From: a bacterium
GTDB lineage: Bacteria > UBA8248
DNA: 64,000 nucleotides
Assembly: GCA_965203325.1 (NCBI GenBank)
Contig: OZ241875.1
Coordinates: 3,840,001 to 3,904,000 of the forward strand
Direction of reading: 5' to 3'
In this document: positions 1 through 64,000 of the stretch, piece after piece
How the letters are laid out: each line of letters begins with the position of its first letter
Position numbering within the stretch: position 1 is the stretch's first letter
Translations under genes and position numbers: made by a program
The notes under the pieces: generated by a model
The model's input: only the letters and a program-made list of their open reading frames with translations
What the model was told of the DNA's origin: nothing
The model's database searches: none

Positions 1-230
1 TCGGTGACGAAGGAGCCGACCACAATCCCGACCCCCCAGGCGGCGCGGAGCTAACCCGGCAACCCTGCCCCGGCAGCATCAACGCCGACACCCCGGTCTG
101 CGGCGCGGGACCATCGACGATAAAGCTCAACGGCGGTGACAGGAACGTCGCCGCCCCGAACCCCGCCCCACTCGATACGTCTCCGTTCGCCCATCCTCGT
201 CCATCCGAATCCCGGACCAGGGGCGCGCTC

Positions 231-360
231 GCCTGGTTCCCGCTCCCGTTCCGCCTCCGGGACTACCCGGTCGGGACGGAGGCCGCTCACGCTCCGTGGG
301 CGGTCCTCACCGGACGTGAACCTTCCCGGGGGAGAGGTGGAGCGAAGCGGGGAGCCGGGC
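231..360. promoter_or_regulatory. Long imperfect stem-loop, candidate ssDNA (Frpo-like) promoter
   Basis: gcctggttcccgctcccgttccgcctcc (231-258) pairs imperfectly with gaggtggagcgaagcggggagccgggc (334-360); inner hairpin 280-307; lies upstream of the small ORF and ssb. Confidence 0.4.
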
Positions 361-433
361 AAAGGCCCGGCAGGGGAGAGGGAGACGGTCTCCAGCTCCC
401 GCCGCCGGGGACAACCCGATAGGAGGCTTGGCC

Positions 434-565
434 ATGTACGAGAACGACTTCGACGTCGATGTTCCCACCACGGACGAACTGCTCGCAGAACTCGGACTCG
501 ACGCCTACACGATCCGCAAGATTCGCGACGAGGCGGGGGGCGAGGAGGAGTTCAGGAGGGAATAG
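434..565 (+). CDS. Small acidic protein, 43 aa (not in ORF track)
   Basis: AGGAGG at 421-426, ATG 434, TAG 563-565; MYENDFDVDVPTTDELLAELGLDAYTIRKIRDEAGGEEEFRRE. Confidence 0.65.
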   Translation: MYENDFDVDVPTTDELLAELGLDAYTIRKIRDEAGGEEEFRRE

Positions 566-645
566 GGCAGATCGGGGGATCGGGGAGAGAGGCTCCCCGG
601 CCCTTCCACTTCATCATCCACACCACACTGTGAAGGAGTATTACA

Positions 646-1086
646 ATGGCATTCGGACTCAACAGAGCGGAACTGATCGGGCGTCTCGGCGCCGACGTCA
701 CCGTCAACCATCTCACGAGCGGGGGGCGCGTCGCCAACCTCTCGATCGCCACAGACGAGGGCTACGTCGACAAGCAGAGCGGCGAGCGGGTGGACAAGAC
801 CGAGTGGCACCGGGTCGTGACCTTCCAGCCCGGCCTGGTGGACATGTTCGAGAAGCACGCGAAGAAGGGCCGCCTGATCTACGTCGCTGGCAAGCTCCAG
901 ACCAGGCGCTGGAAGAAGGACGGGGAAGACTCGGACCGGTTCTCGACCGAGATACTCATCGCCCCGGGGGGACGCGTGCAGTTCCTCGACAAGGTGAACG
1001 GGAACGGCAATGGCAACGGCAACGGCGCGCACCCCGAGACGACGGCGGTGGCGGCTGGCGTAGCCGGGGACGACATCCCGTTCTAG
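646..1086 (+). CDS. ssb: Single-stranded DNA-binding protein
   Basis: LNRAELIGRLGAD, TEWHRVV, GKLQTRRW and acidic DDIPF tail; AAGGAG RBS. Confidence 0.97.
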   Translation: MAFGLNRAELIGRLGADVTVNHLTSGGRVANLSIATDEGYVDKQSGERVDKTEWHRVVTFQPGLVDMFEKHAKKGRLIYVAGKLQTRRWKKDGEDSDRFSTEILIAPGGRVQFLDKVNGNGNGNGNGAHPETTAVAAGVAGDDIPF

Positions 1087-1093
1087 GCTCACC

Positions 1094-1127
1094 AGGGGTC
1101 GGCGCTTCGGCGTCGGCCCCTTTTTTT
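1094..1127 (+). terminator. Intrinsic terminator
   Basis: aggggtcggcgc-ttcg-gcgtcggcccct followed by a T run. Confidence 0.85.
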
Positions 1128-1426
1128 CTGCTCCTTATCCAGAGGAAGTCCGCCCTGCCTGCTCTCTCATCTACCGGGAGCACCCGGTAAATCTCCGGTT
1201 CCGTGAACGATAAACCGTGTTCCCGGAAGATCGGCATGCTCCTGCCAATCATCCCATAATTCCAGACAGTGGCTCAGTCCACCCCCCGCTGCGGGAATTT
1301 CGGGCCGGAAAAGACGGCCCGAAATGACCCTTTCCGCAGCATGAGAGACTGTTTCCCGATGAGCTTCGCCTTCATCGTGAAACACCAAAGGCTCTTGTGT
1401 CCCGGTGGCGGTACTACCCTCTCTCT

Positions 1427-1616
1427 CTTAGCGCTCCCATTTTAGCACGCACGGCGCGGGGTCAAGGGTGCTTTTGCCAAAAAACGCAAAAGCATCTTTT
1501 TTCAGAAAAAATCGGTGAAGCGTGGATTTTTTCCGCTGCGCGCCCTCCGGGTGAAAAAAGACTGGAAACCGCCCCTGACGCCCACGCCTACCACGTGCTG
1601 AAAATGGGGCGCTAAG
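1427..1616. promoter_or_regulatory. Long stem-loop, candidate ssDNA (Frpo-like) promoter
   Basis: cttagcgctcccattttagcacg (1427-1449) is a near-perfect inverted repeat of cgtgctgaaaatggggcgctaag (1594-1616); the minus strand of the left arm reads TTGACC-N15-TAAAAT. Confidence 0.6.
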
Positions 1617-1652
1617 AAGCGCATCCGTTAACTCTCTGGAAAGGAGAAAGGC

Positions 1653-2027
1653 ATGGAAACCACCGTGGTGAATCTGAACGACTACGTTGCTCCCCAGTTC
1701 GGCGGCGGCTTGCTGGTCAGGATCGACCGCATGACCAAGTGGGGAAACCCCTTCCGCATCGGCCAGGACGGCGAGCGCGACGAGGTGATCGAAAAATACC
1801 GGCGATGGCTCTGGGAAAGAATCCAGCGCGAAGAGCAGGACCTCTACGAACTCGCCGACCTGCAAGGCTGCGAGCTCGGCTGCCACTGCCATCCCCTTCC
1901 GTGCCACGGCGACGTACTCGCACGCGCCGCCGAGTGGGCCGCCAGGTATCTCGACGAGATGCCGAAAGAAGTGGGGCGCAACGAGCGTGGCTACGCTCTT
2001 CCCGAATTCAACCATCCCCTCGCTTGA
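1653..2027 (+). CDS. DUF4326 domain protein
   Basis: TKWGNPF and LGCHCHPLPCHGDVL motifs; AAGGAG RBS. Confidence 0.85.
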   Translation: METTVVNLNDYVAPQFGGGLLVRIDRMTKWGNPFRIGQDGERDEVIEKYRRWLWERIQREEQDLYELADLQGCELGCHCHPLPCHGDVLARAAEWAARYLDEMPKEVGRNERGYALPEFNHPLA

Positions 2028-2057
2028 GGACAACCCAACCACTGAAAGGAGTGAACG

Positions 2058-3017
2058 ATGACTGCCACCGCGACACACGACCACAAGGAGAGCATCATGC
2101 ACGAGGTTGACAACATCGAAGCGCAGAACGAATCCTTCACCGCCATGGTCTGCGAACAGGCCGCGCTCTTCGGCGCGACCCCCGGCCCTGACGAGTTCGA
2201 CAACCGCCCCGTGTGGGGCGAAGCGGAGTCCACCGCCGCCGTCCTCAAGGCATTCCACCTGCTCGCCGAGGCCGCGCCCGACGGCACGCAACTGGCCGAC
2301 GAGCGGGCGAGTCTCCTGTGGGGCTTCGTCAACACCTTGGACGCCCAGACACAGCGCCTCGACCGCGCCGCCGACAAGCTCATCCCCGGCATCCGTGAAC
2401 TGCAGCGCGAACAGGACGGCTCCGAGATCCGCTCCCGCGAACTCGAACTCGCCACCGACCGGGCCGAGAACCTCACCGCCCGCCGCGACGCGTTCGAAGG
2501 ACTGCGCGACACGGCCGCCGAGGCCTACCGCGTCGAGACCGGCGAGGTATGGCGGCCACGGCGAGGATCGCACGTCTCGCAGACCGGCAAGCTCACATCG
2601 GCGGTGATCGAGGCGCGTGACTTCCAGCGCGCGAAAAAGGACCGCGAGAGCACGGCCCACCTCCCCCAGGGAACACTCGTCGCCGTCGCGGGAGGCAAGG
2701 AAGCCACCGACGCCGGAAAAATCATCGGCCAGCTCGACAAGCTGAAAGCCAAGTACGCCGACGTCGTCCTCGTCCACGGCGGCGGCCCCGGCGCGGAGAA
2801 GGTCGCGGCGGGATGGGCCGAGCGCAACGGCGTCCACCAGATCGTCTGCAAGCCCGACTGGGACGCCCACGGCAGGGCGGCTCCCTTCCGGCGCAACGAC
2901 GAGCTGCTCTCCCTCCTCCCCAAGGGCGTGATCGCGTTCCCGGGTTCGGGCATCACCGACAACCTCGTCGACAAGGCTCGAAGCCTCGGCATCCCCGTGC
3001 AACGCGTGGCCGCCTGA
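2058..3017 (+). CDS. DUF2493 (YspA-related SLOG) domain protein
   Basis: C-terminal VLVHGGGPGAEKVAAGWA, AAPFRRNDELL, IAFPGSG; typical of proteobacterial plasmids and ICEs. Confidence 0.85.
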   Translation: MTATATHDHKESIMHEVDNIEAQNESFTAMVCEQAALFGATPGPDEFDNRPVWGEAESTAAVLKAFHLLAEAAPDGTQLADERASLLWGFVNTLDAQTQRLDRAADKLIPGIRELQREQDGSEIRSRELELATDRAENLTARRDAFEGLRDTAAEAYRVETGEVWRPRRGSHVSQTGKLTSAVIEARDFQRAKKDRESTAHLPQGTLVAVAGGKEATDAGKIIGQLDKLKAKYADVVLVHGGGPGAEKVAAGWAERNGVHQIVCKPDWDAHGRAAPFRRNDELLSLLPKGVIAFPGSGITDNLVDKARSLGIPVQRVAA

Positions 3018-3400
3018 TGCGAACACTCCTCGGGTCGCGTCGCCACCCCGGCGGCGCGGCCCGTCGCTTCCCGTGTCGTTCGTCTGCTTGTGATTAAAAG
3101 CGCAAAATACAGCGCCCCGTGCGTCCGCCGCTTGTGAATCCAGGCACAAGATTCAGCACCCCCACACCCTTTTGCCCCTCGCTCTGTCCGCTCAATCGCC
3201 GCGGCGGCTCCCGCTCGCCATTCTCTCCGGCGAAAATTCCCCTGTCGTTCGTTCCCAGGAATCCGCCGCTAGCCGCCCTTAGGCGCTTCGGGTTGTACAC
3301 CGGACGCATCGCTGATGCGGGTGTCGCGTAGGTGCGGCTGCCTGCGATGTGCCGTGACAATTCGCATTCCTGTAGGTTTCTGTCATGCCGAAAAAAGCAA

Positions 3401-3553
3401 TACCATTCTGGTATCATTCTATCTCTTTGAAATCCCTGCACTTAAAAATGGCGTATGCTCATTGTAATACGATGTAATACGGGGATTTCCTGTGAGATAC
3501 CAAATTGGTAGTACACGGACGTGCGCTGCGTTATGATGGCTACCAATATGGTA
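3401..3553. promoter_or_regulatory. Three TACCA-N3-TGGTA palindromes (operator or relaxosome binding sites)
   Basis: Copies at 3401-3413, 3498-3510 and 3541-3553, upstream of the RHH gene. Confidence 0.6.
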
Positions 3554-3685
3554 GTTCGTGAAACGGCGTCGCGGGCATGATTTTTGGGCCCGAGGTGGAT
3601 GCGTTTGGTGCAAGAAATGAGAATTCTTGTGGTCGTTTTGCGACCGGAACGAATGAAGATTTTCTCGAAAGGAGCGGCGAAACGT

Positions 3686-4000
3686 ATGGTTCAGACGATA
3701 CAGAAGAACATCAGGGTCACGCCCGAACAGTGGAAACGAATTGAAAATGAGGCCGAAAAGCGCGAAATGTCGCCCAACCGACTGGTGGTAGAGTTCGTGA
3801 TGGAAGCCCTGGAGCGCCGCGAATGGCCCCGAACCAAAGCGGAAATCCACCTATTGCGCTCTGCGATGTTCGTCGCACAAGCAATAATACGTGACATGGA
3901 GAAGGACGGACGAGAGGAGGAGATCGAGCAAATCAGCCGAACCATATCCGAAGTCGCGCCGGAATTGCCAGTGAATCTTTCGAAATCAGACACCCCATAG
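3686..4000 (+). CDS. Ribbon-helix-helix DNA-binding protein, possible relaxosome accessory
   Basis: MVQTIQKNIRVTPEQWKRIENEAEKREMSPNRLV fits a beta-alpha-alpha pattern; AAAGGAG before ATG 3686 (ORF-track start 3584 is probably too long). Confidence 0.6.
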   Translation: MVQTIQKNIRVTPEQWKRIENEAEKREMSPNRLVVEFVMEALERREWPRTKAEIHLLRSAMFVAQAIIRDMEKDGREEEIEQISRTISEVAPELPVNLSKSDTP

Positions 4001-4190
4001 CTTGATTCTTTGGACGACTAGGTGTGAACATAGAGTGGAATGTCCGTGGTGTTGGTCGTGTCAAAACCTAACCTTTCTGTAATCTGGAACTAATAGGGGG
4101 CTACGCGCTAACTCAATCCCGCACTTGACTATTTTTACATCTTCCTTCGTGGCAAACAGAACATGGCAAAACAATTGAAAGGCAACCGAT

Positions 4191-7100
4191 TTGCACGACT
4201 CAATCCGTGAGCTTCAATCAATTTTTCTTGAAGCAGACTCCGCTTGTCTTGAACGTTTGGCCGCCCATGCTCTCGGCTCTTTGCTCGGTGTACCCGTTCG
4301 GGTTGCCCGCTCCGGCGACCAGAGGGGTGGAGATGGTGGCACTTCAGGCATCGATGGCCGTGAACTCGTCTTCGAAACGCGTCGCTACAGTGACAAAACA
4401 AGGATTGACGAGCGCGGCATTCTCGGGGAGATCGAACAAGCAATAGACAGAAAGCCAGATCTTGAAGCCTGGATTCTGGTGACCACAAGGGAGGTTCGCG
4501 AACAAACCGAACAGGCGATGACACGGGCGGGACTGAAAAACGGGGTGGCTACGGTCATTATTGATTGGCTACAACAACCGTTGCCGAAACTTGCTGCACT
4601 CGCTGCCAGTTGTCCGGAGTGTTTCAGGGCCGAGATTGGTGAAGGGTATGATCATCTTCTGACAGATATCGCTGCGATGCAGGGATACAAAAGGACGCTA
4701 AATGCCATCGAATCTGAACTCAATGGCTGGTTATTAGGTTACCAGGCAGTTCGTGACGCAAGTCATGCTCAAGTACGGGAGATTTGGGAATCACGTCAAA
4801 AAGCCAACGCAAGATTCGGGCAAAACGTAGCCGGTGGCACGAAAGAAGCGCACCACGTTCGCCGATCCGGACTGATAGATCGTCTGGATGCTTGGTCTAA
4901 AGCCGCCACTGGCGGCGAAGTGGGTGCATTGGTCGGTCTTGACGGCATGGGCAAGACCTGGGTTGCTATCGATTGGCTTCAGTCGAGACTTAATCAGCTA
5001 CCGATAATTGTACTCGTTCCCTCATCCGCGCTCGGAAACGGGATTGCCAGTCGCACCGATCTAATCAGGTTTATCGCACGCTATCTGCACGATATATCAG
5101 GAGTGCGCAACGAACCGTTCTGGGAGCAACGTGTTCGTCGGCTTTTGGCGCGTCCTCCGGAAGAGGGGCCCGCTTTCTTCCTGTTCTTCGACGGCCTTAA
5201 CCAGCTTTCATCTTTTGACTGGCTTGGAATTTTCCGCCAACTCGAAGATGAGCCTTTTTACAAACGAACTCTTACTTTAATTTCCTCGCGCACTAGTTTC
5301 TACGAAGAGCGTTTGAACAAATTACGCGCTCTGGTTGCAAATCCGGTTCGTATCGATATTGGCAAATACCATCTGGCACCCGACGGCACTTTTGACCAGA
5401 AATTGGAACTAGCTGGCCTGTCCCGCGAGGAACTGTCCGATGAACTGATCGAACATGCGGCAGTGCCGCGATTATTCGACTTGGTAATTCAACTAAAAGA
5501 CTCCCTTGGCGATATTTCCGCAGTGACTGTAAATCGTCTTCTCTGGGCTTATGGTGCATCGACCGATGGCGCATTCAGTGAGGATGACTGGCGGCGGTTT
5601 ATCATAGAACTTGCCAAAGAGCATCAGGACGCCAATCGGGTCTCCACGGTTCAACGCGTCACGGATTTGAGCGAAGATGCGACCCTGACGCCGGATCGCA
5701 TATATCAACGTGTCTCTAGCGTGATCGACGGCATCTTCACGGAACTCAGCGGAGAAGGTGAACTCCATTTCCAAGAGGATTTTGTACACCACGCTTTAGG
5801 TCTTGCTTTGGTGAAGCGCATGGAGCAGACCGAGTCTGACGAAGACGTCACAACTGTTCTTGAAAAATTTCTCGACCCCATTGCGGGCTATGACGCCCGA
5901 GCTGAAACCCTTCGCGCTGCCGTAAACATTACACTTCTGCGAAGTACTCCCCAACAACCGAAATGGCTGAGTACGCTATGCACTTTCTGGATCCAGACAC
6001 AGAACCTGCCCGACGAACATATAAAGGAATTGGAAGTCTTCGCTCCGGAACTTGTCACGCCCTTACTGGATGTAATTGAAGCATCGTATGGACATGCGCT
6101 CACCACGCCGAGACATATTGGAATCAATGCGCTCGCCAGAGTAGAAAAAAGCAACGGGCTCGTTGCCCGGGAGATCGCCGAGCGTGGGGAACAGTGGCAC
6201 AGGTTCATTTCTCTCGAGAAGCACGGTACCGATCTCGGGGAAAACTCGTTCTACGCCTATCGATGCAAACGCCTCAAGGAACGCATAGGCGTAACCGAAC
6301 CAGGCCAAGTAACCGTCACAGGGCGGGTTTTCGAGATCGTGGACTATAGAGGTAATGACCTTATTATTGCGGCATCGCAGCTTCTCCAGGGACGTCCTCT
6401 AGCAGGAGCCATTCAATTCTTCGAAACAGGCGCAATTCATCATGCGATTGTCGGCGGCGGAACAGGACACGAATCCCAATCCTGGCTTAACACTCTCAAT
6501 ACGGTCGATCCGGTGGAAACGGCGGAAGGATTGAGGCGCGCATCGGAAATCGTGCATGAACGTACACCCGAACCTGAAGTTCATAGCGATCTCAACAAGC
6601 GGATTGCATCGCTTCTGCTTCAGTGGACCGGCTATGAAAATGATGACAAGGCGGCGCGGAAGATTGACCCGAAGATCGAGCACTTGCAGCGTTACGAGAC
6701 GGACTATCTGACTAATCCTTCTCGTTCTTTCTTCCGTCTTGAACGGCGGCACACTACTCTTGCGCTCTGCGACACCGAGCTCTCTATCATTCACAGGATC
6801 GGGCGGGCCAAGGACGCTTTGCTTGATCCAAGCTTTGAAGTTCCGCCGGGATTCGTTGATGAATTGATCTCAACTGGAGAAAGTTTTGATTTCTCACAGA
6901 CAGCCACCGGACGTGGTCATACGCGCCACGATCATGAATGGGAACTACTCTCTCTCGCATTTGCACGTTGTGCGCCTGAAAAACTTGCGGACCTCGAACG
7001 CAAGCGCCTGCTTGGTTTTGCCGACCGGCCCATAGATCAACAGTTCGGTTCGTCTCTCGTAGCGCCTGACGCCATGCTTCTCGCAGGAAAGGGAGAAAGC

Positions 7101-8828
7101 ACAGCCATTCAGACTTTACGGGAGCGGGGAGATAGAAGACGAGACAACGCCGAGTATACAACGCAGACCAGCTTCCTGATCTCGGAAATCCAATGCAAAC
7201 CGCCCTTAGAGCAGATCCGAAAGATAATGAAAGCGGAACTCGCTCATATCGACTGGTATTTAGCCGGTGCCTGTGATCCGCCTACTGAACATGAGATAGA
7301 TCTCCTCCTAGACGAGTACGGCGATGATGAAGAACAGCTAAGACGGCTTGCCAGTATCCTCGGTGCCCATGACCTGACCTTGAGCGCTCGCGCTTTTAAT
7401 ACCTTCTCCGACCTTTTGAAACCCGGTGCCACCGACCCCTCATCAGGGGCGGCTTGGGAGCTTTTGGCGTCGAACGAACCAGCGCGCCTGGGTGCCATGC
7501 TCGATAATGACGCCTGGAGTTGGTCGTACGAAAGACACATCATGGAAAATCTTATGGGCTCCGTTGCGATTGCTGAATCGAACCGGGGCACCCCGTTTAC
7601 GGAATATGCACAACGGGTCGCTCCAGCCCAGTTGCTCGAGACATTGTCGCAGGAAAAACGGTCGCGCGAAGATGTGGAACTTGCGGTCGAATTGTTGACT
7701 GGAGTTCTCTTCGGCGATTCCATAGATCCGCCGGAAGCCGGCGTCGCTATTTCTCACGAGCAGGAAAAGGTGCAATTGAGAACCTACCAATGCACCATTG
7801 GGGATGTATACGAGGAAGGAGAAAATCAGGAGAATTTCGTGCGTTTCGTTGAAAGATTCAATTCCCCCGAGAAACATGAAAAAAGAAGGCGCGAGATCGT
7901 CGATGCTTATTTGATTAAGGTCAAGGAAGCGAGACAGTCGGGCGCTCAACTCTATCTCGTGCATTTCACGGCAGATAATTTCGAACCCGTATTGAAACAC
8001 TGTCCAGACGCTGTCGAAACGTGGCTGGCAGGTCTCGAATCTTCGTCGCCGGACTTCATAAGGCGCGTTCGATTGGCGGAAGGATTTTTTGTAGCTCTGT
8101 GCGAGGCGCTTTTGAAGAAAGACCCACCACGCGGCATATCCCTGTGGCGTACCTTGAGGAAGTACCTGGTGACCAAATTCATTGGTCACGCCAATATCGA
8201 TAGATTGGTATATGCCCTGTTTACCGCAGCATCTCACGAAGAAGTGGACACCGCGCTGGAAGAAATTTACGGCATCAACGAAGCTCGAAGCGACGAAGAA
8301 CTGATAAATTTAGTCATAGCGGCTCGTTTGTCGGGTCGAAATGATTGGCTGCGGCGAATGGTGAGTCGTGACGCGGAGTCTTCCTGTCCGGTACATCGGC
8401 AAAGAGCAACCTTCCTGCAACCGTTGTTGACCCGGCCTGATATCGCCGGAGCCAAACATTGGCCCGAGGGTGAAGCCGCGAGCATATACGACTACATTCA
8501 CGAGACCTCTTGGATGCTAGCTCAACGTGAAGCCTTTGCCGCTCATTGGTTACAGAAATTTACCGAAGCGGACACGGTCGAGACTGCCCATGCATGCTGG
8601 CGCCTGTTCAAGGCTTGCGGTGATCGGCGCGCCTGGATTTGGAGGAGGAGCATATGTGAGTCTCACGCAACGCAGAATGAACTTTTGGAAACGGTCAAGA
8701 AAAAATTCATCGAACAAGAAGAACACAATCTGAAGAGCGCGATATCGGAAAACGAACGGTCCTGGTCCGATCATTTCGCGAGGCGCAGATACCCCAACTC
8801 ACTTGTGCCATGGCGTTCAACACCTTAG
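4191..8828 (+). CDS. Avs-like STAND/NACHT NTPase with N-terminal restriction-endonuclease-like domain and long helical C-terminus
   Basis: N-terminal SGDQRGGDG..FETRRY; Walker A GLDGMGKT; Walker B FLFFDGLNQ; 1545 aa; TTG start. Confidence 0.75.
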   Translation: MHDSIRELQSIFLEADSACLERLAAHALGSLLGVPVRVARSGDQRGGDGGTSGIDGRELVFETRRYSDKTRIDERGILGEIEQAIDRKPDLEAWILVTTREVREQTEQAMTRAGLKNGVATVIIDWLQQPLPKLAALAASCPECFRAEIGEGYDHLLTDIAAMQGYKRTLNAIESELNGWLLGYQAVRDASHAQVREIWESRQKANARFGQNVAGGTKEAHHVRRSGLIDRLDAWSKAATGGEVGALVGLDGMGKTWVAIDWLQSRLNQLPIIVLVPSSALGNGIASRTDLIRFIARYLHDISGVRNEPFWEQRVRRLLARPPEEGPAFFLFFDGLNQLSSFDWLGIFRQLEDEPFYKRTLTLISSRTSFYEERLNKLRALVANPVRIDIGKYHLAPDGTFDQKLELAGLSREELSDELIEHAAVPRLFDLVIQLKDSLGDISAVTVNRLLWAYGASTDGAFSEDDWRRFIIELAKEHQDANRVSTVQRVTDLSEDATLTPDRIYQRVSSVIDGIFTELSGEGELHFQEDFVHHALGLALVKRMEQTESDEDVTTVLEKFLDPIAGYDARAETLRAAVNITLLRSTPQQPKWLSTLCTFWIQTQNLPDEHIKELEVFAPELVTPLLDVIEASYGHALTTPRHIGINALARVEKSNGLVAREIAERGEQWHRFISLEKHGTDLGENSFYAYRCKRLKERIGVTEPGQVTVTGRVFEIVDYRGNDLIIAASQLLQGRPLAGAIQFFETGAIHHAIVGGGTGHESQSWLNTLNTVDPVETAEGLRRASEIVHERTPEPEVHSDLNKRIASLLLQWTGYENDDKAARKIDPKIEHLQRYETDYLTNPSRSFFRLERRHTTLALCDTELSIIHRIGRAKDALLDPSFEVPPGFVDELISTGESFDFSQTATGRGHTRHDHEWELLSLAFARCAPEKLADLERKRLLGFADRPIDQQFGSSLVAPDAMLLAGKGESTAIQTLRERGDRRRDNAEYTTQTSFLISEIQCKPPLEQIRKIMKAELAHIDWYLAGACDPPTEHEIDLLLDEYGDDEEQLRRLASILGAHDLTLSARAFNTFSDLLKPGATDPSSGAAWELLASNEPARLGAMLDNDAWSWSYERHIMENLMGSVAIAESNRGTPFTEYAQRVAPAQLLETLSQEKRSREDVELAVELLTGVLFGDSIDPPEAGVAISHEQEKVQLRTYQCTIGDVYEEGENQENFVRFVERFNSPEKHEKRRREIVDAYLIKVKEARQSGAQLYLVHFTADNFEPVLKHCPDAVETWLAGLESSSPDFIRRVRLAEGFFVALCEALLKKDPPRGISLWRTLRKYLVTKFIGHANIDRLVYALFTAASHEEVDTALEEIYGINEARSDEELINLVIAARLSGRNDWLRRMVSRDAESSCPVHRQRATFLQPLLTRPDIAGAKHWPEGEAASIYDYIHETSWMLAQREAFAAHWLQKFTEADTVETAHACWRLFKACGDRRAWIWRRSICESHATQNELLETVKKKFIEQEEHNLKSAISENERSWSDHFARRRYPNSLVPWRSTP

Positions 8829-8849
8829 GCTCGTTGGTGTCTGGCCATC

Positions 8850-9135
8850 CTGAATCCAGCGGCCCTCCTGCCGTGTTTTTTTCGTCTATCCCATCGATGA
8901 ACCTCACGTCGGCCAGATGACGGAAGCTGCGTAGCCGGTGCCATCGATTCTCAGCGCTCATGGCGAACTGATGCACGAGACTCAGCGCCGTCTTCTCGCT
9001 CAGGCAGTTCCTGGTCTTCGCCGTTCGCAACTGGATGATGGCGAAGGTTGACTCGATAGGGTTCGTCGTCCGCAGACTCCGCCAGTGCGCTGCCGGGAAG
9101 TAGTAGAAGGCGAGCAACTCCTCCCCGAATGCCAC
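8850..9135 (-). pseudogene. IS256-family transposase C-terminal remnant
   Basis: EELLAFYYFPAAHWRSLRTTNPIESTF, homologous to the intact copy at 47680-48948. Confidence 0.9.
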
Positions 9136-9193
9136 TGCCATAGCCTTCCTCCTTGCTTTCGCATGATTCTCGCTGGCTCGTTCCCCAGTTAGG

Positions 9194-10681
9194 CTAAGAC
9201 ACCACGCCATATTTCTCTCGAAAAGCCTCGACATAGTCTTTGTCCTGACAGATACAATTACCTTTAGAGTCTTTAGCGACTGGATACACTTGAAACCGTT
9301 CCTGCGGCTTGAGTACGTCGAGTTGCGCGATTGTGCTGTGTTCCGGTTCACTCTGACCCAGCCTCACCGCAGCGGCAGCGAGCAGGACGCCGGCCAAGGC
9401 GGACTGGTGGGCTAGTGGGACATGAACATCATCGGCGGGAACACCGATTTCATCCAGCGCAATTACGGCACCACCGCAAAAGCCCTCCGAATACAGATCA
9501 CGCAACGACCGGCCCTCGAAGGGCAAGAGTTTCTCGAGCGCAACGCCGCGCGCTACCGCTATCGCCTCCAGCAAACTCCTTGTTGCACCCTCTTTCTTGT
9601 GAAGCATGTTCCGTACCTCCATCAACTGGTCCGAAACGCCAAACGACTCGGCAATGATTACATCCTCGCTTCTTTGCTGACCATTCGGCTGGTACAGGCA
9701 GTTCACGCACGCACCGTTCGTGAAGTTGTGGACGGATACACCCAAGTCACCTGGCTGAGTCCATGCGTTGGCGATGCGACGGGGCAACGATGCCTGCGCT
9801 GCGCGACGATCATTCGCCGAGTCCAATGCCAAAAGGAGGACATCAGTCCTGCAACTTTCCCTCTCGAGGAATTCTGCCAAGCTGCATCCGTATGCTTCAG
9901 CTTTCAGTGGGCCGGCGAACTTTGCGGCCAAGAACTCTGCCTTAGGCTTGTTCTCTGCGTCTCGTTCGGCCAATACGTAGCGTTGAAGATTGCCTAGGTC
10001 GATCGATTCGTTATCCACAATCTCGATTGCTCCACTAACCTGAGCGCGAGACAGGGCCCAAGCTGTCGCGTTGCCGACGGCACCCGCGCCGGCGAGAACA
10101 AGGCGGCCAACGTCGCCCTTGACGTTGGGGTCGTCCGCAGCCGAGCCACATTCAACCGGAATTGCTAACTCCAGATCATGTTCGAGTTCAACTCCCTGCA
10201 AGTACAGGTGCCTGAACACATCCGCAGCAGCTAGACACGCCGCTAGTCCTGCACCAAACGGGTTATTGCTTTCCCCGCACATCTGCGGGTTACTACTCGA
10301 CAGTTTTGCAGTCCACCCGCTACAACCCACGAAAAGAGTTCGGGGCGCCTTCCGTATTCCGCTCACCGAACCAACGACCACCTCTACCGTCGGCGTCTGC
10401 GACAAGTCGACCCTTGGATTCACTCGCCTCGCCAACTCGGCAGCTTCGCGGCCAGCGCCGCCATTCGACTCATCACGAACCGCTATTGCCGGATACAGAC
10501 GAGCGAACAGCCGTACTAGGAGGTCTACGGCTGCACGACCCTCACTTCCGCTAGCGCTTGACCCTAGGGTCACCCCGACGCATACGTCTCCCAACATCGC
10601 CTCTAGACGCTTTTCGTCCAAACCGGAGATAGCTTGTGCAATAGCAACGGCGTTGCGTCGAAAGTAGTCAGGTGTTGCCAC
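9194..10681 (-). CDS. bilD: Bil system E1-like enzyme (ThiF/MoeB adenylation domain with N-terminal extension)
   Basis: GAGAVG, D..GNLQRY, ALDS; Zn ligands CVNC and CIC; candidate catalytic Cys in EGFCGG; last gene of a Ubl-E2-JAB-E1 operon. Confidence 0.85.
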   Translation of the reverse strand: MATPDYFRRNAVAIAQAISGLDEKRLEAMLGDVCVGVTLGSSASGSEGRAAVDLLVRLFARLYPAIAVRDESNGGAGREAAELARRVNPRVDLSQTPTVEVVVGSVSGIRKAPRTLFVGCSGWTAKLSSSNPQMCGESNNPFGAGLAACLAAADVFRHLYLQGVELEHDLELAIPVECGSAADDPNVKGDVGRLVLAGAGAVGNATAWALSRAQVSGAIEIVDNESIDLGNLQRYVLAERDAENKPKAEFLAAKFAGPLKAEAYGCSLAEFLERESCRTDVLLLALDSANDRRAAQASLPRRIANAWTQPGDLGVSVHNFTNGACVNCLYQPNGQQRSEDVIIAESFGVSDQLMEVRNMLHKKEGATRSLLEAIAVARGVALEKLLPFEGRSLRDLYSEGFCGGAVIALDEIGVPADDVHVPLAHQSALAGVLLAAAAVRLGQSEPEHSTIAQLDVLKPQERFQVYPVAKDSKGNCICQDKDYVEAFREKYGVVS

Positions 10682-10684
10682 GGA

Positions 10685-11170
10685 TCACCCCTCCATTTGC
10701 AGGATGTGCCGAGAATCAGTTGGTGATAGCTCCTCCCATCCATCACGGGACAAACGATATAGCGCGGTATCAGGTCCTCTCACGCCGTACCGGCAGAAGT
10801 CCGGAACCACCAAGGACAAGCCGCCAAGCGTGGTCACCATTGGAAACGCGTCATCCGTATCCGAGTGAAAAGCTTCGGTCGGGTGGGAGTGCACTTGTAC
10901 CGCAAGCCATTCGCCATTCTCGTACAACCACCGATTTAGTCGATCGAGCTCATCCCCCTCCACACAAACACAAAGTCCACTCGCGAATTGGTAAGCGGTT
11001 TGACGGGGATTATGAAACGTCCTGACAAGAAAGCGCTCCTTATCGATAACGCCGCTCCACAGCACGAAATGCTCATTCCGGCCAAGTCCTGCTTCGCGTA
11101 GTACTCGGTCTGTCTCATCACAGATGTGTTCCGGAACAATGAACTCGCAGATTGAACTGAAGGTCTTCAT
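10685..11170 (-). CDS. bilC: Bil system JAB/MPN deubiquitinase-like metallopeptidase
   Basis: N-terminal Glu (NEH) plus QVHSHPTEAFHSDTDD = HxH-x7-S-x2-D-type JAMM motif. Confidence 0.9.
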   Translation of the reverse strand: MKTFSSICEFIVPEHICDETDRVLREAGLGRNEHFVLWSGVIDKERFLVRTFHNPRQTAYQFASGLCVCVEGDELDRLNRWLYENGEWLAVQVHSHPTEAFHSDTDDAFPMVTTLGGLSLVVPDFCRYGVRGPDTALYRLSRDGWEELSPTDSRHILQMEG

Positions 11171-11775
11171 TCTGGTGCCACGCCGAAGTGGAACCCCACC
11201 TGCGGGATCATTTGCACATTGAATCCTACGATTGGTTCCAAGCCGTACTTGGAAACGATTTCCAATAGCCGTATTAGTCGCCCACCACCAGAGGGTCGAT
11301 ACAGTTCCCAGTGGTCTCCGCTATGCGCCGGGTGCTCGTGATACTCCCGGACGCCTGCAACACAAAGAAACGGGATGTCTTCCGGCCCGTACGCTTGCAT
11401 GAGTGGTTGCTGCGGCTGCACGTGCAATTGCACGTTTCCCTGGATCATTGCCGGCGCTTCGCTCCCTGGAAGTGACCGCAGCAACGGCGTGGGTAACTCG
11501 TCACTTCTGTACGGCACACAGGTCAACGGATGCACGAGCCGTACCGAGGGCGGTGCTGCGTCATAGTTCGTGTAGTCGAACCATACCCCGCACACGATCG
11601 CGATTGGTTGCGTCTTCGCAGTTGCGAGAATCACCAGCGCACACGGGAAGTCAGCTCGGACGAGAAACCATCCGCGGCGTCCATACTCTTCGGCCTGCGA
11701 CCGGAATTCGGCTATCTCTCGGTCGAATTTCCGGCGAGAGACAGCTGGGTCTACGAACTGCGCCTTATCCCACAC
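11167..11775 (-). CDS. bilB: Bil system E2-like protein (CEHH family)
   Basis: DYTNYDAAPPSV and FLCVAGVREYHEHPAHSGD (C-E-H-H); overlaps both neighbours. Confidence 0.85.
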   Translation of the reverse strand: MWDKAQFVDPAVSRRKFDREIAEFRSQAEEYGRRGWFLVRADFPCALVILATAKTQPIAIVCGVWFDYTNYDAAPPSVRLVHPLTCVPYRSDELPTPLLRSLPGSEAPAMIQGNVQLHVQPQQPLMQAYGPEDIPFLCVAGVREYHEHPAHSGDHWELYRPSGGGRLIRLLEIVSKYGLEPIVGFNVQMIPQVGFHFGVAPE

Positions 11776-12037
11776 AGCTGCCGCCCACGCCGGCTTTCAG
11801 GTTCAGAAATAACGTCGCCCCTTCCTTAATGCCGGATTGCGATATCTTTGTCCCCATGTCTATGATGGTTCCAGAACCGTCCCGAAGTTCCCAATTTTCT
11901 ATCGGTTGGCCCGAATTGCCCGACTCCTCCAGTGCTTTCGCAGCGGCTTCCCGGAACTCCCACCCTAAGTGGGCCGCCACAGGAACCGGCTGTCCATTGA
12001 CGATGAATTTCAGATCAACGTAATTGTCGCTCATCAC
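11765..12037 (-). CDS. bilA: Bil system ubiquitin-like protein (DUF2604-like)
   Basis: Beta-grasp pattern IVNGQPV..ALEESGNSGQPIENWELRD..LFLNLKAGVGG plus SCVG tail; AGGAGG RBS. Confidence 0.85.
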   Translation of the reverse strand: MMSDNYVDLKFIVNGQPVPVAAHLGWEFREAAAKALEESGNSGQPIENWELRDGSGTIIDMGTKISQSGIKEGATLFLNLKAGVGGSCVG

Positions 12038-12052
12038 GATTTCCTCCTAGAT

Positions 12053-12140
12053 GATGTTCAAGGTGCTCAAGTTGCACACGTCGTACACGTTGCACACGTC
12101 GTACTGTGGGTATTATGCACACTTGCCGCCTCGATTTCAA
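12053..12140 (-). promoter_or_regulatory. Sigma70-type promoter of the bil operon with a downstream 6 x 9-bp repeat array
   Basis: Minus strand TTGAAA (12135-12140)-N17-CATAAT (12112-12117); 9-bp units at 12053-12106. Confidence 0.7.
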
Positions 12141-12504
12141 GAGGGAGGCGCAATGGCCGTCAGATTTCGTGGTCGCGACCCCACAACCGTCCCGGATCCC
12201 ACGACGACACTGCACGGACAGACCCCGCTGCAACAAACGCCCTGCGTTCGCCAGAACGGTCCGTTAGGGCGCATGCACAGGGGACCTCGACTGAACCAGA
12301 TGCAGCAACGCTAGAAGCGTCGGTGCCGTGACCGATCACAGGCTCTGTAATGAAAACAAAACCGCTGCTGATAAGAACGATGCGCCCCGTTTCCGCGTCC
12401 GCGATTTCTTGGGCACGGCGTGGCGGTTCCCGCTCACAGTCGGCCACCTGCGCGCTCTTCACCGTAACCCTGCTGGAAAGACGACAGAGCGCTCCGGTTC
12501 GACC

Positions 12505-13112
12505 CCTACACCTACATTCCCGTCCAGAAGGGCTTCCCGTACCTGGTGGCGGTGATGGACTGGACCATCCGCCGAGTGCTCTCCTTCAGACTCTCCAACA
12601 CCCTCGATGCCCGCTTCAGCACCGATACCCTCACAGATGCCTTGGAGCGCTACGACCCCCTCGAGAAATTTAACACTGACCAAGGCAGTCAATTCATTAG
12701 CCTAAAGTTCATCTCCGTGCTCAAGGACTCCGATGTTGCCATCTCCATGGACCGCACGGGCCGGTGAATGGACAACATCTTCATCGAGCGTCTGTGGCAC
12801 TCCCTCAAGTACGAGGCCGTCTACCTGCATGAGCTCTCGGACGGCTTCCAACCCAAGGAGGTGATTTCCCGGTGGGTGGCGTTTTACAACTACCAGCGCC
12901 ATCACTCGGCCTTGGGGCGTTCCGCCCCTGCCGAGGCCTACGACCGTGGGCTGCCGGCAGATACCCGCAAGAAACCTTTTCGCTCCACCCCCTCTCTCCC
13001 GCTTCCACCGGAACATGACGATGTGTTAAACAGAACCATGGCGGCATGACTTGCTATCCGAAATATACCTTGTTTTTGCCGCCATCCTGTCCTACGATTC
13101 AGAATCACCTCA
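12505..13112 (+). mobile_element. IS3-family remnant (integrase core with in-frame stop, right end)
   Basis: TYIP..YLVAVMDW, FNTDQGSQF, GR*MDNIFIERLWHSLKYE; IR-like end ..ctgtcc..cacctCA at 13112. Confidence 0.85.
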
Positions 13113-13137
13113 CTATTCCGTAGGAGGAAAACGGCAA

Positions 13138-13857
13138 ATGTCCGACGCAGTCAATTTTGACGTCAAATTCGTACCCGCCGGCACGGGACCGGCCGTCTGG
13201 GACGACCCTTACGCCGACCATGTCGTCCACCGGTTCATGCCCCCGGAGCGTAAGCATCCCCCGATGCTCGGCGTCATTCACATGGACGCCGTTCGCCCGA
13301 CCCCGGCGGTCCTGCGAAATGTCGTCGTGACCCTTGCCGAAGATGTAAAAGCAGGCCGATACGGTAGCTGCTCTTTGTTCATTTGCAGCCAGGACGAGGA
13401 CACGCGAAGCGTGATCGGCGATATTGCCGCATCCCAAAACATTGCGGTGTTCCTATGCTCCACTTACTCAGACCTCAAGTATGCGGAACCTGTTGGTGTT
13501 TTGACTGCCAAGGAGCACGAAACTCTCAGTCTAGTCTTCGAAGCCGGTGGGACCGTAAACGCATTGGACCTTGCCAAGCAGATCGGTATCGAGAAAACGG
13601 CTGCGAGCAACCGGTTGGTCTCGCTTCAGAAGAAGGGATTTGTCCTACGTGTCGAGCGTCCACATCCCGCCGGGGACCTTTTCGTTGATCCCCGCGCGCT
13701 CATCGGAGGGGAGACCGAAGCGGGCCCCCAGCTGGACAGCAGGGCGCTGGTCCCTAACCGCACCACCGTCGAGGCCATCGAGGCGGCGCGTCGGGGCGAC
13801 GTCGTGGAACTCGGCAGTCCGGCGGATGCGCTCGCCGATCTCAATAGCGACGATTGA
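13138..13857 (+). CDS. STAS-like plus winged-helix protein fused to a DinJ/RelB antitoxin C-terminal segment
   Basis: AGGAGG then ATG 13138; wHTH LAKQIGIEKTAASNRLVSLQKKGFV; tail LVPNRTTVEAIEAARRGDVVELGSPADALADLNSDD is DinJ-like. Confidence 0.7.
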   Translation: MSDAVNFDVKFVPAGTGPAVWDDPYADHVVHRFMPPERKHPPMLGVIHMDAVRPTPAVLRNVVVTLAEDVKAGRYGSCSLFICSQDEDTRSVIGDIAASQNIAVFLCSTYSDLKYAEPVGVLTAKEHETLSLVFEAGGTVNALDLAKQIGIEKTAASNRLVSLQKKGFVLRVERPHPAGDLFVDPRALIGGETEAGPQLDSRALVPNRTTVEAIEAARRGDVVELGSPADALADLNSDD

Positions 13858-13872
13858 AGAATCCGGTCGGCT

Positions 13873-14172
13873 GTGGCCAGGAACCAGAAAGTCCGTACGG
13901 TCAAACGAACCGCTCAGTTCAAGAGAGATTTCAAACGTGCCAAGCGTGGCGTGCACGGCAGTCATCTTGACGAGACCCTTCTCGAAGCACTCGAACTGCT
14001 GGCGGCGGATGCGCCGCTACCAGATCGCTACGTCGACCATCAGATGAAAGGTCAGTTCAAAGACTGCCGGGACTGCCATCTGCGACCCGACCTCGTGTTG
14101 ATCTACCGAAAACGGGATTCCGACGTTCTGGAACTAGTTCGGCTCGGGTCCCACGCACAACTCGCGATCTGA
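13873..14172 (+). CDS. yafQ: YafQ-family (RelE superfamily) mRNA interferase toxin
   Basis: TAQFKRDFKR, DHQMKG, RDCHLRPDLVLIY, LVRLGSHAQL. Confidence 0.92.
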   Translation: MARNQKVRTVKRTAQFKRDFKRAKRGVHGSHLDETLLEALELLAADAPLPDRYVDHQMKGQFKDCRDCHLRPDLVLIYRKRDSDVLELVRLGSHAQLAI

Positions 14173-14205
14173 GAACACCCGAACACATGCACTGACAGGG
14201 CAACT

Positions 14206-14350
14206 CCGGGCTACGCGAGAGTTTGAATTCATCCGCTTCCGATTTGATTACGTATTGCAGATAGGTAAATCCCCAACGAAGCTTAGAAAAACAAATACCT
14301 GCAACAGTTTCAACAAATTACAAGGATTTTTCGGCTGTTGGAAAATCCCC
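14206..14350 (+). repeat. Module-boundary element, copy A
   Basis: ccgggctacgc..ccgcttccgatttgattac..aaatccccaacgaa..aacagtttcaacaaa.tacaagga. Confidence 0.8.
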
Positions 14351-14402
14351 ATTGCCTGTAAACGGGCATATAGCACGAATGAACGCACCTAAGGGACGGC
14401 AT

Positions 14403-14648
14403 TCATTCTTTTAAACGATATCTCCCAGGACCTTCCTTGATGAATCGCTCTTCTCCTTCGAATTTACTAGATGATTTGCAATACCTGGAAATAGTGCCTC
14501 TCACAGTTGCTTTAAATTCTTTGGGAATGTTTATCCTTTCTTCCTTACATATTTTGAGAACTTCATCGTAAATTTCCTTAAGGTCCGCTACTAGTTTTAA
14601 CCTACGAAGTGCTTTTGCAATAATAATTGCCCACTTGACCCAACTCAT
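14403..14648 (-). CDS. Small basic winged-helix protein (HARE-HTH-like)
   Basis: MSWVKWAIIIAKAL..LKEIYDEV..ATVRGTISRY..GPGRYRL; GAAAGGA RBS before ATG 14648; AT-rich. Confidence 0.55.
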   Translation of the reverse strand: MSWVKWAIIIAKALRRLKLVADLKEIYDEVLKICKEERINIPKEFKATVRGTISRYCKSSSKFEGEERFIKEGPGRYRLKE

Positions 14649-14692
14649 TTTCGTCCTTTCTTTATGGGAAAAAGAAAACCCCCGACCGAAGC

Positions 14693-16036
14693 GAGTTACT
14701 CTCAGATCTAGTTTATGGCCTGAATTGAAGAAGGCGGCACATTCCTGCTGAACCAGTGTTGTCAGAAGCCCGTACATTCAGCACATAGGAAATGCTCCAC
14801 CATACACAAAGATACGACGCTTCCCTTTACGAATCCAGCCTTTCGAAACGAGTTGAGCGAACTGGTGCGCGAGGGCGCGCAGCGAATCATCCGCCAAGCT
14901 GTGAAAGCGGAGTTGGAGGCCTTTCAGGAAGAGCATTCTACCAAGCAAGACACGCGAGGCCGTCGCAGGAGGTTTTGGCGGGTGTCGGTCCAGTGCGGTT
15001 TCGTGTTCCCCGGACGCGGGACAGGAGCGGGGCGGGCCGGTGTTTCCGCTCGGAGTTGTTGCCGCCGTATTTGAAGAATACGAGGCGGGTGGAGGCGGTT
15101 TTACCGTGGCTGTACCTGAAGGGGATATCGACGATCGACTTCGGTGAGGCGCTCACGGCGCTGCTCGGTGAGTCGGTGAAGGGTTTGTCTGCGGTTACGA
15201 TTGCGCGGCTCAAGGGCGGCTGGGAGCGCGACTACACGCAGTGGCGCGAGCGGGACTGGTGCGGGGAGGAGTTCGTGTATCTGTGGGCGGACTGCATCTA
15301 CGTGAACGTGCGCAGCGGGGAGCAACGTTGTCTACTGGTGGTTGTGGGCTGCCACGCGCGTGGCCACAAGCACTTCCTGGCCCTGGAGGCAGGGTTCCGT
15401 GAATCGAAGGAGAGTTGGAAGGCGGTGTTGTTGAGTTTGCGGGACCGGGGCGTGAAGGCGGCGAAGCTGGCGGTGGGCGACAGAGGGCTGGGGTTCTGGT
15501 CGGCACTGGCCGAGATGTATCCCGAGACGCGGGCGCAGCGCTGCTGGGTACACAAGACAGCGAACGTGCTCGAGAAGTTTCCCAAACGCATTCAGGACGA
15601 AGCGAAGACGATGCTGCACGAGATATGGCGGGGCCAACACCCGGATGAATGCACACAAGGCGCTCACACGCTTCCTCGCCATTTGGGAGGCGAAGTACCC
15701 GAAAGCCGCCGAATCCCTGGCGAGGTACCAGGAGGAACTGCTCGTCTTCTACGACTTCCCGGCGGCGCACTGGCAAAGCCTCCGGACGCCGAACCCCATC
15801 GAGTTGACCTTCGCCACGATACGTTTGCGAACGGCGAAGACCAAGAATTGTCTGAGCGAGAAGACGGCGCTGAGCATGGTTCACAAACTCGCCATAAGCG
15901 CCGAGAAGCGATGGTGCCGGCTACGCGGCTTTCGTCATCTGACCGACGTGAGGTTCATCAATGGGGTGAACGAAAAAGAACGGGCAGGAGGACCGCTGGC
16001 TTCAGGACGGCCATACACAAGATTTGACCGTAACTC
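14693..16036 (+). mobile_element. Degenerate IS256-family element (frameshifted transposase)
   Basis: Ends gagttac..gtaactc; transposase split over frames 14853-15074, 14792-16027 and 15645 onward; WADC replaces WADG. Confidence 0.9.
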
Positions 16037-16040
16037 ACCA

Positions 16041-18458
16041 TCAATCTTTTGGTGCCATAGCTATACTAGTTTCGATGCGACGTTCGTAGTAGGCGATTTG
16101 TCGACTGATATCGGGATCTCCTACATTTTCTTCGGCTGTTTTCATTTTTTGTATCGCATCGTTAAATGTATCCAAATCTTTCTTTCGTTTGAATATTTCA
16201 ATTCCAATGTCACAGTAAGTAGATAACATATGCTTGTTTCCTGGATACCTATTCACACCGCTCACCGCTAATTCTCGTGCTCGATCAAGAATTACTAGAC
16301 GATCTTCATCCATAAGACCAGGCGCGTTTTTCGCACGCTCAAGAAAAAGGATTATCCGGTAGCGGTACACTGGCCCATCTTCACCAAAATCCTTGGAAAA
16401 AAGTCTAATCTCAGCTTCCGCTTCCTCAAATTGCCTCATGTCAATTAGGTTCTGAATCAAACGATGACGTGGTACTCTTTCCCCTGGAGCAACGGAGATC
16501 ATTTTTGCGAGCAAGCGATTTTGCTTGTGGCGATCTGCTATACGTCGGATACCAGTATTAACGCTGCAGAGTTGACGAAGTGTTCTCACTTCTATGTCAT
16601 AAATTGGATTAAGTGCACTAATAACCTGTTCGTATAAGTCAAAATAATTTTCCGTTTCGGCAAATTTATAATCGGCTATTATTTCCATGATTACACCGTG
16701 ACGCCCTCGCCAGCCGTAAATACCATCCCGCTCATTGACCACATACTCGCGGACGATTCCGTCCAAATGATCGAGAACAGCTGATATAGTTGTCATGTTT
16801 ATTCCTAATAAGCGAATTATCAACTGCCTGTGGACTCGTATTCCAGAACTTTCGAGTGCAGCCACGATCTTGTATATATCTTGATATTCTGAAGCGAGTA
16901 ATGCGTACTCACGCAAAAGAATGTCATCGAATTTCTCGGTCGCAAAAATGTTTTTAAGGCAGACAAACACATCTCGCTCACACCGTTCTTCAAGGCGGCG
17001 GCGCTGCTCTCCGGCAGAGAAATCCAGAAAGCTAGTATGAACGAGTTCTCGAACTGGAGTGCTGGTCTCAACCAACCGCAAAAGTTCAGTGATTTCATTC
17101 GCATTTAATTTTTCTAGCTCATAAATTTTTGAATTCGAGAATAATGCCGCTGATTTTATTCGGTGGTTCCAGCGATTTCGAGCTGACGAAACAACCACTC
17201 TTAAGTTCTTTATATCTGCGGCCGAAAGGGACTCAAACAAAATGTTGATTTCATGTAAGTGGCTATCACTGTCATCAATAAAGATAGCGCCATTTTTTCC
17301 TTCTTTCTCCAAATTCTTAGCTACATTAAGCCATTCATTGTGAAGAAGTTTATGATCTGACTTGTGTTCCCATAAATAGAAATTTCTCTTGGCTAAACTG
17401 TGCATGATTTGGCGCGCTGTAGTGGTTTTTCCAACGCCACCTGCTCCTAAAATAATTACTCCAAAGTGTTCGTTTTCGATAAGTTGCTTTTCTGCAATCT
17501 GTACTAAAGATCGCATGAACGTATTTCCAGAGGCTATGTCGCCGTAACTAGCCGGCCACCCGTTAAACATTTCACTTACGCGTGGAGGAAGTTGCGAACT
17601 ATGATGTACGTCTATTGTAATTGGAGAGAGGTAACGAGAGGCATCAAGCGGATCACTAGATTCTTCATATGCCGTGACTAAGTCAGGACCATGTTTAGTG
17701 AGGGATGCCGCAAATTCATCAATCCCAGCAAAGCACACTTTGAGTCCACGGATTTCATGCAGTTCAGCCCTTTCTTTGTTGGGAGTGTACATAAAAAGGT
17801 AAGTTGAACGGATGTTCATTGCCTGTTTACTGATAGATAATGCACGATTTACAATCTCTCTGATATATGGATCTGCCAAGGAATATCCGATAATAATTAA
17901 ATCCGCCCCTGCCAAATCTCGTTTTAATGAATCATAAAGATATTCTCGATATTCTTCGGTCAAGCTATAATCATTCTCGGTAATAATTAGCCGTGTCTTA
18001 CTTCCATCAGAAACGTCTTCTTCAATGCTGCCATGCAGTTTCATAAGCCGTAGTGAATTAGGCAACTTATCGGCATCGAAATCAAAATTTGATGCGTATA
18101 CTGCCAATGGTTCATTAAATCGCCCAAACGCTTGCTCAAGTAAATTGTCATAATTTGTTGTATAAATACTCTTCCATTTGAAGCGCGGAATAGTGAGTAA
18201 ACCACCAGTAGGCTCAATCCCAACAAAGAGTTCGCGCACGGCCTTAATCAAGTCCACTCGATTTCGACGTCTCTCTATAATGGCTGAAAGTTCGGGCAGA
18301 TTCAGGTCACTCGATTCGAGATCAAAATGTTGGGCAAGATGGTCACAGATTTGCATTGTACTTGGGGCACCAGATGGGATTGAAGAACCAGAGCCAAAAA
18401 GGAGTACTGTTTGTTCTGGATTGATTTCACTAACTAGTTGATCAATGGGAATTGGCAT
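16041..18458 (-). CDS. SIR2-STAND NTPase-TPR antiviral protein (Avs-like NADase)
   Basis: LFGSGSS, YTTNYD, KLHGS and IGYSLAD (SIR2_2); GAGGVGKTT Walker A; IFIDD Walker B; helical C-terminus; AT-rich; probable start MPIPID at 18458. Confidence 0.85.
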   Translation of the reverse strand: MPIPIDQLVSEINPEQTVLLFGSGSSIPSGAPSTMQICDHLAQHFDLESSDLNLPELSAIIERRRNRVDLIKAVRELFVGIEPTGGLLTIPRFKWKSIYTTNYDNLLEQAFGRFNEPLAVYASNFDFDADKLPNSLRLMKLHGSIEEDVSDGSKTRLIITENDYSLTEEYREYLYDSLKRDLAGADLIIIGYSLADPYIREIVNRALSISKQAMNIRSTYLFMYTPNKERAELHEIRGLKVCFAGIDEFAASLTKHGPDLVTAYEESSDPLDASRYLSPITIDVHHSSQLPPRVSEMFNGWPASYGDIASGNTFMRSLVQIAEKQLIENEHFGVIILGAGGVGKTTTARQIMHSLAKRNFYLWEHKSDHKLLHNEWLNVAKNLEKEGKNGAIFIDDSDSHLHEINILFESLSAADIKNLRVVVSSARNRWNHRIKSAALFSNSKIYELEKLNANEITELLRLVETSTPVRELVHTSFLDFSAGEQRRRLEERCERDVFVCLKNIFATEKFDDILLREYALLASEYQDIYKIVAALESSGIRVHRQLIIRLLGINMTTISAVLDHLDGIVREYVVNERDGIYGWRGRHGVIMEIIADYKFAETENYFDLYEQVISALNPIYDIEVRTLRQLCSVNTGIRRIADRHKQNRLLAKMISVAPGERVPRHRLIQNLIDMRQFEEAEAEIRLFSKDFGEDGPVYRYRIILFLERAKNAPGLMDEDRLVILDRARELAVSGVNRYPGNKHMLSTYCDIGIEIFKRKKDLDTFNDAIQKMKTAEENVGDPDISRQIAYYERRIETSIAMAPKD

Positions 18459-18678
18459 TCTAGTTGTTGTCCTTTTATCCTCGTGCCCACGCCTAGAATA
18501 GAAAAAGGGGATTGAAGTACGTGTGCAAGTTGCTTCTTCATTCAATGCCCATCATCAATTTAATCCATTTTCAAACCAAGTCCAAGTCACACCGTTATTT
18601 GCCATTTTTTGGTTTCACATGCCAATTCAATTGAGCAAGTGATGTATATAATTCCCTAAATTTTTCTTAGTCAATGGA

Positions 18679-18760
18679 ATGGCCGAGAGCTTCTTCGCCA
18701 CGCTGGAGTAAAAACTCATCGATCGAAGTTCGTTCTACACTTAGGCCGAAGCGCGTATAA
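18679..18760 (+). pseudogene. Tiny IS3-family integrase fragment
   Basis: MAESFFATLE*KLIDRSSFYT*AEAR. Confidence 0.65.
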
Positions 18761-18954
18761 GGGTATCCACACTGCTAGCCTCGTGTCTCGTTTATAAGTT
18801 CATCGTCGCTGTGATCGACTACGCCGCACGTGCGAATGAGAAGCGAACCCTTGGTGCCTGAATGAACGTTGCCAGACACTGGAACGTAGTCATGATTAAG
18901 CCGCTTCGAGCTGGATTTTAGAGGTCGATCCGACAGAAGTATACGTTCGGTCGC

Positions 18955-19240
18955 GGGGTGATGAGCATCAAAAATCCACCGACCCAAACCGGATACCACG
19001 TGCCATACCAACAACTGCCTCTGAGTCTTGCTGCATTATCACCCCACCAGCGAACGGTTACCGACAGAAACGTACCAGGCTACGCAGAAGTTTGGATTCG
19101 CCCGCTTCCGTTTTGATTACTTATTACAGAAAACAAATCCCCAACGAAACTCGCAAAAAACAAACTATCCATAACAGTTTCAACAAACTACAAGGACTCC
19201 ACCCCCGCTGAAAACCCCCCACCGCCTGAAAACACGCGAA
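18955..19240 (+). repeat. Module-boundary element, copy B, with an upstream ~110-bp segment shared with 31377-31487
   Basis: ggggtgatgagcatcaaaaat..gtgccataccaacaactgcctctgag; then ccgcttccgttttgattac..aacagtttcaacaaa..ctgaaaacacgcg. Confidence 0.8.
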
Positions 19241-19822
19241 ATCTCTTGTCGATGTCGGTTCCACCGGAAGGACTCCCGCGGCCGTACACGCCACCACGGC
19301 ACCGACGCACGGCGACCCCGCCCGCTGCACCACCTGGCCGATAATGCGAGTGCCGCAGTATCGTCGTTCACCCTAGGGATGCGCAGGTTCGCGTGCTCCT
19401 CGCCCTGGGCGTTACGATGCGTCACACGGAAAGGGTTGCCGACCTCCGCTGACCATCCCTACCAGCGCATGGTTCCGCGCAGCGCAACCCCGACTACGGG
19501 TTCATCGCTGTTATCTGTCTCGCGCAAGTTGCCCTCGATGCTCATGGTAAGATGTCGCCCGAGCCTGAAGCGTCCGACGGCGCGGTACGTCCGGCCGCCC
19601 TACGATACCGAGAGGCCGCCATAGGGCGTTAGCACACATCGGTAGGCGTCCAGGCCGTAGCCGACTTCCGCTTCTAGACTCGCGCCGGGGTCGAACGCCC
19701 CTCGGGAGAGGCCCGCCACTTGCACCGAGCAGAGGCGCTCCGCACTGTCAGAAACCGCGCCCAAGCGGTCCACCTATTGTGGCTTTCAGGCCCGGCTATT
19801 CGACAGGGACTCGATTTGGTCC

Positions 19823-20980
19823 TCATCCATTGAGGATCTGACCAATGTTTTCACCTTCGAACCAATGAATTTCATTCTTATGCGCTTTCGCGTGCCGCAA
19901 CCGATACAGAACCTCCGGTAGATTCGTATCCCTCGCGAACGGATTGACGTATAAACAGTTGTGTACGTGATGCAAGTTCCACGGAGCGAGGTCCCGAAAC
20001 ATCAAGACGGCGGAAAGCCGTTTGTAGCGCGGTTGGTATCCGCCCCGGATCCAGACTGCGTCCGGCTCACGACCAAGTTCCGGCGAGAGATCAGGGCGGC
20101 CTTCGAAATAGACGATCTGCTCTTTGCCGAACAACGTCTCCAATTCATCGTCTTTATCAAAAAAGGGATCGCATATATTCACCGCCACCACAAGCGGCGC
20201 ATCAAGTTGGCCGTATTTACTTGCCTTATCCAGTATTGCATGCCGAACTGGAGTGGAGTCGTCGGTTACTTCAGTGCGAGCGGGGCCTTTGACGAGCGGT
20301 CGGGACTTGCCATCACCTCGCTTGCCAGGAGCTATCGGTTCAAGCCATCCTCTCAAGCTCCAGGATCCGGACTGAATCGTTCGAAAAGGCGCGGCAAATG
20401 GCCCTGCCACGTCAATCAGGCGTTGAACTTCGTCAGGGTCGTGGGCCGCAAGCAGGTCGATGAACGGCTGAACCACTTGTTTCCGGCTCAAGGCGGTCGA
20501 TAGCTTCCCCTCTACTTGCGTAAAGATATGGAAGTGCGGAGAACTCAGGCTATTGATTTTCGCCACAACGTCTTCTTCCAGTGGATTGCGGGCAAAAGGA
20601 CTCGAGCTGAGATCAATGGCTTTTGTTTCAACATAGAAAGTAAAGTCGCCGTGACGAACCAAAAAGTCCGGTCGCGAGCCCGTGCAGGAAACGTCGGGAT
20701 GCACCTTCACCTTACAATCTAAGCGAGTGAGCAATTCATGGATGAATAATTCAAAAATTGATCCTCGATGACCTCGATCATCTTTTGCGCGAAACCTTCC
20801 CCGAACATCATCGCGAGCCTCGACCGGGAATCGCTGAAACCACGATTCGAGTCGAGCGCGAATCTCGGTTGCCTTGTGATGCGCAGATCGGTTCAGATAT
20901 GAAAAAAACCTTTCATTTTTTTGTCTTGAACTCGTGTCTGTTCGCTTTATGTCATCGAAGAGAGAGAGGCGAGTGGTCAT
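19823..20980 (-). CDS. Hypothetical PD-(D/E)xK nuclease-like protein
   Basis: FELFIHELL..SRPDFLV..YVETK; ATG overlaps the stop of the hsdS remnant. Confidence 0.65.
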   Translation of the reverse strand: MTTRLSLFDDIKRTDTSSRQKNERFFSYLNRSAHHKATEIRARLESWFQRFPVEARDDVRGRFRAKDDRGHRGSIFELFIHELLTRLDCKVKVHPDVSCTGSRPDFLVRHGDFTFYVETKAIDLSSSPFARNPLEEDVVAKINSLSSPHFHIFTQVEGKLSTALSRKQVVQPFIDLLAAHDPDEVQRLIDVAGPFAAPFRTIQSGSWSLRGWLEPIAPGKRGDGKSRPLVKGPARTEVTDDSTPVRHAILDKASKYGQLDAPLVVAVNICDPFFDKDDELETLFGKEQIVYFEGRPDLSPELGREPDAVWIRGGYQPRYKRLSAVLMFRDLAPWNLHHVHNCLYVNPFARDTNLPEVLYRLRHAKAHKNEIHWFEGENIGQILNG

Positions 20981-21120
20981 GATTTGGTCTTTCCAATGAA
21001 ATGCTCAGCATCATTCACCCGCAATTCTACCGACACGAGTTTCGGCAGCAGGGTATCACGCAGGGCGGTGAGGGCACGATATTCCGCAATGTTGGACTTT
21101 ATTACAGCATCAAAGGACCG
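20977..21120 (-). pseudogene. hsdS: Type I restriction specificity subunit C-terminal remnant
   Basis: ALTALRDTLLPKLVSVELRV is the conserved HsdS C-terminal helix; truncated at the IS1111-type end. Confidence 0.75.
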
Positions 21121-21345
21121 TGAATGGACGCGCCCCAAAATGCAAGCCTTGTCTTGGACAGTTCGGCGCAATACAGTCTGGCTCAGTCGTGTATTCGGCC
21201 TCTCGATTGCGGTGCTTCATCCTGGCCGCGGTCCCGTATGGAGATGCGAGGACCGGGGCCATATCGCTTACGCGAACTTGAAAGGTCTCCGTTCAGCTCT
21301 TGGTTTGCTTGCTCCCGTCTCGATGACCGTAAGTGGACGTACATG
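21121..21345 (-). mobile_element. IS1111 (IS110 family)-type 3' noncoding end without transposase, copy 1
   Basis: Minus strand ends gcttgcattttggggcgcgtccat; shares cgcgtaagcgatatggccccggtcc and tctccatacggg with copy 2. Confidence 0.65.
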
Positions 21346-21452
21346 GACACCCACATAGGCTATATATACCCGCACTCGGCGAGTCGATGCAGACGAGCGT
21401 GGCATGATAGGATATATGGCCCGTGATCGGGAGCGGGTGAATCAGGGACAAC

Positions 21453-22505
21453 ATGAGGGATTCGTCGTCCATGATCGTGCCGAACAACGAGGGTAGGGTG
21501 TGCGACGCAGTCCTCAGGACCCTCGAAAAATGGACACGCGAGACGCGCTCGGATGTCCGTCATCCCGATAAGGAGGGAGACACTCCTCCCGTCGATCTGC
21601 GTCTGAAGCTCGGCTCCCGGGAATATGCGATTGAGCACACTCGGGTAGAGTCGATCGAAAATCAGATTACGACCGTGGTCGTCGCGAACCAAATCATCGA
21701 GCACATCAGAAAAGCTATCCCGGAGCCATTCTCAAGCCTGGCCTACTACGAACTGCAATTCCCAACCGACGTTTCCCTGCCCAAAGGCCGAGTCAAAAAA
21801 AGAGAACGAGCACTTGGTGATCTCGTCGAATGGCTCCACGCGAGCGAGAAAACCCTGCACGAGCGGAACTCCGGCCAAATCTTATCAATCCGCAATCCTT
21901 ATCGGTCCGATGATCGTATCCATGGAACCCCGCCGGGATTTGAGTGTGAATTCGAACTGCTGCAATGGCCGAGTGCACGGCTCGTGCAACGAAAGCCAGG
22001 CTCACTCTCGTTCAGGTTCATTCCTCCGGACGATATGGAGGGTCCGCGAGTGGGCAGTCTCCGGCATGCCTTGTCCAGGAAATGCCCCAAGCTTCAGGCC
22101 TGCAAGGCGGACGGCGCGCGTACCGTTCTGGTTTTGGAAAGCGGTGACCCGGGCCTTACGAGCTTCGAATTCCGCGAAGACCTTCTTCCTTCACTGCTAT
22201 CAGCGTGCACAAATACGCCGGACGAGATATTCCTGGTGGAAACCCGCAGAGAACGCTGGTCGGTGCAGTTGCTCAAGCGTGACGAGGCCCATTGGCCTGA
22301 CACCGGAATGCCCGAAATGGGCGGTCTCTACTACGACCCCGCTCCATCGCCCCTGCCGGGTATACCCGAATGGCTTGACAGCTTTCCCCAGGGGATGCGC
22401 TACGCCTTGCAACTGGACCACATGTATACGCCCTTCTTGCCGGGGTGGGCTCCTAAAACCTTCGAGAAAGGCGAATTGTCCGATCTGACGGCAACACCGG
22501 CGTAA
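21453..22505 (+). CDS. Hypothetical restriction-endonuclease-fold protein
   Basis: PPVDLRL..YAIEHT (PD..ExT variant), KCPKL..TVLVLES. Confidence 0.55.
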   Translation: MRDSSSMIVPNNEGRVCDAVLRTLEKWTRETRSDVRHPDKEGDTPPVDLRLKLGSREYAIEHTRVESIENQITTVVVANQIIEHIRKAIPEPFSSLAYYELQFPTDVSLPKGRVKKRERALGDLVEWLHASEKTLHERNSGQILSIRNPYRSDDRIHGTPPGFECEFELLQWPSARLVQRKPGSLSFRFIPPDDMEGPRVGSLRHALSRKCPKLQACKADGARTVLVLESGDPGLTSFEFREDLLPSLLSACTNTPDEIFLVETRRERWSVQLLKRDEAHWPDTGMPEMGGLYYDPAPSPLPGIPEWLDSFPQGMRYALQLDHMYTPFLPGWAPKTFEKGELSDLTATPA

Positions 22506-22534
22506 CCACCATGCCCGAACAATCATCGAAAGAC

Positions 22535-22755
22535 GTGTAAGGGAAAATGGTCAATCAGACAGGAACGGGAAAATCCGGGCATACGAAGAACTCTCAAGCT
22601 CGCGTAAGCGATATGGCCCCGGTCCGCGTATCTCCATACGGGCTCGCGGCGAGTAAAAAAACGTAAAAGAGAAGCCGGACATACGGCTGTACCTGATCAC
22701 CAACCTCGAAGTTTTCAAAAGACTTGCTTGCATCAACTGGCGCGTCCACATATGG
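22535..22755 (+). mobile_element. IS1111 (IS110 family)-type 3' noncoding end without transposase, copy 2
   Basis: gccggacatacggctg..gcttgcatcaactggcgcgtccacata; inverted homolog of 21121-21345. Confidence 0.65.
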
Positions 22756-22929
22756 TTTGTTCTACTTGTCGAGAAATGGTGCCCCAAACTTCTTCACGGG
22801 ATTGGAGACAAACTTGATCGCGGTCGGAAACATGGGCATCGCCGAGCGTGTCACGATATCTTGTCAAAGTTGGCAGACACGAGTAAGGACGAATCGTAAT
22901 TCAACAGTACGATCTGGAGCGGAGGACAA

Positions 22930-23943
22930 GTGAAGCCGAAGTTTGATCCTGCTGAATTTGTTCGACGCGTTGGGCGCGATTTGGTGAGTTCCTTTGAGTC
23001 TGCACGTGAAGCCACTACACCTGGGCTTGTCGGGGGCGCAATCGAAAATGCGGTTCGGAACCGACTAGAGCAGATACTACCGAGAGGAATCGGCGTAGGC
23101 ACCGGCTGCGTGATTGATATTCACGGAGGCACTAGTCGTCAAATAGACGTCGTTTTGTACGAGAAAGAACTGTGCCCAAGATTCTCCGTTAATGAGAATT
23201 CAGAGACAAGTTATTTTCCTGTGGAATCTGTGCTCGCCGTCGGTGAGGTCAAGAGTGTTATCGGGAAAGTGGAACTTAATGACGCTTTCAAGAAAATCGC
23301 TTCCGTGAAATCGCTCTATAGATCATTTGAGAAGATGGATGGCAACGTGTATGTAGGCAGGCGGTATAGCGATAGTGGTTCTGCAACAGCACTTGGGTTT
23401 TATCGAGATAATACCAACTTGGGTGATGTCCTTGGATTCGTACTGGCAGAGAGATCTAATATCACCATAACCTTGCCCGACCCCTCGAAGACACACAAGT
23501 CCGCTCCGAAGGCAACACTCTTGGGGCATTACGTTGAGAATGTAACAACGCTAAACAACGATGTGCTGTGTCCTGATACGGTAGTCTTTCTTGATGGTAC
23601 TGTTTTGGTTCCTTATGCGGCGAACGGATTGACTCCTTATGTAGCCGCCAGAGTGCGAAATGTGCTGCCACATCTTATTCATCCAGTTAAGGCCGATTCG
23701 CCATTCGGAGAACTCATCAAGACAATTTGGAAGCGACACCGGGAAGGAATTACAGCACACATACCACTAGAGAGATACCTGCACTTCGAAGCTAAGACGG
23801 AACCGAAATTGACGTGGGCCGTGATTGCCAATTTTCACCAACCGGACCAAAATGAACTGAAGGTGGGGGAGCGATTAGAAATCACGACACCGACCGACCA
23901 CCTTAGAAGTGATTTGCAGTATCTGGCGAGAAATAGAACATAG
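22930..23943 (+). CDS. DUF6602-like restriction-endonuclease-fold protein
   Basis: GGAIENAVR, GCVID..SRQIDVVLYE, FPVESVLAVGEVKS. Confidence 0.75.
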   Translation: MKPKFDPAEFVRRVGRDLVSSFESAREATTPGLVGGAIENAVRNRLEQILPRGIGVGTGCVIDIHGGTSRQIDVVLYEKELCPRFSVNENSETSYFPVESVLAVGEVKSVIGKVELNDAFKKIASVKSLYRSFEKMDGNVYVGRRYSDSGSATALGFYRDNTNLGDVLGFVLAERSNITITLPDPSKTHKSAPKATLLGHYVENVTTLNNDVLCPDTVVFLDGTVLVPYAANGLTPYVAARVRNVLPHLIHPVKADSPFGELIKTIWKRHREGITAHIPLERYLHFEAKTEPKLTWAVIANFHQPDQNELKVGERLEITTPTDHLRSDLQYLARNRT

Positions 23944-24210
23944 CCGAGTTTGTACACCGACTTTGTAAGCGGCGGCAGTTTGATGGTCGTGCCAAAACCA
24001 GTGCAAGCATGAAATCCTGACCGAAAGGAGTTGGACCAAACCCGTGTCCTCAGCACATCGGTAGTAACAGGATATACAAGAAATCCCGATGAATAAGTAG
24101 CATTCTCACCGACCCTAGCGAGACATTGGCCCACATCGTTAACTTTGACTCAGGAGAGCCTGTGGTCCGCTCTATCACCTCACGAGCGAACGCTTATCGA
24201 CAAACACCCG

Positions 24211-24375
24211 CCGGGATACGCAGGAGTTGTAATTCGCTCGCATTCGTTTTGATTACTTGTTGCGGGAGGTGGATTCCGAACGAGACCCGGGGGAAATGAA
24301 TGCTTCTCAATGATATCAACGGGATCAGGGGATTTTACTACCGCCGGAAGTCCTCCACCCTCTGAAAACACGCGG
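24211..24375 (+). repeat. Module-boundary element, copy C
   Basis: ccgggatacgcaggagtt..cgttttgattactt..ctgaaaacacgcg. Confidence 0.7.
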
Positions 24376-24464
24376 GAGAGCGGGATGCGCGCCCCCTCCC
24401 GCCGGGAGGGGGACCGCGATGAAGCGGGCCGGGAGGAACGGCCTGCGCCACCCCCGGTCCGCCC

Positions 24465-27400
24465 CTACCACCGCTTCGAGCCTTTGAGCAGGAGGCCGCC
24501 TTCGGGTCTCCCGCCGCCGGCCTGTTCGGTGAGGCTCGCCTCGAGGCTCACCTCTGTGGCCGCCCCGGGCTTCCACCGCGCGCCAGCGCGCCAGGTCTCC
24601 CCGGACCCTGTGACCGCCACGCCCGTATAGGGCGTCAGCAGCCCCCGCGGGGCGTCCAGACCCCAGGCCGCCTCGGCCTCGAAACCCGCGGCGCCCGGCT
24701 CGAACGCACCGCCCGGCGAGAGGCCCGCCGCCTGCGACCAGAGCCGCTCCGCACCGCCGGTGGAGGCGCCCCACGAGGAGCCCGCCCGAAGCGTGAGGCC
24801 CCGTCCCCCGGAGCCCGGAGCGTACGCCACCGAGGCGCTCACGCCCCATTCCTCATAACCGCTCTCGCCGTGGGAGAGCAGGCTCCGCGCGCGCAACTCC
24901 GTCGTCAGGGCCCCCGAGGCCCAGCGGACCGAGCCGCCGGCCTCCACCCCGCCGCCCGTCTCCGCGTCGCCCGAATCGTTCCGGAACCCTATCTCCAGCG
25001 AGGGCGTCAGCACCGCATCGCCGAACCTGAGCGAGCGCGAACCCTCCAGCACGAGGCGCACGCGGCTCGTCTCCGCCTCGGTCTCCGCCAGGCCCGCCGC
25101 AGCGTCCGAGCGCGTGTTCGTCACCAGGACGTCCGCGCGAAGCGCGAGCTCGAACCCGCCCGCCTCGCGCGCGGGCAGAACGACCCCGCGCGCCCCGGCC
25201 GCCGCCATGCCCATCGCCACGTCGGCCTCCACCGGGGACGACCCCCCGGGCGTGAGCGTCATCTCCCCCTGCCCGTGGCCCACAGCGCCCCAGAGCGAGA
25301 ACGTCCCGCTCACACGGTAGCGCGCGTAGGGGTAGACGCCCGTCAGGGCGCTCTCCACCTCGCCCGCGCAGCCCGTATCGCACGCGCCGCCCGCCTTGTA
25401 CGAGCCGTCGCCCGAACTCCGCGAGAGCGCCACGCCCACCAGCCAGCGCGCCCGCTCGTAGTCGAAGCCCACGGTCGCCGTCGTCACGTCGCCCTCCAGC
25501 GAGAGATCGCCCTCGGCGCCCTCGAACGAGGAGCGCGCGCCCCGGCCCCACAGCGACCAGCGCGAGCCGGCGTCCCCGCCGCCGGCCGAGGCCATATGAA
25601 ACGAACTCGCGAGGAGGAGGTCGGACATCGCGACCTCGCGCACCGAAGGCGCTTGCGCCTCCCCGCCGCGCCCGAGCCGGACCTCCCTCTCCTTGAGGAG
25701 GGCCTCGGCGAGGCGCGACTCGATGGCCTCGCGCTCCGCCTTGCCCGTGAGGCTGTGGCCGCCCAGCACGACGCCCGCGGCGGCGCCGCCCGAAAGGCGT
25801 CCGTCAATCGCCTCGGCGACGTGGCCCGCCGCCGCGCGCCCGAACCGCGCCAGCCACATCGCCTGCAGCGGGTCCTCGTTGCGGATGACCCCCTTCGCCT
25901 TGCTGTGCACGTTCCTGAGATACGCGCCCCGCGGGTTCGAGAGCAGAAGCCGCATCGTCTCCTTGCCCTCGTCGATGGCGTCGTCGAGCACCGGCACCGA
26001 GACCGTCTTCGCCGTCTCGCCCGCCGCAAAGGTCAACGTGCCCGAGGTGGCCGTGTAGTCCGCCCCCGCCGTCGCCGTGCCGTCCTCGGTCGCGTAGTCC
26101 ACCGAGACGTCATGCGCCGCCGCGCGGTTGAGCGTCACCGCGAAGTCGAGCGATTCGTCCTTGCCCTCCTTCGCCCTGGCGCCCTCGATGCGGATGCGCA
26201 CCGGGCCGCCGATGGTTGCCGACGCACTGTTCGACAGCGCCCGTCCGTCGGCGGTGCAGATTGCCCCGGACACGGCGCAGTCCGCCGGCTGGAGGAGCGT
26301 GATCGTCACGTCCTTCCAGGCGTTGGCCTTCTTCGGCGTCACAGTCACGGTGTACCGCGTGCCCGACCCGCTGACGCTGGCTTTCCCCGGCGCCACCTTG
26401 AAGGAGGCCGCCACCGGCAGGTTGCCGGCGCCCGGCGCCTCGCTCAGCGTGAGGTCGAAGGTGAACGCCGTGCCGTCATGCTCCGAAGGAACGTTCTCGA
26501 ACGCCGCCGTCAGCGGCTCCGTGCGCTGCTGCTGTTGTTGCTGCGCCTGCTGCTGCTGCGCCGCCTGCCGCGTCACCGTGACCTCGTAGGTCTTCTCCAC
26601 GCCCGTCCCCGCCGTGGTCTTCACCACGAGAACGTTGGCGCCGACCGCCAGCGCGACCGCGGGACCGGACCCGCCGCTCCGCACACGGGTCAGCGCCGTG
26701 CCGCTGCCCGCCCGGAGCGTCAGGTCCTCGTCCGCCGTCGCCGGCACAAGCCGCGCATGCGTCGTCCCGTGCGGCACCGTCACCGCATACGCCGTCGTCT
26801 CCGCCGCGAACGCGCCGAGGTCCAGCTTCGCCCACGGCCCGCCGGCGCCCGGGGCGCCCTCGACCGACAGCCCGTCCAGATGCGCCTCGTCGTTCAGGAT
26901 CTCGACCACCGCCCGGCCGTAACCCGGCGCGATGGTTGCGCCCGACGGGTTCGACAGCACCACATAGAACGTTTCCCCGCTGTCCTCCACGTCGTCGTCG
27001 AGGACGTAAAACTGCACCTGTTTGCGCGTCTCGCCCGGCGCGAAGGTCACCGTCGAGGGAGCCATAGAGTAGTCCGCGTCCAGCGTCGCCGTGCCTTCCT
27101 CCGACGTGTAGTACACCGACACCGGGCTTGTCGACGAGCGGCTGAGCCAGAACGTAATGTCGTGGCCAGAGAGGAAATTATTGTCATCCTCGCGCCCCGC
27201 GGCGGGCCACGCGCCCACCTGCACCGCGCCGCCGTCGTCGCTCACGGTGACGAAGACGCCCTCCGTCCCGTCCGCGCTCCCGTAGTCGGTGTCCGTGCTC
27301 GAGACCAGGGCCAGGATCATCAGGTGCTCGTGGTCGCCGTCGCTGTCCTGCACCCCGGTGACGGTCACCGTCTGGGCTTGACTCCAGTTGGTCGACGTGA

Positions 27401-29399
27401 AGGTCAGCGTCGCCGGGCTCACCGTGGCGGCGTTCGCGTCGCCGGACGCCCCCTGCAGGACCGATTTCACCAGGTTGACGGTCACGTTTGCCGAGGGCGC
27501 CCTGGACAGCTTGACCCCGAAGGTCGCGGAGCCGCCCTCCGGGACGATCAGATCGTTCCGTCCCGTTTCGGAGCTGGGCACGAAGCTGGTGCTCTCGAAC
27601 TCCACGCCGGTCCACGGCGTGGCGGTCAGGCGGACCTGGACCCGCTGGCCGGCGGACCAGGTGAGACCTGTATTGGTCCACTCCGTTGCTAGATTAGTGA
27701 GGTAGTTCCCCTTCGCGAGAGGAAACGACTTCCCGTCGACATACAGCGTCAGCCTTCGCCAATGCCCGGTGGCCTGTCTTATCGCTGTGCCATATTCCAG
27801 ACTCAGTTCCACGTTTGCGTCATCAGTATCAATGTAGAGCCGTTCGAGCGTATTCGCAGTTCCCTCATGCGTAAAGCTGTTGGTCGTCAGCGCAGCACTG
27901 CAGTTGGGCACAGGAGCGTACGTGTTATCGCAACCGAAGAAACGCCCGGTTCCGCCCACCGTCAGCGTGGCGGTCAGGAGTGTCTGCTCGCCGAACGACC
28001 CAAGCCTCGACGGCCCGACGGGGTGCGGCCCCGTCGGTTCGGCCGTTGTCTCCGGCTCGGGCTTCGTGCCCAATGTCGTGGCCCGTGCCACGGCCGACCA
28101 CTGGCCGGCGACGCCGCTGGTCATCACGCGCAGCCGCACGTCGTACGAGGTGCCGCGCTTCAGGCCCTTCGGCTTGTCACGCAGATACGGGCCCCTTATG
28201 ACCGCGCTTTTCTTCCTGATGTCCAGCACGTAGCTGTGCGGCGCGAGTCTATGCTCGTAATCTATCCAGCCCCGCGCCGGGTCGGCCCCGGTCAGCCGGT
28301 CCTCCTGGTCGGGGGCGTCCGATTCCTTGTACTGCAGCTCGTAGCTGTTGCCGGGCGTCGACCACGATGCCGTCAGACGTTGATCGCCCGGCACCAGCGT
28401 CGGTGCCGGCGGCGAGGTGCCCGGCTCCAACCTGGTTATGGTCACGGTGTAGTCCATCATCGATATCAAGTCATCGGCGACCACCCGCACCGGGATGACG
28501 TTGGCCCCCACGCTGAGCGCGATGGCCGGGCTCGCCGAGCCGCTAGCCACACCGTCCGTCGACACCAGGGCCGTCGGCGCCTCGCCTGCTATGCCCACCA
28601 ATATATGCGCGAAATCACCTTTATCCTTCTGGGTTGGCGTGAGCTTCACATGGGTGATCGTGTTGGCCACCGTGGCCATGTAGCTGGTCGTGGCCGCCAA
28701 GAAGCGCGGCGTCAGCGTCAGAGCCGTAAACGTGCCCGAGGCGCTCGTGGAGCTGCTGGCCGTCAGCCCGGTCAGATCCGCGTCCGTGGACCGAGCTGCC
28801 GGCGCCTTGTTGGTCACCGTGACCCACGAGCTAGCCCGGACGTCGCTTTGGCCGGGTCCTTTGGAAAATGCCTGTATGCGGAGGTCGTAGGAGGTCCCGT
28901 TGGTAACCGTATGGCTTGAGCCGCCGGCGTCAGACTGCAGCCCAGTGAACGTTAACTGAGTGTCGCTGTGGACGGGCTCCCGAATTGTACCACTGTCCTG
29001 TACTGGTGCCCAAGCGGTTGCTTGGGCAGTGCTAAGCTTCCACTCGACTCGATAGCCAAACGCTGACCAAGTGCCCCAGGAACTGGGGGCCTGCCAATTC
29101 AGGATGAGCTGTCCGTCGTCGGCGGTGACGCTGACGTTTCGCGGCACCGAGGGCGAGGTCACCTGTGCGGCGGCGGGGTCGGCGGCGAACGGCGAGAGCG
29201 CGCCGAGCAGCAGAGCGAAGACGGGAAGAAGGGAGAGGAGGCGGGCGCGGGCGCGCCCGGTGCGGGCGTCAAGCCTGCGCGGGCCTGCCGATGTCGAGGG
29301 AGCCGGCGTGCGCGCCCCGGCCGGGCGCACTTCACGCCGCCGGGCCGCGACGCAGAGCGCCGCCGCGAGTAGCATCGGAATTCGTGCAATGTTCTTCAT
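24465..29399 (-). CDS. Autotransporter-type adhesin with FN3, cadherin-like beta-sandwich and Calx-beta repeats
   Basis: Extended signal peptide; FN3 (LNWQAP..YRVEWK, YDVRLR); Calx-beta (VDYATEDGTATAGADY..LTFAAGET..VLDD); C-terminal beta-barrel ending in W. Confidence 0.85.
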   Translation of the reverse strand: MKNIARIPMLLAAALCVAARRREVRPAGARTPAPSTSAGPRRLDARTGRARARLLSLLPVFALLLGALSPFAADPAAAQVTSPSVPRNVSVTADDGQLILNWQAPSSWGTWSAFGYRVEWKLSTAQATAWAPVQDSGTIREPVHSDTQLTFTGLQSDAGGSSHTVTNGTSYDLRIQAFSKGPGQSDVRASSWVTVTNKAPAARSTDADLTGLTASSSTSASGTFTALTLTPRFLAATTSYMATVANTITHVKLTPTQKDKGDFAHILVGIAGEAPTALVSTDGVASGSASPAIALSVGANVIPVRVVADDLISMMDYTVTITRLEPGTSPPAPTLVPGDQRLTASWSTPGNSYELQYKESDAPDQEDRLTGADPARGWIDYEHRLAPHSYVLDIRKKSAVIRGPYLRDKPKGLKRGTSYDVRLRVMTSGVAGQWSAVARATTLGTKPEPETTAEPTGPHPVGPSRLGSFGEQTLLTATLTVGGTGRFFGCDNTYAPVPNCSAALTTNSFTHEGTANTLERLYIDTDDANVELSLEYGTAIRQATGHWRRLTLYVDGKSFPLAKGNYLTNLATEWTNTGLTWSAGQRVQVRLTATPWTGVEFESTSFVPSSETGRNDLIVPEGGSATFGVKLSRAPSANVTVNLVKSVLQGASGDANAATVSPATLTFTSTNWSQAQTVTVTGVQDSDGDHEHLMILALVSSTDTDYGSADGTEGVFVTVSDDGGAVQVGAWPAAGREDDNNFLSGHDITFWLSRSSTSPVSVYYTSEEGTATLDADYSMAPSTVTFAPGETRKQVQFYVLDDDVEDSGETFYVVLSNPSGATIAPGYGRAVVEILNDEAHLDGLSVEGAPGAGGPWAKLDLGAFAAETTAYAVTVPHGTTHARLVPATADEDLTLRAGSGTALTRVRSGGSGPAVALAVGANVLVVKTTAGTGVEKTYEVTVTRQAAQQQQAQQQQQQRTEPLTAAFENVPSEHDGTAFTFDLTLSEAPGAGNLPVAASFKVAPGKASVSGSGTRYTVTVTPKKANAWKDVTITLLQPADCAVSGAICTADGRALSNSASATIGGPVRIRIEGARAKEGKDESLDFAVTLNRAAAHDVSVDYATEDGTATAGADYTATSGTLTFAAGETAKTVSVPVLDDAIDEGKETMRLLLSNPRGAYLRNVHSKAKGVIRNEDPLQAMWLARFGRAAAGHVAEAIDGRLSGGAAAGVVLGGHSLTGKAEREAIESRLAEALLKEREVRLGRGGEAQAPSVREVAMSDLLLASSFHMASAGGGDAGSRWSLWGRGARSSFEGAEGDLSLEGDVTTATVGFDYERARWLVGVALSRSSGDGSYKAGGACDTGCAGEVESALTGVYPYARYRVSGTFSLWGAVGHGQGEMTLTPGGSSPVEADVAMGMAAAGARGVVLPAREAGGFELALRADVLVTNTRSDAAAGLAETEAETSRVRLVLEGSRSLRFGDAVLTPSLEIGFRNDSGDAETGGGVEAGGSVRWASGALTTELRARSLLSHGESGYEEWGVSASVAYAPGSGGRGLTLRAGSSWGASTGGAERLWSQAAGLSPGGAFEPGAAGFEAEAAWGLDAPRGLLTPYTGVAVTGSGETWRAGARWKPGAATEVSLEASLTEQAGGGRPEGGLLLKGSKRW

Positions 29400-29508
29400 T
29401 TGAAATGCCCCCTGTTCCGAGATTTCGGGTTCAAGCTGACGCAGCCGGTCGTGAATCTTTCCGCGAGAGGCGGATTCCTGCGGTATGCGCCACCTCGAAC
29501 CCCGGCTG

Positions 29509-29720
29509 GTGTCCGCTAATTGACGTTATCGGACAACGTAACACCTCTCACGGCCATGTCAAGCCCGATTCCAGGGTCCCCGGAGGGGTTTCGGGCGCCG
29601 TTTTGCGCCTTTTTTCGCTTATATTTCGCTCATTTGCGGCCCGAATGCGCCCCGAAACGGGTTTTTCAGCGGAAAACGGGGCTTCTGGGGGCCAATAACG
29701 TCAATTATCGGACCCCAGAA
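29509..29720. other. Pair of inverted tyrosine-recombinase core sites
   Basis: gtccgctaa-TTGACG-ttatcggac (29511-29534) and ggccaataa-CGTCAA-ttatcggac (29690-29713); the spacers are reverse complements. Confidence 0.75.
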
Positions 29721-29826
29721 ACCCGCCGTTTCGCCGGTATTCGCCTGCGAAACGGCTTTTTTTGTGGAAATTCCCCGTCGTCGTCCATACTCGGCAATCA
29801 AGGAGGCGCTCGGGCGGCCCCAAGGA

Positions 29827-29990
29827 ATGGAAACGGCCGCCGATCTGGCGAAGGCGTCGATGTCTGAGAACACGCGACGGGCGTACGGGACGGCGCTCAG
29901 GGTATTCGAGCGCTCGGGAAACCCCGAGACCGACGCCGGGATAGCGGCGTACCTGGGGGATCTCTACGAGGGGGGCACTCAGCGGCTGTG
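29827..29990 (+). pseudogene. Cre/TnpS-like tyrosine recombinase N-terminal remnant
   Basis: ASMSENTRRAYGTALRVF..IAAYLGDL; no catalytic R-H-R-Y region follows. Confidence 0.65.
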
Positions 29991-30110
29991 GCCGCGATGG
30001 CGAGGCTGCGCTACGGGCGGTGAGGTCCGCCCGGCGTTTCGTCGTGAGCATGTCCTTCGCTGCGGGCAGGTCCGCCGCGTGCAGGACGCCGGTTTCTCCC
30101 GAATATCTCT

Positions 30111-30830
30111 CTACCGCCTCTTCTTTCTCCGGGCGGCTCTCTCCTCGGACGTGGAGGTCCACCTCCGGGCGGAGGCCCACTTCTCGAGGTCTTCGAGCAG
30201 GTAGCGCACCCGGGCGCCTAACTTGTGGAAGTCCGGCCCCTCTCCGCTCACGCGGTAGCGCTCCAGCGTCTTGGGCGAGAGGCCGAGCCAGGCGGCCGCC
30301 TCCCGCGTGTCCAGGCGGTTCTCCTCCGCAAGTTCATCGACGTCTCCCGCGGCCCTAGGTTCCCCGGCGGCGTCCCACGTCCCGTCGAACGGGTCGGGCA
30401 AGTCCGCGAGCCTCTCGCGTATGGCGCGGATCTCCTCTCCCGTCGCGTTGGCCGCCATCCAGGCGCGCACCCGGTCGAAGGTCTTGAGATACGGTGAGGC
30501 GCCCCGGCGCAGCCTTCCCACGAAAGAGGGGTTCCCCACGGTCTCCTCGCCCAGGATCGAGACCTTGGTCCCGCTCACCGCGAGAAACGCCTCGACCTCG
30601 GCCCGCAGGAGCGGTCCCAGCGGCGGGTACCCCATGAACGCCAGCACCCGGTCCGCCGTGTCGACCCGCAGGGGCCGCCCCCGGGCCTGCAGTCCCACGA
30701 AGCCGGGAATGCCCAGCGCGCCCACCCCGAAGCGCCTCGCGCTCATCCCGCGGCGCGCGCGCCAGAGCGCAATGCTCCGGCGCAGCCGCTCGTCCAGCGG
30801 GGCGCCGGTATCGTCGTCGAACGCGGTCAT
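30111..30830 (-). CDS. DNA-binding protein with two Cro-like repeats and a C-terminal excisionase-like HTH_17 domain
   Basis: Repeated G.P.FV..L..G..P...T.DRV.A.M units; LDTREAAAWLGLSPKTLERYRVSGEGPDFHKLGARVRY. Confidence 0.75.
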   Translation of the reverse strand: MTAFDDDTGAPLDERLRRSIALWRARRGMSARRFGVGALGIPGFVGLQARGRPLRVDTADRVLAFMGYPPLGPLLRAEVEAFLAVSGTKVSILGEETVGNPSFVGRLRRGASPYLKTFDRVRAWMAANATGEEIRAIRERLADLPDPFDGTWDAAGEPRAAGDVDELAEENRLDTREAAAWLGLSPKTLERYRVSGEGPDFHKLGARVRYLLEDLEKWASARRWTSTSEERAARRKKRR

Positions 30831-31376
30831 GGCGCGCGAACATAAGGAAAGGACGAGCGCCCGTTCAATCGTTGTTTCTAGCGCGGAAGGTACACCCGTG
30901 AAGAGTCCGCGACCGCGTCCGTGCGCGGATCGCTCATCGGTTCAGCCTGAAATCAAGGGGGTTTTCCGGAAAACGAGGGTCGCCGGAGAACGCGCAGCGA
31001 GGCGCTGCGGAAAAAAAGGAAGGACGCCGCCCCCTGGGCGAGAGCTCGAAAGCCTCTTTCGTTCACGCCGCGGCGCCCGGCGAATTGCATCTCGACCGGA
31101 GAAGCCCCTTCCGCGGCAAGGCGCTGCGCGCTGCCCGTGCGCAGGTCGAAACGGCGCCGATTCCCTTGTTTCATTCGTTTTTATCGCATCGTATGCTGAT
31201 GTTCCGGGTCGTCCGCCAAATACAATACGGCCAAGCCGAAATAGGCGGACATTCCTTCGTGGATTGTATGCCAACGGCCCGGATTCTGGAGGACATATAA
31301 AATATTCGGCCGGGCAGGCGGGGCGCAGCAATGCCTCCGCCTACCCGGCCTGCCACCCCAGTAATCATTCTCTCAT

Positions 31377-31690
31377 GGGGTGATGAGCATCAAAAATTCG
31401 CCGACCCGAATCGGATACGCCGTGCCATACCAACAACTGCCTCTGAGCCTTGTGGTATTATCACCCTGCCAACGAACGATTTACCGGTCTTCGACGACTC
31501 GCGCCCCTTGGAATGCTCCGGGGTTGTAATGAGTCCGCTTGCGTTTTGATTACATTTATTTCAAGGAATTTATAACTGGTTTGAAAACAATGATTTAATT
31601 TTCATATTCTGGATAATACGATAAATTCACGGGGTTTTTCGATAAATTCCTGAAAAATAATGTACAGATAAATGATTGTAATCAAAAGGG
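31377..31690 (+). repeat. Module-boundary element, copy D, at the island/core junction
   Basis: Segment shared with 18955-19063; ccgcttgcgttttgattac; 11-bp inverted repeat ttttgattaca (31544-31554) and tgtaatcaaaa (31677-31687) around AT-rich DNA. Confidence 0.7.
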
Positions 31691-31936
31691 TTATCAATTA
31701 AATCTGAGCGTCTCGCACTAAGATTCAGGGGCAAAAAAAGTTTTTCCGCCGCCCCCGCATTTCCCCGCAATTGCCCGCATTCGCCCCCGGCGCCGGCTCT
31801 GAACGCAGACAAGCGGGAATCGTTCCGCCCGGCCGCGCAAACAGAGTCGGAATTTGTTACAATGAACTTTTGACGACAATGGAAAAATACAGATATATAA
31901 CTGAAAAAGAAGAGTTTTCAGCTTGGAGGACAAAGC

Positions 31937-33832
31937 ATGGGTTATGCAGAGGTTCACGGCCGCTCCCTCTCGGAGGCGGAGGCCTTTTGGGCGGAAGCGG
32001 CGGAGGATATCCACTGGTACAAGAAGTGGGACAAGGTGCTCGACGACTCGAACCCGCCCTTTTACCGCTGGTTCACAGGAGGCGAGGTCAACACCTGCTA
32101 CAACACGGTCGACAGGCACGTCGAGGAGGGGCGCGGAGATCAACTCGCGCTGATATACGACACGCCCATCACGGGCGAACCCACCCAGAAGATTACTTTT
32201 GGGGAATTGCAGCACAAGGTGGCGCATTTCGCGGGCGCTCTCAAGGCCCAGGGGGTGGAAAAGGGCGATCGCGTCATCATCTACATGCCGATGGTGCCCG
32301 AAGCCGTCATCGCCATGCTGGCCTGCGCTCGCATCGGCGCGGTGCACTCGGTCGTTTTCGGCGGCTTCGCGCCCAATGAGTTGGCCACGAGAATCGAGGA
32401 CGCGAAACCAAAACTCATGGTATCCGCCTCGTGCGGGGTCGAGCCCTCGGGCGTCATCGCCTACAAGCCCCTGCTCGATGAGGCGATAAACCTGTCCAGC
32501 ACGAAGCCTGAAAAGTGCATCATTCTGCAGCGCTCCCAGGTCGAGGCGGAACTCATCGAGGGCCGCGATATCGAGTGGAGCGATTCACTCGAAGGCGCGG
32601 CCCCTGCGGACTGCGTTCCCCTCGCCGCTACGGACCCGCTGTATATCCTCTATACCTCGGGCACGACGGGCGAACCCAAAGGCGTGGTGCGGGACAACGG
32701 CGGCCATCTGGTGGCGCTCAAGTGGTCGATGCGAAACGTGTACGACGTGTCGCCGGGCGAGGTGTACTGGGCGGCGTCCGACGTCGGCTGGGTGGTGGGG
32801 CACTCCTATATCGTCTATGCGCCGCTGGTTCACGGCTGCACGACCATCCTCTTCGAGGGCAAGCCCGTTGGCACGCCCGATGCGGGCGTTTTCTGGCGCA
32901 TCATCTCCGAGCACGGGGTGGAGGTCTTCTTCACCGCGCCCACGGCGTTCCGCGCGATCAAGCGAGACGATCCCGATGCCGAACTCATGAAAAATTACGA
33001 CCTCAGCCGTTTCCGCATTCTTTTCCTGGCCGGGGAGCGCTCCGACCCGGACACGATCCAGTGGGCGGAAGAGCACCTGAAGGTTCCCGTCATCGACCAC
33101 TACTGGCAGACGGAGACCGGATGGCCGATGCTGGCGAATCCCATGGGCATCGAGCACATGCCCGTCAAATACGGCTCTCCCTCGAGGCCGGTACCCGGCT
33201 ACGATTTCAAGGTTCTCGACAGCGAGTGCCGCGAACTGGGTGCGGGCGAGATGGGCGCGTTGTGCGTCAAGCTGCCCCTGCCGCCCGGTTGTCTGCCCAC
33301 GCTGTGGAACGCGGACGATCGCTACGTCGACTCCTATCTGAGCGAGTATCCGGGCTTCTACAAGACGGGTGACGCGGGATACATGGACGAGGAAGGCTAT
33401 GTCTACGTGATGTCGAGGACGGACGACATCATCAACGTGGCGGGCCACAGGCTCTCCACGGGCGGGATGGAAGAGGTTTTATCGGCCCATCCCGACGTGG
33501 CCGAGTGCGCGGTCATCGGCGTGAAGGACCAGCTCAAGGGCCAACTCCCACTCGGTTTCCTGGTGCTCAAGGCGGGCGTCGAGAAGGAAAACGAGGAAAT
33601 CGTCGGCGAAGTGGTGCAGCTCGTTCGCCAGCAGATCGGCGCGGTCGCCTCCTTCCGCCAGGCGACGGTGGTGAAGCGCCTGCCCAAGACGCGCTCGGGC
33701 AAGATTCTGCGGGGCACGATGGCGTGCATCGCCGATGGCGAGGAATACAAAATGCCGGCCACCATCGACGATCCGGCCATCCTGCCCGAGATCACTGAAG
33801 CGCTCGCCGGGCTGGGTTATCCTCCCGCCTAG
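31937..33832 (+). CDS. prpE: Propionyl-CoA synthetase (acetate/propionate-CoA ligase)
   Basis: YTSGTTGEPKG, DHYWQTETG, LPKTRSGK. Confidence 0.9.
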   Translation: MGYAEVHGRSLSEAEAFWAEAAEDIHWYKKWDKVLDDSNPPFYRWFTGGEVNTCYNTVDRHVEEGRGDQLALIYDTPITGEPTQKITFGELQHKVAHFAGALKAQGVEKGDRVIIYMPMVPEAVIAMLACARIGAVHSVVFGGFAPNELATRIEDAKPKLMVSASCGVEPSGVIAYKPLLDEAINLSSTKPEKCIILQRSQVEAELIEGRDIEWSDSLEGAAPADCVPLAATDPLYILYTSGTTGEPKGVVRDNGGHLVALKWSMRNVYDVSPGEVYWAASDVGWVVGHSYIVYAPLVHGCTTILFEGKPVGTPDAGVFWRIISEHGVEVFFTAPTAFRAIKRDDPDAELMKNYDLSRFRILFLAGERSDPDTIQWAEEHLKVPVIDHYWQTETGWPMLANPMGIEHMPVKYGSPSRPVPGYDFKVLDSECRELGAGEMGALCVKLPLPPGCLPTLWNADDRYVDSYLSEYPGFYKTGDAGYMDEEGYVYVMSRTDDIINVAGHRLSTGGMEEVLSAHPDVAECAVIGVKDQLKGQLPLGFLVLKAGVEKENEEIVGEVVQLVRQQIGAVASFRQATVVKRLPKTRSGKILRGTMACIADGEEYKMPATIDDPAILPEITEALAGLGYPPA

Positions 33833-34057
33833 ACGAAGAGGGGAAATTTTTCCCGCCGGCCGTTCGGAGAGCCGCTTCGCTCATTGGCCTCTGTGCGGAT
33901 GCGTCTTCCCGCGCCCTCGCGTGATACCTGCCGGAACGAGCCGTGGACGATTCTCCGGTTTTTGCGATCTGGATGAGTAGGGTGCGGGCTTGACGCCCGC
34001 TTCGGCGGCTTCATTATCCGGCAGCGCCGGACGGATTGTTCTTTTCAAGGGGTCGTT

Positions 34058-34954
34058 TTGCTCAAATCCTTGGACCCGAACCTGCTTTCGTTCATCGCGG
34101 CGTTTTTCGTCGCCATCTCCCAGGTATTCTATCGAAAAGCGTTGATCCATATCGGACCGGGGATTGCGGCCATCGCGATGAACGTCCTCTCCGCGATGCT
34201 GGCGGGCGTGCTCTACCTCGCATGGGACGAGAGCGTTTCATGGCACTTAAAGGGCGTCATGTGGTACATGCTCATCGGCCTGTTCGGGAGTTCGGTCGGT
34301 CGGTACATGATTTTCGCCTCGATGCGCCTGATCGGTCTGGCGCGGACGCAGATTATGGTGCAGTCGGTCCTGGTGTGGTCGGCGCTCATGGGGGTGTTCA
34401 TACTGGGGGAGCGGTTCTCGGCGGGCGTGGCCGCCGGTACGCTGGCCATCATGATCGGGGCCATTCTTCTCGTCTATAAGAGAGAGTCCGCCCCAAAAGA
34501 GTCTGTCGAGAAGGATGTTTCACTCCTTTACTTTCTCGTTCCGGTCATCGCTTCTTTCCTGTTTTCCCTGACGTTCGTTTTCAGAAAATACGCCATCCTC
34601 GTCATGCCTTCGGAATCCCTGGGAATCGCGATTTCCACATCCACGGCGGCATTCCTGCTCATTCTCGCCATGCCGTTCACGAAAGAAGAGGAGGGGACGA
34701 AGAACTGGAGTTCCAGAGGACTGGTGACGATAGCCTGCGGGGTCGTCGCGAATATAATAGCCGCCCTCTGCTTCTGGACGGCGTTCCGGGAGGGGGAGGT
34801 GGTGCAGGTGATACCCATCAACCGCCTCTCCGTCTTGTGGGTCATCGTCTTCTCCTGGTTTTTTCTCAAAAAACAGGAGAGCGTCACGCTGCGTATCGTG
34901 ATAGGCGGCGTCTTGTCCGTAGTCGGAGCGTTCGCGATCGCGTGGGGGAAATAA
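34058..34954 (+). CDS. DMT/EamA family transporter
   Basis: About ten hydrophobic segments in two repeats; FILGER, FFLKKQE. Confidence 0.85.
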   Translation: MLKSLDPNLLSFIAAFFVAISQVFYRKALIHIGPGIAAIAMNVLSAMLAGVLYLAWDESVSWHLKGVMWYMLIGLFGSSVGRYMIFASMRLIGLARTQIMVQSVLVWSALMGVFILGERFSAGVAAGTLAIMIGAILLVYKRESAPKESVEKDVSLLYFLVPVIASFLFSLTFVFRKYAILVMPSESLGIAISTSTAAFLLILAMPFTKEEEGTKNWSSRGLVTIACGVVANIIAALCFWTAFREGEVVQVIPINRLSVLWVIVFSWFFLKKQESVTLRIVIGGVLSVVGAFAIAWGK

Positions 34955-34986
34955 AATGGGAATTTCAGAAAGAACGAGCGTTCGGT

Positions 34987-35595
34987 TTATTTCTCCACCC
35001 ATTTCGCCGAGAAAGGCGTCGAACCGCCCAGGACGATGCCGGCGTCCGAATCCGCCCAGTCGGCGTAGAAAAGAAGTGCCGCCTCATAGCTCTTCGAGCG
35101 CGTGTTGCTCGTGCGCGTGTGGGTGATGACCAGATGGGCCAGCTCCAAGGCCTTGGGCAGTCCTTTCTCCCAGATTTTATGTGCCCCGTAGACGGCGTGC
35201 TGTATCTTCTCGCCGAACTCGGTGATTTTGCCGGGCGGCACGCTTGTTCCCGTAGGGGGACCGCCGGGGTCGGGCGCGGATTCGAGCGGTTTCGAGATGT
35301 CGTGCAAGATGCACGAGGCGATGAGCAGGTCGCGGTCGACCTCGACGCCGTGGAGTCTTTCGGCGATATCGGCCATGGCGAGCGCCATCTTCGTGACGCC
35401 CTGAATGTGGCCGATGAGCGTCATGTGTTTTTCTTCTTTGAGGTTTTTGGGAATGTCCTCGAAACGCTCCCAGGCGGTTTCGCGAGCCAAATCGAGCCAG
35501 ATATCGATCACCCCGTCTCGCAAGGCGGGGTCTTGGATTTGCTCCAATTCGGGAAAGAGTGCGCGAATCTCCTCCGCGCTCGTCTGAATCGCCAT
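34987..35595 (-). CDS. HD-domain phosphohydrolase
   Basis: LIGH..ILHDISK..H..YAD. Confidence 0.8.
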   Translation of the reverse strand: MAIQTSAEEIRALFPELEQIQDPALRDGVIDIWLDLARETAWERFEDIPKNLKEEKHMTLIGHIQGVTKMALAMADIAERLHGVEVDRDLLIASCILHDISKPLESAPDPGGPPTGTSVPPGKITEFGEKIQHAVYGAHKIWEKGLPKALELAHLVITHTRTSNTRSKSYEAALLFYADWADSDAGIVLGGSTPFSAKWVEK

Positions 35596-35619
35596 ATTCT
35601 TCGCTCCGCTCGGTCTTTC

Positions 35620-35934
35620 TCAAGCGTCCGGGACTTCGAGGCCGACGAGGGGCCCGAACTGCTGGCCGCCATAGCAGTCGCCGTCTTCCAGGTCGCAGGA
35701 GAACACGGGGCGGGGGATGGATATTTTTATCGCGCGCGCGGCGTCATGGTGGACGAGCAGCACCTTCTCCTCGGCCAGATTGTAGAGGCGGCAGAACACC
35801 TCCTTTGTGAGGACGTTCGATGCCACCACGCGCCGGTAGGTTTCTTCCTCGTCGAACATGACGTCGAACGTGAGGTTGAACGGCCCAGCGTTTTTCGAGC
35901 GGATGAGTTTTGCGAGTTCGCCGAGCGCCGCCAT
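35620..35934 (-). CDS. DUF4387 domain protein
   Basis: LAKLIRSKNAGPFNLTFD..GDCYGGQQ; start at 35934 overlaps the upstream stop. Confidence 0.8.
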   Translation of the reverse strand: MAALGELAKLIRSKNAGPFNLTFDVMFDEEETYRRVVASNVLTKEVFCRLYNLAEEKVLLVHHDAARAIKISIPRPVFSCDLEDGDCYGGQQFGPLVGLEVPDA

Positions 35935-37364
35935 CAGTTCGCCACCTCCATCGTCTCGGTCGGGAACATCTCGTAGGGGTCGTCCGGGTAGACGACGTGG
36001 TTCAGGTTGAATCGGTATACGGGGCCTTTTTCGAGTTCCGCCGGGGTGAATGGAAACGCCAGCGTCGAAATGAGACCGCCCCACTCGGGGATGGGGTAGT
36101 GGAGCGCGAAATGGGCCAGCGTGGCCGCCATCGTATTGGCGGATACCTGATCCTCCGCCGTCACCTCGAAGAGGACGCCCACCTCGTGCGGAATCCGGCC
36201 GGCCTCTGGTTCGAGCGTCCCCATCACGGCGTCGCGCCCGAACACGCGGATAGTGAGTTGGTAGGCGGGTGGCGATTCGCGGTCGGGGAAGATTTCCTGA
36301 ACGCGCGTCTCGAAGCCCTCTCTTATGCCGTCGAGCCAGGAATCGAGTTGTTTGAGGATCATGGGGTCGCGCACCCCGCCGATGATCACCGACTGATAGC
36401 CGACGAGTTCGGCTCCTTCGAGCTTGATGGAATAGCGCTGCGCCGTGTGGAATTCGGAACCCGCCACGCGCACGGCGCGCTCGCTCTCCGCCGAATATGC
36501 CGAGCGGGTCGTATCGAGTACGCCCGCGGGTTCGGTAATGCGGTAAGGGTCCGTGTTCTCATACAGGGTGTGCGAGGCGACGCTCTGCGGGGTGCAGTAC
36601 ATCTGCGGGTTGAGCGGCTCGACCACGAAGTGATCGTCGCGAATCCAGGCGAAACAGCCATCCGGCCGCGCGCGGTGGACGGCGCAGGCGGCGCCGCATT
36701 CAAGAATCTTGGCCGCATGCCAGGAAAGGCCACGGTCGGCGCCCATCCGCACGGGATGGCAGGCGAAAACCGAGGTGTCCGAAGCCCTGCCGGTCAGCAC
36801 CACGTCCGCTCCTTGGTCGAGCGCCCGGGCGATGGGTTCATCGCCCATCATGCCCACGATGTGCGCGCTGTTCTCGATGATATCCTCATCGAGCGGGGGC
36901 GCCGGGTCGAGCGCCTGTATGCGGCCCTCTTTAAATTTTTTCTTGAGATAGGCCTTATCCTGCTCGCCGCGGACCAGTGCGAGGTTGAAGCTCAGGCCCT
37001 CCTCGCGGGCGATTTCGAGGCAAATGTTGCGCATCCACTCCAGCCCCGCGTCGCCGCCCGCCGTGCCGCAAGACCCTACGATCATGGGAACGCCCAGGCT
37101 CTCGCGTCCCCCGAGCATGAGCTTGAGATCTCGTTTCGTCGCCGAGCGGGAGAAGTTCGGTTTTCCCGCGCCGAGAAACGCGGGCCCGTTATCCGTCGAA
37201 CCCCCGTCGCAGGCGATGACGTGGGGTTTCATGGACAACCCGCGCTCGAAAGAGCTTTCAGGGAAACCGGAGCCGATGACGCCGCAAGGAGAGAGTACAC
37301 GCGCTTCCAAAATAGGGTCACTCCATTCTGGTGGGTTTGATGCGCATCCTGCTCCTGAAGACAC
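35934..37364 (-). CDS. Acyclic terpene utilization AtuA-family (DUF1446) protein
   Basis: DGGSTDNGP, GSCGTAG, GRASD, WHAAKILECGA; start uncertain. Confidence 0.85.
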   Translation of the reverse strand: MSSGAGCASNPPEWSDPILEARVLSPCGVIGSGFPESSFERGLSMKPHVIACDGGSTDNGPAFLGAGKPNFSRSATKRDLKLMLGGRESLGVPMIVGSCGTAGGDAGLEWMRNICLEIAREEGLSFNLALVRGEQDKAYLKKKFKEGRIQALDPAPPLDEDIIENSAHIVGMMGDEPIARALDQGADVVLTGRASDTSVFACHPVRMGADRGLSWHAAKILECGAACAVHRARPDGCFAWIRDDHFVVEPLNPQMYCTPQSVASHTLYENTDPYRITEPAGVLDTTRSAYSAESERAVRVAGSEFHTAQRYSIKLEGAELVGYQSVIIGGVRDPMILKQLDSWLDGIREGFETRVQEIFPDRESPPAYQLTIRVFGRDAVMGTLEPEAGRIPHEVGVLFEVTAEDQVSANTMAATLAHFALHYPIPEWGGLISTLAFPFTPAELEKGPVYRFNLNHVVYPDDPYEMFPTETMEVAN

Positions 37365-37473
37365 GCCCCGAGGCGGCCTTGTCGCCGGATGCTGCCATGT
37401 CGATATAGCGGTTGCGTATCCTACACCGGTTTTCTTGTAAGAGAAAGACAGAAGACGTATCCGGTGTCTGGTG

Positions 37474-38175
37474 CTATTCCTCGTTCAATTTTCTGCGCAC
37501 GGCGAGAAGCGCGGCGAGGTTGCTCGTCATCACGGGGAGATCCGGATAGCGGGCTTCAATTTTGGGCAGGGCGTCGACGGCGGGCAGGTTCGTGCAGGAG
37601 ATGAAAAGGCAATCCGCTTTTTTGAGATTCTCGTGAGAGAGTTTCTCTTCCGCGAACGCGAGGATTTTATCCGCCCGTGTGTTGCCGATCTCGATGTTGT
37701 CCGTTATTCCCATGCCGTCTATGGAGAGAACCTCCCGCCCGTCTTCTTCCAGGGACTCGCGTATGGGCCCGTTCAACTCGTCGACGTAGGGCGTGAGCAC
37801 CACGAGTTTCTTCGCGTTCATTTCGGCGAATTCACACGCGAGCGCCGAGAGAATGGTGGCCGTCTCCGCGCCGGTTTGCTCCTCGATTTGCGCTTTTATC
37901 TTCTGGTCGTGCGATTGCCCGAAGAGCGCGCCGCCCGACGTGCAGCCGAAGACGCAAAAATGCGGCTCCACCGTCTTGAGCATCCGGTTCGCTTCGGGCA
38001 GGGATTCTTCGAGCATCCGGATTTCGGCCTGTTTCGTCGTCTCGTCCAGGAACATGCGGGAGGTGGCGACGTAGACATCCTCGGGCAGGTTCTTGTGGAA
38101 ATCGCGCTCCATCGTGGCGTTCGAGGAGGGAACGAGAAGGCCAACGCGGTACTGGGTTTTATTTGTCGCGCTCAT
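37474..38175 (-). CDS. Maleate cis-trans isomerase / Asp-Glu racemase family protein
   Basis: GLLVPSSNATME, FGCTSG, LTPY, ISCTNL. Confidence 0.88.
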   Translation of the reverse strand: MSATNKTQYRVGLLVPSSNATMERDFHKNLPEDVYVATSRMFLDETTKQAEIRMLEESLPEANRMLKTVEPHFCVFGCTSGGALFGQSHDQKIKAQIEEQTGAETATILSALACEFAEMNAKKLVVLTPYVDELNGPIRESLEEDGREVLSIDGMGITDNIEIGNTRADKILAFAEEKLSHENLKKADCLFISCTNLPAVDALPKIEARYPDLPVMTSNLAALLAVRRKLNEE

Positions 38176-38392
38176 CACAGACTCCGGAGCAACTGATGGG
38201 TTCAGGGATTGTAGAGCAATTCGTGAGGTGAGCAAAACGGAACCGGCGAGGTCGTTGCGTCCGCGACGCGGCATTGCTTCATCGATATACGCGTCGCCTC
38301 GCCTAGAAAACGAAGGTGTTGTAAAACTTGGGGTGCGACGCGCTTTTGGCCGTTTGCGATGAAATATCTCTGAAGAGCCGGAAGGGAATTTC

Positions 38393-39544
38393 GTGGACTT
38401 TCAACTCGAAGAATCGGAGCGCCTGCTCCGGCAGACGGCGCGTGAGTTGGCTTTGAGGGAATTCGCAGGGGACGCCTTCTCCTATGCCAGGACGGGCGAA
38501 TACCCCCGGCGCTCGATGAAGGTGCTGGCCGAACACGGCATGATGGGCATGACGGTGGCCGAACCCCACGGAGGGGGGCAATCGATCTTCGAGGCCTGCC
38601 TGGTGATGGAGGCAGTCTCGCAGGTATGCCCCCACAGCGGCGACGTGGTGCAGATGGGGAACATGGGGCCCATCCGCGTGATAGACGAGTTGGGCTCCGC
38701 CGAGCAGAAAGAGCGGTTTCTGCCCCCGATATGCCGGGGGGAGAGGATCGTCTCCATCAGCATGACGGAGCCCGACGCCGGCTCGGCCGCCACGGATTTA
38801 CAGACCACGGCGGAATATGGCGGCGAGAGCGTCCTCGTGAACGGCCAGAAGTGCTTCAGCTCCAACGCGCCGCACGCGGATTTGTTCGTCGTCTACGTCC
38901 GCTTCGGCCCCAGGACGCGCGATTGCGGCGCCGTCGTGGTGGAGACGGGAACGCCCGGCTTCACGAAGGGGAAAACTGAGCACTATATGAGCGGGGAGGC
39001 GCACTGCGCGCTTCATTTCGAGAACGCACGTATCCCCAGGGAGAACGTGCTGGTGGATGAGGAGGGTTTCCGGGTCCTCATGCCCGTGTTCAACGTGGAG
39101 CGGCTCGGCAACGCCACGCGCTGTCTGGCCCTGGCGCAGGCGGCCTACGACATGACGGTCGCCCACACCAGCGAGAGGCGCCAGTTCGGCCGCCCCCTGT
39201 GCGAGTTTCAGGGCGTGCAGTGGATGGTGGCGGACATGCGGGTGAAGCTCGAAGCGGCGCGCCTGCTCTTATACCGCGCGCTCTCGAACGCGCGCGCGGG
39301 CCTGCCCTCGGCGGTGGAGACGACGAGCGCCAAACTCTACTGCAACGAGATGGCGAGGCAGGTCGCCGACGACGCGATTCAGCTTCACGGCGGCTATGGC
39401 TTTTCGGCCGAGATGCCGCTCGAGTTCCTCTACCGCAAGATTCGCGGGTGGTCCATCGCGGGCGGCTCCACCGAGATGCTGAGAAACCGCCTAGCTTCCC
39501 TTATATACGAACGCCCCTTCAGCCAGCGCCCGCCAAAAGCGTAG
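38393..39544 (+). CDS. Acyl-CoA dehydrogenase
   Basis: MTEPDAGS, NGQKCF, RRQFG, QLHGGYG. Confidence 0.93.
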   Translation: MDFQLEESERLLRQTARELALREFAGDAFSYARTGEYPRRSMKVLAEHGMMGMTVAEPHGGGQSIFEACLVMEAVSQVCPHSGDVVQMGNMGPIRVIDELGSAEQKERFLPPICRGERIVSISMTEPDAGSAATDLQTTAEYGGESVLVNGQKCFSSNAPHADLFVVYVRFGPRTRDCGAVVVETGTPGFTKGKTEHYMSGEAHCALHFENARIPRENVLVDEEGFRVLMPVFNVERLGNATRCLALAQAAYDMTVAHTSERRQFGRPLCEFQGVQWMVADMRVKLEAARLLLYRALSNARAGLPSAVETTSAKLYCNEMARQVADDAIQLHGGYGFSAEMPLEFLYRKIRGWSIAGGSTEMLRNRLASLIYERPFSQRPPKA

Positions 39545-39581
39545 TTTTCCTCACCATGAGTTTTTGGGGACTCACCCGATC

Positions 39582-41693
39582 ATGAAACGCCCCACCAAAG
39601 AGAGCCTTGCCCGTCTCCTATCGCCTGAATCTGTTGCGGTCGTCGGGGCGTCGGCGAACCTGGAGCAATTCAACGGCCGCGTGGTGAAAAACCTGCTGCG
39701 CCACGGCTATGTGGGCAGGGTCTATCCCGTGAACCCCAAATACGAGGAAGTGGCCGGGCTGCGCTGCCGGCCCCGGCTCGATGCGCTTCCCGAGACGCCC
39801 GACGTCGCCTTCATCACCGTGGGACGAGAGCGCGTGGCGGGCGTTTTGGCCGAGTGCGCCGATGCGGGGGTGGGCGCGGCCATCATCTATACCGGCGGTT
39901 TTTCCGAGGCCGATGAGGCGGGCGCGCGCCTGGAGGCCGAAATCCGGCGCATCGCCCGAGATACGGGGATACGGGTCTGCGGGCCGAACACGGCGGGCGT
40001 ACACAATTTTCATCACAACTTTCACCTGGCGGGCCTGATCGCGCTCGACGTGGAGGAGATGCTGCCGGGGAGGGTCGGGGTGGTCTGCCAAAGCGGTAGC
40101 ATCGGCGGCGCTTTGCTCTCGCGCGCGACGCAGCGCGGGGTGGGGTTCAGCCATCTCATCTCCTGCGGCAACGAGATCGATCTGGAACTCTCCGATTATC
40201 TCGATTATCTCATCGACGACCCCCACACCCGCGCCGTCGCGGTCTATCTCGAAGGGGTGCGCGACGGAGAAAAATTCAAAAAAGTGTTCGAAAAGGCGTT
40301 GCAGCGGGAAAAACCCATAGTCGCCCTGAAAGTGGGGGAAGCAAGCGAGGGGGAGCGCGCGGCCCTGAGTCACACAGGCGCCATGGTGGGTGAAGAGGGG
40401 GTGTATGAGGCGCTGTTCCGAAAATGGGGTGTCACGCGGGTGGATGACCTCGAAGCGCTTTTCGAGGTCGCCCACATGTTCTGCGTATCGGCGCTTCCTG
40501 AGGGAGAGCGCGTAGGCATTGTGACGACGACGGGCGGCGCCGGCGCATTGATGGCCGATAAGTGCGGCGCCTTGGGCTTGGAAATCGCCGAGACAGATGA
40601 CGCGCTCAGCGCCCGGATGCAGGAAAAACACCCCGCGTTCGGGCGGATAGAGAATCCGCTCGACACCACCATCGCCGATATTCACCTGTATTCTGATTTT
40701 CTGGAATCTTTTCTGGAAAGCGGCTGCTTCGACGCGGTGGTTCCCATCGTGGGCTCGAGTGCGCAGTTTCGGCCCGAGATGGGCGTCGAGCCCATCGTGC
40801 GGCTCAAGCGAGTGAGCCCCGGCGTTCCCATGCTGGCCTACTTCAATCCCCATGCGGAAGATGCGCACAGGCTCCTGGCGAGGGAGGGAATCGCCTCTTT
40901 TCAGTCCATCTCGGGCTGCGCCCGCGCGGCGGCGGCCCTGGTCCGGTATGGGAAGGTTTTGAGGAGGGAGAAAAAAAGCGCGCCAAGACTCGCGTCTCAA
41001 GCGCCGTCTCCCTCGATAACGGAAAGGCTGTCGACCGCCGGGACTCTGAACGAGGCGCAATCTCTGGCGCTCGTCCGTGATTTCGGCCTGCCCGTGGTGG
41101 CCCATCGGTTTTGCCGTTCGAAAGATGAGGCCCGAAGCGCGGCGCGCGATTTGCGCTTCCCGCTCGTTTTGAAAGGAGTTTCCTCGAAAATTCACCACAA
41201 GTCTGAGTGGGGGCTGGTGAAAACGGGCATCGGTGATGAGGCGGCTTTTGAGGGCGCGCTTGTGGAAATCGCGGGCCTTTGGGAGAAGTGTGGCCTGAAA
41301 GGCTATTTGCTTCAGGAGCACGTCGGGGACGGTGTGGAATTCTTGCTCGGCGTGAAGAAGGACTCTCAGTTCGGCCCTGTGGTGACGATTGGACTCGGTG
41401 GCCCGGATGTGGAGCTACTCGACGACGTGAGCACCCGCGTAGCCCCGCTCACGCTCGATGACGCTTGCGAGATGATGGATGAGCTGAAAAGCAAGAAGAT
41501 TTTCGGGAGCCACCGGGGGCGCGGGCCGCTGGATAAGGCGGCGTTCGCCGAGGCTGTCTGCCGCGTGGGAGAGCTTGCTTTCGCTCACCGCGAGCAGATT
41601 GAGGAGATGGATTTGAACCCCGTTTTCCTGTGCGAAAAGGGCAGGGGATGCCTGGTGGCGGATGCGCTCATCATCACGGCAAATGATACCTGA
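39582..41693 (+). CDS. ADP-forming acyl-CoA synthetase (acetate-CoA ligase family)
   Basis: VAVVGAS, YPVNP, GPNT, SHTG, HKSE, DLNP. Confidence 0.9.
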   Translation: MKRPTKESLARLLSPESVAVVGASANLEQFNGRVVKNLLRHGYVGRVYPVNPKYEEVAGLRCRPRLDALPETPDVAFITVGRERVAGVLAECADAGVGAAIIYTGGFSEADEAGARLEAEIRRIARDTGIRVCGPNTAGVHNFHHNFHLAGLIALDVEEMLPGRVGVVCQSGSIGGALLSRATQRGVGFSHLISCGNEIDLELSDYLDYLIDDPHTRAVAVYLEGVRDGEKFKKVFEKALQREKPIVALKVGEASEGERAALSHTGAMVGEEGVYEALFRKWGVTRVDDLEALFEVAHMFCVSALPEGERVGIVTTTGGAGALMADKCGALGLEIAETDDALSARMQEKHPAFGRIENPLDTTIADIHLYSDFLESFLESGCFDAVVPIVGSSAQFRPEMGVEPIVRLKRVSPGVPMLAYFNPHAEDAHRLLAREGIASFQSISGCARAAAALVRYGKVLRREKKSAPRLASQAPSPSITERLSTAGTLNEAQSLALVRDFGLPVVAHRFCRSKDEARSAARDLRFPLVLKGVSSKIHHKSEWGLVKTGIGDEAAFEGALVEIAGLWEKCGLKGYLLQEHVGDGVEFLLGVKKDSQFGPVVTIGLGGPDVELLDDVSTRVAPLTLDDACEMMDELKSKKIFGSHRGRGPLDKAAFAEAVCRVGELAFAHREQIEEMDLNPVFLCEKGRGCLVADALIITANDT

Positions 41694-41866
41694 CACGCGT
41701 TCATGCAACTCGCTTAGCGGCAGAAGTAAGACTGCGCCTATAGGGCCGAAAATCGCCGATTGACTTTGCAGTCAACAAGATTTAGTGTTCCCCAGACCTT
41801 GGATTCACAAGGAATCAAAAGACATTTTGTGGGATTTTCCGGCTGGTTTCGTAAGGATAAGGGTCT

Positions 41867-42856
41867 TTGAGCGCGCTTCTGGAAATCGAAGACTTGAGAA
41901 CGCATTTTTTCACCACCTCCGGCGTCGTCAAGGCGGTCAACGGCATCTCCTACGATGTCCAGGAAGGCGAGACGGTGGCGATAGTCGGCGAGTCGGGCTG
42001 CGGGAAGTCCGTCAGCGCACTCTCTGTTCTCGGCCTCATTCCGAACCCGCCCGGCCGCATTGTCGGGGGCTCGATCCGCTTCCAGAGCGAGGACCTGATC
42101 GGGCTGGACGATCTCCAGATCAGGAACATCCGGGGCCGCCAGATCGGCATGATTTTCCAGGAGCCCATGACATCCCTGAACCCCGTGTTGACCATCGGAT
42201 TGCAGCTCACCGAGACGATGGAGCACCACCTCGGCATGGACAGGGCCGACGCGGAGAAAAAGGCGGTCGAATATCTGCGCCTCGTGGGCATCTCCGAACC
42301 CGAGCGGCGCATGCGGCAATATCCTCACCACCTGAGCGGCGGGATGCGTCAGAGGGTGATGATCGCGATGGCGCTTTGCTGCGAGCCGAAGCTCATCATC
42401 GCCGATGAGCCGACGACGGCCCTCGACGTCACCATCCAGGCCCAGATTCTCGAGTTGATGAAAAACCTCACCAAGCGCATGGGCGTGGCCCTCATCATCA
42501 TCACGCACAACCTGGGCGTGGTGGCCCGGTATGCGGACCGCGTGAACGTCATGTACGCCGGAAAAATCATCGAGCGCGGCCTGGCGGCCGACATCTACCG
42601 CGAGCCCCGGCACCCATACACCCTGGGGCTGCTGAGTTCCGTGCCGAGGCTCGACCAGCCAAGACAACAGCGCCTGGACCCCATCGACGGCCAGCCGCCC
42701 GACCTCACGAGGCTGGGGGAGGGCTGCTCTTTCCTGCCCCGGTGCAAATTCGCCGTGGACAGGTGCGTGAGCGAAACGCCGCCGCTCGAAACCATCGGGG
42801 ACGGCCATCTCTCCGCTTGCTGGGAACAGGAAAACCTCGAAACGGCGAGAGGATGA
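41867..42856 (+). CDS. Peptide/nickel ABC transporter ATP-binding protein (OppD/DppD-like)
   Basis: [22 protein letters not shown]. Confidence 0.95.
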
Positions 42857-42860
42857 ACGA

Positions 42861-43895
42861 ATGACTCCCGACGCATCCGCACTCGCAAGTGGCGCTCGAC
42901 TCACCCGAAATGGTGAGTCCGGCGACGTGCTCGTGAACGTGAAGGGACTCAAGATGCACTTTCCCATCACCGAGGGCATCGTGTTCAATAAGCTCGTCGG
43001 GCTCGTGAAGGCGGTGGACGGGGTGGATTTCCACATCAGGCGCGGCGAGACGCTGGGGCTCGTGGGCGAGAGCGGCTGCGGGAAGACGACGACCGGCAGG
43101 TGCATTCTTCAACTCGAACGGCCCACGGAGGGCGAGATATTCTTCGAGGGCGTCGATTTGACGAAACTCGATCAGGTGGCGCTGCGCGAGTACCGGCAGA
43201 AAATCCAGGTTATCTTCCAGGACCCTTACAGCTCGCTGAACCCGCGCATGAAGATCGGCGAGATGATAGACGAGCCCATGTACGTCCACGGCATCGAACC
43301 CGACGCGCAGAAGAGAAAGCAGAGAGTCAGCGAACTGCTCAGCGTATGCGGGCTCAATCCCAAGATGGCGGACAGATACCCCCACGAGATGAGCGGCGGG
43401 CAGCGCCAGCGTGTGGGAATCGCCCGGGCCTTGAGCCTCAAGCCTGATTTCATCATCTGCGATGAACCCGTCTCGGCGCTCGACGTGTCCATTCAGGCGC
43501 AAATCATCAATTTGCTAGAAGATTTAAGAGAAGAATATAATCTCACTTACCTGTTTATCGCGCACGATTTGAGCGTGGTGCGCCACCTTTGTCACCGGGT
43601 GGCGGTGATGTATCTGGGCCGGATCGTGGAGTTGGCGGATTGCGACGAGTTGTACGACAATCCCATGCACCCCTATACGCGGGCGTTGCTTTCCGCCGTT
43701 CCGGTGCCGGACCCGGAAATCGAGCAGAACCGCGACATCAGTTTCGTCGCGGGAGAGGTGCCGAGTCCGATAAATCCGCCTCCGGGTTGTGTGTTTCATC
43801 CCCGGTGCCCCATCGCGGTGGAGAGTTGTTCACAAGAAACGCCCGCGTTACGAGAGCTGAAACCGGGCCATTGGGTGGCCTGTACGGAAGTCTGA
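42861..43895 (+). CDS. Peptide/nickel ABC transporter ATP-binding protein (OppF/DppF-like)
   Basis: [22 protein letters not shown]. Confidence 0.95.
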
Positions 43896-43977
43896 AATTT
43901 TTTGCATTTGTAGTTTCGTTCGTTTTTGATTAGCGATGTAAGAATTTTCACCCGAGGAACATGAAAGGAGATTTCAC

Positions 43978-45597
43978 ATGAGAAACACCCGAATGAAAAC
44001 CCTGCTGATTGCGGCGGTGGTGTTCGCCGTGGCGCTGTGGAGTTTTGCTCCCGCCGAGGCGGCCCCCAAAAAGGGCGGCACGCTCAAGTTCGTCGTCGGC
44101 AGCAAGATTCCCTCCTACGACGGCCACATCGAATCCACCTTCGGGATGATTCACCCGATTCGCCCCTTCTACAGCCTGCTGATTCGCGTGAATCCCGACA
44201 ACCCCGCATCGCCGACGGATTTCGTCTGCGACGTGTGCGAGGGCGGAATTCCGGCGCCGACCGAAGGGCATACGAAGTACACCTTCAAGATCCGCGGCGA
44301 CATCACGTTCCACAACGGTCAGAAACTCACCTCGGCGGACGTGAAGGCGACCTATGACAAGATCATCAGCCCGCCGAAGGGCATCGAGAGCAACCGCAAG
44401 GCGTTTTTCAGCATGGTGGAATCCGTCACCGCGCCGGACCCGAAGACGCTGGTGTTCAAGCTGAAATACCCCACGGGCGCCTTCGTACCTGCGCTGGCGC
44501 TGCCCTACAACTTCATCTACTCGAAGGCCGATCTCGACAAGCACGGCTACAAGTGGCATCAGAAGAACGTGAACGGCACGGGCGCCTTCCGCTTCGTGCA
44601 GCACCAGCCGGGCGCGTTCGTCGAGGGCAAGCGGTATGAGAAATACCACCACAAGGGCAAACCCCATCTCGACGGCTACCGGGCGATCTCCGCTCCCAAG
44701 ATGGCCATTCGCCTCCAGGCGATTCGCGGCGACCGCGCGGCCATCGAATTCCGCGGCTTCCCGCCCAAGGCGCGCGACGACCTCAAGAAGGCGCTGGGCG
44801 ACAAGCTTACCGTCCAGGAGAGCGACTGGAACTGCAACCTCATGGTGACGCCCAACCACAAGCGTAAACCCTTCGACGACGCGCGCGTGCGCCGGGCGCT
44901 GACGCTGGCGATCGACCGCTGGGGCGGCTCGAAGTACCTCTCGCGCATCGCCATCGTCAAGACCGTGGGCGGCGTGGTTTTCCCGAAACACCCCCTCGCG
45001 GCCACGAAAGAGGAATTGACGAAAATCGCGGGCTACTGGCCGGACATCAATAAATCCCGCGCCGAGGCCAAGAGGCTCCTCAAGGAAGCCGGCTACCCGA
45101 ACGGCTTCGAGTTCACCCTGCACAACCGGGGCGTGGACCAGCCCTACAAGGTCGTAGGCACCTGGGTCATCGACCAGTGGCGGAAGATCGGACTCAAGGT
45201 CAAGCAGTGGGTGCAGCCCTCAGGACCTTTCTACGCCACGCTGCGCAAGAAGAAGAACTTCGACGTGTCGATCGACTTCAACTGCCAGTCGGTCATCAAC
45301 CCGCTGGTGGACGTCTCGAAATTCATCTCCGACGACAAGGCGGGCAACCAGTACGCGCAGTACCAGGACCGCCAGCTCGACAAGTGGTTCGAAGAGATGA
45401 ACAAAGAGCCCGACGTGAAGAAGCAGCGCGCCATCATGCGCAAGTATGAAAAGCGCGCGCTCGACGAGATGGCGCACCAGTTCGTGACGCTCTGGTGGTA
45501 CAAGATCAACCCCCACCGAAGCTACGTGAAGGGTTGGAAGATTGCGCCGAGCCACTACCTGAACCAGCATCTGGACAACGTCTGGATCGAGAAATAG
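43978..45597 (+). CDS. ABC transporter substrate-binding protein, family 5
   Basis: Signal peptide; FHNGQKLTSADVKAT, NGTGAF, DARVRRAL. Confidence 0.93.
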   Translation: MRNTRMKTLLIAAVVFAVALWSFAPAEAAPKKGGTLKFVVGSKIPSYDGHIESTFGMIHPIRPFYSLLIRVNPDNPASPTDFVCDVCEGGIPAPTEGHTKYTFKIRGDITFHNGQKLTSADVKATYDKIISPPKGIESNRKAFFSMVESVTAPDPKTLVFKLKYPTGAFVPALALPYNFIYSKADLDKHGYKWHQKNVNGTGAFRFVQHQPGAFVEGKRYEKYHHKGKPHLDGYRAISAPKMAIRLQAIRGDRAAIEFRGFPPKARDDLKKALGDKLTVQESDWNCNLMVTPNHKRKPFDDARVRRALTLAIDRWGGSKYLSRIAIVKTVGGVVFPKHPLAATKEELTKIAGYWPDINKSRAEAKRLLKEAGYPNGFEFTLHNRGVDQPYKVVGTWVIDQWRKIGLKVKQWVQPSGPFYATLRKKKNFDVSIDFNCQSVINPLVDVSKFISDDKAGNQYAQYQDRQLDKWFEEMNKEPDVKKQRAIMRKYEKRALDEMAHQFVTLWWYKINPHRSYVKGWKIAPSHYLNQHLDNVWIEK

Positions 45598-45706
45598 GCC
45601 GCATCGCCTCCCTCGCCGCCCGGTCGCCGGGCGGCGGGGGAGGGGGCGCTCCTCGGGGTCTCGGCTCCGAGAGTAGTGCACCGCGTGAATCGCAAGGACG
45701 CACGAA

Positions 45707-46678
45707 TTGTACAAATACACGATCAAGAGAATCCTGCTCATGTTCCCCACGCTCCTGGGAGCGGCGGTGCTGGTGTTCTTCATGCTTCGCCTGATACCCG
45801 GCGACGTGTGCGAACTCCGCATGGCCGGCACGGGCATGTACGTGGACAAGGAAGCGATAGCGACGTGCCAGCAGAACCTGGGGATAGACGCCCCCATCTA
45901 CGTGCAGTTCATCGATTTCATCACCGGGTTCTTCACGTTCGATCTGGGCAACTCCATGTGGACGGGCAAGCCGATATTGCATGAGATCGGCCTGCGCTTC
46001 GAACTCTCGCTGCAGGTCGCCATCATGGCGACGCTCACGGCCACCATCATCGCCATTCCGCTGGGCACGATATCCGCCATCAAGCAGGACACGTGGATCG
46101 ACTACGTCGTGCGCTCGTTCAGCATCGCGGGCATCGCCATGCCCTCTTTCTGGCTGGGCATTCTTATCATCCTCGGCCTTTTGATCATGACGCAGAAATT
46201 CTTCGGCAACCCCTGGATGCCGCCGATTCACTACACCCCGATATGGGAGGACCCGGTGGCGAACCTGTCGCAGCTCATCTGGCCTGCCGTCGCGACGGGT
46301 TATCGGTATTCCGCCGTCGCCACGCGCATGACGCGCTCCGCGCTTCTGGAGGTTCTGCGGGAGGATTACGTGCGCACCGCCCGCGCCAAGGGGCTGCTGG
46401 AAAAACTCATCATCAACCGCCATGCGCTCAAGAACTCGCTTCTGCCGGTGGCGACTATTATCGGCCTGGAATTCGCCTTCCTGATGGGCGGGCTGGTGGT
46501 GACCGAGCAGGTCTTCAACCTGAACGGCCTGGGGAAACTATTCGTCGAGTCGGTGACGAACCACGACTACACCATGACGCAATCGCTCGTCATGCTCGTG
46601 GCCGTCGTTTTCATCTTTACGAACCTGTTCATCGACATCCTCTATGCGTGGCTCGACCCGCGCATCCGGTACAGCTAG
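45707..46678 (+). CDS. ABC transporter permease (OppB/DppB-like)
   Basis: DYVRTARAKG, LDPRIR. Confidence 0.95.
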   Translation: MYKYTIKRILLMFPTLLGAAVLVFFMLRLIPGDVCELRMAGTGMYVDKEAIATCQQNLGIDAPIYVQFIDFITGFFTFDLGNSMWTGKPILHEIGLRFELSLQVAIMATLTATIIAIPLGTISAIKQDTWIDYVVRSFSIAGIAMPSFWLGILIILGLLIMTQKFFGNPWMPPIHYTPIWEDPVANLSQLIWPAVATGYRYSAVATRMTRSALLEVLREDYVRTARAKGLLEKLIINRHALKNSLLPVATIIGLEFAFLMGGLVVTEQVFNLNGLGKLFVESVTNHDYTMTQSLVMLVAVVFIFTNLFIDILYAWLDPRIRYS

Positions 46679-46681
46679 GAG

Positions 46682-47590
46682 TTGCGCATGGCGTCCCCGA
46701 GCGATCTCGCCGTCTCCGAGATGGATTTCGACGCGCTTACGGAGCGCTCTTGGCTCGACAAGATGAAGGATACCGCGAGGAAAAAGCCGCTGGGCGCCGT
46801 GAGCGCATGCGCCGTCTTCGCGATGATCCTGGTGGCCGCGTTGGCGAACGCGATCACCTTCTACGACCCGGTGCAGAACGCCTTCGACAGCATGCACGTC
46901 GCCCCGGGCGCGGCGCACTGGTTCGGGACGGACCAGTTCGGGCGCGACATATTCACGCGCATCGTATTCGGCGCCAGAACGGCGCTGTTCGTGGGCTTTG
47001 CGGCCTCGATTCTGGGCTCCACCGCCGGCCTCATCCTGGGCGTGGGGAGTGCTTATTTCGGCGGGCGCTTCGACCTCATCTTTCAGCGCTTCATGGACAT
47101 CTTCATCTCGTTTCCGCTTATCATCATGGCGCTCTCGGTGGTTTCCATCTTCGGCACGGGGACGCAGAACGTGATTCTGGCCATCACGATTCCGCTCATC
47201 CCCCGGTGCGCCCGCGTGGTGCGCTCGAGCGCGCTCGCGATCCGCGAGATTCCCTACGTGGACGCCGCGCGCGCGCTCGGCTTCGCGCACGTTCGCATCA
47301 TCTTCCGGCACATGATCCCCAACGTCATGGCGCCCTATCTCATCATGCTCACTTCTTTTCTCGGCCAGGCGATTCTGCTCGAAGCCTCGCTCTCCTATCT
47401 CGGACTCGGCGTGCAGGAACCGACACCCGCCTGGGGGCTGATGCTTCAGGGGGGTGCCGAGGAATACGCCGAAAGCGCGCCGTGGATTCCCGTTTTTCCC
47501 GGACTCGCCATCACCGCCGCCGTCTTCGCCTTCAACCTCTTCGGCGACGCCGTACGCGACACGCTCGACCCCAGACTGCGCTCCGAGTAG
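46682..47590 (+). CDS. ABC transporter permease (OppC/DppC-like)
   Basis: GTDQFGRD, YVDAARALG, LDPR. Confidence 0.95.
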   Translation: MRMASPSDLAVSEMDFDALTERSWLDKMKDTARKKPLGAVSACAVFAMILVAALANAITFYDPVQNAFDSMHVAPGAAHWFGTDQFGRDIFTRIVFGARTALFVGFAASILGSTAGLILGVGSAYFGGRFDLIFQRFMDIFISFPLIIMALSVVSIFGTGTQNVILAITIPLIPRCARVVRSSALAIREIPYVDAARALGFAHVRIIFRHMIPNVMAPYLIMLTSFLGQAILLEASLSYLGLGVQEPTPAWGLMLQGGAEEYAESAPWIPVFPGLAITAAVFAFNLFGDAVRDTLDPRLRSE

Positions 47591-47668
47591 TTTCATACGG
47601 AAGGCATCTTGCTCCCAACCGACAGGGGAGGGGGCTGTTGAAAACCCCCCTCGTCAGGGGATTAAGGC

Positions 47669-49059
47669 AAGAGTTACTGTCAAATGTTGTGTATGGCCGT
47701 CTTGAGTTCAGCGGCCTCCCTGCCGGTTTGTTTTTCGTTCATCCCATCGATGAACCTCACGTCGGTGATCACGTCGGCCAGCTGGCGCAAGCCGCCCAGC
47801 CGCCCCCATCGCTTCTCGGCGCTCATGGCGAGTTGGTGAATCAGGCTCAGCGCCGTCTTCTCGCTCAGGCAGTTCCTCGTCTTCGCCGTTCGCAGCCGGA
47901 TCGTGGCGAAGGTCGACTCGATCGGGTTCGTCGTCCGAATGCTCCGCCAGTGCGCCGCCGGGAAGTCGTAGAAGGCGAACAACTCCTCGCGGTCCCTCGA
48001 CAGGCACGCGGCGGCCTTGGGATACTTCGCCTCCCAGGTGGCGAGAAAGCGTTCGAACGCCTTCTCCGCATGCGCGCGGGTCTCCGCCCTCCACATCTCA
48101 TACAGCATCGGCCTCGCTTCGACCTGAGCGCTCTTGGGCAGCTTGTCGAGAACGTTCGCCGTCTTGTGCACCCAGCAGCGCTGCGCCCGGGTCCCGGGGT
48201 ACACCTCGGCCAGCGCCGACCACAACCCCAGCCCCCCGTCGCCCACGGCGAGCTTCGCCGCCTTCACGCCCCGCTCCCGCAGGCGCAACAAAACCGCCTT
48301 CCAGCTCTCCTTCGATTCACGGAACCCCGCCTCCAGGGCCAGGAAGCGCTTGCGGCCTCGCGCGTCGCAGCCCACGACCACCAGAAGGCAGCGCCGCTCC
48401 CCGCTGCGAACGTTCACGTAGATGCCGTCCGCCCACAGATACGCGAACTCCTCCCCGTGCCACGCCCGCTCGCGCCACTGCGCGTACTCGCGCTCCCAGC
48501 CCTCCTTGAGCCGCGAGACGCTCGCCGGGGACAAGCCCCCCACCGACTCGCCGAACAGCGCCGTGAGCGCCTCGCCGAAGTCGTTCGTCGATACCCCCTT
48601 CAGGTACAGCCACGGTATCACCGCTTCCACGCGCCGCGTCTTGCGCAGATACGGCGGCAGCAACTCCGAGCGGAAACGCCGCCCCGACCCCGACCTGTCC
48701 CGCGTCCGGGGCACCTGGACACGCACCGGACCCACTCCCGTCAACACCTCCCGCGACGGCAGATACCCGTTGCGAACCACCGCGCGGCGGCCCTGCGCGT
48801 CACGATCGCCCGCATATTCTTCGAGAAACGCCGCCAACTCCGCTTCCACCGCCTGGCGGATGATTCGTCGCGCGCCCGCGCGCAACAGTTCGCTCAACTC
48901 GTCCCGTAGGGCTGGATTCTTCATGGGAATCGTCGTATCTTCTCTCATGGTGGCGCATCTCCTTGTGCTGAATGACCGGGCTATTTGGCAAACCCTATTT
49001 CAGCAGGATGCGCCGCCTTCTTCAATTCAGCCCATACACAAGTTTTGAGCGTAACTCCA
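47669..49059 (-). mobile_element. Intact IS256-family insertion sequence
   Basis: TIRs gagttactgtcaaatgttgtgtatgg and gagttacgctcaaaacttgtgtatgg; flanking direct repeat attaaggc(aa) at 47661 and 49060. Confidence 0.93.
47680..48948 (-). CDS. IS256-family transposase
   Basis: WADG, VGDG, QRCWVHK, TTNPIES. Confidence 0.95.
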   Translation of the reverse strand: MREDTTIPMKNPALRDELSELLRAGARRIIRQAVEAELAAFLEEYAGDRDAQGRRAVVRNGYLPSREVLTGVGPVRVQVPRTRDRSGSGRRFRSELLPPYLRKTRRVEAVIPWLYLKGVSTNDFGEALTALFGESVGGLSPASVSRLKEGWEREYAQWRERAWHGEEFAYLWADGIYVNVRSGERRCLLVVVGCDARGRKRFLALEAGFRESKESWKAVLLRLRERGVKAAKLAVGDGGLGLWSALAEVYPGTRAQRCWVHKTANVLDKLPKSAQVEARPMLYEMWRAETRAHAEKAFERFLATWEAKYPKAAACLSRDREELFAFYDFPAAHWRSIRTTNPIESTFATIRLRTAKTRNCLSEKTALSLIHQLAMSAEKRWGRLGGLRQLADVITDVRFIDGMNEKQTGREAAELKTAIHNI

Positions 49060-49069
49060 ATTAAGGCAA

Positions 49070-49175
49070 CCCCCCTACCCCCCTTGTCAGGGGGGCAAGA
49101 AAAAGCAAAACCCCCTCAGCCCGGCGGGGGCGCGTCGCCTTTTTATACCCCCCTGACAAGGGGGGGTAGGGGGGG
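49070..49175. repeat. GC-rich inverted repeat (REP/MITE-like)
   Basis: cccccctaccccccttgtcagggggg versus cccccctgacaagggggggtaggggggg. Confidence 0.7.
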
Positions 49176-49379
49176 TTGGTTTTCAAGGCGAGAGGGGGCA
49201 GGGCGACCACAGGGGGTCGCCTCTGTGCAAGGCATTCGCCGTAGTAACGAACGAATTCGCACCGGGCGTAAGGACAGGTCGCGACCTATCCCTGCCAATT
49301 CGTTGTCAACCAAAATGACATGCGAGTGGACACGCAACTCCCCGAACAACCCCCCGTGCTCAGTCATCTCTGAGTCAGC

Positions 49380-49880
49380 TTGATCGCGCGTGCCAATATC
49401 GCCCACTTCTTCCACGAATACGGAAGCGAAAAGCCTGGCGGCGTGAACCGCAGCCATGACATACTGCGCAACATGTTCGACTACGCCATCGCGTGGGGTC
49501 ATTGGCCCGAAGCCGCCGGGAACCCTTGCATCGGCATCGTCCGCTATCGCCACCCGTTGCGCGGGAGTTACCGGACAGTCTCGCCGGAACGGCGTCCGGG
49601 GCGTGGGTGTTTCCCGGTTAGGGCGAAGACGAAGCGCTGAACAAGAATGACCTTTGGTGGTTCTGGAACAAGACGCGGCATGCGGCGGAGATCATGACGG
49701 ATGCCCGGCTACATGACCTGCGCCATGCGCATGCCTCGCACGCGATCATAAACAGGGAAAGCCTGTATGTCGTGGTCGCTTGCCGGGGCATCGTCTGGCG
49801 TCCACGACCAACCGCTACGTCCATGTGGACGACACGACCCCGAGCCGGGCCGCCGAAAGGGTGGCGGTGGCCATTCGTTG
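49380..49880 (+). pseudogene. Degenerate phage-type tyrosine integrase
   Basis: ILRNMFDYAIAWG..NPC and RLHDLRHAHASHA in different frames, with an internal deletion. Confidence 0.8.
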
Positions 49881-49952
49881 TAAATGATGTAATCGAACGC
49901 CCATATCAAGAACAAAGGCACAAACAACCTCCTCCGAAAAAGGACGGAAAGA

Positions 49953-51074
49953 ATGTACCGGGCGAGGTCTATGAAACGTGTGTTGAGCTACCTTCTGGGT
50001 GCAATGATTATCGTTACCGCAATTTCCGTCTACCTGTTCTTTCGCCCCGATATTGCAACTCGGGTCTTTTTTGGAGCGGCTCCCTCACCGGTAGAGATGA
50101 ATCTCAGGCACGTTCACAACGTGCCTGCAGCAGACAAGAAGACCGCAGCCATCGTAGCGGCTGCCAGGCTCTTTCTGGACTCACTGGACGCCAATCAGAG
50201 ACAGGCGGCGACATATCAGTTTACCGATAACGCACAGCGTGCAAACTGGTCCAACTTCCCTGAGGGCATGGTTCCGCGTGGTGGTGTAAAACTCGGCGCT
50301 CTCTCTGAATTACAGCGGATGAACCTCGACAAGCTCCTTGGGGAACTTCTGAGTGAAGCCGGTGTCAAAAACATCACTTATCAATTGGCCGCAGAAGACA
50401 TGCTGGTATCGGGAGATGTGTTCGGCGTCATGAAATATGGCAGTGAGTACTTTTACGCTGCATTTCTCGGTGAACCGTCCACTACAGGGCCTTGGATGTT
50501 CCAGTTCGGCGGGCATCACCTCGCAATAAACGCCACGGTATTCGGACCGAACGTTTCCTTTTCGCCGATGCTGACCGGCGGCCAACCGCTGCATTTGCGC
50601 TTTGACGGTGACGACATCTTCATTACGCAGAGGGAAACTGCGGCGGCGCAAGCGTTCATGGGTAGCCTCACGGACGACCAGAGAGAACAAGCCGTTCGTG
50701 CCGAGCGGCCCATCGATCTCTTGCTGGGGCCAGGAAAGTATGGCGCAACAGTAGCGCCGGAAGGCATCAAAGGCAGCGAACTTACAGCTGTGCAGAGAAC
50801 GCTACTCCTGGATGTGATCGAGGCCCGTTTGGGTTTCATGAACAATGACGACTATGCCGAAAAAATGAAGACTGTGGCGGCCGAAATCGAGGACACATAC
50901 TTTGGGTGGTGGGGGCGGCAGGGTGTCTTGGGCGCTGCATATTTCCGCGTGACCAGCCCGTCCCTGGTGCTCGAATACGCGTCGCAAAACGGCGACGGCA
51001 CCGTAGATCACGCCCACAGCATGTATCGTGAGCTTGATAACGACTACGGTTCTGCGTGGATCAGGGCCGAATGA
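49953..51074 (+). CDS. DUF3500 domain protein
   Basis: WSNFP, FQFGGHHLAIN, DHAHSMYR..NDYG; N-terminal membrane anchor. Confidence 0.8.
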   Translation: MYRARSMKRVLSYLLGAMIIVTAISVYLFFRPDIATRVFFGAAPSPVEMNLRHVHNVPAADKKTAAIVAAARLFLDSLDANQRQAATYQFTDNAQRANWSNFPEGMVPRGGVKLGALSELQRMNLDKLLGELLSEAGVKNITYQLAAEDMLVSGDVFGVMKYGSEYFYAAFLGEPSTTGPWMFQFGGHHLAINATVFGPNVSFSPMLTGGQPLHLRFDGDDIFITQRETAAAQAFMGSLTDDQREQAVRAERPIDLLLGPGKYGATVAPEGIKGSELTAVQRTLLLDVIEARLGFMNNDDYAEKMKTVAAEIEDTYFGWWGRQGVLGAAYFRVTSPSLVLEYASQNGDGTVDHAHSMYRELDNDYGSAWIRAE

Positions 51075-51337
51075 GTCCAACAAGACCGTTCATGCGGAAT
51101 GGGACAGGGCGTAATCAGCCAATCAGTCGCCGCTAAGGCTGCTGCTGATTGTGGCTGGCTGGCAGGGTCGAGCGCGCTGCATTCGTGTCCTGGACGAGTC
51201 CCGGGTTCTTGGTGAGGAGGGGTCGAACCAGAAACGATGGGTTCAGCAAAATGCTGAAAAGAAAAAGCTTTTACGGTCATTCGGTGAGGTAATTCCAGGG
51301 TAAGAAGGCATCGTCGATGCGTCGGGTAAGGGACGCC

Positions 51338-51853
51338 TCAAAGATTCTTGAGCTGCCGGTTGCGCCTGCGCTCTTTCTTGGGGGCGCGCCTGGGGTTTCC
51401 CTTCTTCTTCGTGTCGCGCTTAGGTGTTCTGGGCTCCTCGTCCTCGGGAGAATCTTCCTCCATGAAAGCCGCCTGGTAGAGGCGATCGCGGAACTCGCCC
51501 GTGCGCAAGACCGCCGAGGCGAAGGGCGCGGCCGCCTCGCCGAGCGCCCTGTCCGAAGTGACGAGAACGGCGTTCCTGTAGTGGCTCTTCAGGAGGCGCA
51601 GGATGAGCGCGTCTGCGATTTCGTGCCGGGAGAAGAGCACCTCGATATCGCCCGCGTTTTTCCCGCCTCCATGGTCGTGGTGGGATTTGCCGTCGAAAAC
51701 GACGGTGATTCGGAGATTTATCGGGGAATTCCTGCGGTAGCTCCGGAGCATCTCGATGAGGCCTTCCCGCCCGGCTTCGAGGTCCTGGTGGAGCACGCGC
51801 CTGAGTTCGGGTATGGCGGGGATGAGGTTGTAACCGTCAACCACGATGCGCAT
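51338..51853 (-). CDS. NYN domain (YacP-like) RNase
   Basis: VVDGYNLI, VVFDG, AD, VTSDR. Confidence 0.88.
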   Translation of the reverse strand: MRIVVDGYNLIPAIPELRRVLHQDLEAGREGLIEMLRSYRRNSPINLRITVVFDGKSHHDHGGGKNAGDIEVLFSRHEIADALILRLLKSHYRNAVLVTSDRALGEAAAPFASAVLRTGEFRDRLYQAAFMEEDSPEDEEPRTPKRDTKKKGNPRRAPKKERRRNRQLKNL

Positions 51854-51872
51854 GACTTATCTCCGAAACCTC

Positions 51873-52697
51873 CTAAAAGGGCTGGAAGAGGACGTCCATG
51901 AGAGCGGCCGTTTTCTGCGCGTCACCTTCGATTCGCAGGGAGCCTTCGGCGATTTTTTCGGCGCGGTCCGCCCGGCCCGAGACCAGGAGCACCATGTCGC
52001 TGCCGGATGCCGAAAGGGCGGCGTCAGGGGAGGTGGAGAGGCCCTCAATGGCCGACGCCTCGCCGCCTGCAATCGACATCTCCCATGCGGCATCCGGCTT
52101 GCGCGTCTCGAAGCGGAACACACCCTCCGGCCCGGTTGCGCGCGAGCGGTTGAAGTATAGGGGCAGTCTTGTTTTTAGGATTTCGACGAGCATGCCCAGC
52201 GAATCGGTTTCAAGCGGCGCATCCGGGTCGTTCTCCAGGTCCCACCCGTGGAGCGCCACCTCGTAGAGCCTCTGATCCGGGAAAGTGCGCACCAGCGTGT
52301 CGCCCCTCCTGTGCCAGAGCTTGCGGTCCAGATCGCCGGGCTCCAGACGCTCGATCTCGGCCTGGAGGTCGTCCTGGCTCCTCTCTATCCACTCGATTCG
52401 ATCTTTTGGGGACATGGCGACGGATTTTCGGGTGATTTCATCGCGCGCCGCCTGGAATTCTTCCGGCGTCCCGGCACCGAGCGAGAGGATGACCTCGCCC
52501 CGGCGCGCCGCCCGGATGCGCTCTGCATAGGAGATGGCCCCGCCCGTCATGTGGCCGATGAGTTGGGCCGCGTTCCATCCGGGGCAGAAGGTGGGTTTCA
52601 GCCAATCGTCGTCAGAAAGCGCGCGGAGCCTCTCGATGAAGCGCGCGTTCTCGTGCGCGAGCCACCGAATCGAGGGAAGGGGAGGGGCGTCGTTCAA
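51873..52697 (-). CDS. Maleylpyruvate isomerase (MDMPI/DinB) family protein with SCP2-like C-terminus
   Basis: PTFCPGW..LIGH, EVALHGWDL. Confidence 0.8.
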   Translation of the reverse strand: MNDAPPLPSIRWLAHENARFIERLRALSDDDWLKPTFCPGWNAAQLIGHMTGGAISYAERIRAARRGEVILSLGAGTPEEFQAARDEITRKSVAMSPKDRIEWIERSQDDLQAEIERLEPGDLDRKLWHRRGDTLVRTFPDQRLYEVALHGWDLENDPDAPLETDSLGMLVEILKTRLPLYFNRSRATGPEGVFRFETRKPDAAWEMSIAGGEASAIEGLSTSPDAALSASGSDMVLLVSGRADRAEKIAEGSLRIEGDAQKTAALMDVLFQPF

Positions 52698-52796
52698 TTC
52701 GAAATCGCCAGGACCAAGAAAATCGCCCCCAACGGGTGGGGGCGATGTAAGGAATACACGCTTGCCTGGAAAATGCGCGCGTCCGGGGCGCAGGCG

Positions 52797-53669
52797 CTAT
52801 TCGCCGGCGGCGCGGATCCAGGCCTTGCCGATGGCGCGCGCGGCGTATACGCCCGCCAGGTGGCGCCTGAAATCCGCTCCGGCGTAAAAGTCATCGAGCG
52901 CGTCGACGCCTTCGCCGGCCGTTGCCGCCGCCTTGCGGATCGATTCCGCGCTCGGCGCGGCGCCCGTGAGGGCGTCCTCGACGCTCGTGGCGCGATAGGC
53001 GGACGCGGCCACGCCCGTCACGCCCACGCGGATGGACTCGACGGCGCCGTCTGCGTCCAGCGTGAGCCGGGCCGCCACGCCGCACACCGCGAAGCCGCTG
53101 GCCTGCTGCGCCGCCTTGAGGTACGCGCTCGAGCCCCGCGCGGCCGGAACCCGTATGCGGACGGAGGTGAGAATCTCGCCCTCGCCCAGGGCCGTCTCGT
53201 ACGCCCCGGTGAAGAAGTCATCGGCGCCCACGACGCGCTCCCCGTCCGCGCCCGCGACGGTGATTTCCGCATTCGCCGCCAGCACGGCCGCCGGGTAGTC
53301 GGCGGCGGGGTCGGCATGGGCGAGGGAGCCGCCCAGCGTCCCCCGGTTTCTGACCTGCACGTCGCCGATCGAACCCGCCGCCTCGGCGAGGGAGCGGCAT
53401 CTCCCCTGAACCAGTTCGGACGCCTCGATCTCGGCGTGGGTCGTCATCGCGCCGATTGTGAATCCGTCCTCCGATTCGCTGATGCCCGAGAGGCCCTCGA
53501 TACCGGCGATGTCGACGAGGACGCCCGGGTCGGCGAGCCGCGCCTTCATCACGGGCAGGAGGCTATGGCCTCCGGCGAGGACTCGCGCTTCGTCTCCATG
53601 CTCTCCGAGCCTGGCGAGAGCGTCTTCTAGCGATTGTGGTCGAACGTAGTCGAAAGAAGCTGGAATCAT
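52797..53669 (-). CDS. Xanthine dehydrogenase family FAD subunit (CoxM-like)
   Basis: LAGGHSL, VRNRGTLGGS. Confidence 0.92.
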   Translation of the reverse strand: MIPASFDYVRPQSLEDALARLGEHGDEARVLAGGHSLLPVMKARLADPGVLVDIAGIEGLSGISESEDGFTIGAMTTHAEIEASELVQGRCRSLAEAAGSIGDVQVRNRGTLGGSLAHADPAADYPAAVLAANAEITVAGADGERVVGADDFFTGAYETALGEGEILTSVRIRVPAARGSSAYLKAAQQASGFAVCGVAARLTLDADGAVESIRVGVTGVAASAYRATSVEDALTGAAPSAESIRKAAATAGEGVDALDDFYAGADFRRHLAGVYAARAIGKAWIRAAGE

Positions 53670-53672
53670 TTC

Positions 53673-56000
53673 TTAGGCCCTCTTCTCGGCGATGGCGCGC
53701 CACACTCTCTCGGGGCGCAGCGGCATGTCGATGTGCGTGATACCGAATGGCGAAAGCGCGTCGAGTACGGCGTTCACCACGGCGGGCGTGGAGCCGATGG
53801 TGCCGGCCTCGCCCACACCCTTTGCACCCAGCGGGTTCACGTCCGTCGGCGTGGTGGTGTGCAGAAGCTCGAAACGCGGCAGACGGTTCGCCTTGGGCAA
53901 AGCGTAGTGCATGAACGACGCGTTCAGCGGCTGGCCGCCCTCTCCGTAGAGCATTTCCTCCTCCAGCGCCTGTCCGGTCCCCTGCGCGATGCCGCCGTGG
54001 ATCTGCCCGTGCACTAGCAGCGGGTTGATCATGTTGCCCACGTCGTCCACCGCCACGTAGCGGAGAATTTCCACATCGCCCGTCTCCGGGTCGACCTCCG
54101 CCAGGACGATGTGCGTCCCGAAGGGGAAGGTGAAGTTGCTCGGCTCGAAGAAGTGCGTCTCCTCGAGGCCCGGCTCGGTGTCTTCGGGAAGCGCGATGGC
54201 GCTGTAGGCCATCATCGCGACATCGGCGAAGCCGGCCGATTTCTCGGGCGCGCTCCTGACGAAGACCTTGCCGTCCTCGAATTCGATGTCGTTCGCGTCC
54301 GCCTCGAATTCCATCGCCGCGAACTTGGCCATCTTGGCGCGCACCTTGTCGCGCGCGTACACGACCGCCGAACCGCCCACCACGGTGCCCCGGCTGCCGA
54401 AGGTGCCGACGCCGTAGGGAACCACGTCGGTGTCCCCGTGGACGACGGTCACGTCGTTCGCGTCGATGCCGAGGCCGTCCGCCACGATCTGGGCGAAAGA
54501 CGTCTGCTGGCCCTGTCCGTGGGGCGATGCGCCCGAGAACACGGTGGCCTTGCCGGTGGGCTCCACGCGCACGCGCGCGCTCTCCCAGCCCTGGCCGCCG
54601 AGTGCTGCGGATGGTCCCATGCCGCAGATCTCGACGTAGGTGGAAAAGCCGATGCCCAGATATCGGCCCTCTTTCCTGGCCTCTTCCTGCTGCGCGCGCA
54701 TGGCGGGATAATCCGCCGCTTCGAGCGCGCGGTCGAGCGCCAGGTGGTAATCCCCGCTGTCGTAGCTGAGGCCTGCGGAGGTGGCGAAGGGAAACTCGGA
54801 TTTGTCCGGGAAGTTCTTGCGTCTGATCTCCACGGGGTCCATGCCGAGTTCATTCGCCGCGATGTCCATCATGCGCTCGAGAATATAGGTCGCCTCGGGA
54901 CGGCCCGCGCCCCGGTAGGCGTCGGTCGCCACCTTGTTGGTGAATACGCCGGTGGCGTTCATCTCGATGTTGGCGATCTTGTAGGGGCCGGGGAGCATGA
55001 GGCCCGTGAGCGTGAAGATGGCCACGGTGAGCAGCTGGTAATAGGCCCCGCAGTCGGCGAGCACGTTGTAGCGGAACGCGGTGATGGTGCCGTCGTTCTT
55101 AAGGCCCATCTCGATTTCGCCGACCTGGCCGCGCCCGTGGATGGTGGTCAGGAAGTTCTCGGAACGGCTCTCCACCCACTTGATCGGCACGCCGAGTTCG
55201 CGCGAGACGAAGGCGGCGAGCGCCTCTTCGCGGTAGATGTTGAGCTTGCTGCCGAAGCCGCCGCCCACCTCGGGGGCGATGACGCGCATGCGGTTCTCCG
55301 GCATCCCGATCTGGCCCGCCACCAGCGTGCGCACCTTGTGTGGTACCTGCGTGGAGGTCCAGAGCGTCATCTTGTCCTCGCCGGGGAGGTAGTGCGCCAG
55401 AACGCCCCTGGGCTCGAGAGCCAGCGGAGCGACGCGCGCGTTGGTCATCTTCTCCTTGACGATGACGTCGGCTTCCGCCATGCCTGCTTCCACGTCGCCG
55501 CCCGCGATCCCCCACACGAACGCCTCGTTGCTCTCATAGTCGTCGTGCACCTTGGGGGAGCCAGGTTCGAGCGCGGCTTCGAGGTCCACCACGGCGTCGA
55601 GCGGCTCGTAGTCGATCTCGACGAGAGCCGCCGCGTCGCTCGCGCCGTAACGCGTCTCGGCGATCACCGCGACGACGGGTTCACCCGCGAACAGAACTTG
55701 CTTGTCGGCCAGTATGGGTTGTTCCGGAACCTTGGCGTCGGGCACCAGGCCGCCGACGGGAACGGGGCCGATGCCCTTCGTCTCCTCGTACGTGTAGACG
55801 GCGACGACGCCGTCCGCAGCCGCCGCCTTCGAGACGTCGACCGAGCGAATGTTGGCTTTGCCGTACGGGCTTCTCGCCAACGCCATGTGCAGTGTGCCGG
55901 GTGGATTGAAATCGTCTACGTAGTGGGCGAGGCCCTGGATGAGACGCGGATCGTCTCGTCTTTTGATGGGCGCGCCGATGAATTTGGGTGCTTGCGCCAT
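53673..56000 (-). CDS. Molybdopterin large subunit, form II CoxL-like
   Basis: GGGFGSK, AYRGAGRPE, AKGVGEAG. Confidence 0.92.
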   Translation of the reverse strand: MAQAPKFIGAPIKRRDDPRLIQGLAHYVDDFNPPGTLHMALARSPYGKANIRSVDVSKAAAADGVVAVYTYEETKGIGPVPVGGLVPDAKVPEQPILADKQVLFAGEPVVAVIAETRYGASDAAALVEIDYEPLDAVVDLEAALEPGSPKVHDDYESNEAFVWGIAGGDVEAGMAEADVIVKEKMTNARVAPLALEPRGVLAHYLPGEDKMTLWTSTQVPHKVRTLVAGQIGMPENRMRVIAPEVGGGFGSKLNIYREEALAAFVSRELGVPIKWVESRSENFLTTIHGRGQVGEIEMGLKNDGTITAFRYNVLADCGAYYQLLTVAIFTLTGLMLPGPYKIANIEMNATGVFTNKVATDAYRGAGRPEATYILERMMDIAANELGMDPVEIRRKNFPDKSEFPFATSAGLSYDSGDYHLALDRALEAADYPAMRAQQEEARKEGRYLGIGFSTYVEICGMGPSAALGGQGWESARVRVEPTGKATVFSGASPHGQGQQTSFAQIVADGLGIDANDVTVVHGDTDVVPYGVGTFGSRGTVVGGSAVVYARDKVRAKMAKFAAMEFEADANDIEFEDGKVFVRSAPEKSAGFADVAMMAYSAIALPEDTEPGLEETHFFEPSNFTFPFGTHIVLAEVDPETGDVEILRYVAVDDVGNMINPLLVHGQIHGGIAQGTGQALEEEMLYGEGGQPLNASFMHYALPKANRLPRFELLHTTTPTDVNPLGAKGVGEAGTIGSTPAVVNAVLDALSPFGITHIDMPLRPERVWRAIAEKRA

Positions 56001-56003
56001 CTC

Positions 56004-56468
56004 TTAATCCCTCATCTGAGCCGCCGCCGCGGAAATAGCGTCGACGATGTTTTGATAACCCGTGCAGCGGCATATGTTGCCTTCGATGCCGTGCCTGATT
56101 TCCTCGTCCGTCGGATCGGCGTTGGACGCAATGAGCTGGTTCGCCGTCAGGATCATACCCGGCGTGCAGAAGCCGCACTGCAGTCCGTGCTTCTCCCAGA
56201 ATTGTTCTTGCAAGGGATGGAGTTGATCCCCATTGGCCAGTCCCTCGATGGTCGTGACCTCACATCCTTGCGCCTGTGCGGCCAGGACGGTGCAGCTTTT
56301 CACCGCCTTGTCGTCGAGGAGCACGGTGCACGCGCCGCAGATCGAGGTTTCGCACGCGACGTGCGTGCCCGTCAGGCCCGCGTCATCGCGCAACAGGTGA
56401 ACAAGAAGGGTTCTGGGTTCCACGTCGAACGTCCGGCTCTCGCCGTTGATGCTGATATTGATTTCCAA
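56004..56468 (-). CDS. 2Fe-2S small subunit (CoxS-like)
   Basis: CETSICGACTV, QCGFCTPG, CRCTGY; TTG start inferred. Confidence 0.92.
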   Translation of the reverse strand: MEINISINGESRTFDVEPRTLLVHLLRDDAGLTGTHVACETSICGACTVLLDDKAVKSCTVLAAQAQGCEVTTIEGLANGDQLHPLQEQFWEKHGLQCGFCTPGMILTANQLIASNADPTDEEIRHGIEGNICRCTGYQNIVDAISAAAAQMRD

Positions 56469-56708
56469 GGTCTTCGGGCCCCCCACAAGAAAAAAGTTCA
56501 AAGCGAATCCCCGCAAGGGGAGTCTTTCGCCTCACCGAAGAATTTCGTTCCTCCATGAAATGATCGAGTGAAAACATTATTGAAGATAGGGCGAGGCCGT
56601 GTCAAGACGATAATTTTTCGCGGTATGAACCGGAGCAATTTGAGCCGTCCAATCGCCTTTCGGCGCGAATGCGTGTAGGATGGCTTCATCTCGTCACCTG
56701 AACAGGAT

Positions 56709-57836
56709 ATGAAAATGGCTCACGCAGGTTTCGCCACGGAAGAGGGCACGCAAGGCTACGCCGAGGCCCATTCCTCAGTTTGTCATCCCGAGCATTACAG
56801 GCAACTGGACGGCCTCTGGCTATCTTCGGTCGGTATCGGCACCTATCTCGGAGAGGCGGACGAGGCGACCGACGCCGCCTACCGCGAATCCGTGGCCGCC
56901 GCCGTGCGGGGCGGATGCAACGTCATCGATACGGCGGTGAACTACCGCTTCCAGCGCAGTGAGAGGAGCATCCGCGCCGCACTGGACGATCTGTTCGCGG
57001 CGGGCGAGGCGAGCCGGGAGGCGCTGGTCATCTCCACCAAGGGCGGGTTCATCCCCTTCGACACCCATCCGCCGCAGGGACAGGCGGATTTCATGGACTA
57101 TTTGCAAAAAACCTATTTTGAACCGGGGGTTTGTAGGCCCGAAGACATCGTCGCGAACTGCCACTGCATGACGCCCGCCTACATCCGGCACGAACTCGAC
57201 GCCAGCCTCGCCAACCTGGGCCTCGAGACGGTCGACGTATACTACGTCCACAACCCCGAGACGCAGCTTCAGGAGGTCTCGCGCGAGGTCTTCCTGAGCA
57301 GACTGAAAGAAGCCTTCGAGACGCTGGAAGCCGCCGTGGCGGAGGGGAAGATCAAAAGCTACGGCACGGCCACCTGGAACGGCTACCGCATGGAGCCGGG
57401 CGAGGGGGAGTATCTCTCGCTGGAAGAGGTTCTGGGCGCGGCAAGAGCCGCAGGCGGGGAGGACCACCATTTCCGGGTGGTTCAACTGCCGCTCAACCTG
57501 GGGATGCCCGAGGCCTTCTCCAAACCGAACCAGAGCCTGGGCGAGGAGACGACCTGTTTTCTCGCCGCAGCGGCGAAGAACGGCATTACCGTGATGACGA
57601 GCGGCTCGATACTCCAGGGGCGCGCCGCACAGGGTCTTCCCCCCGTGATCGGGGAGGTGTTCCCGGGGTTCGCCACCGACGGGCAGCGCGCGATCCAGTT
57701 CACCCGCAGCGCGCCCGGCGTGGCCGTCGCCCTGGTGGGCATGCGCCAGATTGCCCACGTCGCCGAGAACATGGAAGTCGCCAGGACGCCGCCCGCTCCC
57801 TTTGAGGATTTCATCCGCCTGTTCCGCGAAGAATAG
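56709..57836 (+). CDS. Aldo/keto reductase
   Basis: GIGTY, IDTAVNY, STKGG, YYVHNP. Confidence 0.9.
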   Translation: MKMAHAGFATEEGTQGYAEAHSSVCHPEHYRQLDGLWLSSVGIGTYLGEADEATDAAYRESVAAAVRGGCNVIDTAVNYRFQRSERSIRAALDDLFAAGEASREALVISTKGGFIPFDTHPPQGQADFMDYLQKTYFEPGVCRPEDIVANCHCMTPAYIRHELDASLANLGLETVDVYYVHNPETQLQEVSREVFLSRLKEAFETLEAAVAEGKIKSYGTATWNGYRMEPGEGEYLSLEEVLGAARAAGGEDHHFRVVQLPLNLGMPEAFSKPNQSLGEETTCFLAAAAKNGITVMTSGSILQGRAAQGLPPVIGEVFPGFATDGQRAIQFTRSAPGVAVALVGMRQIAHVAENMEVARTPPAPFEDFIRLFREE

Positions 57837-57949
57837 TTTCAGGAAAAAAACGCCCTTCGCCGCTTTTCCAGGCCCGTCCTTTTCCATAGAATGCCCGGCG
57901 AATTCCGACAGTTCGCTTCTCGACATCATTCATTCCAGATGGAGGAAAC

Positions 57950-59224
57950 ATGCCCAGACCCTCATATCATCCCAACCCCATTCGCGGCGGCGGCAACGAC
58001 GCCTACACCGGCGTGGACCACGTGCTCACCGAGCCCTGGGAGGAGGAGGCGCACAACGTCCGCCTCGTCGCCCATTCGGACCTGAACGGCTGGGGCGACG
58101 CGTTCCAGATCCAGGTGGGCGGCGGCATCTGCTACGTCGCGGCCTCGGGCGTGAACGGCCACGACGGCATGACGATCCTGGACGTCAAAGATCCCGCGAA
58201 CCCCAAAATCATCAACCAGCTCGTCGACAGCCCCGCCGCGCGCACCCACAAGGTGCTCCGCATCAACGACGAGGTGCTGCTCACCAACTCCGAACTCAGG
58301 CCCGCCCTGCGCGACCAGTACCCAGACGCCATCGGCGGCCTGCGCATCTTCGACAACCGCGACCCGTTCGCGCCTAAGTTCGTGAACTACGTGGAAACGG
58401 ACGGCTTCGGCATCCACCGCCCGATCTATGACCGAAAGCGCCAGCTTCTCTACAGTTCGGGCTTCAAGGACGGCTACGCGGGCAAGGTGCTCCTGGTCCA
58501 CGACATGAAGGACCCCTGGGCGCCCGAGTTCATCGGCATGGGCCACGTCCCCGGCCAGAAAGACGGCGAAGAACCCTCCTGGGACCCCGAGATCGTAGGC
58601 GACGGCGGGTGGATCCACGAGGGGAACCCCTGGGGCAACTACGTGACGGCGGGCTATTGGGACGCCGGCATCGCGCTCTTCGACCTCACCGACCCGACGA
58701 AGCCCGAACTCATGTGGCGTCACAACCCGCACGAGACGCACGGCTGGGCGGGGTGTTACCACAGCTTCATCGTGCCGGAGGGTTCCGAGTTCGGCATCGT
58801 GACGCAGGAGACCACCACGGTGAACTGCGACGATCCGCCCGCTTTCGTGACCTTCTACGACTTGCGGAACATCCACGAGCCGCTGCCGGTGAGCACGTTC
58901 ATGCCTTATGAGATCGACCCGATCGAGATGCGGCCCCTCGATGACAAATGGAACAAGACGGGCTCGCGCCACGGCGCGCACAACATCTGGCTCGACATGA
59001 CGAAGGACGACCTCATGTACATCACCTGGTTCAACGCAGGGCTTCGCGTGGTGGACTGGTCGAACCCCTTCCGTCCCAAGGAGGTGGGCTACTACATCCC
59101 GGCCGGCACGAAGGAGCGCTGCTGCCCGCAGAGCAACGACGTGCAGGTGGACAAGGACACGGGCCTCATCTACATGGCCGACCGCTGGGGGCTGGGCCTC
59201 CACATCATGGAGTACACGGGCTAG
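57950..59224 (+). CDS. LVIVD-repeat beta-propeller protein
   Basis: Repeated ILDVKDP, IFDNRDP, LFDLTDP, VVDWSNP. Confidence 0.85.
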   Translation: MPRPSYHPNPIRGGGNDAYTGVDHVLTEPWEEEAHNVRLVAHSDLNGWGDAFQIQVGGGICYVAASGVNGHDGMTILDVKDPANPKIINQLVDSPAARTHKVLRINDEVLLTNSELRPALRDQYPDAIGGLRIFDNRDPFAPKFVNYVETDGFGIHRPIYDRKRQLLYSSGFKDGYAGKVLLVHDMKDPWAPEFIGMGHVPGQKDGEEPSWDPEIVGDGGWIHEGNPWGNYVTAGYWDAGIALFDLTDPTKPELMWRHNPHETHGWAGCYHSFIVPEGSEFGIVTQETTTVNCDDPPAFVTFYDLRNIHEPLPVSTFMPYEIDPIEMRPLDDKWNKTGSRHGAHNIWLDMTKDDLMYITWFNAGLRVVDWSNPFRPKEVGYYIPAGTKERCCPQSNDVQVDKDTGLIYMADRWGLGLHIMEYTG

Positions 59225-59318
59225 GGTGTTATATGGGCCTGCGCGGCGGTGCTTCGCGTGTAAGGCCTCGCCTTCACCTGATTAAGGACGCGGGCCAAAC
59301 CTTGATATTTGTTGGATG

Positions 59319-59368
59319 AAGGGCCGTGGCGCATGGGGTTTGGACCTCACGCCCGCGGCCCTTTTTTC
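59319..59368 (+). terminator. Probable intrinsic terminator
   Basis: aagggccgtggcg..cgcccgcggccc followed by a T run. Confidence 0.6.
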
Positions 59369-59551
59369 CCTCTTCCGGTGGTTGGGCGCAGATGCTAACG
59401 AGGATGCCTTGTAGACGCGGGTCGATTCCCCCGCACCGCCTCCACTAGTGCGACCTCCCCGGCCGCACAGCGGCTGTTCGTGGACGTTTCTTGCGTTTAG
59501 TGATGAGTGGGTCGAGTACGCAATGGTCGTCGGTTATTATTCATCTTTTTT

Positions 59552-61336
59552 CTAGACTGCTGAAGTTGGTCCCGGCCAAACATTGGCGACTATAACGGCT
59601 ATTTGTCTACTGCGAGCGGTAATAGTCTCTTCGTTCCATTCGACTTCTTTGTGTTCAGCCAACAGATTATGATTCATTAGCAGAACACTGTGCTCTTCAA
59701 GCGTTTTTCGTTTATGTTCCCAGCGGGCGTTTGACGCCGCAGAGTTCAGGCGTCTAGTGACCAAAGTCAGATTCCCGATGGTATGAACCAGTCGGTCACG
59801 ATTTTCACATGCTTCTTGTTTATTAATGTTTTGTGGAAGTGGCCAATGTGTTTCCCAACTTTGAGGGAGTATGTGCTCTATAGTCAGATTTTTAGGAACT
59901 TGTTGCTCTTCTGCATGGGAATTTTCGCGGAGTTTCCCTTCGATGCCTTCAAGTATCAATCTCAGTCGCCCTCTAGTCAGTAGCCGGTAAAGTGGTAGGT
60001 CACAGAGAGCAGATTCCAAGTCCTCATCTGTTGGCCACCGTCTGGACTCAGCATTTTGGCGACTCAAAAATTGGGCAACTATCTTATCGGCATTCTCTGG
60101 ATTAGATTTGTTTAGTTCGCGGACAAGATCGAGCGCCAGTCTGTTGTAGTCCTTGGTAGTATCCCGGCGCATCATTCTTCTAACCAGAAAACTCTCCAGC
60201 GCTTGTAAGGCACCGCAGCGAGCATTTTCTGGTTTGGCCAAGATACTTAAGAGGGCCGGAGTGAAAGCACCCATCTGCATAACACCGGCCCGATAGCGGA
60301 AGCTTTTTTCAACGGGGTGACGCGGTTTTTCTTCGAAATGGCGATAGTTCGACAAATCAGTTTTTAGCTCTGACAAGATAGCTTCAATTTTCTTTTTATC
60401 AGGTGCGATTTCTTGAAACGTCTTGAAGACCTCGCCTGCCGAAACGTCGTCAAACTTGTACATCTCGAGCCAATAATCCAACAATGCGTCGATGCGTGGC
60501 CTGAGCAGACGTCCTTGTCTTAAGTCTTCTCGCCACCAATCGTGGTCAAGTTCTCCCCAGATATTCTCCTTCTCCGCTTGAGCGGTTTTGGATATGATAT
60601 AGTTTTTGATCAGGTCGGATTCGAGGAGTGGTGTTCCACGGGCGTTGAGGGTCTCGAAGATTATGTGTGGGTCATCTTGAGAACTCAAATCAATTACCAC
60701 GGTCTGGAGCATTCCGGTTATCGCCGTTTCGAGCGCTTCCATACGGTCTGTGATTGACTCTGTTCCAGAGCCGAGCCAGTGATCGGCTTGTGATTTAAAG
60801 TATTCATGTGCCTTTACAATTAGGGAATTTTTGTAGTCGTTTGTAGCTAAATTATTATCCATAGCGTGCTTGAACGCTTGTTGGTCGTTCGTCGTCGGCC
60901 ATAGCTTGAAAATGTCATCATTATTTTGCGCCAAGTCTTTATCGTTGGTTACCAGTTTGGAAAGGCGGGTGGCTACGCCTCTTGCCTCATGTTTTTCGCA
61001 AACAAATTGAACTGCATCCAGCAATAGCTGGAGAGTTGTAAGACGTTGCTGACCATCTATTACTTTGCGCTGGTCGATATCTCGCACCGCGACGTTAACC
61101 TGCTGAACAACTACCGCGCCCAAGAAATGACGCTTAGTATTCTCTTCAGCAACAACTCTGTCGCCGTTTTCCTTCTCAAGTTGTTCTAGGTAATTGTCGG
61201 CAGTATTGCGTACGTCATTCCAAAGTGGTTCCCATTGCTCTTCTTGTGTCCAGACATATCGCCGCTGGAACGGCGGAACCATATATCGAATATCTTTTTG
61301 AAATAGCGCCTTAGGTGTCAGAATGTCAGTTTTCAA
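59552..61336 (-). CDS. GmrSD-like DUF262 + DUF1524 (HNH) modification-dependent restriction protein
   Basis: VPPFQRRYVW, IDGQQRLTT, FETLNARG, IEHILPQ..GNLTL..N; AT-rich relative to flanks. Confidence 0.9.
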   Translation of the reverse strand: MKTDILTPKALFQKDIRYMVPPFQRRYVWTQEEQWEPLWNDVRNTADNYLEQLEKENGDRVVAEENTKRHFLGAVVVQQVNVAVRDIDQRKVIDGQQRLTTLQLLLDAVQFVCEKHEARGVATRLSKLVTNDKDLAQNNDDIFKLWPTTNDQQAFKHAMDNNLATNDYKNSLIVKAHEYFKSQADHWLGSGTESITDRMEALETAITGMLQTVVIDLSSQDDPHIIFETLNARGTPLLESDLIKNYIISKTAQAEKENIWGELDHDWWREDLRQGRLLRPRIDALLDYWLEMYKFDDVSAGEVFKTFQEIAPDKKKIEAILSELKTDLSNYRHFEEKPRHPVEKSFRYRAGVMQMGAFTPALLSILAKPENARCGALQALESFLVRRMMRRDTTKDYNRLALDLVRELNKSNPENADKIVAQFLSRQNAESRRWPTDEDLESALCDLPLYRLLTRGRLRLILEGIEGKLRENSHAEEQQVPKNLTIEHILPQSWETHWPLPQNINKQEACENRDRLVHTIGNLTLVTRRLNSAASNARWEHKRKTLEEHSVLLMNHNLLAEHKEVEWNEETITARSRQIAVIVANVWPGPTSAV

Positions 61337-61830
61337 AATGTGGCTCCTTCTGGTGCTTATAAAGCTGAATGTTTCGAGGTTTTATGCACCGGATGCAAAG
61401 TAGTGGCTAGTTGTGTTCCCATACTGGCTGACTAAAATCAATGCCACCGGCGAGCCTCAACATTGTTGAACTTGACATATAGCAGTAAGGCTATTGAGCC
61501 TAGAAACTTCTTCTCTCATCCGGTGAGATGGCCCTTGGCCGAGAAAAACGACAGCTTACCTTCTGGGATTGAATGCAGCAATCTCCGGGACGAAATCCAT
61601 CCGGCGGTTATTAGTCCGTGTCATCGACCGGTTTCTCTGAGACTCCGGAAACTATTCCAGAAATCCGACTCTCGTGATCGGCGGAAACGATCATCAGTCC
61701 CCGTGAAAGGCGGACAGAGTACAGTCGAATCTGGGCTTGAACTGCCGGGCCGGTTCACCAATGAGTTTTCCCCCTCTCAAAATATGAAAGTGGCGGAAAC
61801 GGCGTCTGCTGGGGTATTCTCCCCGCACCT

Positions 61831-61916
61831 GCCCGGGTGGTGGAATGGTAGACACTAGGGACTTAAAATCCCTTGGCCGAGAGGCCGTGCCGGTTCGAGT
61901 CCGGCCCCGGGTACCA
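61831..61916 (+). tRNA. tRNA-Leu (anticodon UAA)
   Basis: Acceptor gcccggg/ccgggt, anticodon loop cTTAAaa, long variable arm, GGTTCGAGTCC, encoded CCA. Confidence 0.97.
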
Positions 61917-62031
61917 TGAATGGATTCTAAGTATTTGAAAATAAATATCTTATAGTCGTCTATCGTCGAAACAGCCTGTGCGGTGAGGCGTTCCGATCTT
62001 CATCGCGCCGGTTCCATCCGTTGAGGGAAAG

Positions 62032-63237
62032 ATGTCCGAATCGCAAGCCAAAGCGCCCTTGAGCGGTTTCCGGGTGCTGGATTTCACCCAGGTCGTCGCG
62101 GGCCCGTTCTGCGCCGCCATGCTGGCCGACATGGGCGCCGAGGTGGTGAAGATAGAGCGCCCCGGCTTCGGGGACGACACGCGCCGCATCACCCGCTACA
62201 AGGACCGCGAGGAGCACGAGGATTATTTCTACGCGAACAACCGCTCGAAAAAGAGCGTCGCCGTCAACATGAAGACCGATGCGGGCCGCGCCGCCGTGCG
62301 CGCCCTGGCGGGGAAGGCGGACGCGCTCATCGAGAACATGGCGCCCGGCAAGCTGGCCGAACTGGGCCTGGGCTTTGAGGACGCCCGCGCGGTGAATCCC
62401 AAAATCGTCTACTGCTCGCTCTCGGGCTTCGGGCAGAGCGGCCCCTACCGCGACCGGGTGGGGCTCGACCCGATCCTCCAGGCCGTCTCGGGCGTCATGA
62501 GCGTGACGGGCAACGAGGACCCCACCCAGATAGGCGCACCGCTCGCCGACGTGCTGGCGGGCATGTTTTCGGCCTACGCCATCGTGAGCGCGCTCCACGC
62601 GGTGGGCCGCGAGGGGGAGGGCCGCCATATCGACGTGAGCATGCAGGATGCCATGGTCGCCGCGCTGGGGCCGCGCATGGGCGAGACGCTCCAGGCGGGC
62701 ATGTCTCCGGGGCGGCACGGAAACGAGAACCCCATGCGCGTGCCCGCGAACACCTACCGCACGAGCGACGGGGAGTACGTGACCGTCATCGTGCAGCACG
62801 ACGGCTTCTGGCCGGGCTTTTGCCGCGCGCTGGGGGTGGAGGACTGGCTTGAAGACCCGCGTTTCTCGACCGCGCGGGCGCGCGTGGCGAACCGGGGCGC
62901 CATCAACGATCGGGTGTCGAAGATTTTCGCCTCGCGCACGATGGCCGAGTGGGAGCGGCGCCTCGAAGCCGAGCGCGTGGGCTTCTCCCCGGTGAACGAC
63001 TACGCACGCGCGCTTGCGGACCCCCAAGTCGCGCACCGGGGCCTCATCAAGCGCGTCGAGCACCCCGTCTCGGGGGAGATTCGCGTGGTGGGCGCGCCCT
63101 GGATCATGAGCGGCGCGCAGGCGGAGGTGAAGCCGCCGCCCCTGCTCGGTCAACACACGGCGGAGGTGCTTCGCGAATGGCTCGGCTGGCCGGAGGAGGA
63201 GGTTGAGCGCTTCATGGCGGGGGAGAGCGTGAGGTAG
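62032..63237 (+). CDS. CaiB/BaiF family III CoA transferase
   Basis: RVLDFTQVVAGPF, LADMGAEVVKIE, NRSKKS, PPLLGQHT. Confidence 0.93.
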   Translation: MSESQAKAPLSGFRVLDFTQVVAGPFCAAMLADMGAEVVKIERPGFGDDTRRITRYKDREEHEDYFYANNRSKKSVAVNMKTDAGRAAVRALAGKADALIENMAPGKLAELGLGFEDARAVNPKIVYCSLSGFGQSGPYRDRVGLDPILQAVSGVMSVTGNEDPTQIGAPLADVLAGMFSAYAIVSALHAVGREGEGRHIDVSMQDAMVAALGPRMGETLQAGMSPGRHGNENPMRVPANTYRTSDGEYVTVIVQHDGFWPGFCRALGVEDWLEDPRFSTARARVANRGAINDRVSKIFASRTMAEWERRLEAERVGFSPVNDYARALADPQVAHRGLIKRVEHPVSGEIRVVGAPWIMSGAQAEVKPPPLLGQHTAEVLREWLGWPEEEVERFMAGESVR

Positions 63238-63265
63238 GGGAGAGAAATAACAGCCCCTTGTTTTT

Positions 63266-63286
63266 TGATAGCATGATATGCTAGCA
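63266..63286. promoter_or_regulatory. Palindromic operator of the TA pair
   Basis: tgatagca-tgata-tgctagca upstream of the FitA-like gene. Confidence 0.6.
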
Positions 63287-63332
63287 TATATTCGATTGAT
63301 GTAAATTCTGAAGGTATAGAGGAGACCATGCG

Positions 63333-63590
63333 ATGAGCGCCACGATTACAGTCCGGAATATGGATGAAGGAGACAAAGCCTGGGTCAGGCGCGAGGCGCG
63401 ACGTCTCGGGGTCTCGATGGAGGAGTTCGTTCGCCGTCTCATACACGAGAGACGGGAGAAGTCCGAAAATCGCGCCAAGCCCTCCGAGATATTCAAGCGA
63501 TATTTTGGGCCTGAACACGGCGTAGAACTCCCGCCACGCGCCCGCTATGGCTATCGCCCGCTCGACCTGAGTAATGGGGAGGAAGCGTGA
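63333..63590 (+). CDS. FitA-like RHH antitoxin
   Basis: ATITVRNMDE..A...GVSMEE.VR.LI. Confidence 0.85.
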   Translation: MSATITVRNMDEGDKAWVRREARRLGVSMEEFVRRLIHERREKSENRAKPSEIFKRYFGPEHGVELPPRARYGYRPLDLSNGEEA

Positions 63591-64000
63591 GCGGGCCTTT
63601 TGTCTATTTGCTTGACACTAACGTCGTTTCGGAAATGATGCGTCCGAACCCGGAGCCTCGCGTTGCAACGTGTGTTGACGCAATTGCCGGAGAGGGAATC
63701 GCTCTCGCTTCCATCACCGTGTGGGAGATACTCGACGGCATCGGGCGTCTCCATCCGGGCCGACGCCGCGAGGAGCTTGCCGAGCGTTTTCAAGGGGTTC
63801 TCGAAGACCTCTTCGAGGATAGCGTACTCAATTGGGCTTTCAGCGACGCTCAGGCCTGCGCCCGGGTGATGGAGGAAAAACGCAGGCGGGGCGAATCGCT
63901 GGATGACCACCTGCCGGATGCCATGCTCGCCGGAATGGCCCTTGCTCGAGGGCTTACACTCATCACGCGAAACGAGAGAGATTTCCGCAATACCGGGGTC
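63587..64000 (+). CDS. vapC: VapC/FitB PIN-domain toxin, truncated by window end (not in ORF track)
   Basis: GTGA overlap; YLLDTNVVSEMMR, WEI, DAMLA, ITRNERDF. Confidence 0.9.
   Translation, partial: MSGPFVYLLDTNVVSEMMRPNPEPRVATCVDAIAGEGIALASITVWEILDGIGRLHPGRRREELAERFQGVLEDLFEDSVLNWAFSDAQACARVMEEKRRRGESLDDHLPDAMLAGMALARGLTLITRNERDFRNTGV

Follow-up and report, generated by a model that had tools for sequence, protein, structure and literature searches.

Repressors of the CapS type and antitoxins built on a STAS domain were reported only in 2026; they are distinct proteins, and both kinds require a kinase (PMC13373217). In that report, CapS consists of a STAS domain (residues 1 to 111, with Ser54) followed by a winged helix-turn-helix (wHTH; residues 112 to 184), capK lies directly upstream of capS in 443/443 cases, and Bil operons are among the immune operons found with CapK and CapS. 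The same text presents VapS of the VapKSC system (9Z7O), a CapS-related STAS protein with a short C-terminal region, as a type II antitoxin; VapS lacks a wHTH, binds the PIN nuclease VapC mainly through its STAS domain, and needs the adjacent kinase VapK. Type II BilABCD (CEHH/6C) operons are defined by the gene order Ubl, CEHH/E2, JAB deubiquitinase (DUB), and E1, together with the CEHH motif (10.1101/2023.09.26.559546). In the portion of that survey available to us, CapH/CapP adjoin 15% of the Bil operons, the term “transcriptional regulator” occurs once, for CapH/CapP, and no mention of a wHTH partner was found. A link between a toxin-antitoxin (TA) module and an immune operon is provided by Pez-Ham, in which the type II module PezAT sets the expression of the adjacent Hachiman system by repression (Tian et al. 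2025; PMC13064477).

Here, we analyze a regulator gene in a bacterial contig (OZ241875.1), within a stretch of 64,000 nucleotides that we refer to as the window. Like CapS (9Z71), the regulator has a C-terminal wHTH, and its gene adjoins an immune-operon promoter; Bil operons are among those reported for CapS (PMC13373217). Its predicted STAS-like N-terminal domain, its core length of about 190 aa, and a conserved Thr at residue 55, close in number to Ser54 of CapS, also suggest a likeness. Unlike CapS, it has no linked capK, its gene is divergent rather than co-directional, its sequence similarity to CapS reaches only an E value of 1.5, and it adds an antitoxin tail and a toxin gene. It differs from VapS in its toxin, YafQ, and in its presumed neutralizing part, a borrowed DinJ tail. 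With DinJ-YafQ (PF04221; 4Q2U and 4ML0) it shares this tail, a gene directly 5' of yafQ, and a predicted toxin-wrapping interface, but the ribbon-helix-helix (RHH) DNA-binding and dimerization domain of DinJ is replaced by a STAS-wHTH body of 190 aa. Finally, whereas in Pez-Ham an ordinary antitoxin regulates its neighbor, here the defense operon's own regulator appears to have become an antitoxin by domain fusion.

Results

A three-part regulator encoded in one open frame

The regulator gene is a single open frame on the forward strand (13138 to 13857), running from an ATG at 13138 to a TGA at 13855 to 13857 and encoding 239 aa. All of the elements that the original prediction had read from the DNA were located, namely, the uninterrupted frame with its own AGGAGG, the string IHMDAVRPTPAVLRNVVVTL at residues 47 to 66, and the C-terminus LVPNRTTVEAIEAARRGD...ADLNSDD. 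The protein has a three-part architecture (Table 1), in which a STAS-like domain is followed by a wHTH and, after a linker, by a RelB/DinJ-type tail. The linker has pLDDT values below 50 over residues 191 to 206 and a dN/dS of ~1, the latter from short and noisy pairs.

Table 1. Features of the regulator-yafQ and bil loci (positions in the window)
Feature	Position	Strand	Basis
bilD, E1 (ThiF) with N-terminal Prok-E2_C/E1-N region	9194..10681	-	Pfam Prok-E2_C 7.8e-22, ThiF 7.2e-12; PADLOC BilD 8.5e-14
bilC, JAB deubiquitinase-like	10685..11170	-	PADLOC BilC 2.2e-12; Pfam Prok-JAB 1e-3, below cut-off
bilB, CEHH/E2-like	11167..11775	-	Pfam Metal_CEHH 1.5e-51; PADLOC BilB
bilA, single beta-grasp Ubl (DUF2604)	11765..12037	-	Pfam DUF2604 1.1e-22
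18-bp tandem duplication within the operator-like block	12068..12103	.	Repeat search, family D2
Conserved CCAC...GTG inverted-repeat-like block right after the -10, candidate operator	12078-12111	-	
Candidate bilA promoter/operator: -35 TTGAAA (12135-12140), 17-nt spacer, -10 CATAAT (12112-12117)	12078..12140	-	Consensus match
Remnant of an IS3-family transposase: frameshifted rve core lacking the N-terminus	12546..13049	+	Pfam rve 1.9e-10, rve_3 3.1e-10
Candidate regulator promoter, TTGTTT-17 nt-TACGAT	13070..13098	+	Consensus match; conserved in 5 long-form loci including IS-free L002
Shine-Dalgarno AGGAGG	13122..13127	+	Read from sequence
STAS-like alpha/beta domain, residues 1-120, conserved Thr55	13138..13497	+	AF2 models, VIA-align
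MarR-type winged helix-turn-helix, residues 121-190	13498..13707	+	Pfam MarR; structural matches
Linker (residues 191-202), predicted to be disordered, with the fusion junction near residue 195	13708..13743	+	pLDDT
RelB/DinJ toxin-binding tail, residues 203-239 plus stop	13744..13857	+	Sequence match, predicted interface
yafQ, RelE/YafQ-family mRNA interferase toxin, 99 aa, GTG start	13873..14172	+	Pfam, TIGR02385, PDB matches

The wHTH seen in the original reading is borne out by Pfam, with a match to MarR (PF01047) at residues 122 to 175 (E 9.6e-6; 25.8 bits against a cutoff of 24.6). MarR_2 matches in 30/32 relatives, and the structural matches are to MarR, ArsR, and Z-alpha wHTH domains, with Z scores of about 7 to 8.

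At the level of the predicted fold, the N-terminal domain is STAS-like, as had been proposed. When the domain was searched alone, the best 10 of 48,161 chains were all STAS (VIA-align, Z 8.8 to 7.5, rmsd ~3 Å), with 96 to 105 of 122 residues aligned; in the search with the whole model, STAS chains made up 18 of the best 50 rows and all of the rows covering the N-domain. This assignment derives from predicted models with a pLDDT of 74 to 78 and middling Z scores. Foldseek returned nothing from the PDB at E <= 1e-3, either for the whole model or for the N-domain, and 0/32 family members match the Pfam STAS models. The domain probably acts as a dimerization and signal-input module. Within the close family Thr55 hardly varies, and its column among 32 wider relatives contains S/T in 24/32, D/E in 4/32, and neither in 4/32, swaps between S/T and D/E being suggestive of a phospho-site. 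The CapS-type STAS-wHTH repressors that the original prediction had mentioned do exist as CapK plus CapS (EMBO J 2026; PMC13373217), and the predicted architecture of the regulator matches theirs, Thr55 being the apparent counterpart of Ser54 by position. In sequence, CapS (9Z71_A) and the regulator match over the wHTH region only and not significantly (phmmer E 1.5, profile E 0.56), with the wing Gly aligned between the two.

The tail is that of a DinJ-type antitoxin

Residues 195 to 239 (13720 to 13854) are 75.6 to 77.8% identical to residues 41 to 85 of PF04221 proteins of 85 aa (tblastn, E 4e-16 to 2e-17). The link to DinJ emerged solely from a length-restricted search, in which residues 190 to 239 were compared with proteins of 30 to 130 aa. 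This search gave 26 matches among 27 candidates, mostly of 85 aa, with 73 to 78% identity and E values of about 1e-10 to 1e-11; PF04221 was found in 9/26. The matched 85-aa proteins in turn match E. coli DinJ of the solved YafQ-DinJ complexes 4ML0 and 4Q2U (E 1.6e-6), and among plasmid records their relatives are annotated as RelB/DinJ beside YafQ in 9 of the best 10 of 83. By sequence and by this transitive match to DinJ, the tail genuinely belongs to the RelB/DinJ toxin-binding kind, as the first reading had it.

Searches with the tail alone did not find DinJ among PDB sequences (best E 0.33, ribokinases) and gave nothing in Pfam at E <= 10. BLASTP against DinJ proteins from genomes of the same genus yielded the motif PNxxTxEAIxxAR alone, at E 0.009, or nothing, and the RelB family model had no match to the regulator protein. 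The DinJ RHH N-terminus, reported absent at the outset, is indeed missing, residues 1 to 40 of two canonical RelB/DinJ proteins (P0273 and P0278) being unmatched by tblastn across 12000 to 14300. In 401 genomes from the phylum to which L001, one of the tailed loci, belongs, a search for the canonical 85-aa antitoxin recovered only the fused gene and relatives at 35 to 38%, and a metagenome scan with the tail alignment yielded 5 loci, with no close canonical pair and no new fusion.

Tails also occur in other settings. L041 is an orphan tail-bearing frame of 93 aa without yafQ, and P0272 has the same tail on a Phd/YefM-like N-terminus, a further swap. Relatives of the regulator bear other extensions of 50 to 90 aa. 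When another type of tail (“NPYD,” P0158 residues 192 to 243) was searched among short proteins, no candidate emerged.

An intact yafQ follows the fused gene

The yafQ gene had been described as intact, and its product indeed matches YafQ_toxin over nearly the full model (PF15738; E 1.5e-27, 96.2 bits against a cutoff of 30, model positions 1 to 86 of 88). It also matches TIGR02385 (E 3.9e-23) and the YafQ chains 4Q2U_B and 4ML0_B (7.6e-11 and 2.3e-10). Residues H56, H69, D73, and H94, which we take to be catalytic, are invariant in 9 sequences. The gap of 15 nt between the regulator and yafQ in the window agrees with the original count, and yafQ lies 15 nt downstream in 5/5 tailed loci but is present in 0/19 untailed or partial loci.

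We modeled the tail (residues 190 to 239) in complex with YafQ. The model scored 0.91, versus 0.00 for the best of 3 controls, a mark that is reached by 116/157 solved complexes and 2/215 mismatched pairs. Contact agreement among runs was at least 95%, the pLDDT of the partner was at least 78, and the predicted interface comprises regulator residues 203 to 236. Since DinJ-YafQ complexes have been solved, this result may reflect likeness to them. The model is consistent with a tail that would neutralize YafQ.

The divergent operon is a Type II Bil system with a candidate operator

The divergent operon, identified as Bil in the original prediction, is Type II BilABCD according to Pfam and PADLOC, and its gene order and CEHH motif agree with the published definition (10.1101/2023.09.26.559546). 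The FLCVAGVREYHEHPAH motif of bilB parallels the E. aridi BilB sequence printed there. Upstream of bilA, a loose pattern of a -35/-10 pair with a block directly after the -10 is present in 16/18 upstream regions, and a strict repeat of the CCAC-N8-GTGG type is present in 9/18. The block of the long forms departs from the CCAC-N8-GTGG of the short forms and does not match the strict pattern. The promoter block is kept in the window and in the tailed loci L001 to L003. The 18-bp duplication of the window is absent from L001 to L003 and from a DNA contig of run X4 that is 93% alike and lacks 18 nt at 12071.

The fusion arose once and is under purifying selection

The 190-aa core constitutes a conserved family, with 192 representative clusters in the wider STAS-wHTH family, and the tail is present in 20 of the 120 database clusters listed, with 57 to 94% identity. 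The fusion thus recurs in other genomes and is not a one-off scar. In a quick IQ-TREE reconstruction of 109 rows, the tailed rows (n = 20) form one clade nested among the short forms (SH-aLRT 100). Across the family, the partner gene is 57 to 76% identical in MAGs labeled Acidobacteria/Terriglobia, Gemmatimonadetes, Actinobacteria, Rhodobacterales, Gammaproteobacteria, and others; the regulator had no match among plasmid records.

We compared 23 genome loci besides the window. In the full-length short-form class, bilA lies no more than 1 kb away in 14/14 loci, 13 divergent and 1 co-directional. Among the long-form loci, bilABCD is within 7 kb in 3/4, and the fourth genome, G054, has its bilD on another contig; L003 has a differing gene order. 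A cognate bilD is found in 5/5 tailed-form genomes, at 85 to 100% identity. Recurrent neighbors are limited to BilABCD, the regulator, transposases, and YafQ.

Purifying selection is evident in the dN/dS values of the STAS domain (0.11 to 0.21), yafQ (0.13 to 0.32), and the tail (0.16 to 0.73), and the wHTH reaches 0.3 to 0.7 in several long-form pairs. Two metatranscriptome runs, each from a different study, contributed contigs over 13116 to 13775 (97% alike) and 13812 to 14003, the latter spanning the regulator-yafQ junction. These contigs hint weakly at expression, since RNA libraries can carry DNA and their contigs are no proof of a transcript. Over most of 11787 to 12300, cover is absent and uninformative.

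An IS3 remnant separates the regulator from bil

In the window, the IS3 remnant parts the regulator from bil by 1.1 kb, and no second copy of it was found in the genome. The window and the loci L001, L003, and L004 share its 3' end on the upstream side of the regulator gene. L002 has no IS, and its spacer between bilA and the regulator is 295 bp long and contains no gene. The final ~85 nt before the ATG, including the candidate regulator promoter, are conserved between L002 and the window. A TATCC(G/A)AA motif upstream of this promoter was dropped as a candidate, being present in only 4/19 loci. Neither the 23 loci nor the window has a conserved CapK-like kinase gene as a neighbor, and a PF13581 search of the genome found only an anti-sigma-type kinase of 139 aa, ~1.9 Mb away, and three large proteins. 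The proposal that the IS3 end had removed a partner kinase or the native promoter is therefore not upheld. The earlier interpretation is supported in its other structural points, namely, the STAS-like N-domain at the level of the predicted fold, the wHTH, the tail, the intact yafQ, Type II Bil, the existence of a CapS type, and the recurrence of the fusion.

Discussion

The scenario that we favor, with a probability of about 70%, casts the regulator as a CapS-like bil repressor without a kinase, which took the place of the DNA-binding domain of a DinJ antitoxin and so became the antitoxin of YafQ; its DNA binding, repression, neutralization, and coupling functions are inferred from the comparisons above. 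The ancestral partner of this Bil clade would be the widespread 190-aa core, which in one lineage may have displaced the RHH domain of an 85-aa DinJ-type antitoxin, giving rise to a bicistronic regulator-yafQ unit. The wHTH would bind the inverted-repeat block after the bilA -10 and repress Type II BilABCD, while the flexible linker and the RelB/DinJ tail of 35 to 45 aa would wrap YafQ and hold the mRNA interferase inactive, presumably in a YafQ-(regulator)2-YafQ complex. One protein would thus probably control both a defense operon and a toxin. Addiction to YafQ may stabilize the regulator gene and the island. If the regulator were lost, because its disordered linker or tail is degraded, its transcription stops, or a phage factor attacks it, bil would be derepressed and YafQ freed, so that Bil induction would be coupled to toxin release.

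An alternative model, which we regard as unlikely, retains only the addiction module. According to this model, the fused protein is the YafQ antitoxin and its STAS-wHTH body autoregulates the two-gene operon, control of bil having been lost in the tailed clade and Bil and YafQ being uncoupled. The DNA-binding domains of type II antitoxins are exchangeable, and P0272 carries the same tail swapped onto another N-terminus. Several features of the tailed loci also agree with such a loss, as an IS3 remnant lies between the regulator and the bilA promoter in 4/5 of them, the gene order is altered in L003, bil is on another contig in G054, and the dN/dS of the wHTH is raised in this clade. Against it, the cognate bilD is still found in all 5 tailed-form genomes, the bilA promoter block is kept in the window and L001 to L003, and the STAS domain is under strong purifying selection. 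The favored scenario may also be modified with regard to its input domain. The N-domain could be a small-molecule or nucleotide sensor (CARF-like or otherwise Rossmann-like, as in Csa3), or purely a dimerization domain, rather than a phospho-switched STAS, with induction via a ligand or proteolysis. The NCBIfam Csa3 and PADLOC CasR/CARF3 models match the regulator, Foldseek lists Csa3 chains (2WTE and 6WXQ) at E values of about 0.01, a linked kinase is absent, and 4 of the 32 relatives have neither S/T nor D/E in the Thr55 column. Yet the Csa3 and CasR matches are restricted to the wHTH (residues 110 to 179), and for this reason we set the CARF/Csa3 idea aside as less likely. In addition, no CARF chain appears among the best 50 rows for the N-domain, of which the first 10 are STAS, and the S/T-to-D/E pattern would be typical of phospho-sites. 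Altogether, a sensor or pure dimerization domain of this kind seems improbable.

The remaining two explanations concern the history of the locus. If the gene were a genuine capS whose capK had been lost via the IS3 insertion, one would account for its CapS-like architecture, the position of Thr55, and the IS3 remnant upstream. This model is largely refuted by L002, with its IS-free and gene-free spacer, and is very hard to reconcile with the other data: no kinase gene is a conserved neighbor in the 14 short-form loci, the sequence match to 9Z71 is at E 1.5, and the regulator is divergent from the operon, whereas capK immediately precedes capS in all 443 published cases (PMC13373217). That an assembly error or frameshift fused two genes, or that the gene is decaying, might be suspected from the abundant IS fragments around the locus, but the comparative data already refute this idea, and we give it almost no credence. 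The same fusion is found in the 20 database clusters, the tailed form is one well-supported clade, dN/dS is below 1, and the fusion is found on independent contigs from DNA and from RNA libraries.

A bolder extension of the kinase-less repressor scenario, which we put forward tentatively and consider rather doubtful, is a hard-wired switch for two immune layers. A YafQ-loaded dimer would sit on the bil promoter, and a trigger that removes it would both turn on ubiquitin-like conjugation and release the mRNA interferase. Possible triggers include phosphorylation of Thr55 by an unlinked kinase, proteolytic attack on the disordered tail or linker, a halt of host transcription, and a phage protein aimed at the repressor. 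If this is true, the toxin would guard the regulator against phage sabotage and back up Bil via translation arrest, since a single removal would induce Bil and free the interferase. More generally, kinase-less CapS-like proteins may be a general chassis for grafted C-terminal effector tails.

Our analysis identifies a highly conserved and previously unremarked partner gene of a Type II Bil clade. In the tailed lineage, the two jobs of immune-operon repressor and antitoxin would fall to a single polypeptide that is paired with another toxin and has no linked kinase. The finding bears on how abortive and nonabortive phage defenses are coordinated and silenced, and it offers a compact system, of three genes and one promoter, for asking whether a toxin monitors the integrity of a regulator and what induces Bil.

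Gene architecture of the regulator locus

The regulator and yafQ diverge from a four-gene unit on the opposite strand that extends up to position 12037. Pfam places a MarR-type winged helix (wHTH) at regulator residues 122 to 175 (E 9.6e-6, exceeding the cut-off) and identifies the yafQ product as a full-length YafQ toxin (E 1.5e-27), in agreement with its NCBIfam match to RelE/StbE (3.9e-23). The four opposite-strand genes encode DUF2604 Ubl, Metal_CEHH, Prok-JAB, and Prok-E2_C+ThiF proteins according to Pfam, with weak matches to PADLOC BilB, BilC, and BilD. Their order is identical to the Ubl-CEHH/E2-DUB-E1 order named for Type II BilABCD in the available part of the preprint by Chambers et al. 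(10.1101/2023.09.26.559546). Frame reading and Pfam bear out all that the original prediction had described at this locus: the ORF with its AGGAGG and wHTH, yafQ 15 nt downstream, divergent bil, and an IS3 end.

Features of the regulator locus and the surrounding island (window positions)
Feature	Position	Strand	Remarks
IS256/Mutator-family transposase fragments	8837-9124 and 15731-16018	inverted	288 nt, 83% complementary
18-bp tandem duplication (CAAGTTGCACACGTCGTA / CACGTTGCACACGTCGTA)	12068-12103		within operator-like block of bilA promoter
Candidate bilA promoter pair	12135-12140 and 12112-12117		consensus match
IS3-family rve remnant	12546-13049		between bil and regulator-yafQ units; frameshifted
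Shine-Dalgarno AGGAGG of regulator gene	13122-13127	+	
Regulator gene	ATG 13138 to TGA 13855-13857	+	uninterrupted frame, 239 aa
yafQ	GTG 13873 to 14172	+	99-aa product; start 15 nt past regulator stop
SIR2 (ThsA-like) + nSTAND5 NTPase gene	16041-18545	-	834 aa
DUF6602 gene	22930-23943	+	strong PADLOC match to PD-DExK and NucC-type nucleases, 2.5e-32

Metatranscriptome contigs from two runs of two studies cover 13116 to 13775 (21 differences in 660 nt) and 13812 to 14003 (3 differences), the latter crossing the regulator-yafQ junction; further such contigs cover 13335 to 13733. This is a weak hint that the two genes may be expressed, because such libraries can hold DNA and the contigs show no transcript ends.

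A conserved partner of Bil

A word-indexed search returned 231 relatives of the regulator at E ≤ 0.001. Among the 120 listed, 100 span just 70 to 82% of the query (typical length, 191 aa) and 20 span 99 to 100%, with 57 to 94% identity; the family therefore comprises a short form, with N-domain and wHTH, and a long form that adds the tail. Scanning one genome per species gave 23 loci, in MAGs labelled as several phyla. bilA lies within 1 kb in all 14 full-length short-form loci (divergent in 13, co-directional in 1), and bilABCD lies within 7 kb in three of the four long-form loci; in the fourth long-form genome, a bilD gene (85% identical) sits on a separate contig. When all neighbors were clustered, only BilABCD, the regulator, transposases, and YafQ recurred. 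This Bil clade thus has the regulator core as a conserved partner.

Some loci are degraded. At L006 (8307 to 10753, Vicinamibacterales MAG), where regulator and bil are co-directional, both the CEHH and the JAB gene are split and JAB holds an insert of ~1.2 kb; therefore, this bil operon is decaying. The short-form copies at L019, L021, and L022, truncated or frameshifted and with no bil genes within 7 kb, are leftovers after operon loss.

bilA is immediately preceded by a conserved promoter-like pair (TTGACA, 17 ± 1 nt, CATAAT-like), directly followed by a CCAC...GTGG inverted-repeat block. The pair is present in 16 of 18 bilA upstream regions with a loose pattern, and the block in 9 of 18 with a strict repeat pattern. 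Both are consensus matches, and the regulator may bind at the repeat block. In four loci the complete bilA-regulator spacer is only 93 to 95 bp, so that a single site could suffice for both genes. The 18-bp duplication of the window, which was not found in the long-form loci L001 to L003 or in a related DNA contig of run X4, could change repressor occupancy.

Fold of the N-domain and comparison with CapS

AlphaFold (pLDDT 74 for the whole protein, 78 for the N-domain alone) predicts a beta-alpha-beta-alpha-beta-alpha-beta-alpha-beta domain, the wHTH, and a low-confidence tail. Foldseek returned no match to the regulator models at E ≤ 1e-3, and Pfam STAS models matched none of 32 family members. 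With the N-domain alone, the ten best VIA-align rows among 48,161 chains are all STAS (Z 8.8 to 7.5, 96 to 105 residues, rmsd about 3 Å), the first non-STAS row being rank 11; with the whole model, STAS accounts for 18 of the best 50 rows. STAS is the best-supported predicted fold, short of proof because, by the tool's own warning, Z values of 7 to 8 are common.

The CapS type of repressor named in the original prediction does exist (CapK+CapS, EMBO J 2026, PMC13373217). In the part of that paper available, CapS is a homodimeric repressor (STAS 1 to 111, wHTH 112 to 184) released upon phosphorylation of Ser54 by CapK, capK precedes capS in 443 of 443 cases, and the associated systems include five Bil operons. 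The window regulator has the same predicted STAS-wHTH layout, and its Thr55, at the start of helix 2, is nearly invariant in the close family; across 32 wider relatives, that column holds S/T in 24 and D/E in 4. Its sequence match to CapS (PDB 9Z71) has an E of 1.5 and is confined to the wHTH, and the window regulator has no linked kinase gene. For these two reasons, we call it CapS-like and do not claim membership in CapS. The wider STAS-like+wHTH family (P0132 to P0233; 192 representative clusters at E ≤ 0.001) includes members with other C-terminal extensions, one of about 90 aa that looks RHH-like (LPxEVRxxVxxLAxxQGRxPxxVLxxAWREF) and one of about 50 aa containing GIxTNPYD.

A captured DinJ tail

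Searched directly, the tail did not recover a DinJ/RelB link. In a search of residues 190 to 239 restricted to proteins of 30 to 130 aa, 26 of 27 candidates matched, mostly 85-aa proteins that share 73 to 78% identity across 90% of the region, with E values of about 1e-10 to 1e-11; 9 of the 26 carry precomputed PF04221 (RelB), and the source names one DinJ. These proteins match DinJ from E. coli, as present in the solved YafQ-DinJ structures 4ML0 and 4Q2U (1.6e-6); the window YafQ matches the YafQ chains of those two entries. Their plasmid relatives comprise 83 records at 40 to 44% identity, and 9 of the 10 listed have a RelB/DinJ annotation beside YafQ. By tblastn, residues 41 to 85 of the 85-aa proteins align to 13720 to 13854 (E 2e-17 and 4e-16), and residues 1 to 40 found nothing. 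Both the DinJ/RelB identity of the tail and the missing RHH N-terminus had been anticipated correctly. The fusion junction therefore lies near residue 195, and the RHH domain has been lost.

yafQ follows after the identical 15-nt gap in all five tailed loci and is present in none of 19 other loci. The complex model of YafQ with residues 190 to 239 scored 0.91 (best of three controls, 0.00), a mark attained by 116 of 157 solved complexes and by 2 of 215 mismatched pairs; contact agreement between runs was 95% or higher, and the partner had a pLDDT of 78 or more. Since similar complexes are already solved, the predicted model shows likeness and is not independent proof.

P0272, a 99-aa protein on a 514-nt contig, joins a Phd/YefM-like N-terminus to the regulator linker (DDPRSLVRRKTEAGPG) and the DinJ tail. 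It is a second-generation swap, in which this tail has come to sit on a different DNA-binding domain.

Evolution and horizontal transfer

We built a quick IQ-TREE phylogeny (109 rows, midpoint root) from 106 of the 121 proteins P0002 to P0122 and 3 outgroups, a motif and length filter having left out 15, full-length P0004 among them. The 20 tailed rows form a single clade, with SH-aLRT 100 support, that lies among the short forms, which suggests that the tail was captured once and that the clade then diversified. For the five genomic copies of the tailed form, pairwise dN/dS is 0.11 to 0.21 for STAS, 0.11 to 0.72 for the wHTH, about 1 for the linker (13 codons, noisy), 0.16 to 0.73 for the tail, and 0.13 to 0.32 for yafQ.

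Of 51 genomes from the window's phylum, one has the regulator gene. It was not found in 22 other genomes from the window's genus, and among 401 genomes sampled from the phylum of L001 it occurs in 2. GC content between 3000 and 24000 (about 21 kb) is 41 to 58%, versus about 65 to 70% around it. Inverted IS256/Mutator-family fragments enclose the bil-regulator-yafQ module, resembling composite transposon ends; the right copy (14792 to 16226) is frameshifted. Given this low GC and the flanking fragments, the module is a horizontal acquisition within a horizontally acquired defense island. The SIR2-nSTAND5 gene, in the lowest-GC stretch (41 to 44%), is likely a separate defense gene, and the DUF6602 gene is another defense-type gene at the island edge. 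A 1545-aa ORF within the island (4191 to 8828, +) had no Pfam or PADLOC match at E ≤ 0.001.

In the window, L001, L003, and L004, the regulator is preceded by the 3' end of the same IS3 remnant, which is absent in L002; there, the bilA-regulator spacer is 295 bp and gene-free. L002 and the window both conserve the last ~85 nt before the regulator, including the candidate promoter TTGTTT-17-TACGAT (13070 to 13098). The original prediction had suggested that the IS3 end may have removed a partner kinase or the native promoter; the IS-free spacer and the retained proximal candidate promoter do not bear this out.

A putative repressor that probably replaced an antitoxin domain

The scenario we favor, with a probability of roughly 0.7, is that a CapS-like repressor of Type II Bil that lacks a linked kinase took the place of the RHH domain in a DinJ antitoxin and now also neutralizes YafQ, which would occur through regulator residues about 203 to 236. 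The main alternative is that the regulator serves addiction only, its control of bil having weakened; this reading is supported by the IS3 spacer between regulator and bil, by the rearrangement of loci, and by the relaxed wHTH. Bil induction may be functionally coupled to YafQ release, though this is less likely than not.

Our literature search found no description of this regulator-DinJ tail fusion, and YafQ and DinJ are absent from the available text of the CapK+CapS paper (PMC13373217). The fusion unites two kinds described separately in 2026.

Follow-up and report, generated by a model that had tools for sequence, protein, structure and literature searches.

What is formed when two transposase-free noncoding regions of IS1111 type bracket a single nuclease-like gene in inverted orientation? 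An initial annotation of the sequence suggested (i) a non-autonomous, RNA-guided cargo unit mobilized in trans or (ii) a pair of orphan guide RNAs with different target loops, and a third candidate is (iii) the decayed residue of ordinary insertion sequence (IS) copies. The locus lies in a stretch of 64 kb, which is referred to as a whole as the window; its parts, with the two noncoding regions called the left and right arms, are as follows.

20977-21120, minus strand: C-terminal remnant of hsdS (type I restriction specificity), ~47 codons and the stop, abutting the left arm; from tblastn.
21121-21345, minus strand: left arm, an IS1111-type 3′ noncoding region (NCR) with right end; from alignments with the family.
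21124-21136: outer subterminal inverted repeat of the left arm, ATGGACGCGCCCC, read from the sequence; its motif is also found at the ends of the related element ISx.
21453-22505, plus strand: ORF350, an intact gene of 350 amino acids; its family has no name, and its fold is probably PD-(D/E)xK (restriction-endonuclease-like).
22526-22752, plus strand: right arm, an IS1111-type 3′ NCR with right end; from alignments with the family.
22739-22749: outer subterminal inverted repeat of the right arm, GGCGCGTCCAC, from the sequence and a repeat search; the IS-derived part stops at 22752.

The arms are inverted homologs, as initially annotated, with the limits of the right copy moved from 22535-22755 to 22526-22752. 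Two inverted pairs are recovered by a repeat search, one of 71 nt (21222-21292 and 22583-22653, 87% complementary) and one of 23 nt (21125-21147 and 22726-22748, 78% complementary). Pairwise alignment likewise upholds the description of the arms as sharing the strings TCGCGTAAGCGATATGGCCCCGGTCC, ATCTCCATACGGG, GCTTGCAT, and GGCGCGTCCA and as differing in their 5′ parts; the tails also differ. The right limit is marked by a contig with another IS copy (run X3), which leaves the window sequence exactly at 22752, and the right arm begins ~20 nt past the ORF350 stop. The left arm is truncated at its 5′ side, where it has lost the first ~44 alignment columns and, with them, one half of a closing helix predicted for the family. 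At the outer boundaries, ATGGACGCGCC at 21124-21134 agrees with the complement of 22739-22749 in 10 of 11 positions, so that both ends of the unit carry subterminal inverted repeats whose motif is also present at the left and right ends of ISx. Outward of the left-arm repeat lie a 3-nt extension of right-end type and then CG. ORF350 is the sole long open reading frame between the arms in the ORF list, again in line with the annotation.

The assignment of the arms to IS1111 is borne out by their homology to the NCR that lies directly 3′ of an IS110-family transposase gene in elements with subterminal inverted repeats. Such repeats are present in ISx, which is 1400 nt long and occurs as two identical intact copies elsewhere in this genome; its transposase scores 326.9 bits against a cut-off of 140 for the NCBIfam model “IS110 family RNA-guided transposase” and contains the Pfam domains PF01548 and PF02371 (DEDD transposase). 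Both arms align lengthwise with the ISx NCR, at an identity of only 71-75%. In sister genomes, IS elements match the left arm with their 3′ ends (E 2.5e-60), ISx of the same genome matches it at E 4e-29, and the right arm matches ISx at E 5e-9; the similarity is therefore real and not a product of chance. The family is common in this genus. Among 19 loci in sister genomes, all 16 NCR matches that cover more than 230 model positions are directly 3′ of a transposase match, as are 7 of 7 further full-length NCR matches. Transposase-less NCR fragments are found elsewhere in the genus (G012 L133 and G014 L118) and in the genome that holds the window, G000 (2054323-2054402 and 1014676-1014767).

The arms are indeed transposase-free, since a tblastn search of the 64-kb window with the ISx transposase returned no match; between them, ORF350 belongs to no Pfam family at E ≤ 0.01. 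Nor does the unit (21121-22752) contain an IS left end, which in this family consists of a CGATGGG extension and a ~70-nt leader: a hidden Markov model (HMM) of 8 family left ends has no match at 21300-21460. The same model detects ISx and other genomic copies at E 4e-19 to 4e-6, its best window matches have E values of at least 1.5, and its sole nearby match is the repeat itself (21122-21135, E 8.1). The left terminus of the unit is of right-end type, with a 3-nt extension in place of the conserved CGATGGG, sequence that is tracked by a family guide segment. One candidate for a left-end remnant upstream of ORF350, GTAAG/TGGACGTACATGGACACCC at 21330-21358, resembles a left junction by eye and would make 21335-22752 an IS-like unit of 1418 nt; it was dropped as not significant, given that MAFFT does not align it to left ends and the left-end HMM (--max) does not match it. 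The complete unit was found only at the present locus in G000 and in none of 41 other genomes of the family. No Rfam family matches 18000-26000 at E ≤ 1.

The two arms derive from different IS subtypes. The tail of the left arm is closest to an IS of genome G022 (84.2% identical) and that of the right arm to an IS of genome G016 (81.5% identical), and the two tails are 52.6% identical to each other compared with 89.8% for the core, a value no higher than the core identity of each arm with other family members. Both arms are also degraded relative to the transposase-linked NCRs, the right more so than the left. Changes at invariant columns amount to 9 of 92 in the left arm and 14 of 92 in the right, versus 0-4 in leave-one-out controls. 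The right arm has an HMM score of 119 bits, which is under the family range of 162-195 bits, and the left arm has a leave-one-out score of 162 bits, which is inside it. Broken predicted pairs number 12 of 42 in the left arm and 10 of 42 in the right versus 0-3 of 42 in 14 transposase-linked NCRs, these counts being based on a consensus predicted by RNAalifold from an alignment that includes both arms and shows almost no covariation. That consensus comprises two stems (columns 53-137 and 144-181), with double-sided changes in only 2 of the 42 pairs. MFE z-scores from single-sequence folding are near zero for both arms and the genuine ISx NCR (0.16, −0.04, and 0.68) and cannot discriminate, because the genuine NCR is itself near zero.

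In the IS1111 group, NCR segments that match the target's top and bottom strands have been described for ISEc11, ISPa11, and ISKpn4 (Siddiquee et al. 2024, PMC11187229). Comparative sequence shows that the guide segments of the present family likewise co-vary with the target. The left guide (an xxxxxCGAT segment) shares 8.0 of 10 positions with the left junction in cognate versus 5.8 of 10 in non-cognate combinations (11 elements), and the word that guide 1 shares with its own right flank measures 4-9 nt (mean 6.6) in 14 transposase-linked relatives versus a mean of 3.4 in non-cognate pairs. The arms do not follow this pattern: the idea that their target loops might match the present flanks fails, as the longest word shared with guide 1 is 3 nt for the left arm and 4 nt for the right, about the non-cognate level. 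The annotation had further described the target loops of the two copies as different, which holds for one guide and for the tails but not for the left-flank guide, which is identical in both arms (CGTAAGCGAT).

As for the gene between the arms, ORF350 belongs to no Pfam, NCBIfam, or PADLOC family, and none of the 120 proteins listed among its 260 homologs bears a name. Its nearest relatives (P0001-P0013) are 78-95% identical to it and lie on contigs that range from 8 kb to 4.2 Mb; a neighboring protein of 385 amino acids is likewise without a PADLOC or NCBIfam family. The fold is probably PD-(D/E)xK, as judged from an AF2 model with a pLDDT of 81.9. The best structural match is PaqCI, with a Z of 8.2 and an rmsd of 4.0 over 130 residues (VIA-align), a Z range that can reflect a mere common arrangement; other top matches are BsmI, SfsA, MspJI, AspBHI, NucC, CdiA-CT toxins, and Hjc, and many PD-(D/E)xK nucleases fall within the top 50. 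Foldseek against the PDB gave no match at E ≤ 1e-3. Across 34 homologs, residues E13, E25, E61-H62-T63, K210, K213, and E229 do not vary, and neither does the YAIEHT motif; a canonical ExK triad was not identified, and the catalytic motif is not a textbook D…(D/E)xK. A sequence search of the PDB gave no more than weak matches to TAL-effector repeats (best E 8.7e-6, without a separately significant stretch) and matches to other, unrelated proteins.

Members of the ORF350 family are frequently found in defense-type neighborhoods. At 80 metagenome loci with ORF350 relatives (27-71% identity), there is no nearby NCR match (E ≤ 1) and no transposase match, and the flanks of these loci have no similarity to the window flanks. 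No conserved partner genes lie beside the relatives (39 neighbor proteins, 15 loci). The family is widespread and unnamed, with distant members free of IS association, and ORF350 is unrelated to the IS family of the arms. With a dN/dS of 0.27-0.49 among 5 copies, the gene is under purifying selection.

Four of these copies come from a second context, for which two further features are needed.

21224-22580, plus strand: unit U, consisting of ORF350 with the left arm's core and 5′ part on one side and ~55 nt from the start of the right arm on the other; from blastn.
29167-31553, minus strand: copy of repeat E without U, holding a 239-aa HTH_17/excisionase-like gene at 30111-30830.

Unit U (1.36 kb) recurs at 88-90% identity at 1997821-1999189 and 4227855-4229215 of G000 and at two loci of G012, the latter being the only loci that the ORF350 protein finds in sister-genome contigs. 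All four copies lie inside repeat E, which is abundant, and their junctions are identical (blastn; three-way alignment), from which a single capture event follows. Both arms are cut short in the E-embedded copies, where the right NCR no longer has its core and tail. Between copies, the left-arm part of U shows 79-82% identity, approximately the synonymous divergence of ORF350 (dS 0.14-0.22); the first 55 nt of the right arm fall within the 75 nt past the ORF350 stop and are 92-97% conserved between copies, above the ORF itself. In the repeat E copy of the window, 206 nt at 31286-31491 occupy the place that U has in other copies, and within them GGTAAA/TCGTTCG, the GGTAAATCGTTCG site, resembles the insertion site of this IS subfamily. 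No single inversion or excision was found that converts the arrangement of U in E into that of the window.

The annotation had noted that the left end cuts hsdS, and the left arm does abut a remnant of that gene: 47 residues from 21120 to 20980 on the minus strand, which represent the conserved C-terminal helix, match the C-termini of genes for “restriction endonuclease subunit S”. In a tblastn search of plasmids with this tail, 57 records matched (best E 1e-4), and 12 of 12 among the matches listed carry that name. The remainder of hsdS gave no tblastn match on the right flank. Pfam Methylase_S (PF01420) is absent from the window and matches the genome solely at 989033-990136, and the window holds just the hsdS tail; this remnant has no BLASTP match to the genome's own HsdS, which says little, since the two represent different subfamilies.

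The strain is present in sponge samples, and the same locus was found in three other metagenomes, X3, X4, and X5. An X4 contig spans 20001-24000 with 111 differences from the window, and X3 and X5 have the same flanks. In X5, one contig (depth 4.7) lacks 21116-21324, i.e., 209 nt with most of the left arm, through a joint from 21115 to 21325; the deletion is bounded by the direct repeat GACCGT.A.TGGACG (21116-21130 and 21325-21339; 6 nt exact, 13 of 15 overall). All contigs covering the region (X1, X3, X4, and X5) have one orientation.

Taken together, IS insertions and deletions have probably left a mosaic scar at the locus, which would then not be a mobile unit in working order. Here, two IS copies that differed in subtype may once have stood in divergent orientation, or their 3′ ends may have been brought in by recombination. 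From each, the 3′ NCR (the seekRNA/bridge-RNA region) and the right-end subterminal inverted repeat would remain, with the transposase genes and left ends lost. ORF350, a passenger with no relation to the IS and still under selection, lies between remnants that are decaying: predicted pairs and invariant positions have been lost, the guides no longer fit the flanks, and one related strain has deleted 209 nt of the left remnant between short direct repeats. A 1.36-kb sub-fragment with partial arms and ORF350 was captured once into repeat E, beside a site used by this IS subfamily, and would have spread passively with the repeat from there. This is close to the scenario that the initial annotation had set against its own proposal, namely two independent IS copies that later decayed, which fits best because the arm tails come from different subtypes. 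No relative with full IS copies still at this locus was found, and for this reason the history of two insertions followed by decay, including the order of events and the former presence of full copies, is one that we infer.

Several observations speak against a scar. Both deletions would need to end near the boundary between transposase and NCR, a coincidence that may point to the NCR as a modular unit. At its outer ends the 1.63-kb unit has proper inverted subterminal repeats, and its length approximates that of an ordinary member of the family (~1.4 kb). With 162 bits, the left arm is still inside the family HMM range, and the 75 nt past the ORF350 stop are better conserved (92-97%) than the ORF. 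The right arm, in the same orientation just downstream of ORF350, could be co-transcribed with it as the NCR is with the transposase.

Some of these features are shared by a reading in which 21121-22752 still works as a cargo transposon, IS1111-derived and non-autonomous, that a family transposase such as that of ISx would move in trans, with the passenger gene, its own seekRNA gene (the right arm) behind it, and the inverted subterminal repeats as bounds. This is unlikely, although trans-mobilization of cargo flanked by IS ends has been shown experimentally for ISEc11 (Siddiquee et al. 2024, PMC11187229) and the size is near that of ISx (1400 nt). Genome G013 contains an internally deleted derivative of the family in two copies of 1092 nt that are 100% identical, lack transposase residues 90-207, and have full copies alongside, which means that non-autonomous derivatives of this family do seem to move; the second context of ORF350 and arm parts in repeat E is also compatible with mobility. 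Of mobilization in trans of the 1.6-kb unit itself, however, there is no sign: it occupies one locus only, stable in X3, X4, and X5, and has no left end, its left terminus being of right-end type. Both NCRs are degraded, their identity to that of ISx is only 71-75%, and the guides match neither flank. Removal of the unit does not restore hsdS, and the E copies are truncated in both arms with a single set of junctions. A more specific version, to which a slightly smaller chance is given, holds that a nuclease-like gene of transposase size replaced the transposase in a natural IS1111-type derivative that retains a seekRNA gene and inverted subterminal repeats and is moved in trans by family transposases through two right-type ends, and that the E copies of ORF350 stem from transposition into GGTAAA/TCGTTCG. 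If movement of the unit were demonstrated, the locus would provide a natural case of a seekRNA-guided element that carries cargo.

About equally doubtful is the retention of one or both arms as orphan guide or regulatory RNA genes, which might redirect the ISx transposase, titrate it, or serve as sRNAs, and which need not be mobile. A proposal of this kind exists for ISPpu9 of Pseudomonas putida and its Ssr9 module (MITEPpu9), with transposase-less copies of an IS110-family-associated sRNA gene that are proposed to be selfish or regulatory (Pares-Guillen et al. 2025, PMC12288879). Intact ISx transposases in the same genome, the left-arm HMM score inside the family range, and the position of the right arm for possible co-transcription with ORF350, with its first 55 nt 92-97% conserved among U copies, would all suit such a role. 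It is opposed by the excess of invariant-column changes and the broken stems in both arms, by the loss from the left arm of the first ~44 columns with one side of the predicted closing helix, and by the strain that has deleted most of the left arm. In addition, no promoter-like site occurs in 20900-23000 (0 versus 1.3 expected), and only arm fragments are kept in the E-embedded copies.

A very improbable reading is that ORF350 can be inverted, or otherwise switched by recombination, through the action of a family recombinase on the inverted arms. The arms are homologous, inverted, and 89.8% identical in the core, and the Piv (DEDD) invertases count among the relatives of IS110/IS1111 transposases (Siddiquee et al. 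2024, PMC11187229), but the orientation is the same in the X1, X3, X4, and X5 contigs, no strand-changing joint is reported in contigs, which drop rare variants, and the two cores resemble each other no more than they resemble those of other family members. Least credible of all is an exapted RNA-guided nuclease that has taken over the IS guide RNA. A nuclease-like gene does stand directly upstream of a region of guide-RNA type, an arrangement of which five copies keep a part, but this is outweighed by the absence of NCR (E ≤ 1) or transposase matches near ORF350 relatives at any of 80 metagenome loci, by flanks at those 80 loci that share nothing with the window flanks, and by four E copies in which ORF350 is intact and selected without the core and tail of the right NCR.

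As a scar, the locus matters little in itself, and it documents the decay of IS1111-type elements to transposase-less guide-RNA remnants that can bracket host genes. Three by-products of the analysis that may be useful are (i) a genus-wide IS1111-type family whose left- and right-flank guides can be read from comparative sequence, (ii) a widespread, unnamed, nuclease-like family represented by ORF350, and (iii) repeat E, which is abundant and bears a site into which this IS subfamily preferentially inserts.

Close to the locus among known systems are the IS1111-group elements. Their long NCR, 3′ of the gene for a DEDD transposase, is homologous to the arms, which likewise finish with a subterminal inverted repeat and then a short extension at the terminus, and two short NCR segments of the family track the sequence to the left and right of the insertion point, as in the elements described by Siddiquee et al. 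(PMC11187229). Unlike in these, the arms are not downstream of a transposase, the unit has neither transposase nor left end, its two right-end modules face outward, its guides mismatch the present flanks, and its sequences are degraded compared with transposase-linked members. The locus also resembles MITEPpu9, the orphan ssr9 of ISPpu9 in P. putida KT2440 (Pares-Guillen et al. 2025, PMC12288879), in being a transposase-less module with an IS110-family sRNA region away from any transposase gene; ISPpu9 itself belongs to the IS110 and not the IS1111 group. MITEPpu9 is described there as having both end boxes (A′ and B′) and several near-identical copies and as forming circles, whereas the present locus is single, without a left-end box or further full copies, and its decayed-looking arms of different subtypes bracket a 1-kb gene. 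Finally, solo IS ends and internally deleted IS copies, the ordinary products of decay, share with the locus the partial IS sequence that is left after deletion, and what is unusual about the locus in comparison is that remnants of two different subtypes flank an intact, selected gene in inverted orientation, with part of the arrangement copied into another repeat.

The best-supported reading of the locus, and one that we consider probable, is a mosaic scar in which two decayed, transposase-less 3′ ends from different IS1111-type subtypes surround a selected passenger gene, ORF350.

Arms, passenger gene and associated repeats (window coordinates)
21121-21345, minus strand, left arm (limits set here)
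21453-22505, plus strand, ORF350 (350 aa)
22526-22752, plus strand, right arm (limits set here)
21224-22580, unit U: ORF350 with the left arm's core and 5′ part on one side and the right arm's first ~55 nt on the other
29167-31553, copy of E (another abundant repeat) without U; 206 nt (31286-31491) stand in U's place

A repeat search of the window recovers two inverted arm pairs: (i) 21222-21292/22583-22653 (71 nt, 87% complementary) and (ii) 21125-21147/22726-22748 (23 nt, 78% complementary). Pairwise alignment upholds the two inverted homologs of the initial annotation, with identical quoted strings and diverging 5′ parts and tails, and ORF350 is, as claimed, a lone nuclease-like gene, being the sole long ORF between them. 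Both arms align with the 3′ noncoding region (NCR, the seekRNA/bridge-RNA region) of ISx, an intact element of the same family in the host genome, as far as the right-end repeat, and both are outward-facing right-end modules; the left one lacks approximately the first 44 alignment columns. The window holds no match to the family's transposase or left end. The left tail shares 84.2% identity with an element in sister genome G022 and the right tail 81.5% with one in G016, against only 52.6% between the two tails. On these alignments, the tails derive from different IS subtypes, and the core common to both arms (89.8% identical) is simply the conserved portion of the family.

ISx is a 1400-nt element with two identical copies (20510-21909 and 1532504-1533903) recovered by searching the host genome (4.39 Mb in one contig) with the window region. 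Its 341-aa protein matches Pfam DEDD_Tnp_IS110 and Transposase_20 and scores 326.9 bits (cut-off 140) against the NCBIfam model "IS110 family RNA-guided transposase"; its long NCR sits 3′ of the transposase gene, and its subterminal inverted repeats are ATGGACGCC near the left end and GGCGTCCAT near the right end. A long 3′ NCR and subterminal inverted repeats are traits that Siddiquee et al. 2024 (PMC11187229) describe for the IS1111 group. Of the NCR matches at 19 fetched loci, all 16 that exceed 230 model positions sit immediately 3′ of a match to the transposase, as do 7 of 7 further full-length NCR matches. The IS1111 assignment of the initial annotation is therefore confirmed, the arms being homologous to the NCR of an element with an IS110-family transposase. 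Rfam contains no family matching the arms. The left arm matches 15 of the 42 genomes of the taxonomic family (host included), all in one genus, and these matches cover 14 of its 22 other species; the IS family is common in this genus. ISx is apparently located in a palindromic REP-like repeat (GTAGGGGaCGCATATATGCGtCCCCTAC; host positions 20450-20510, 21886-21909, and 1532300-1532330), similar palindromes lie close by in either flank, and 20409-20489 has matches at three other sites in the genome.

Two variable segments lie within a predicted large stem-loop of the NCR (columns 53-137 of the alignment of the arms with family NCRs). The 3′ segment (xxxxxCGAT) repeats the bases immediately left of the insertion, CG, and the first IS bases, and agrees with the left junction at 8.0 of 10 positions in cognate versus 5.8 of 10 in non-cognate comparisons (11 elements). 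The 5′ segment, once reverse-complemented, has a 4-9-nt word in common with the right flank, which begins 4 nt past the repeat (cognate mean 6.6 versus non-cognate 3.4; 14 elements). In the window arms, this second guide shares 3 (left) and 4 nt (right) with its own flank, which is the non-cognate level, and the expectation that target loops match the present flanks is not borne out. The proposal that the two arms carry different target loops holds only in part, as the left-flank guide is the same in both (CGTAAGCGAT). At L110, L114, and L120 (sister genomes G018, G004, and G020), family IS copies are inserted in the NCR tail of sibling copies; because the conserved GAGAGGCCGGAT of the family NCR is matched by their left-flank guide (GAGGTCGAT or GAGGCCGAT) and the family tail recurs in their right flanks (...ATACGAATGCGCCTGACC...), one subtype appears to target the guide-RNA region of its relatives. 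A cargo unit mobilised in trans has the inverted subterminal repeats, the IS-like length, and the apparent mobility of non-autonomous family derivatives on its side, but we give it little credence, given the absent left end, a left terminus of right-end type, guides that do not match the flanks, a single stable locus, and degraded NCRs. The derivative concerned is a likely trans-mobilised 1092-nt form lacking transposase residues 90-207, present as two 100% identical, internally deleted copies at different sites (L126 and L129) in G013 alongside three full copies.

U recurs at 88-90% identity at two further host loci and two G012 loci, embedded in E with identical junctions in all four. E carries a 239-aa HTH_17/excisionase-like gene, of which the host has 11 near-full copies (92-100% aa identity); HTH_17 is C-terminal in the protein, and the excisionase similarity is weak. 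The module spans about 2.4 kb or more and occurs, besides the window copy, at host positions 703k, 1030k, 1263k, 1825k, 1997k, 2080k, 2383k, 2587k, 3372k, and 4229k. Its 239-aa gene is followed in G012 (L014) by an intact 344-aa ORF resembling a tyrosine recombinase (motifs by eye) and in the host by fragments of a tyrosine-recombinase-like ORF; E may represent a family of small integrative elements. The right U/E junction has a 9-nt microhomology (AATCCGGGC), and E has GGTAAA|TCGTTCG ~12 nt from the left junction. In G022, an IS of the same guide type lies at precisely the equivalent point of an E-like repeat (22/22-nt anchor 54 nt upstream), and in metagenome run X3 an IS copy with a right-arm-like tail adjoins an E-like right flank (loose end at 22752). 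E seems to hold a preferred insertion site of the IS1111-type subfamily. An IS, or a window-type mosaic, would have entered E at this site, been trimmed, and later spread together with E. The left-arm part of U (79-82% identity between copies) is consistent with an absence of constraint because its divergence approximates that of synonymous sites (ORF350 dS 0.14-0.22). The five copies agree at 92-97% over the 75 nt past the ORF350 stop (22506-22580, 5′ part of the right arm), more than over ORF350 itself (89-93%) and far more than over the left-arm fragment.

Of 42 predicted pairs, 12 are broken in the left arm and 10 in the right, compared with 0-3 in 14 transposase-linked NCRs, the consensus structure being solely a prediction from an alignment that includes both arms. 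Departures from 92 invariant columns number 9 (left) and 14 (right) versus 0-4 in those NCRs (leave-one-out), and leave-one-out HMM scores are 162 and 119 bits, respectively, versus 162-195 for the family. Covariation hardly supports the predicted fold (2 of the 42 pairs), and MFE z-scores are uninformative, also for the ISx NCR. Retention of the arms as orphan guide or regulatory RNAs, comparable to MITEPpu9/Ssr9 (PMC12288879), is rated improbable.

To the left of the left arm lies an hsdS remnant (21120-20980, minus strand), which codes for the C-terminal helix of a type I specificity subunit; a tblastn search with it finds 57 plasmid records, the 12 listed all being annotated as subunit S. 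The right flank is not recognisable as hsdS and the window contains no Methylase_S domain; 21121-22752 is therefore not a simple insertion into a gene otherwise intact. Contigs of four public metagenome runs (X1, X3, X4, and X5), of which X1 probably represents the source sample, were aligned to 20000-24000. A 5.6-kb contig of X4, from another study, crosses the entire interval with 111 differences, and the same flanks are present in X3 and X5. In a single X5 contig (depth 4.7), 21115 runs directly into 21325, so that 209 nt of the left arm, bounded by direct repeats GACCGT.A.TGGACG (6 nt exact), are missing; because the more divergent E-embedded copies retain this part, the X5 form is read as a later deletion and ongoing decay. 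The contigs of the four runs, which cannot show rare forms, contain no reported whole-unit inversion or excision joint; an invertible switch is unlikely. Short E fragments (18955-19063 and 24209-24256) lie on either side of the locus, X4 has another right-arm-like NCR copy ~1 kb left of 20001, and the entire 19-31.5 kb stretch looks repeatedly rearranged. The surroundings look like a defence island (9194-12023, 16041-18545, 19823-20980, and 22930-23943), including (i) an 834-aa SIR2 and STAND NTPase protein, with ThsA-like SIR2 matches in PADLOC, (ii) a DUF6602 protein with NucC/PD-DExK-type matches, (iii) a Prok-E2_C and ThiF protein adjoining a Metal_CEHH protein, (iv) a 385-aa ORF without family that overlaps the hsdS stop, and (v) a Mutator-family transposase at 14792-16027. 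A 1644-aa minus-strand ORF (24465-29399) with Calx-beta, cadherin-like, and fn3 domains is a putative large surface or adhesin-type protein; the 940-aa ORF overlapping it on the opposite strand is probably spurious.

ORF350 matches no family in Pfam, NCBIfam, or PADLOC, and the 120 listed of its 260 homologs are unnamed and without a precomputed Pfam domain. Its AlphaFold model (pLDDT 81.9) has no Foldseek match; the best VIA-align matches are PD-(D/E)xK nucleases, with PaqCI on top (Z 8.2), followed by BsmI, SfsA, MspJI, NucC, CdiA-CT, and Hjc, which is suggestive, but not proof, of a PD-(D/E)xK-like nuclease. The gene is intact in all five copies with dN/dS of 0.27-0.49. Of 51 genomes of its small phylum, only the host (3 copies) and G012 (2 copies) carry it, which suggests horizontal acquisition. 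Across 80 metagenome loci, more distant relatives lack both an NCR match and a nearby transposase, and their varied neighbors often resemble defence genes (Patatin, WYL, Mrr, type I methylase, TIR, and helicases); the linkage to IS ends is thus local and secondary, and an exapted RNA-guided nuclease is unlikely.

For transposase-less IS110/bridge-RNA modules, the ISPpu9 paper (PMC12288879), supplements aside, was the sole relevant literature found by full-text search. Within the family, the way in which guides track flanks fits the top- and bottom-strand target matches published for IS1111 seekRNAs (PMC11187229).
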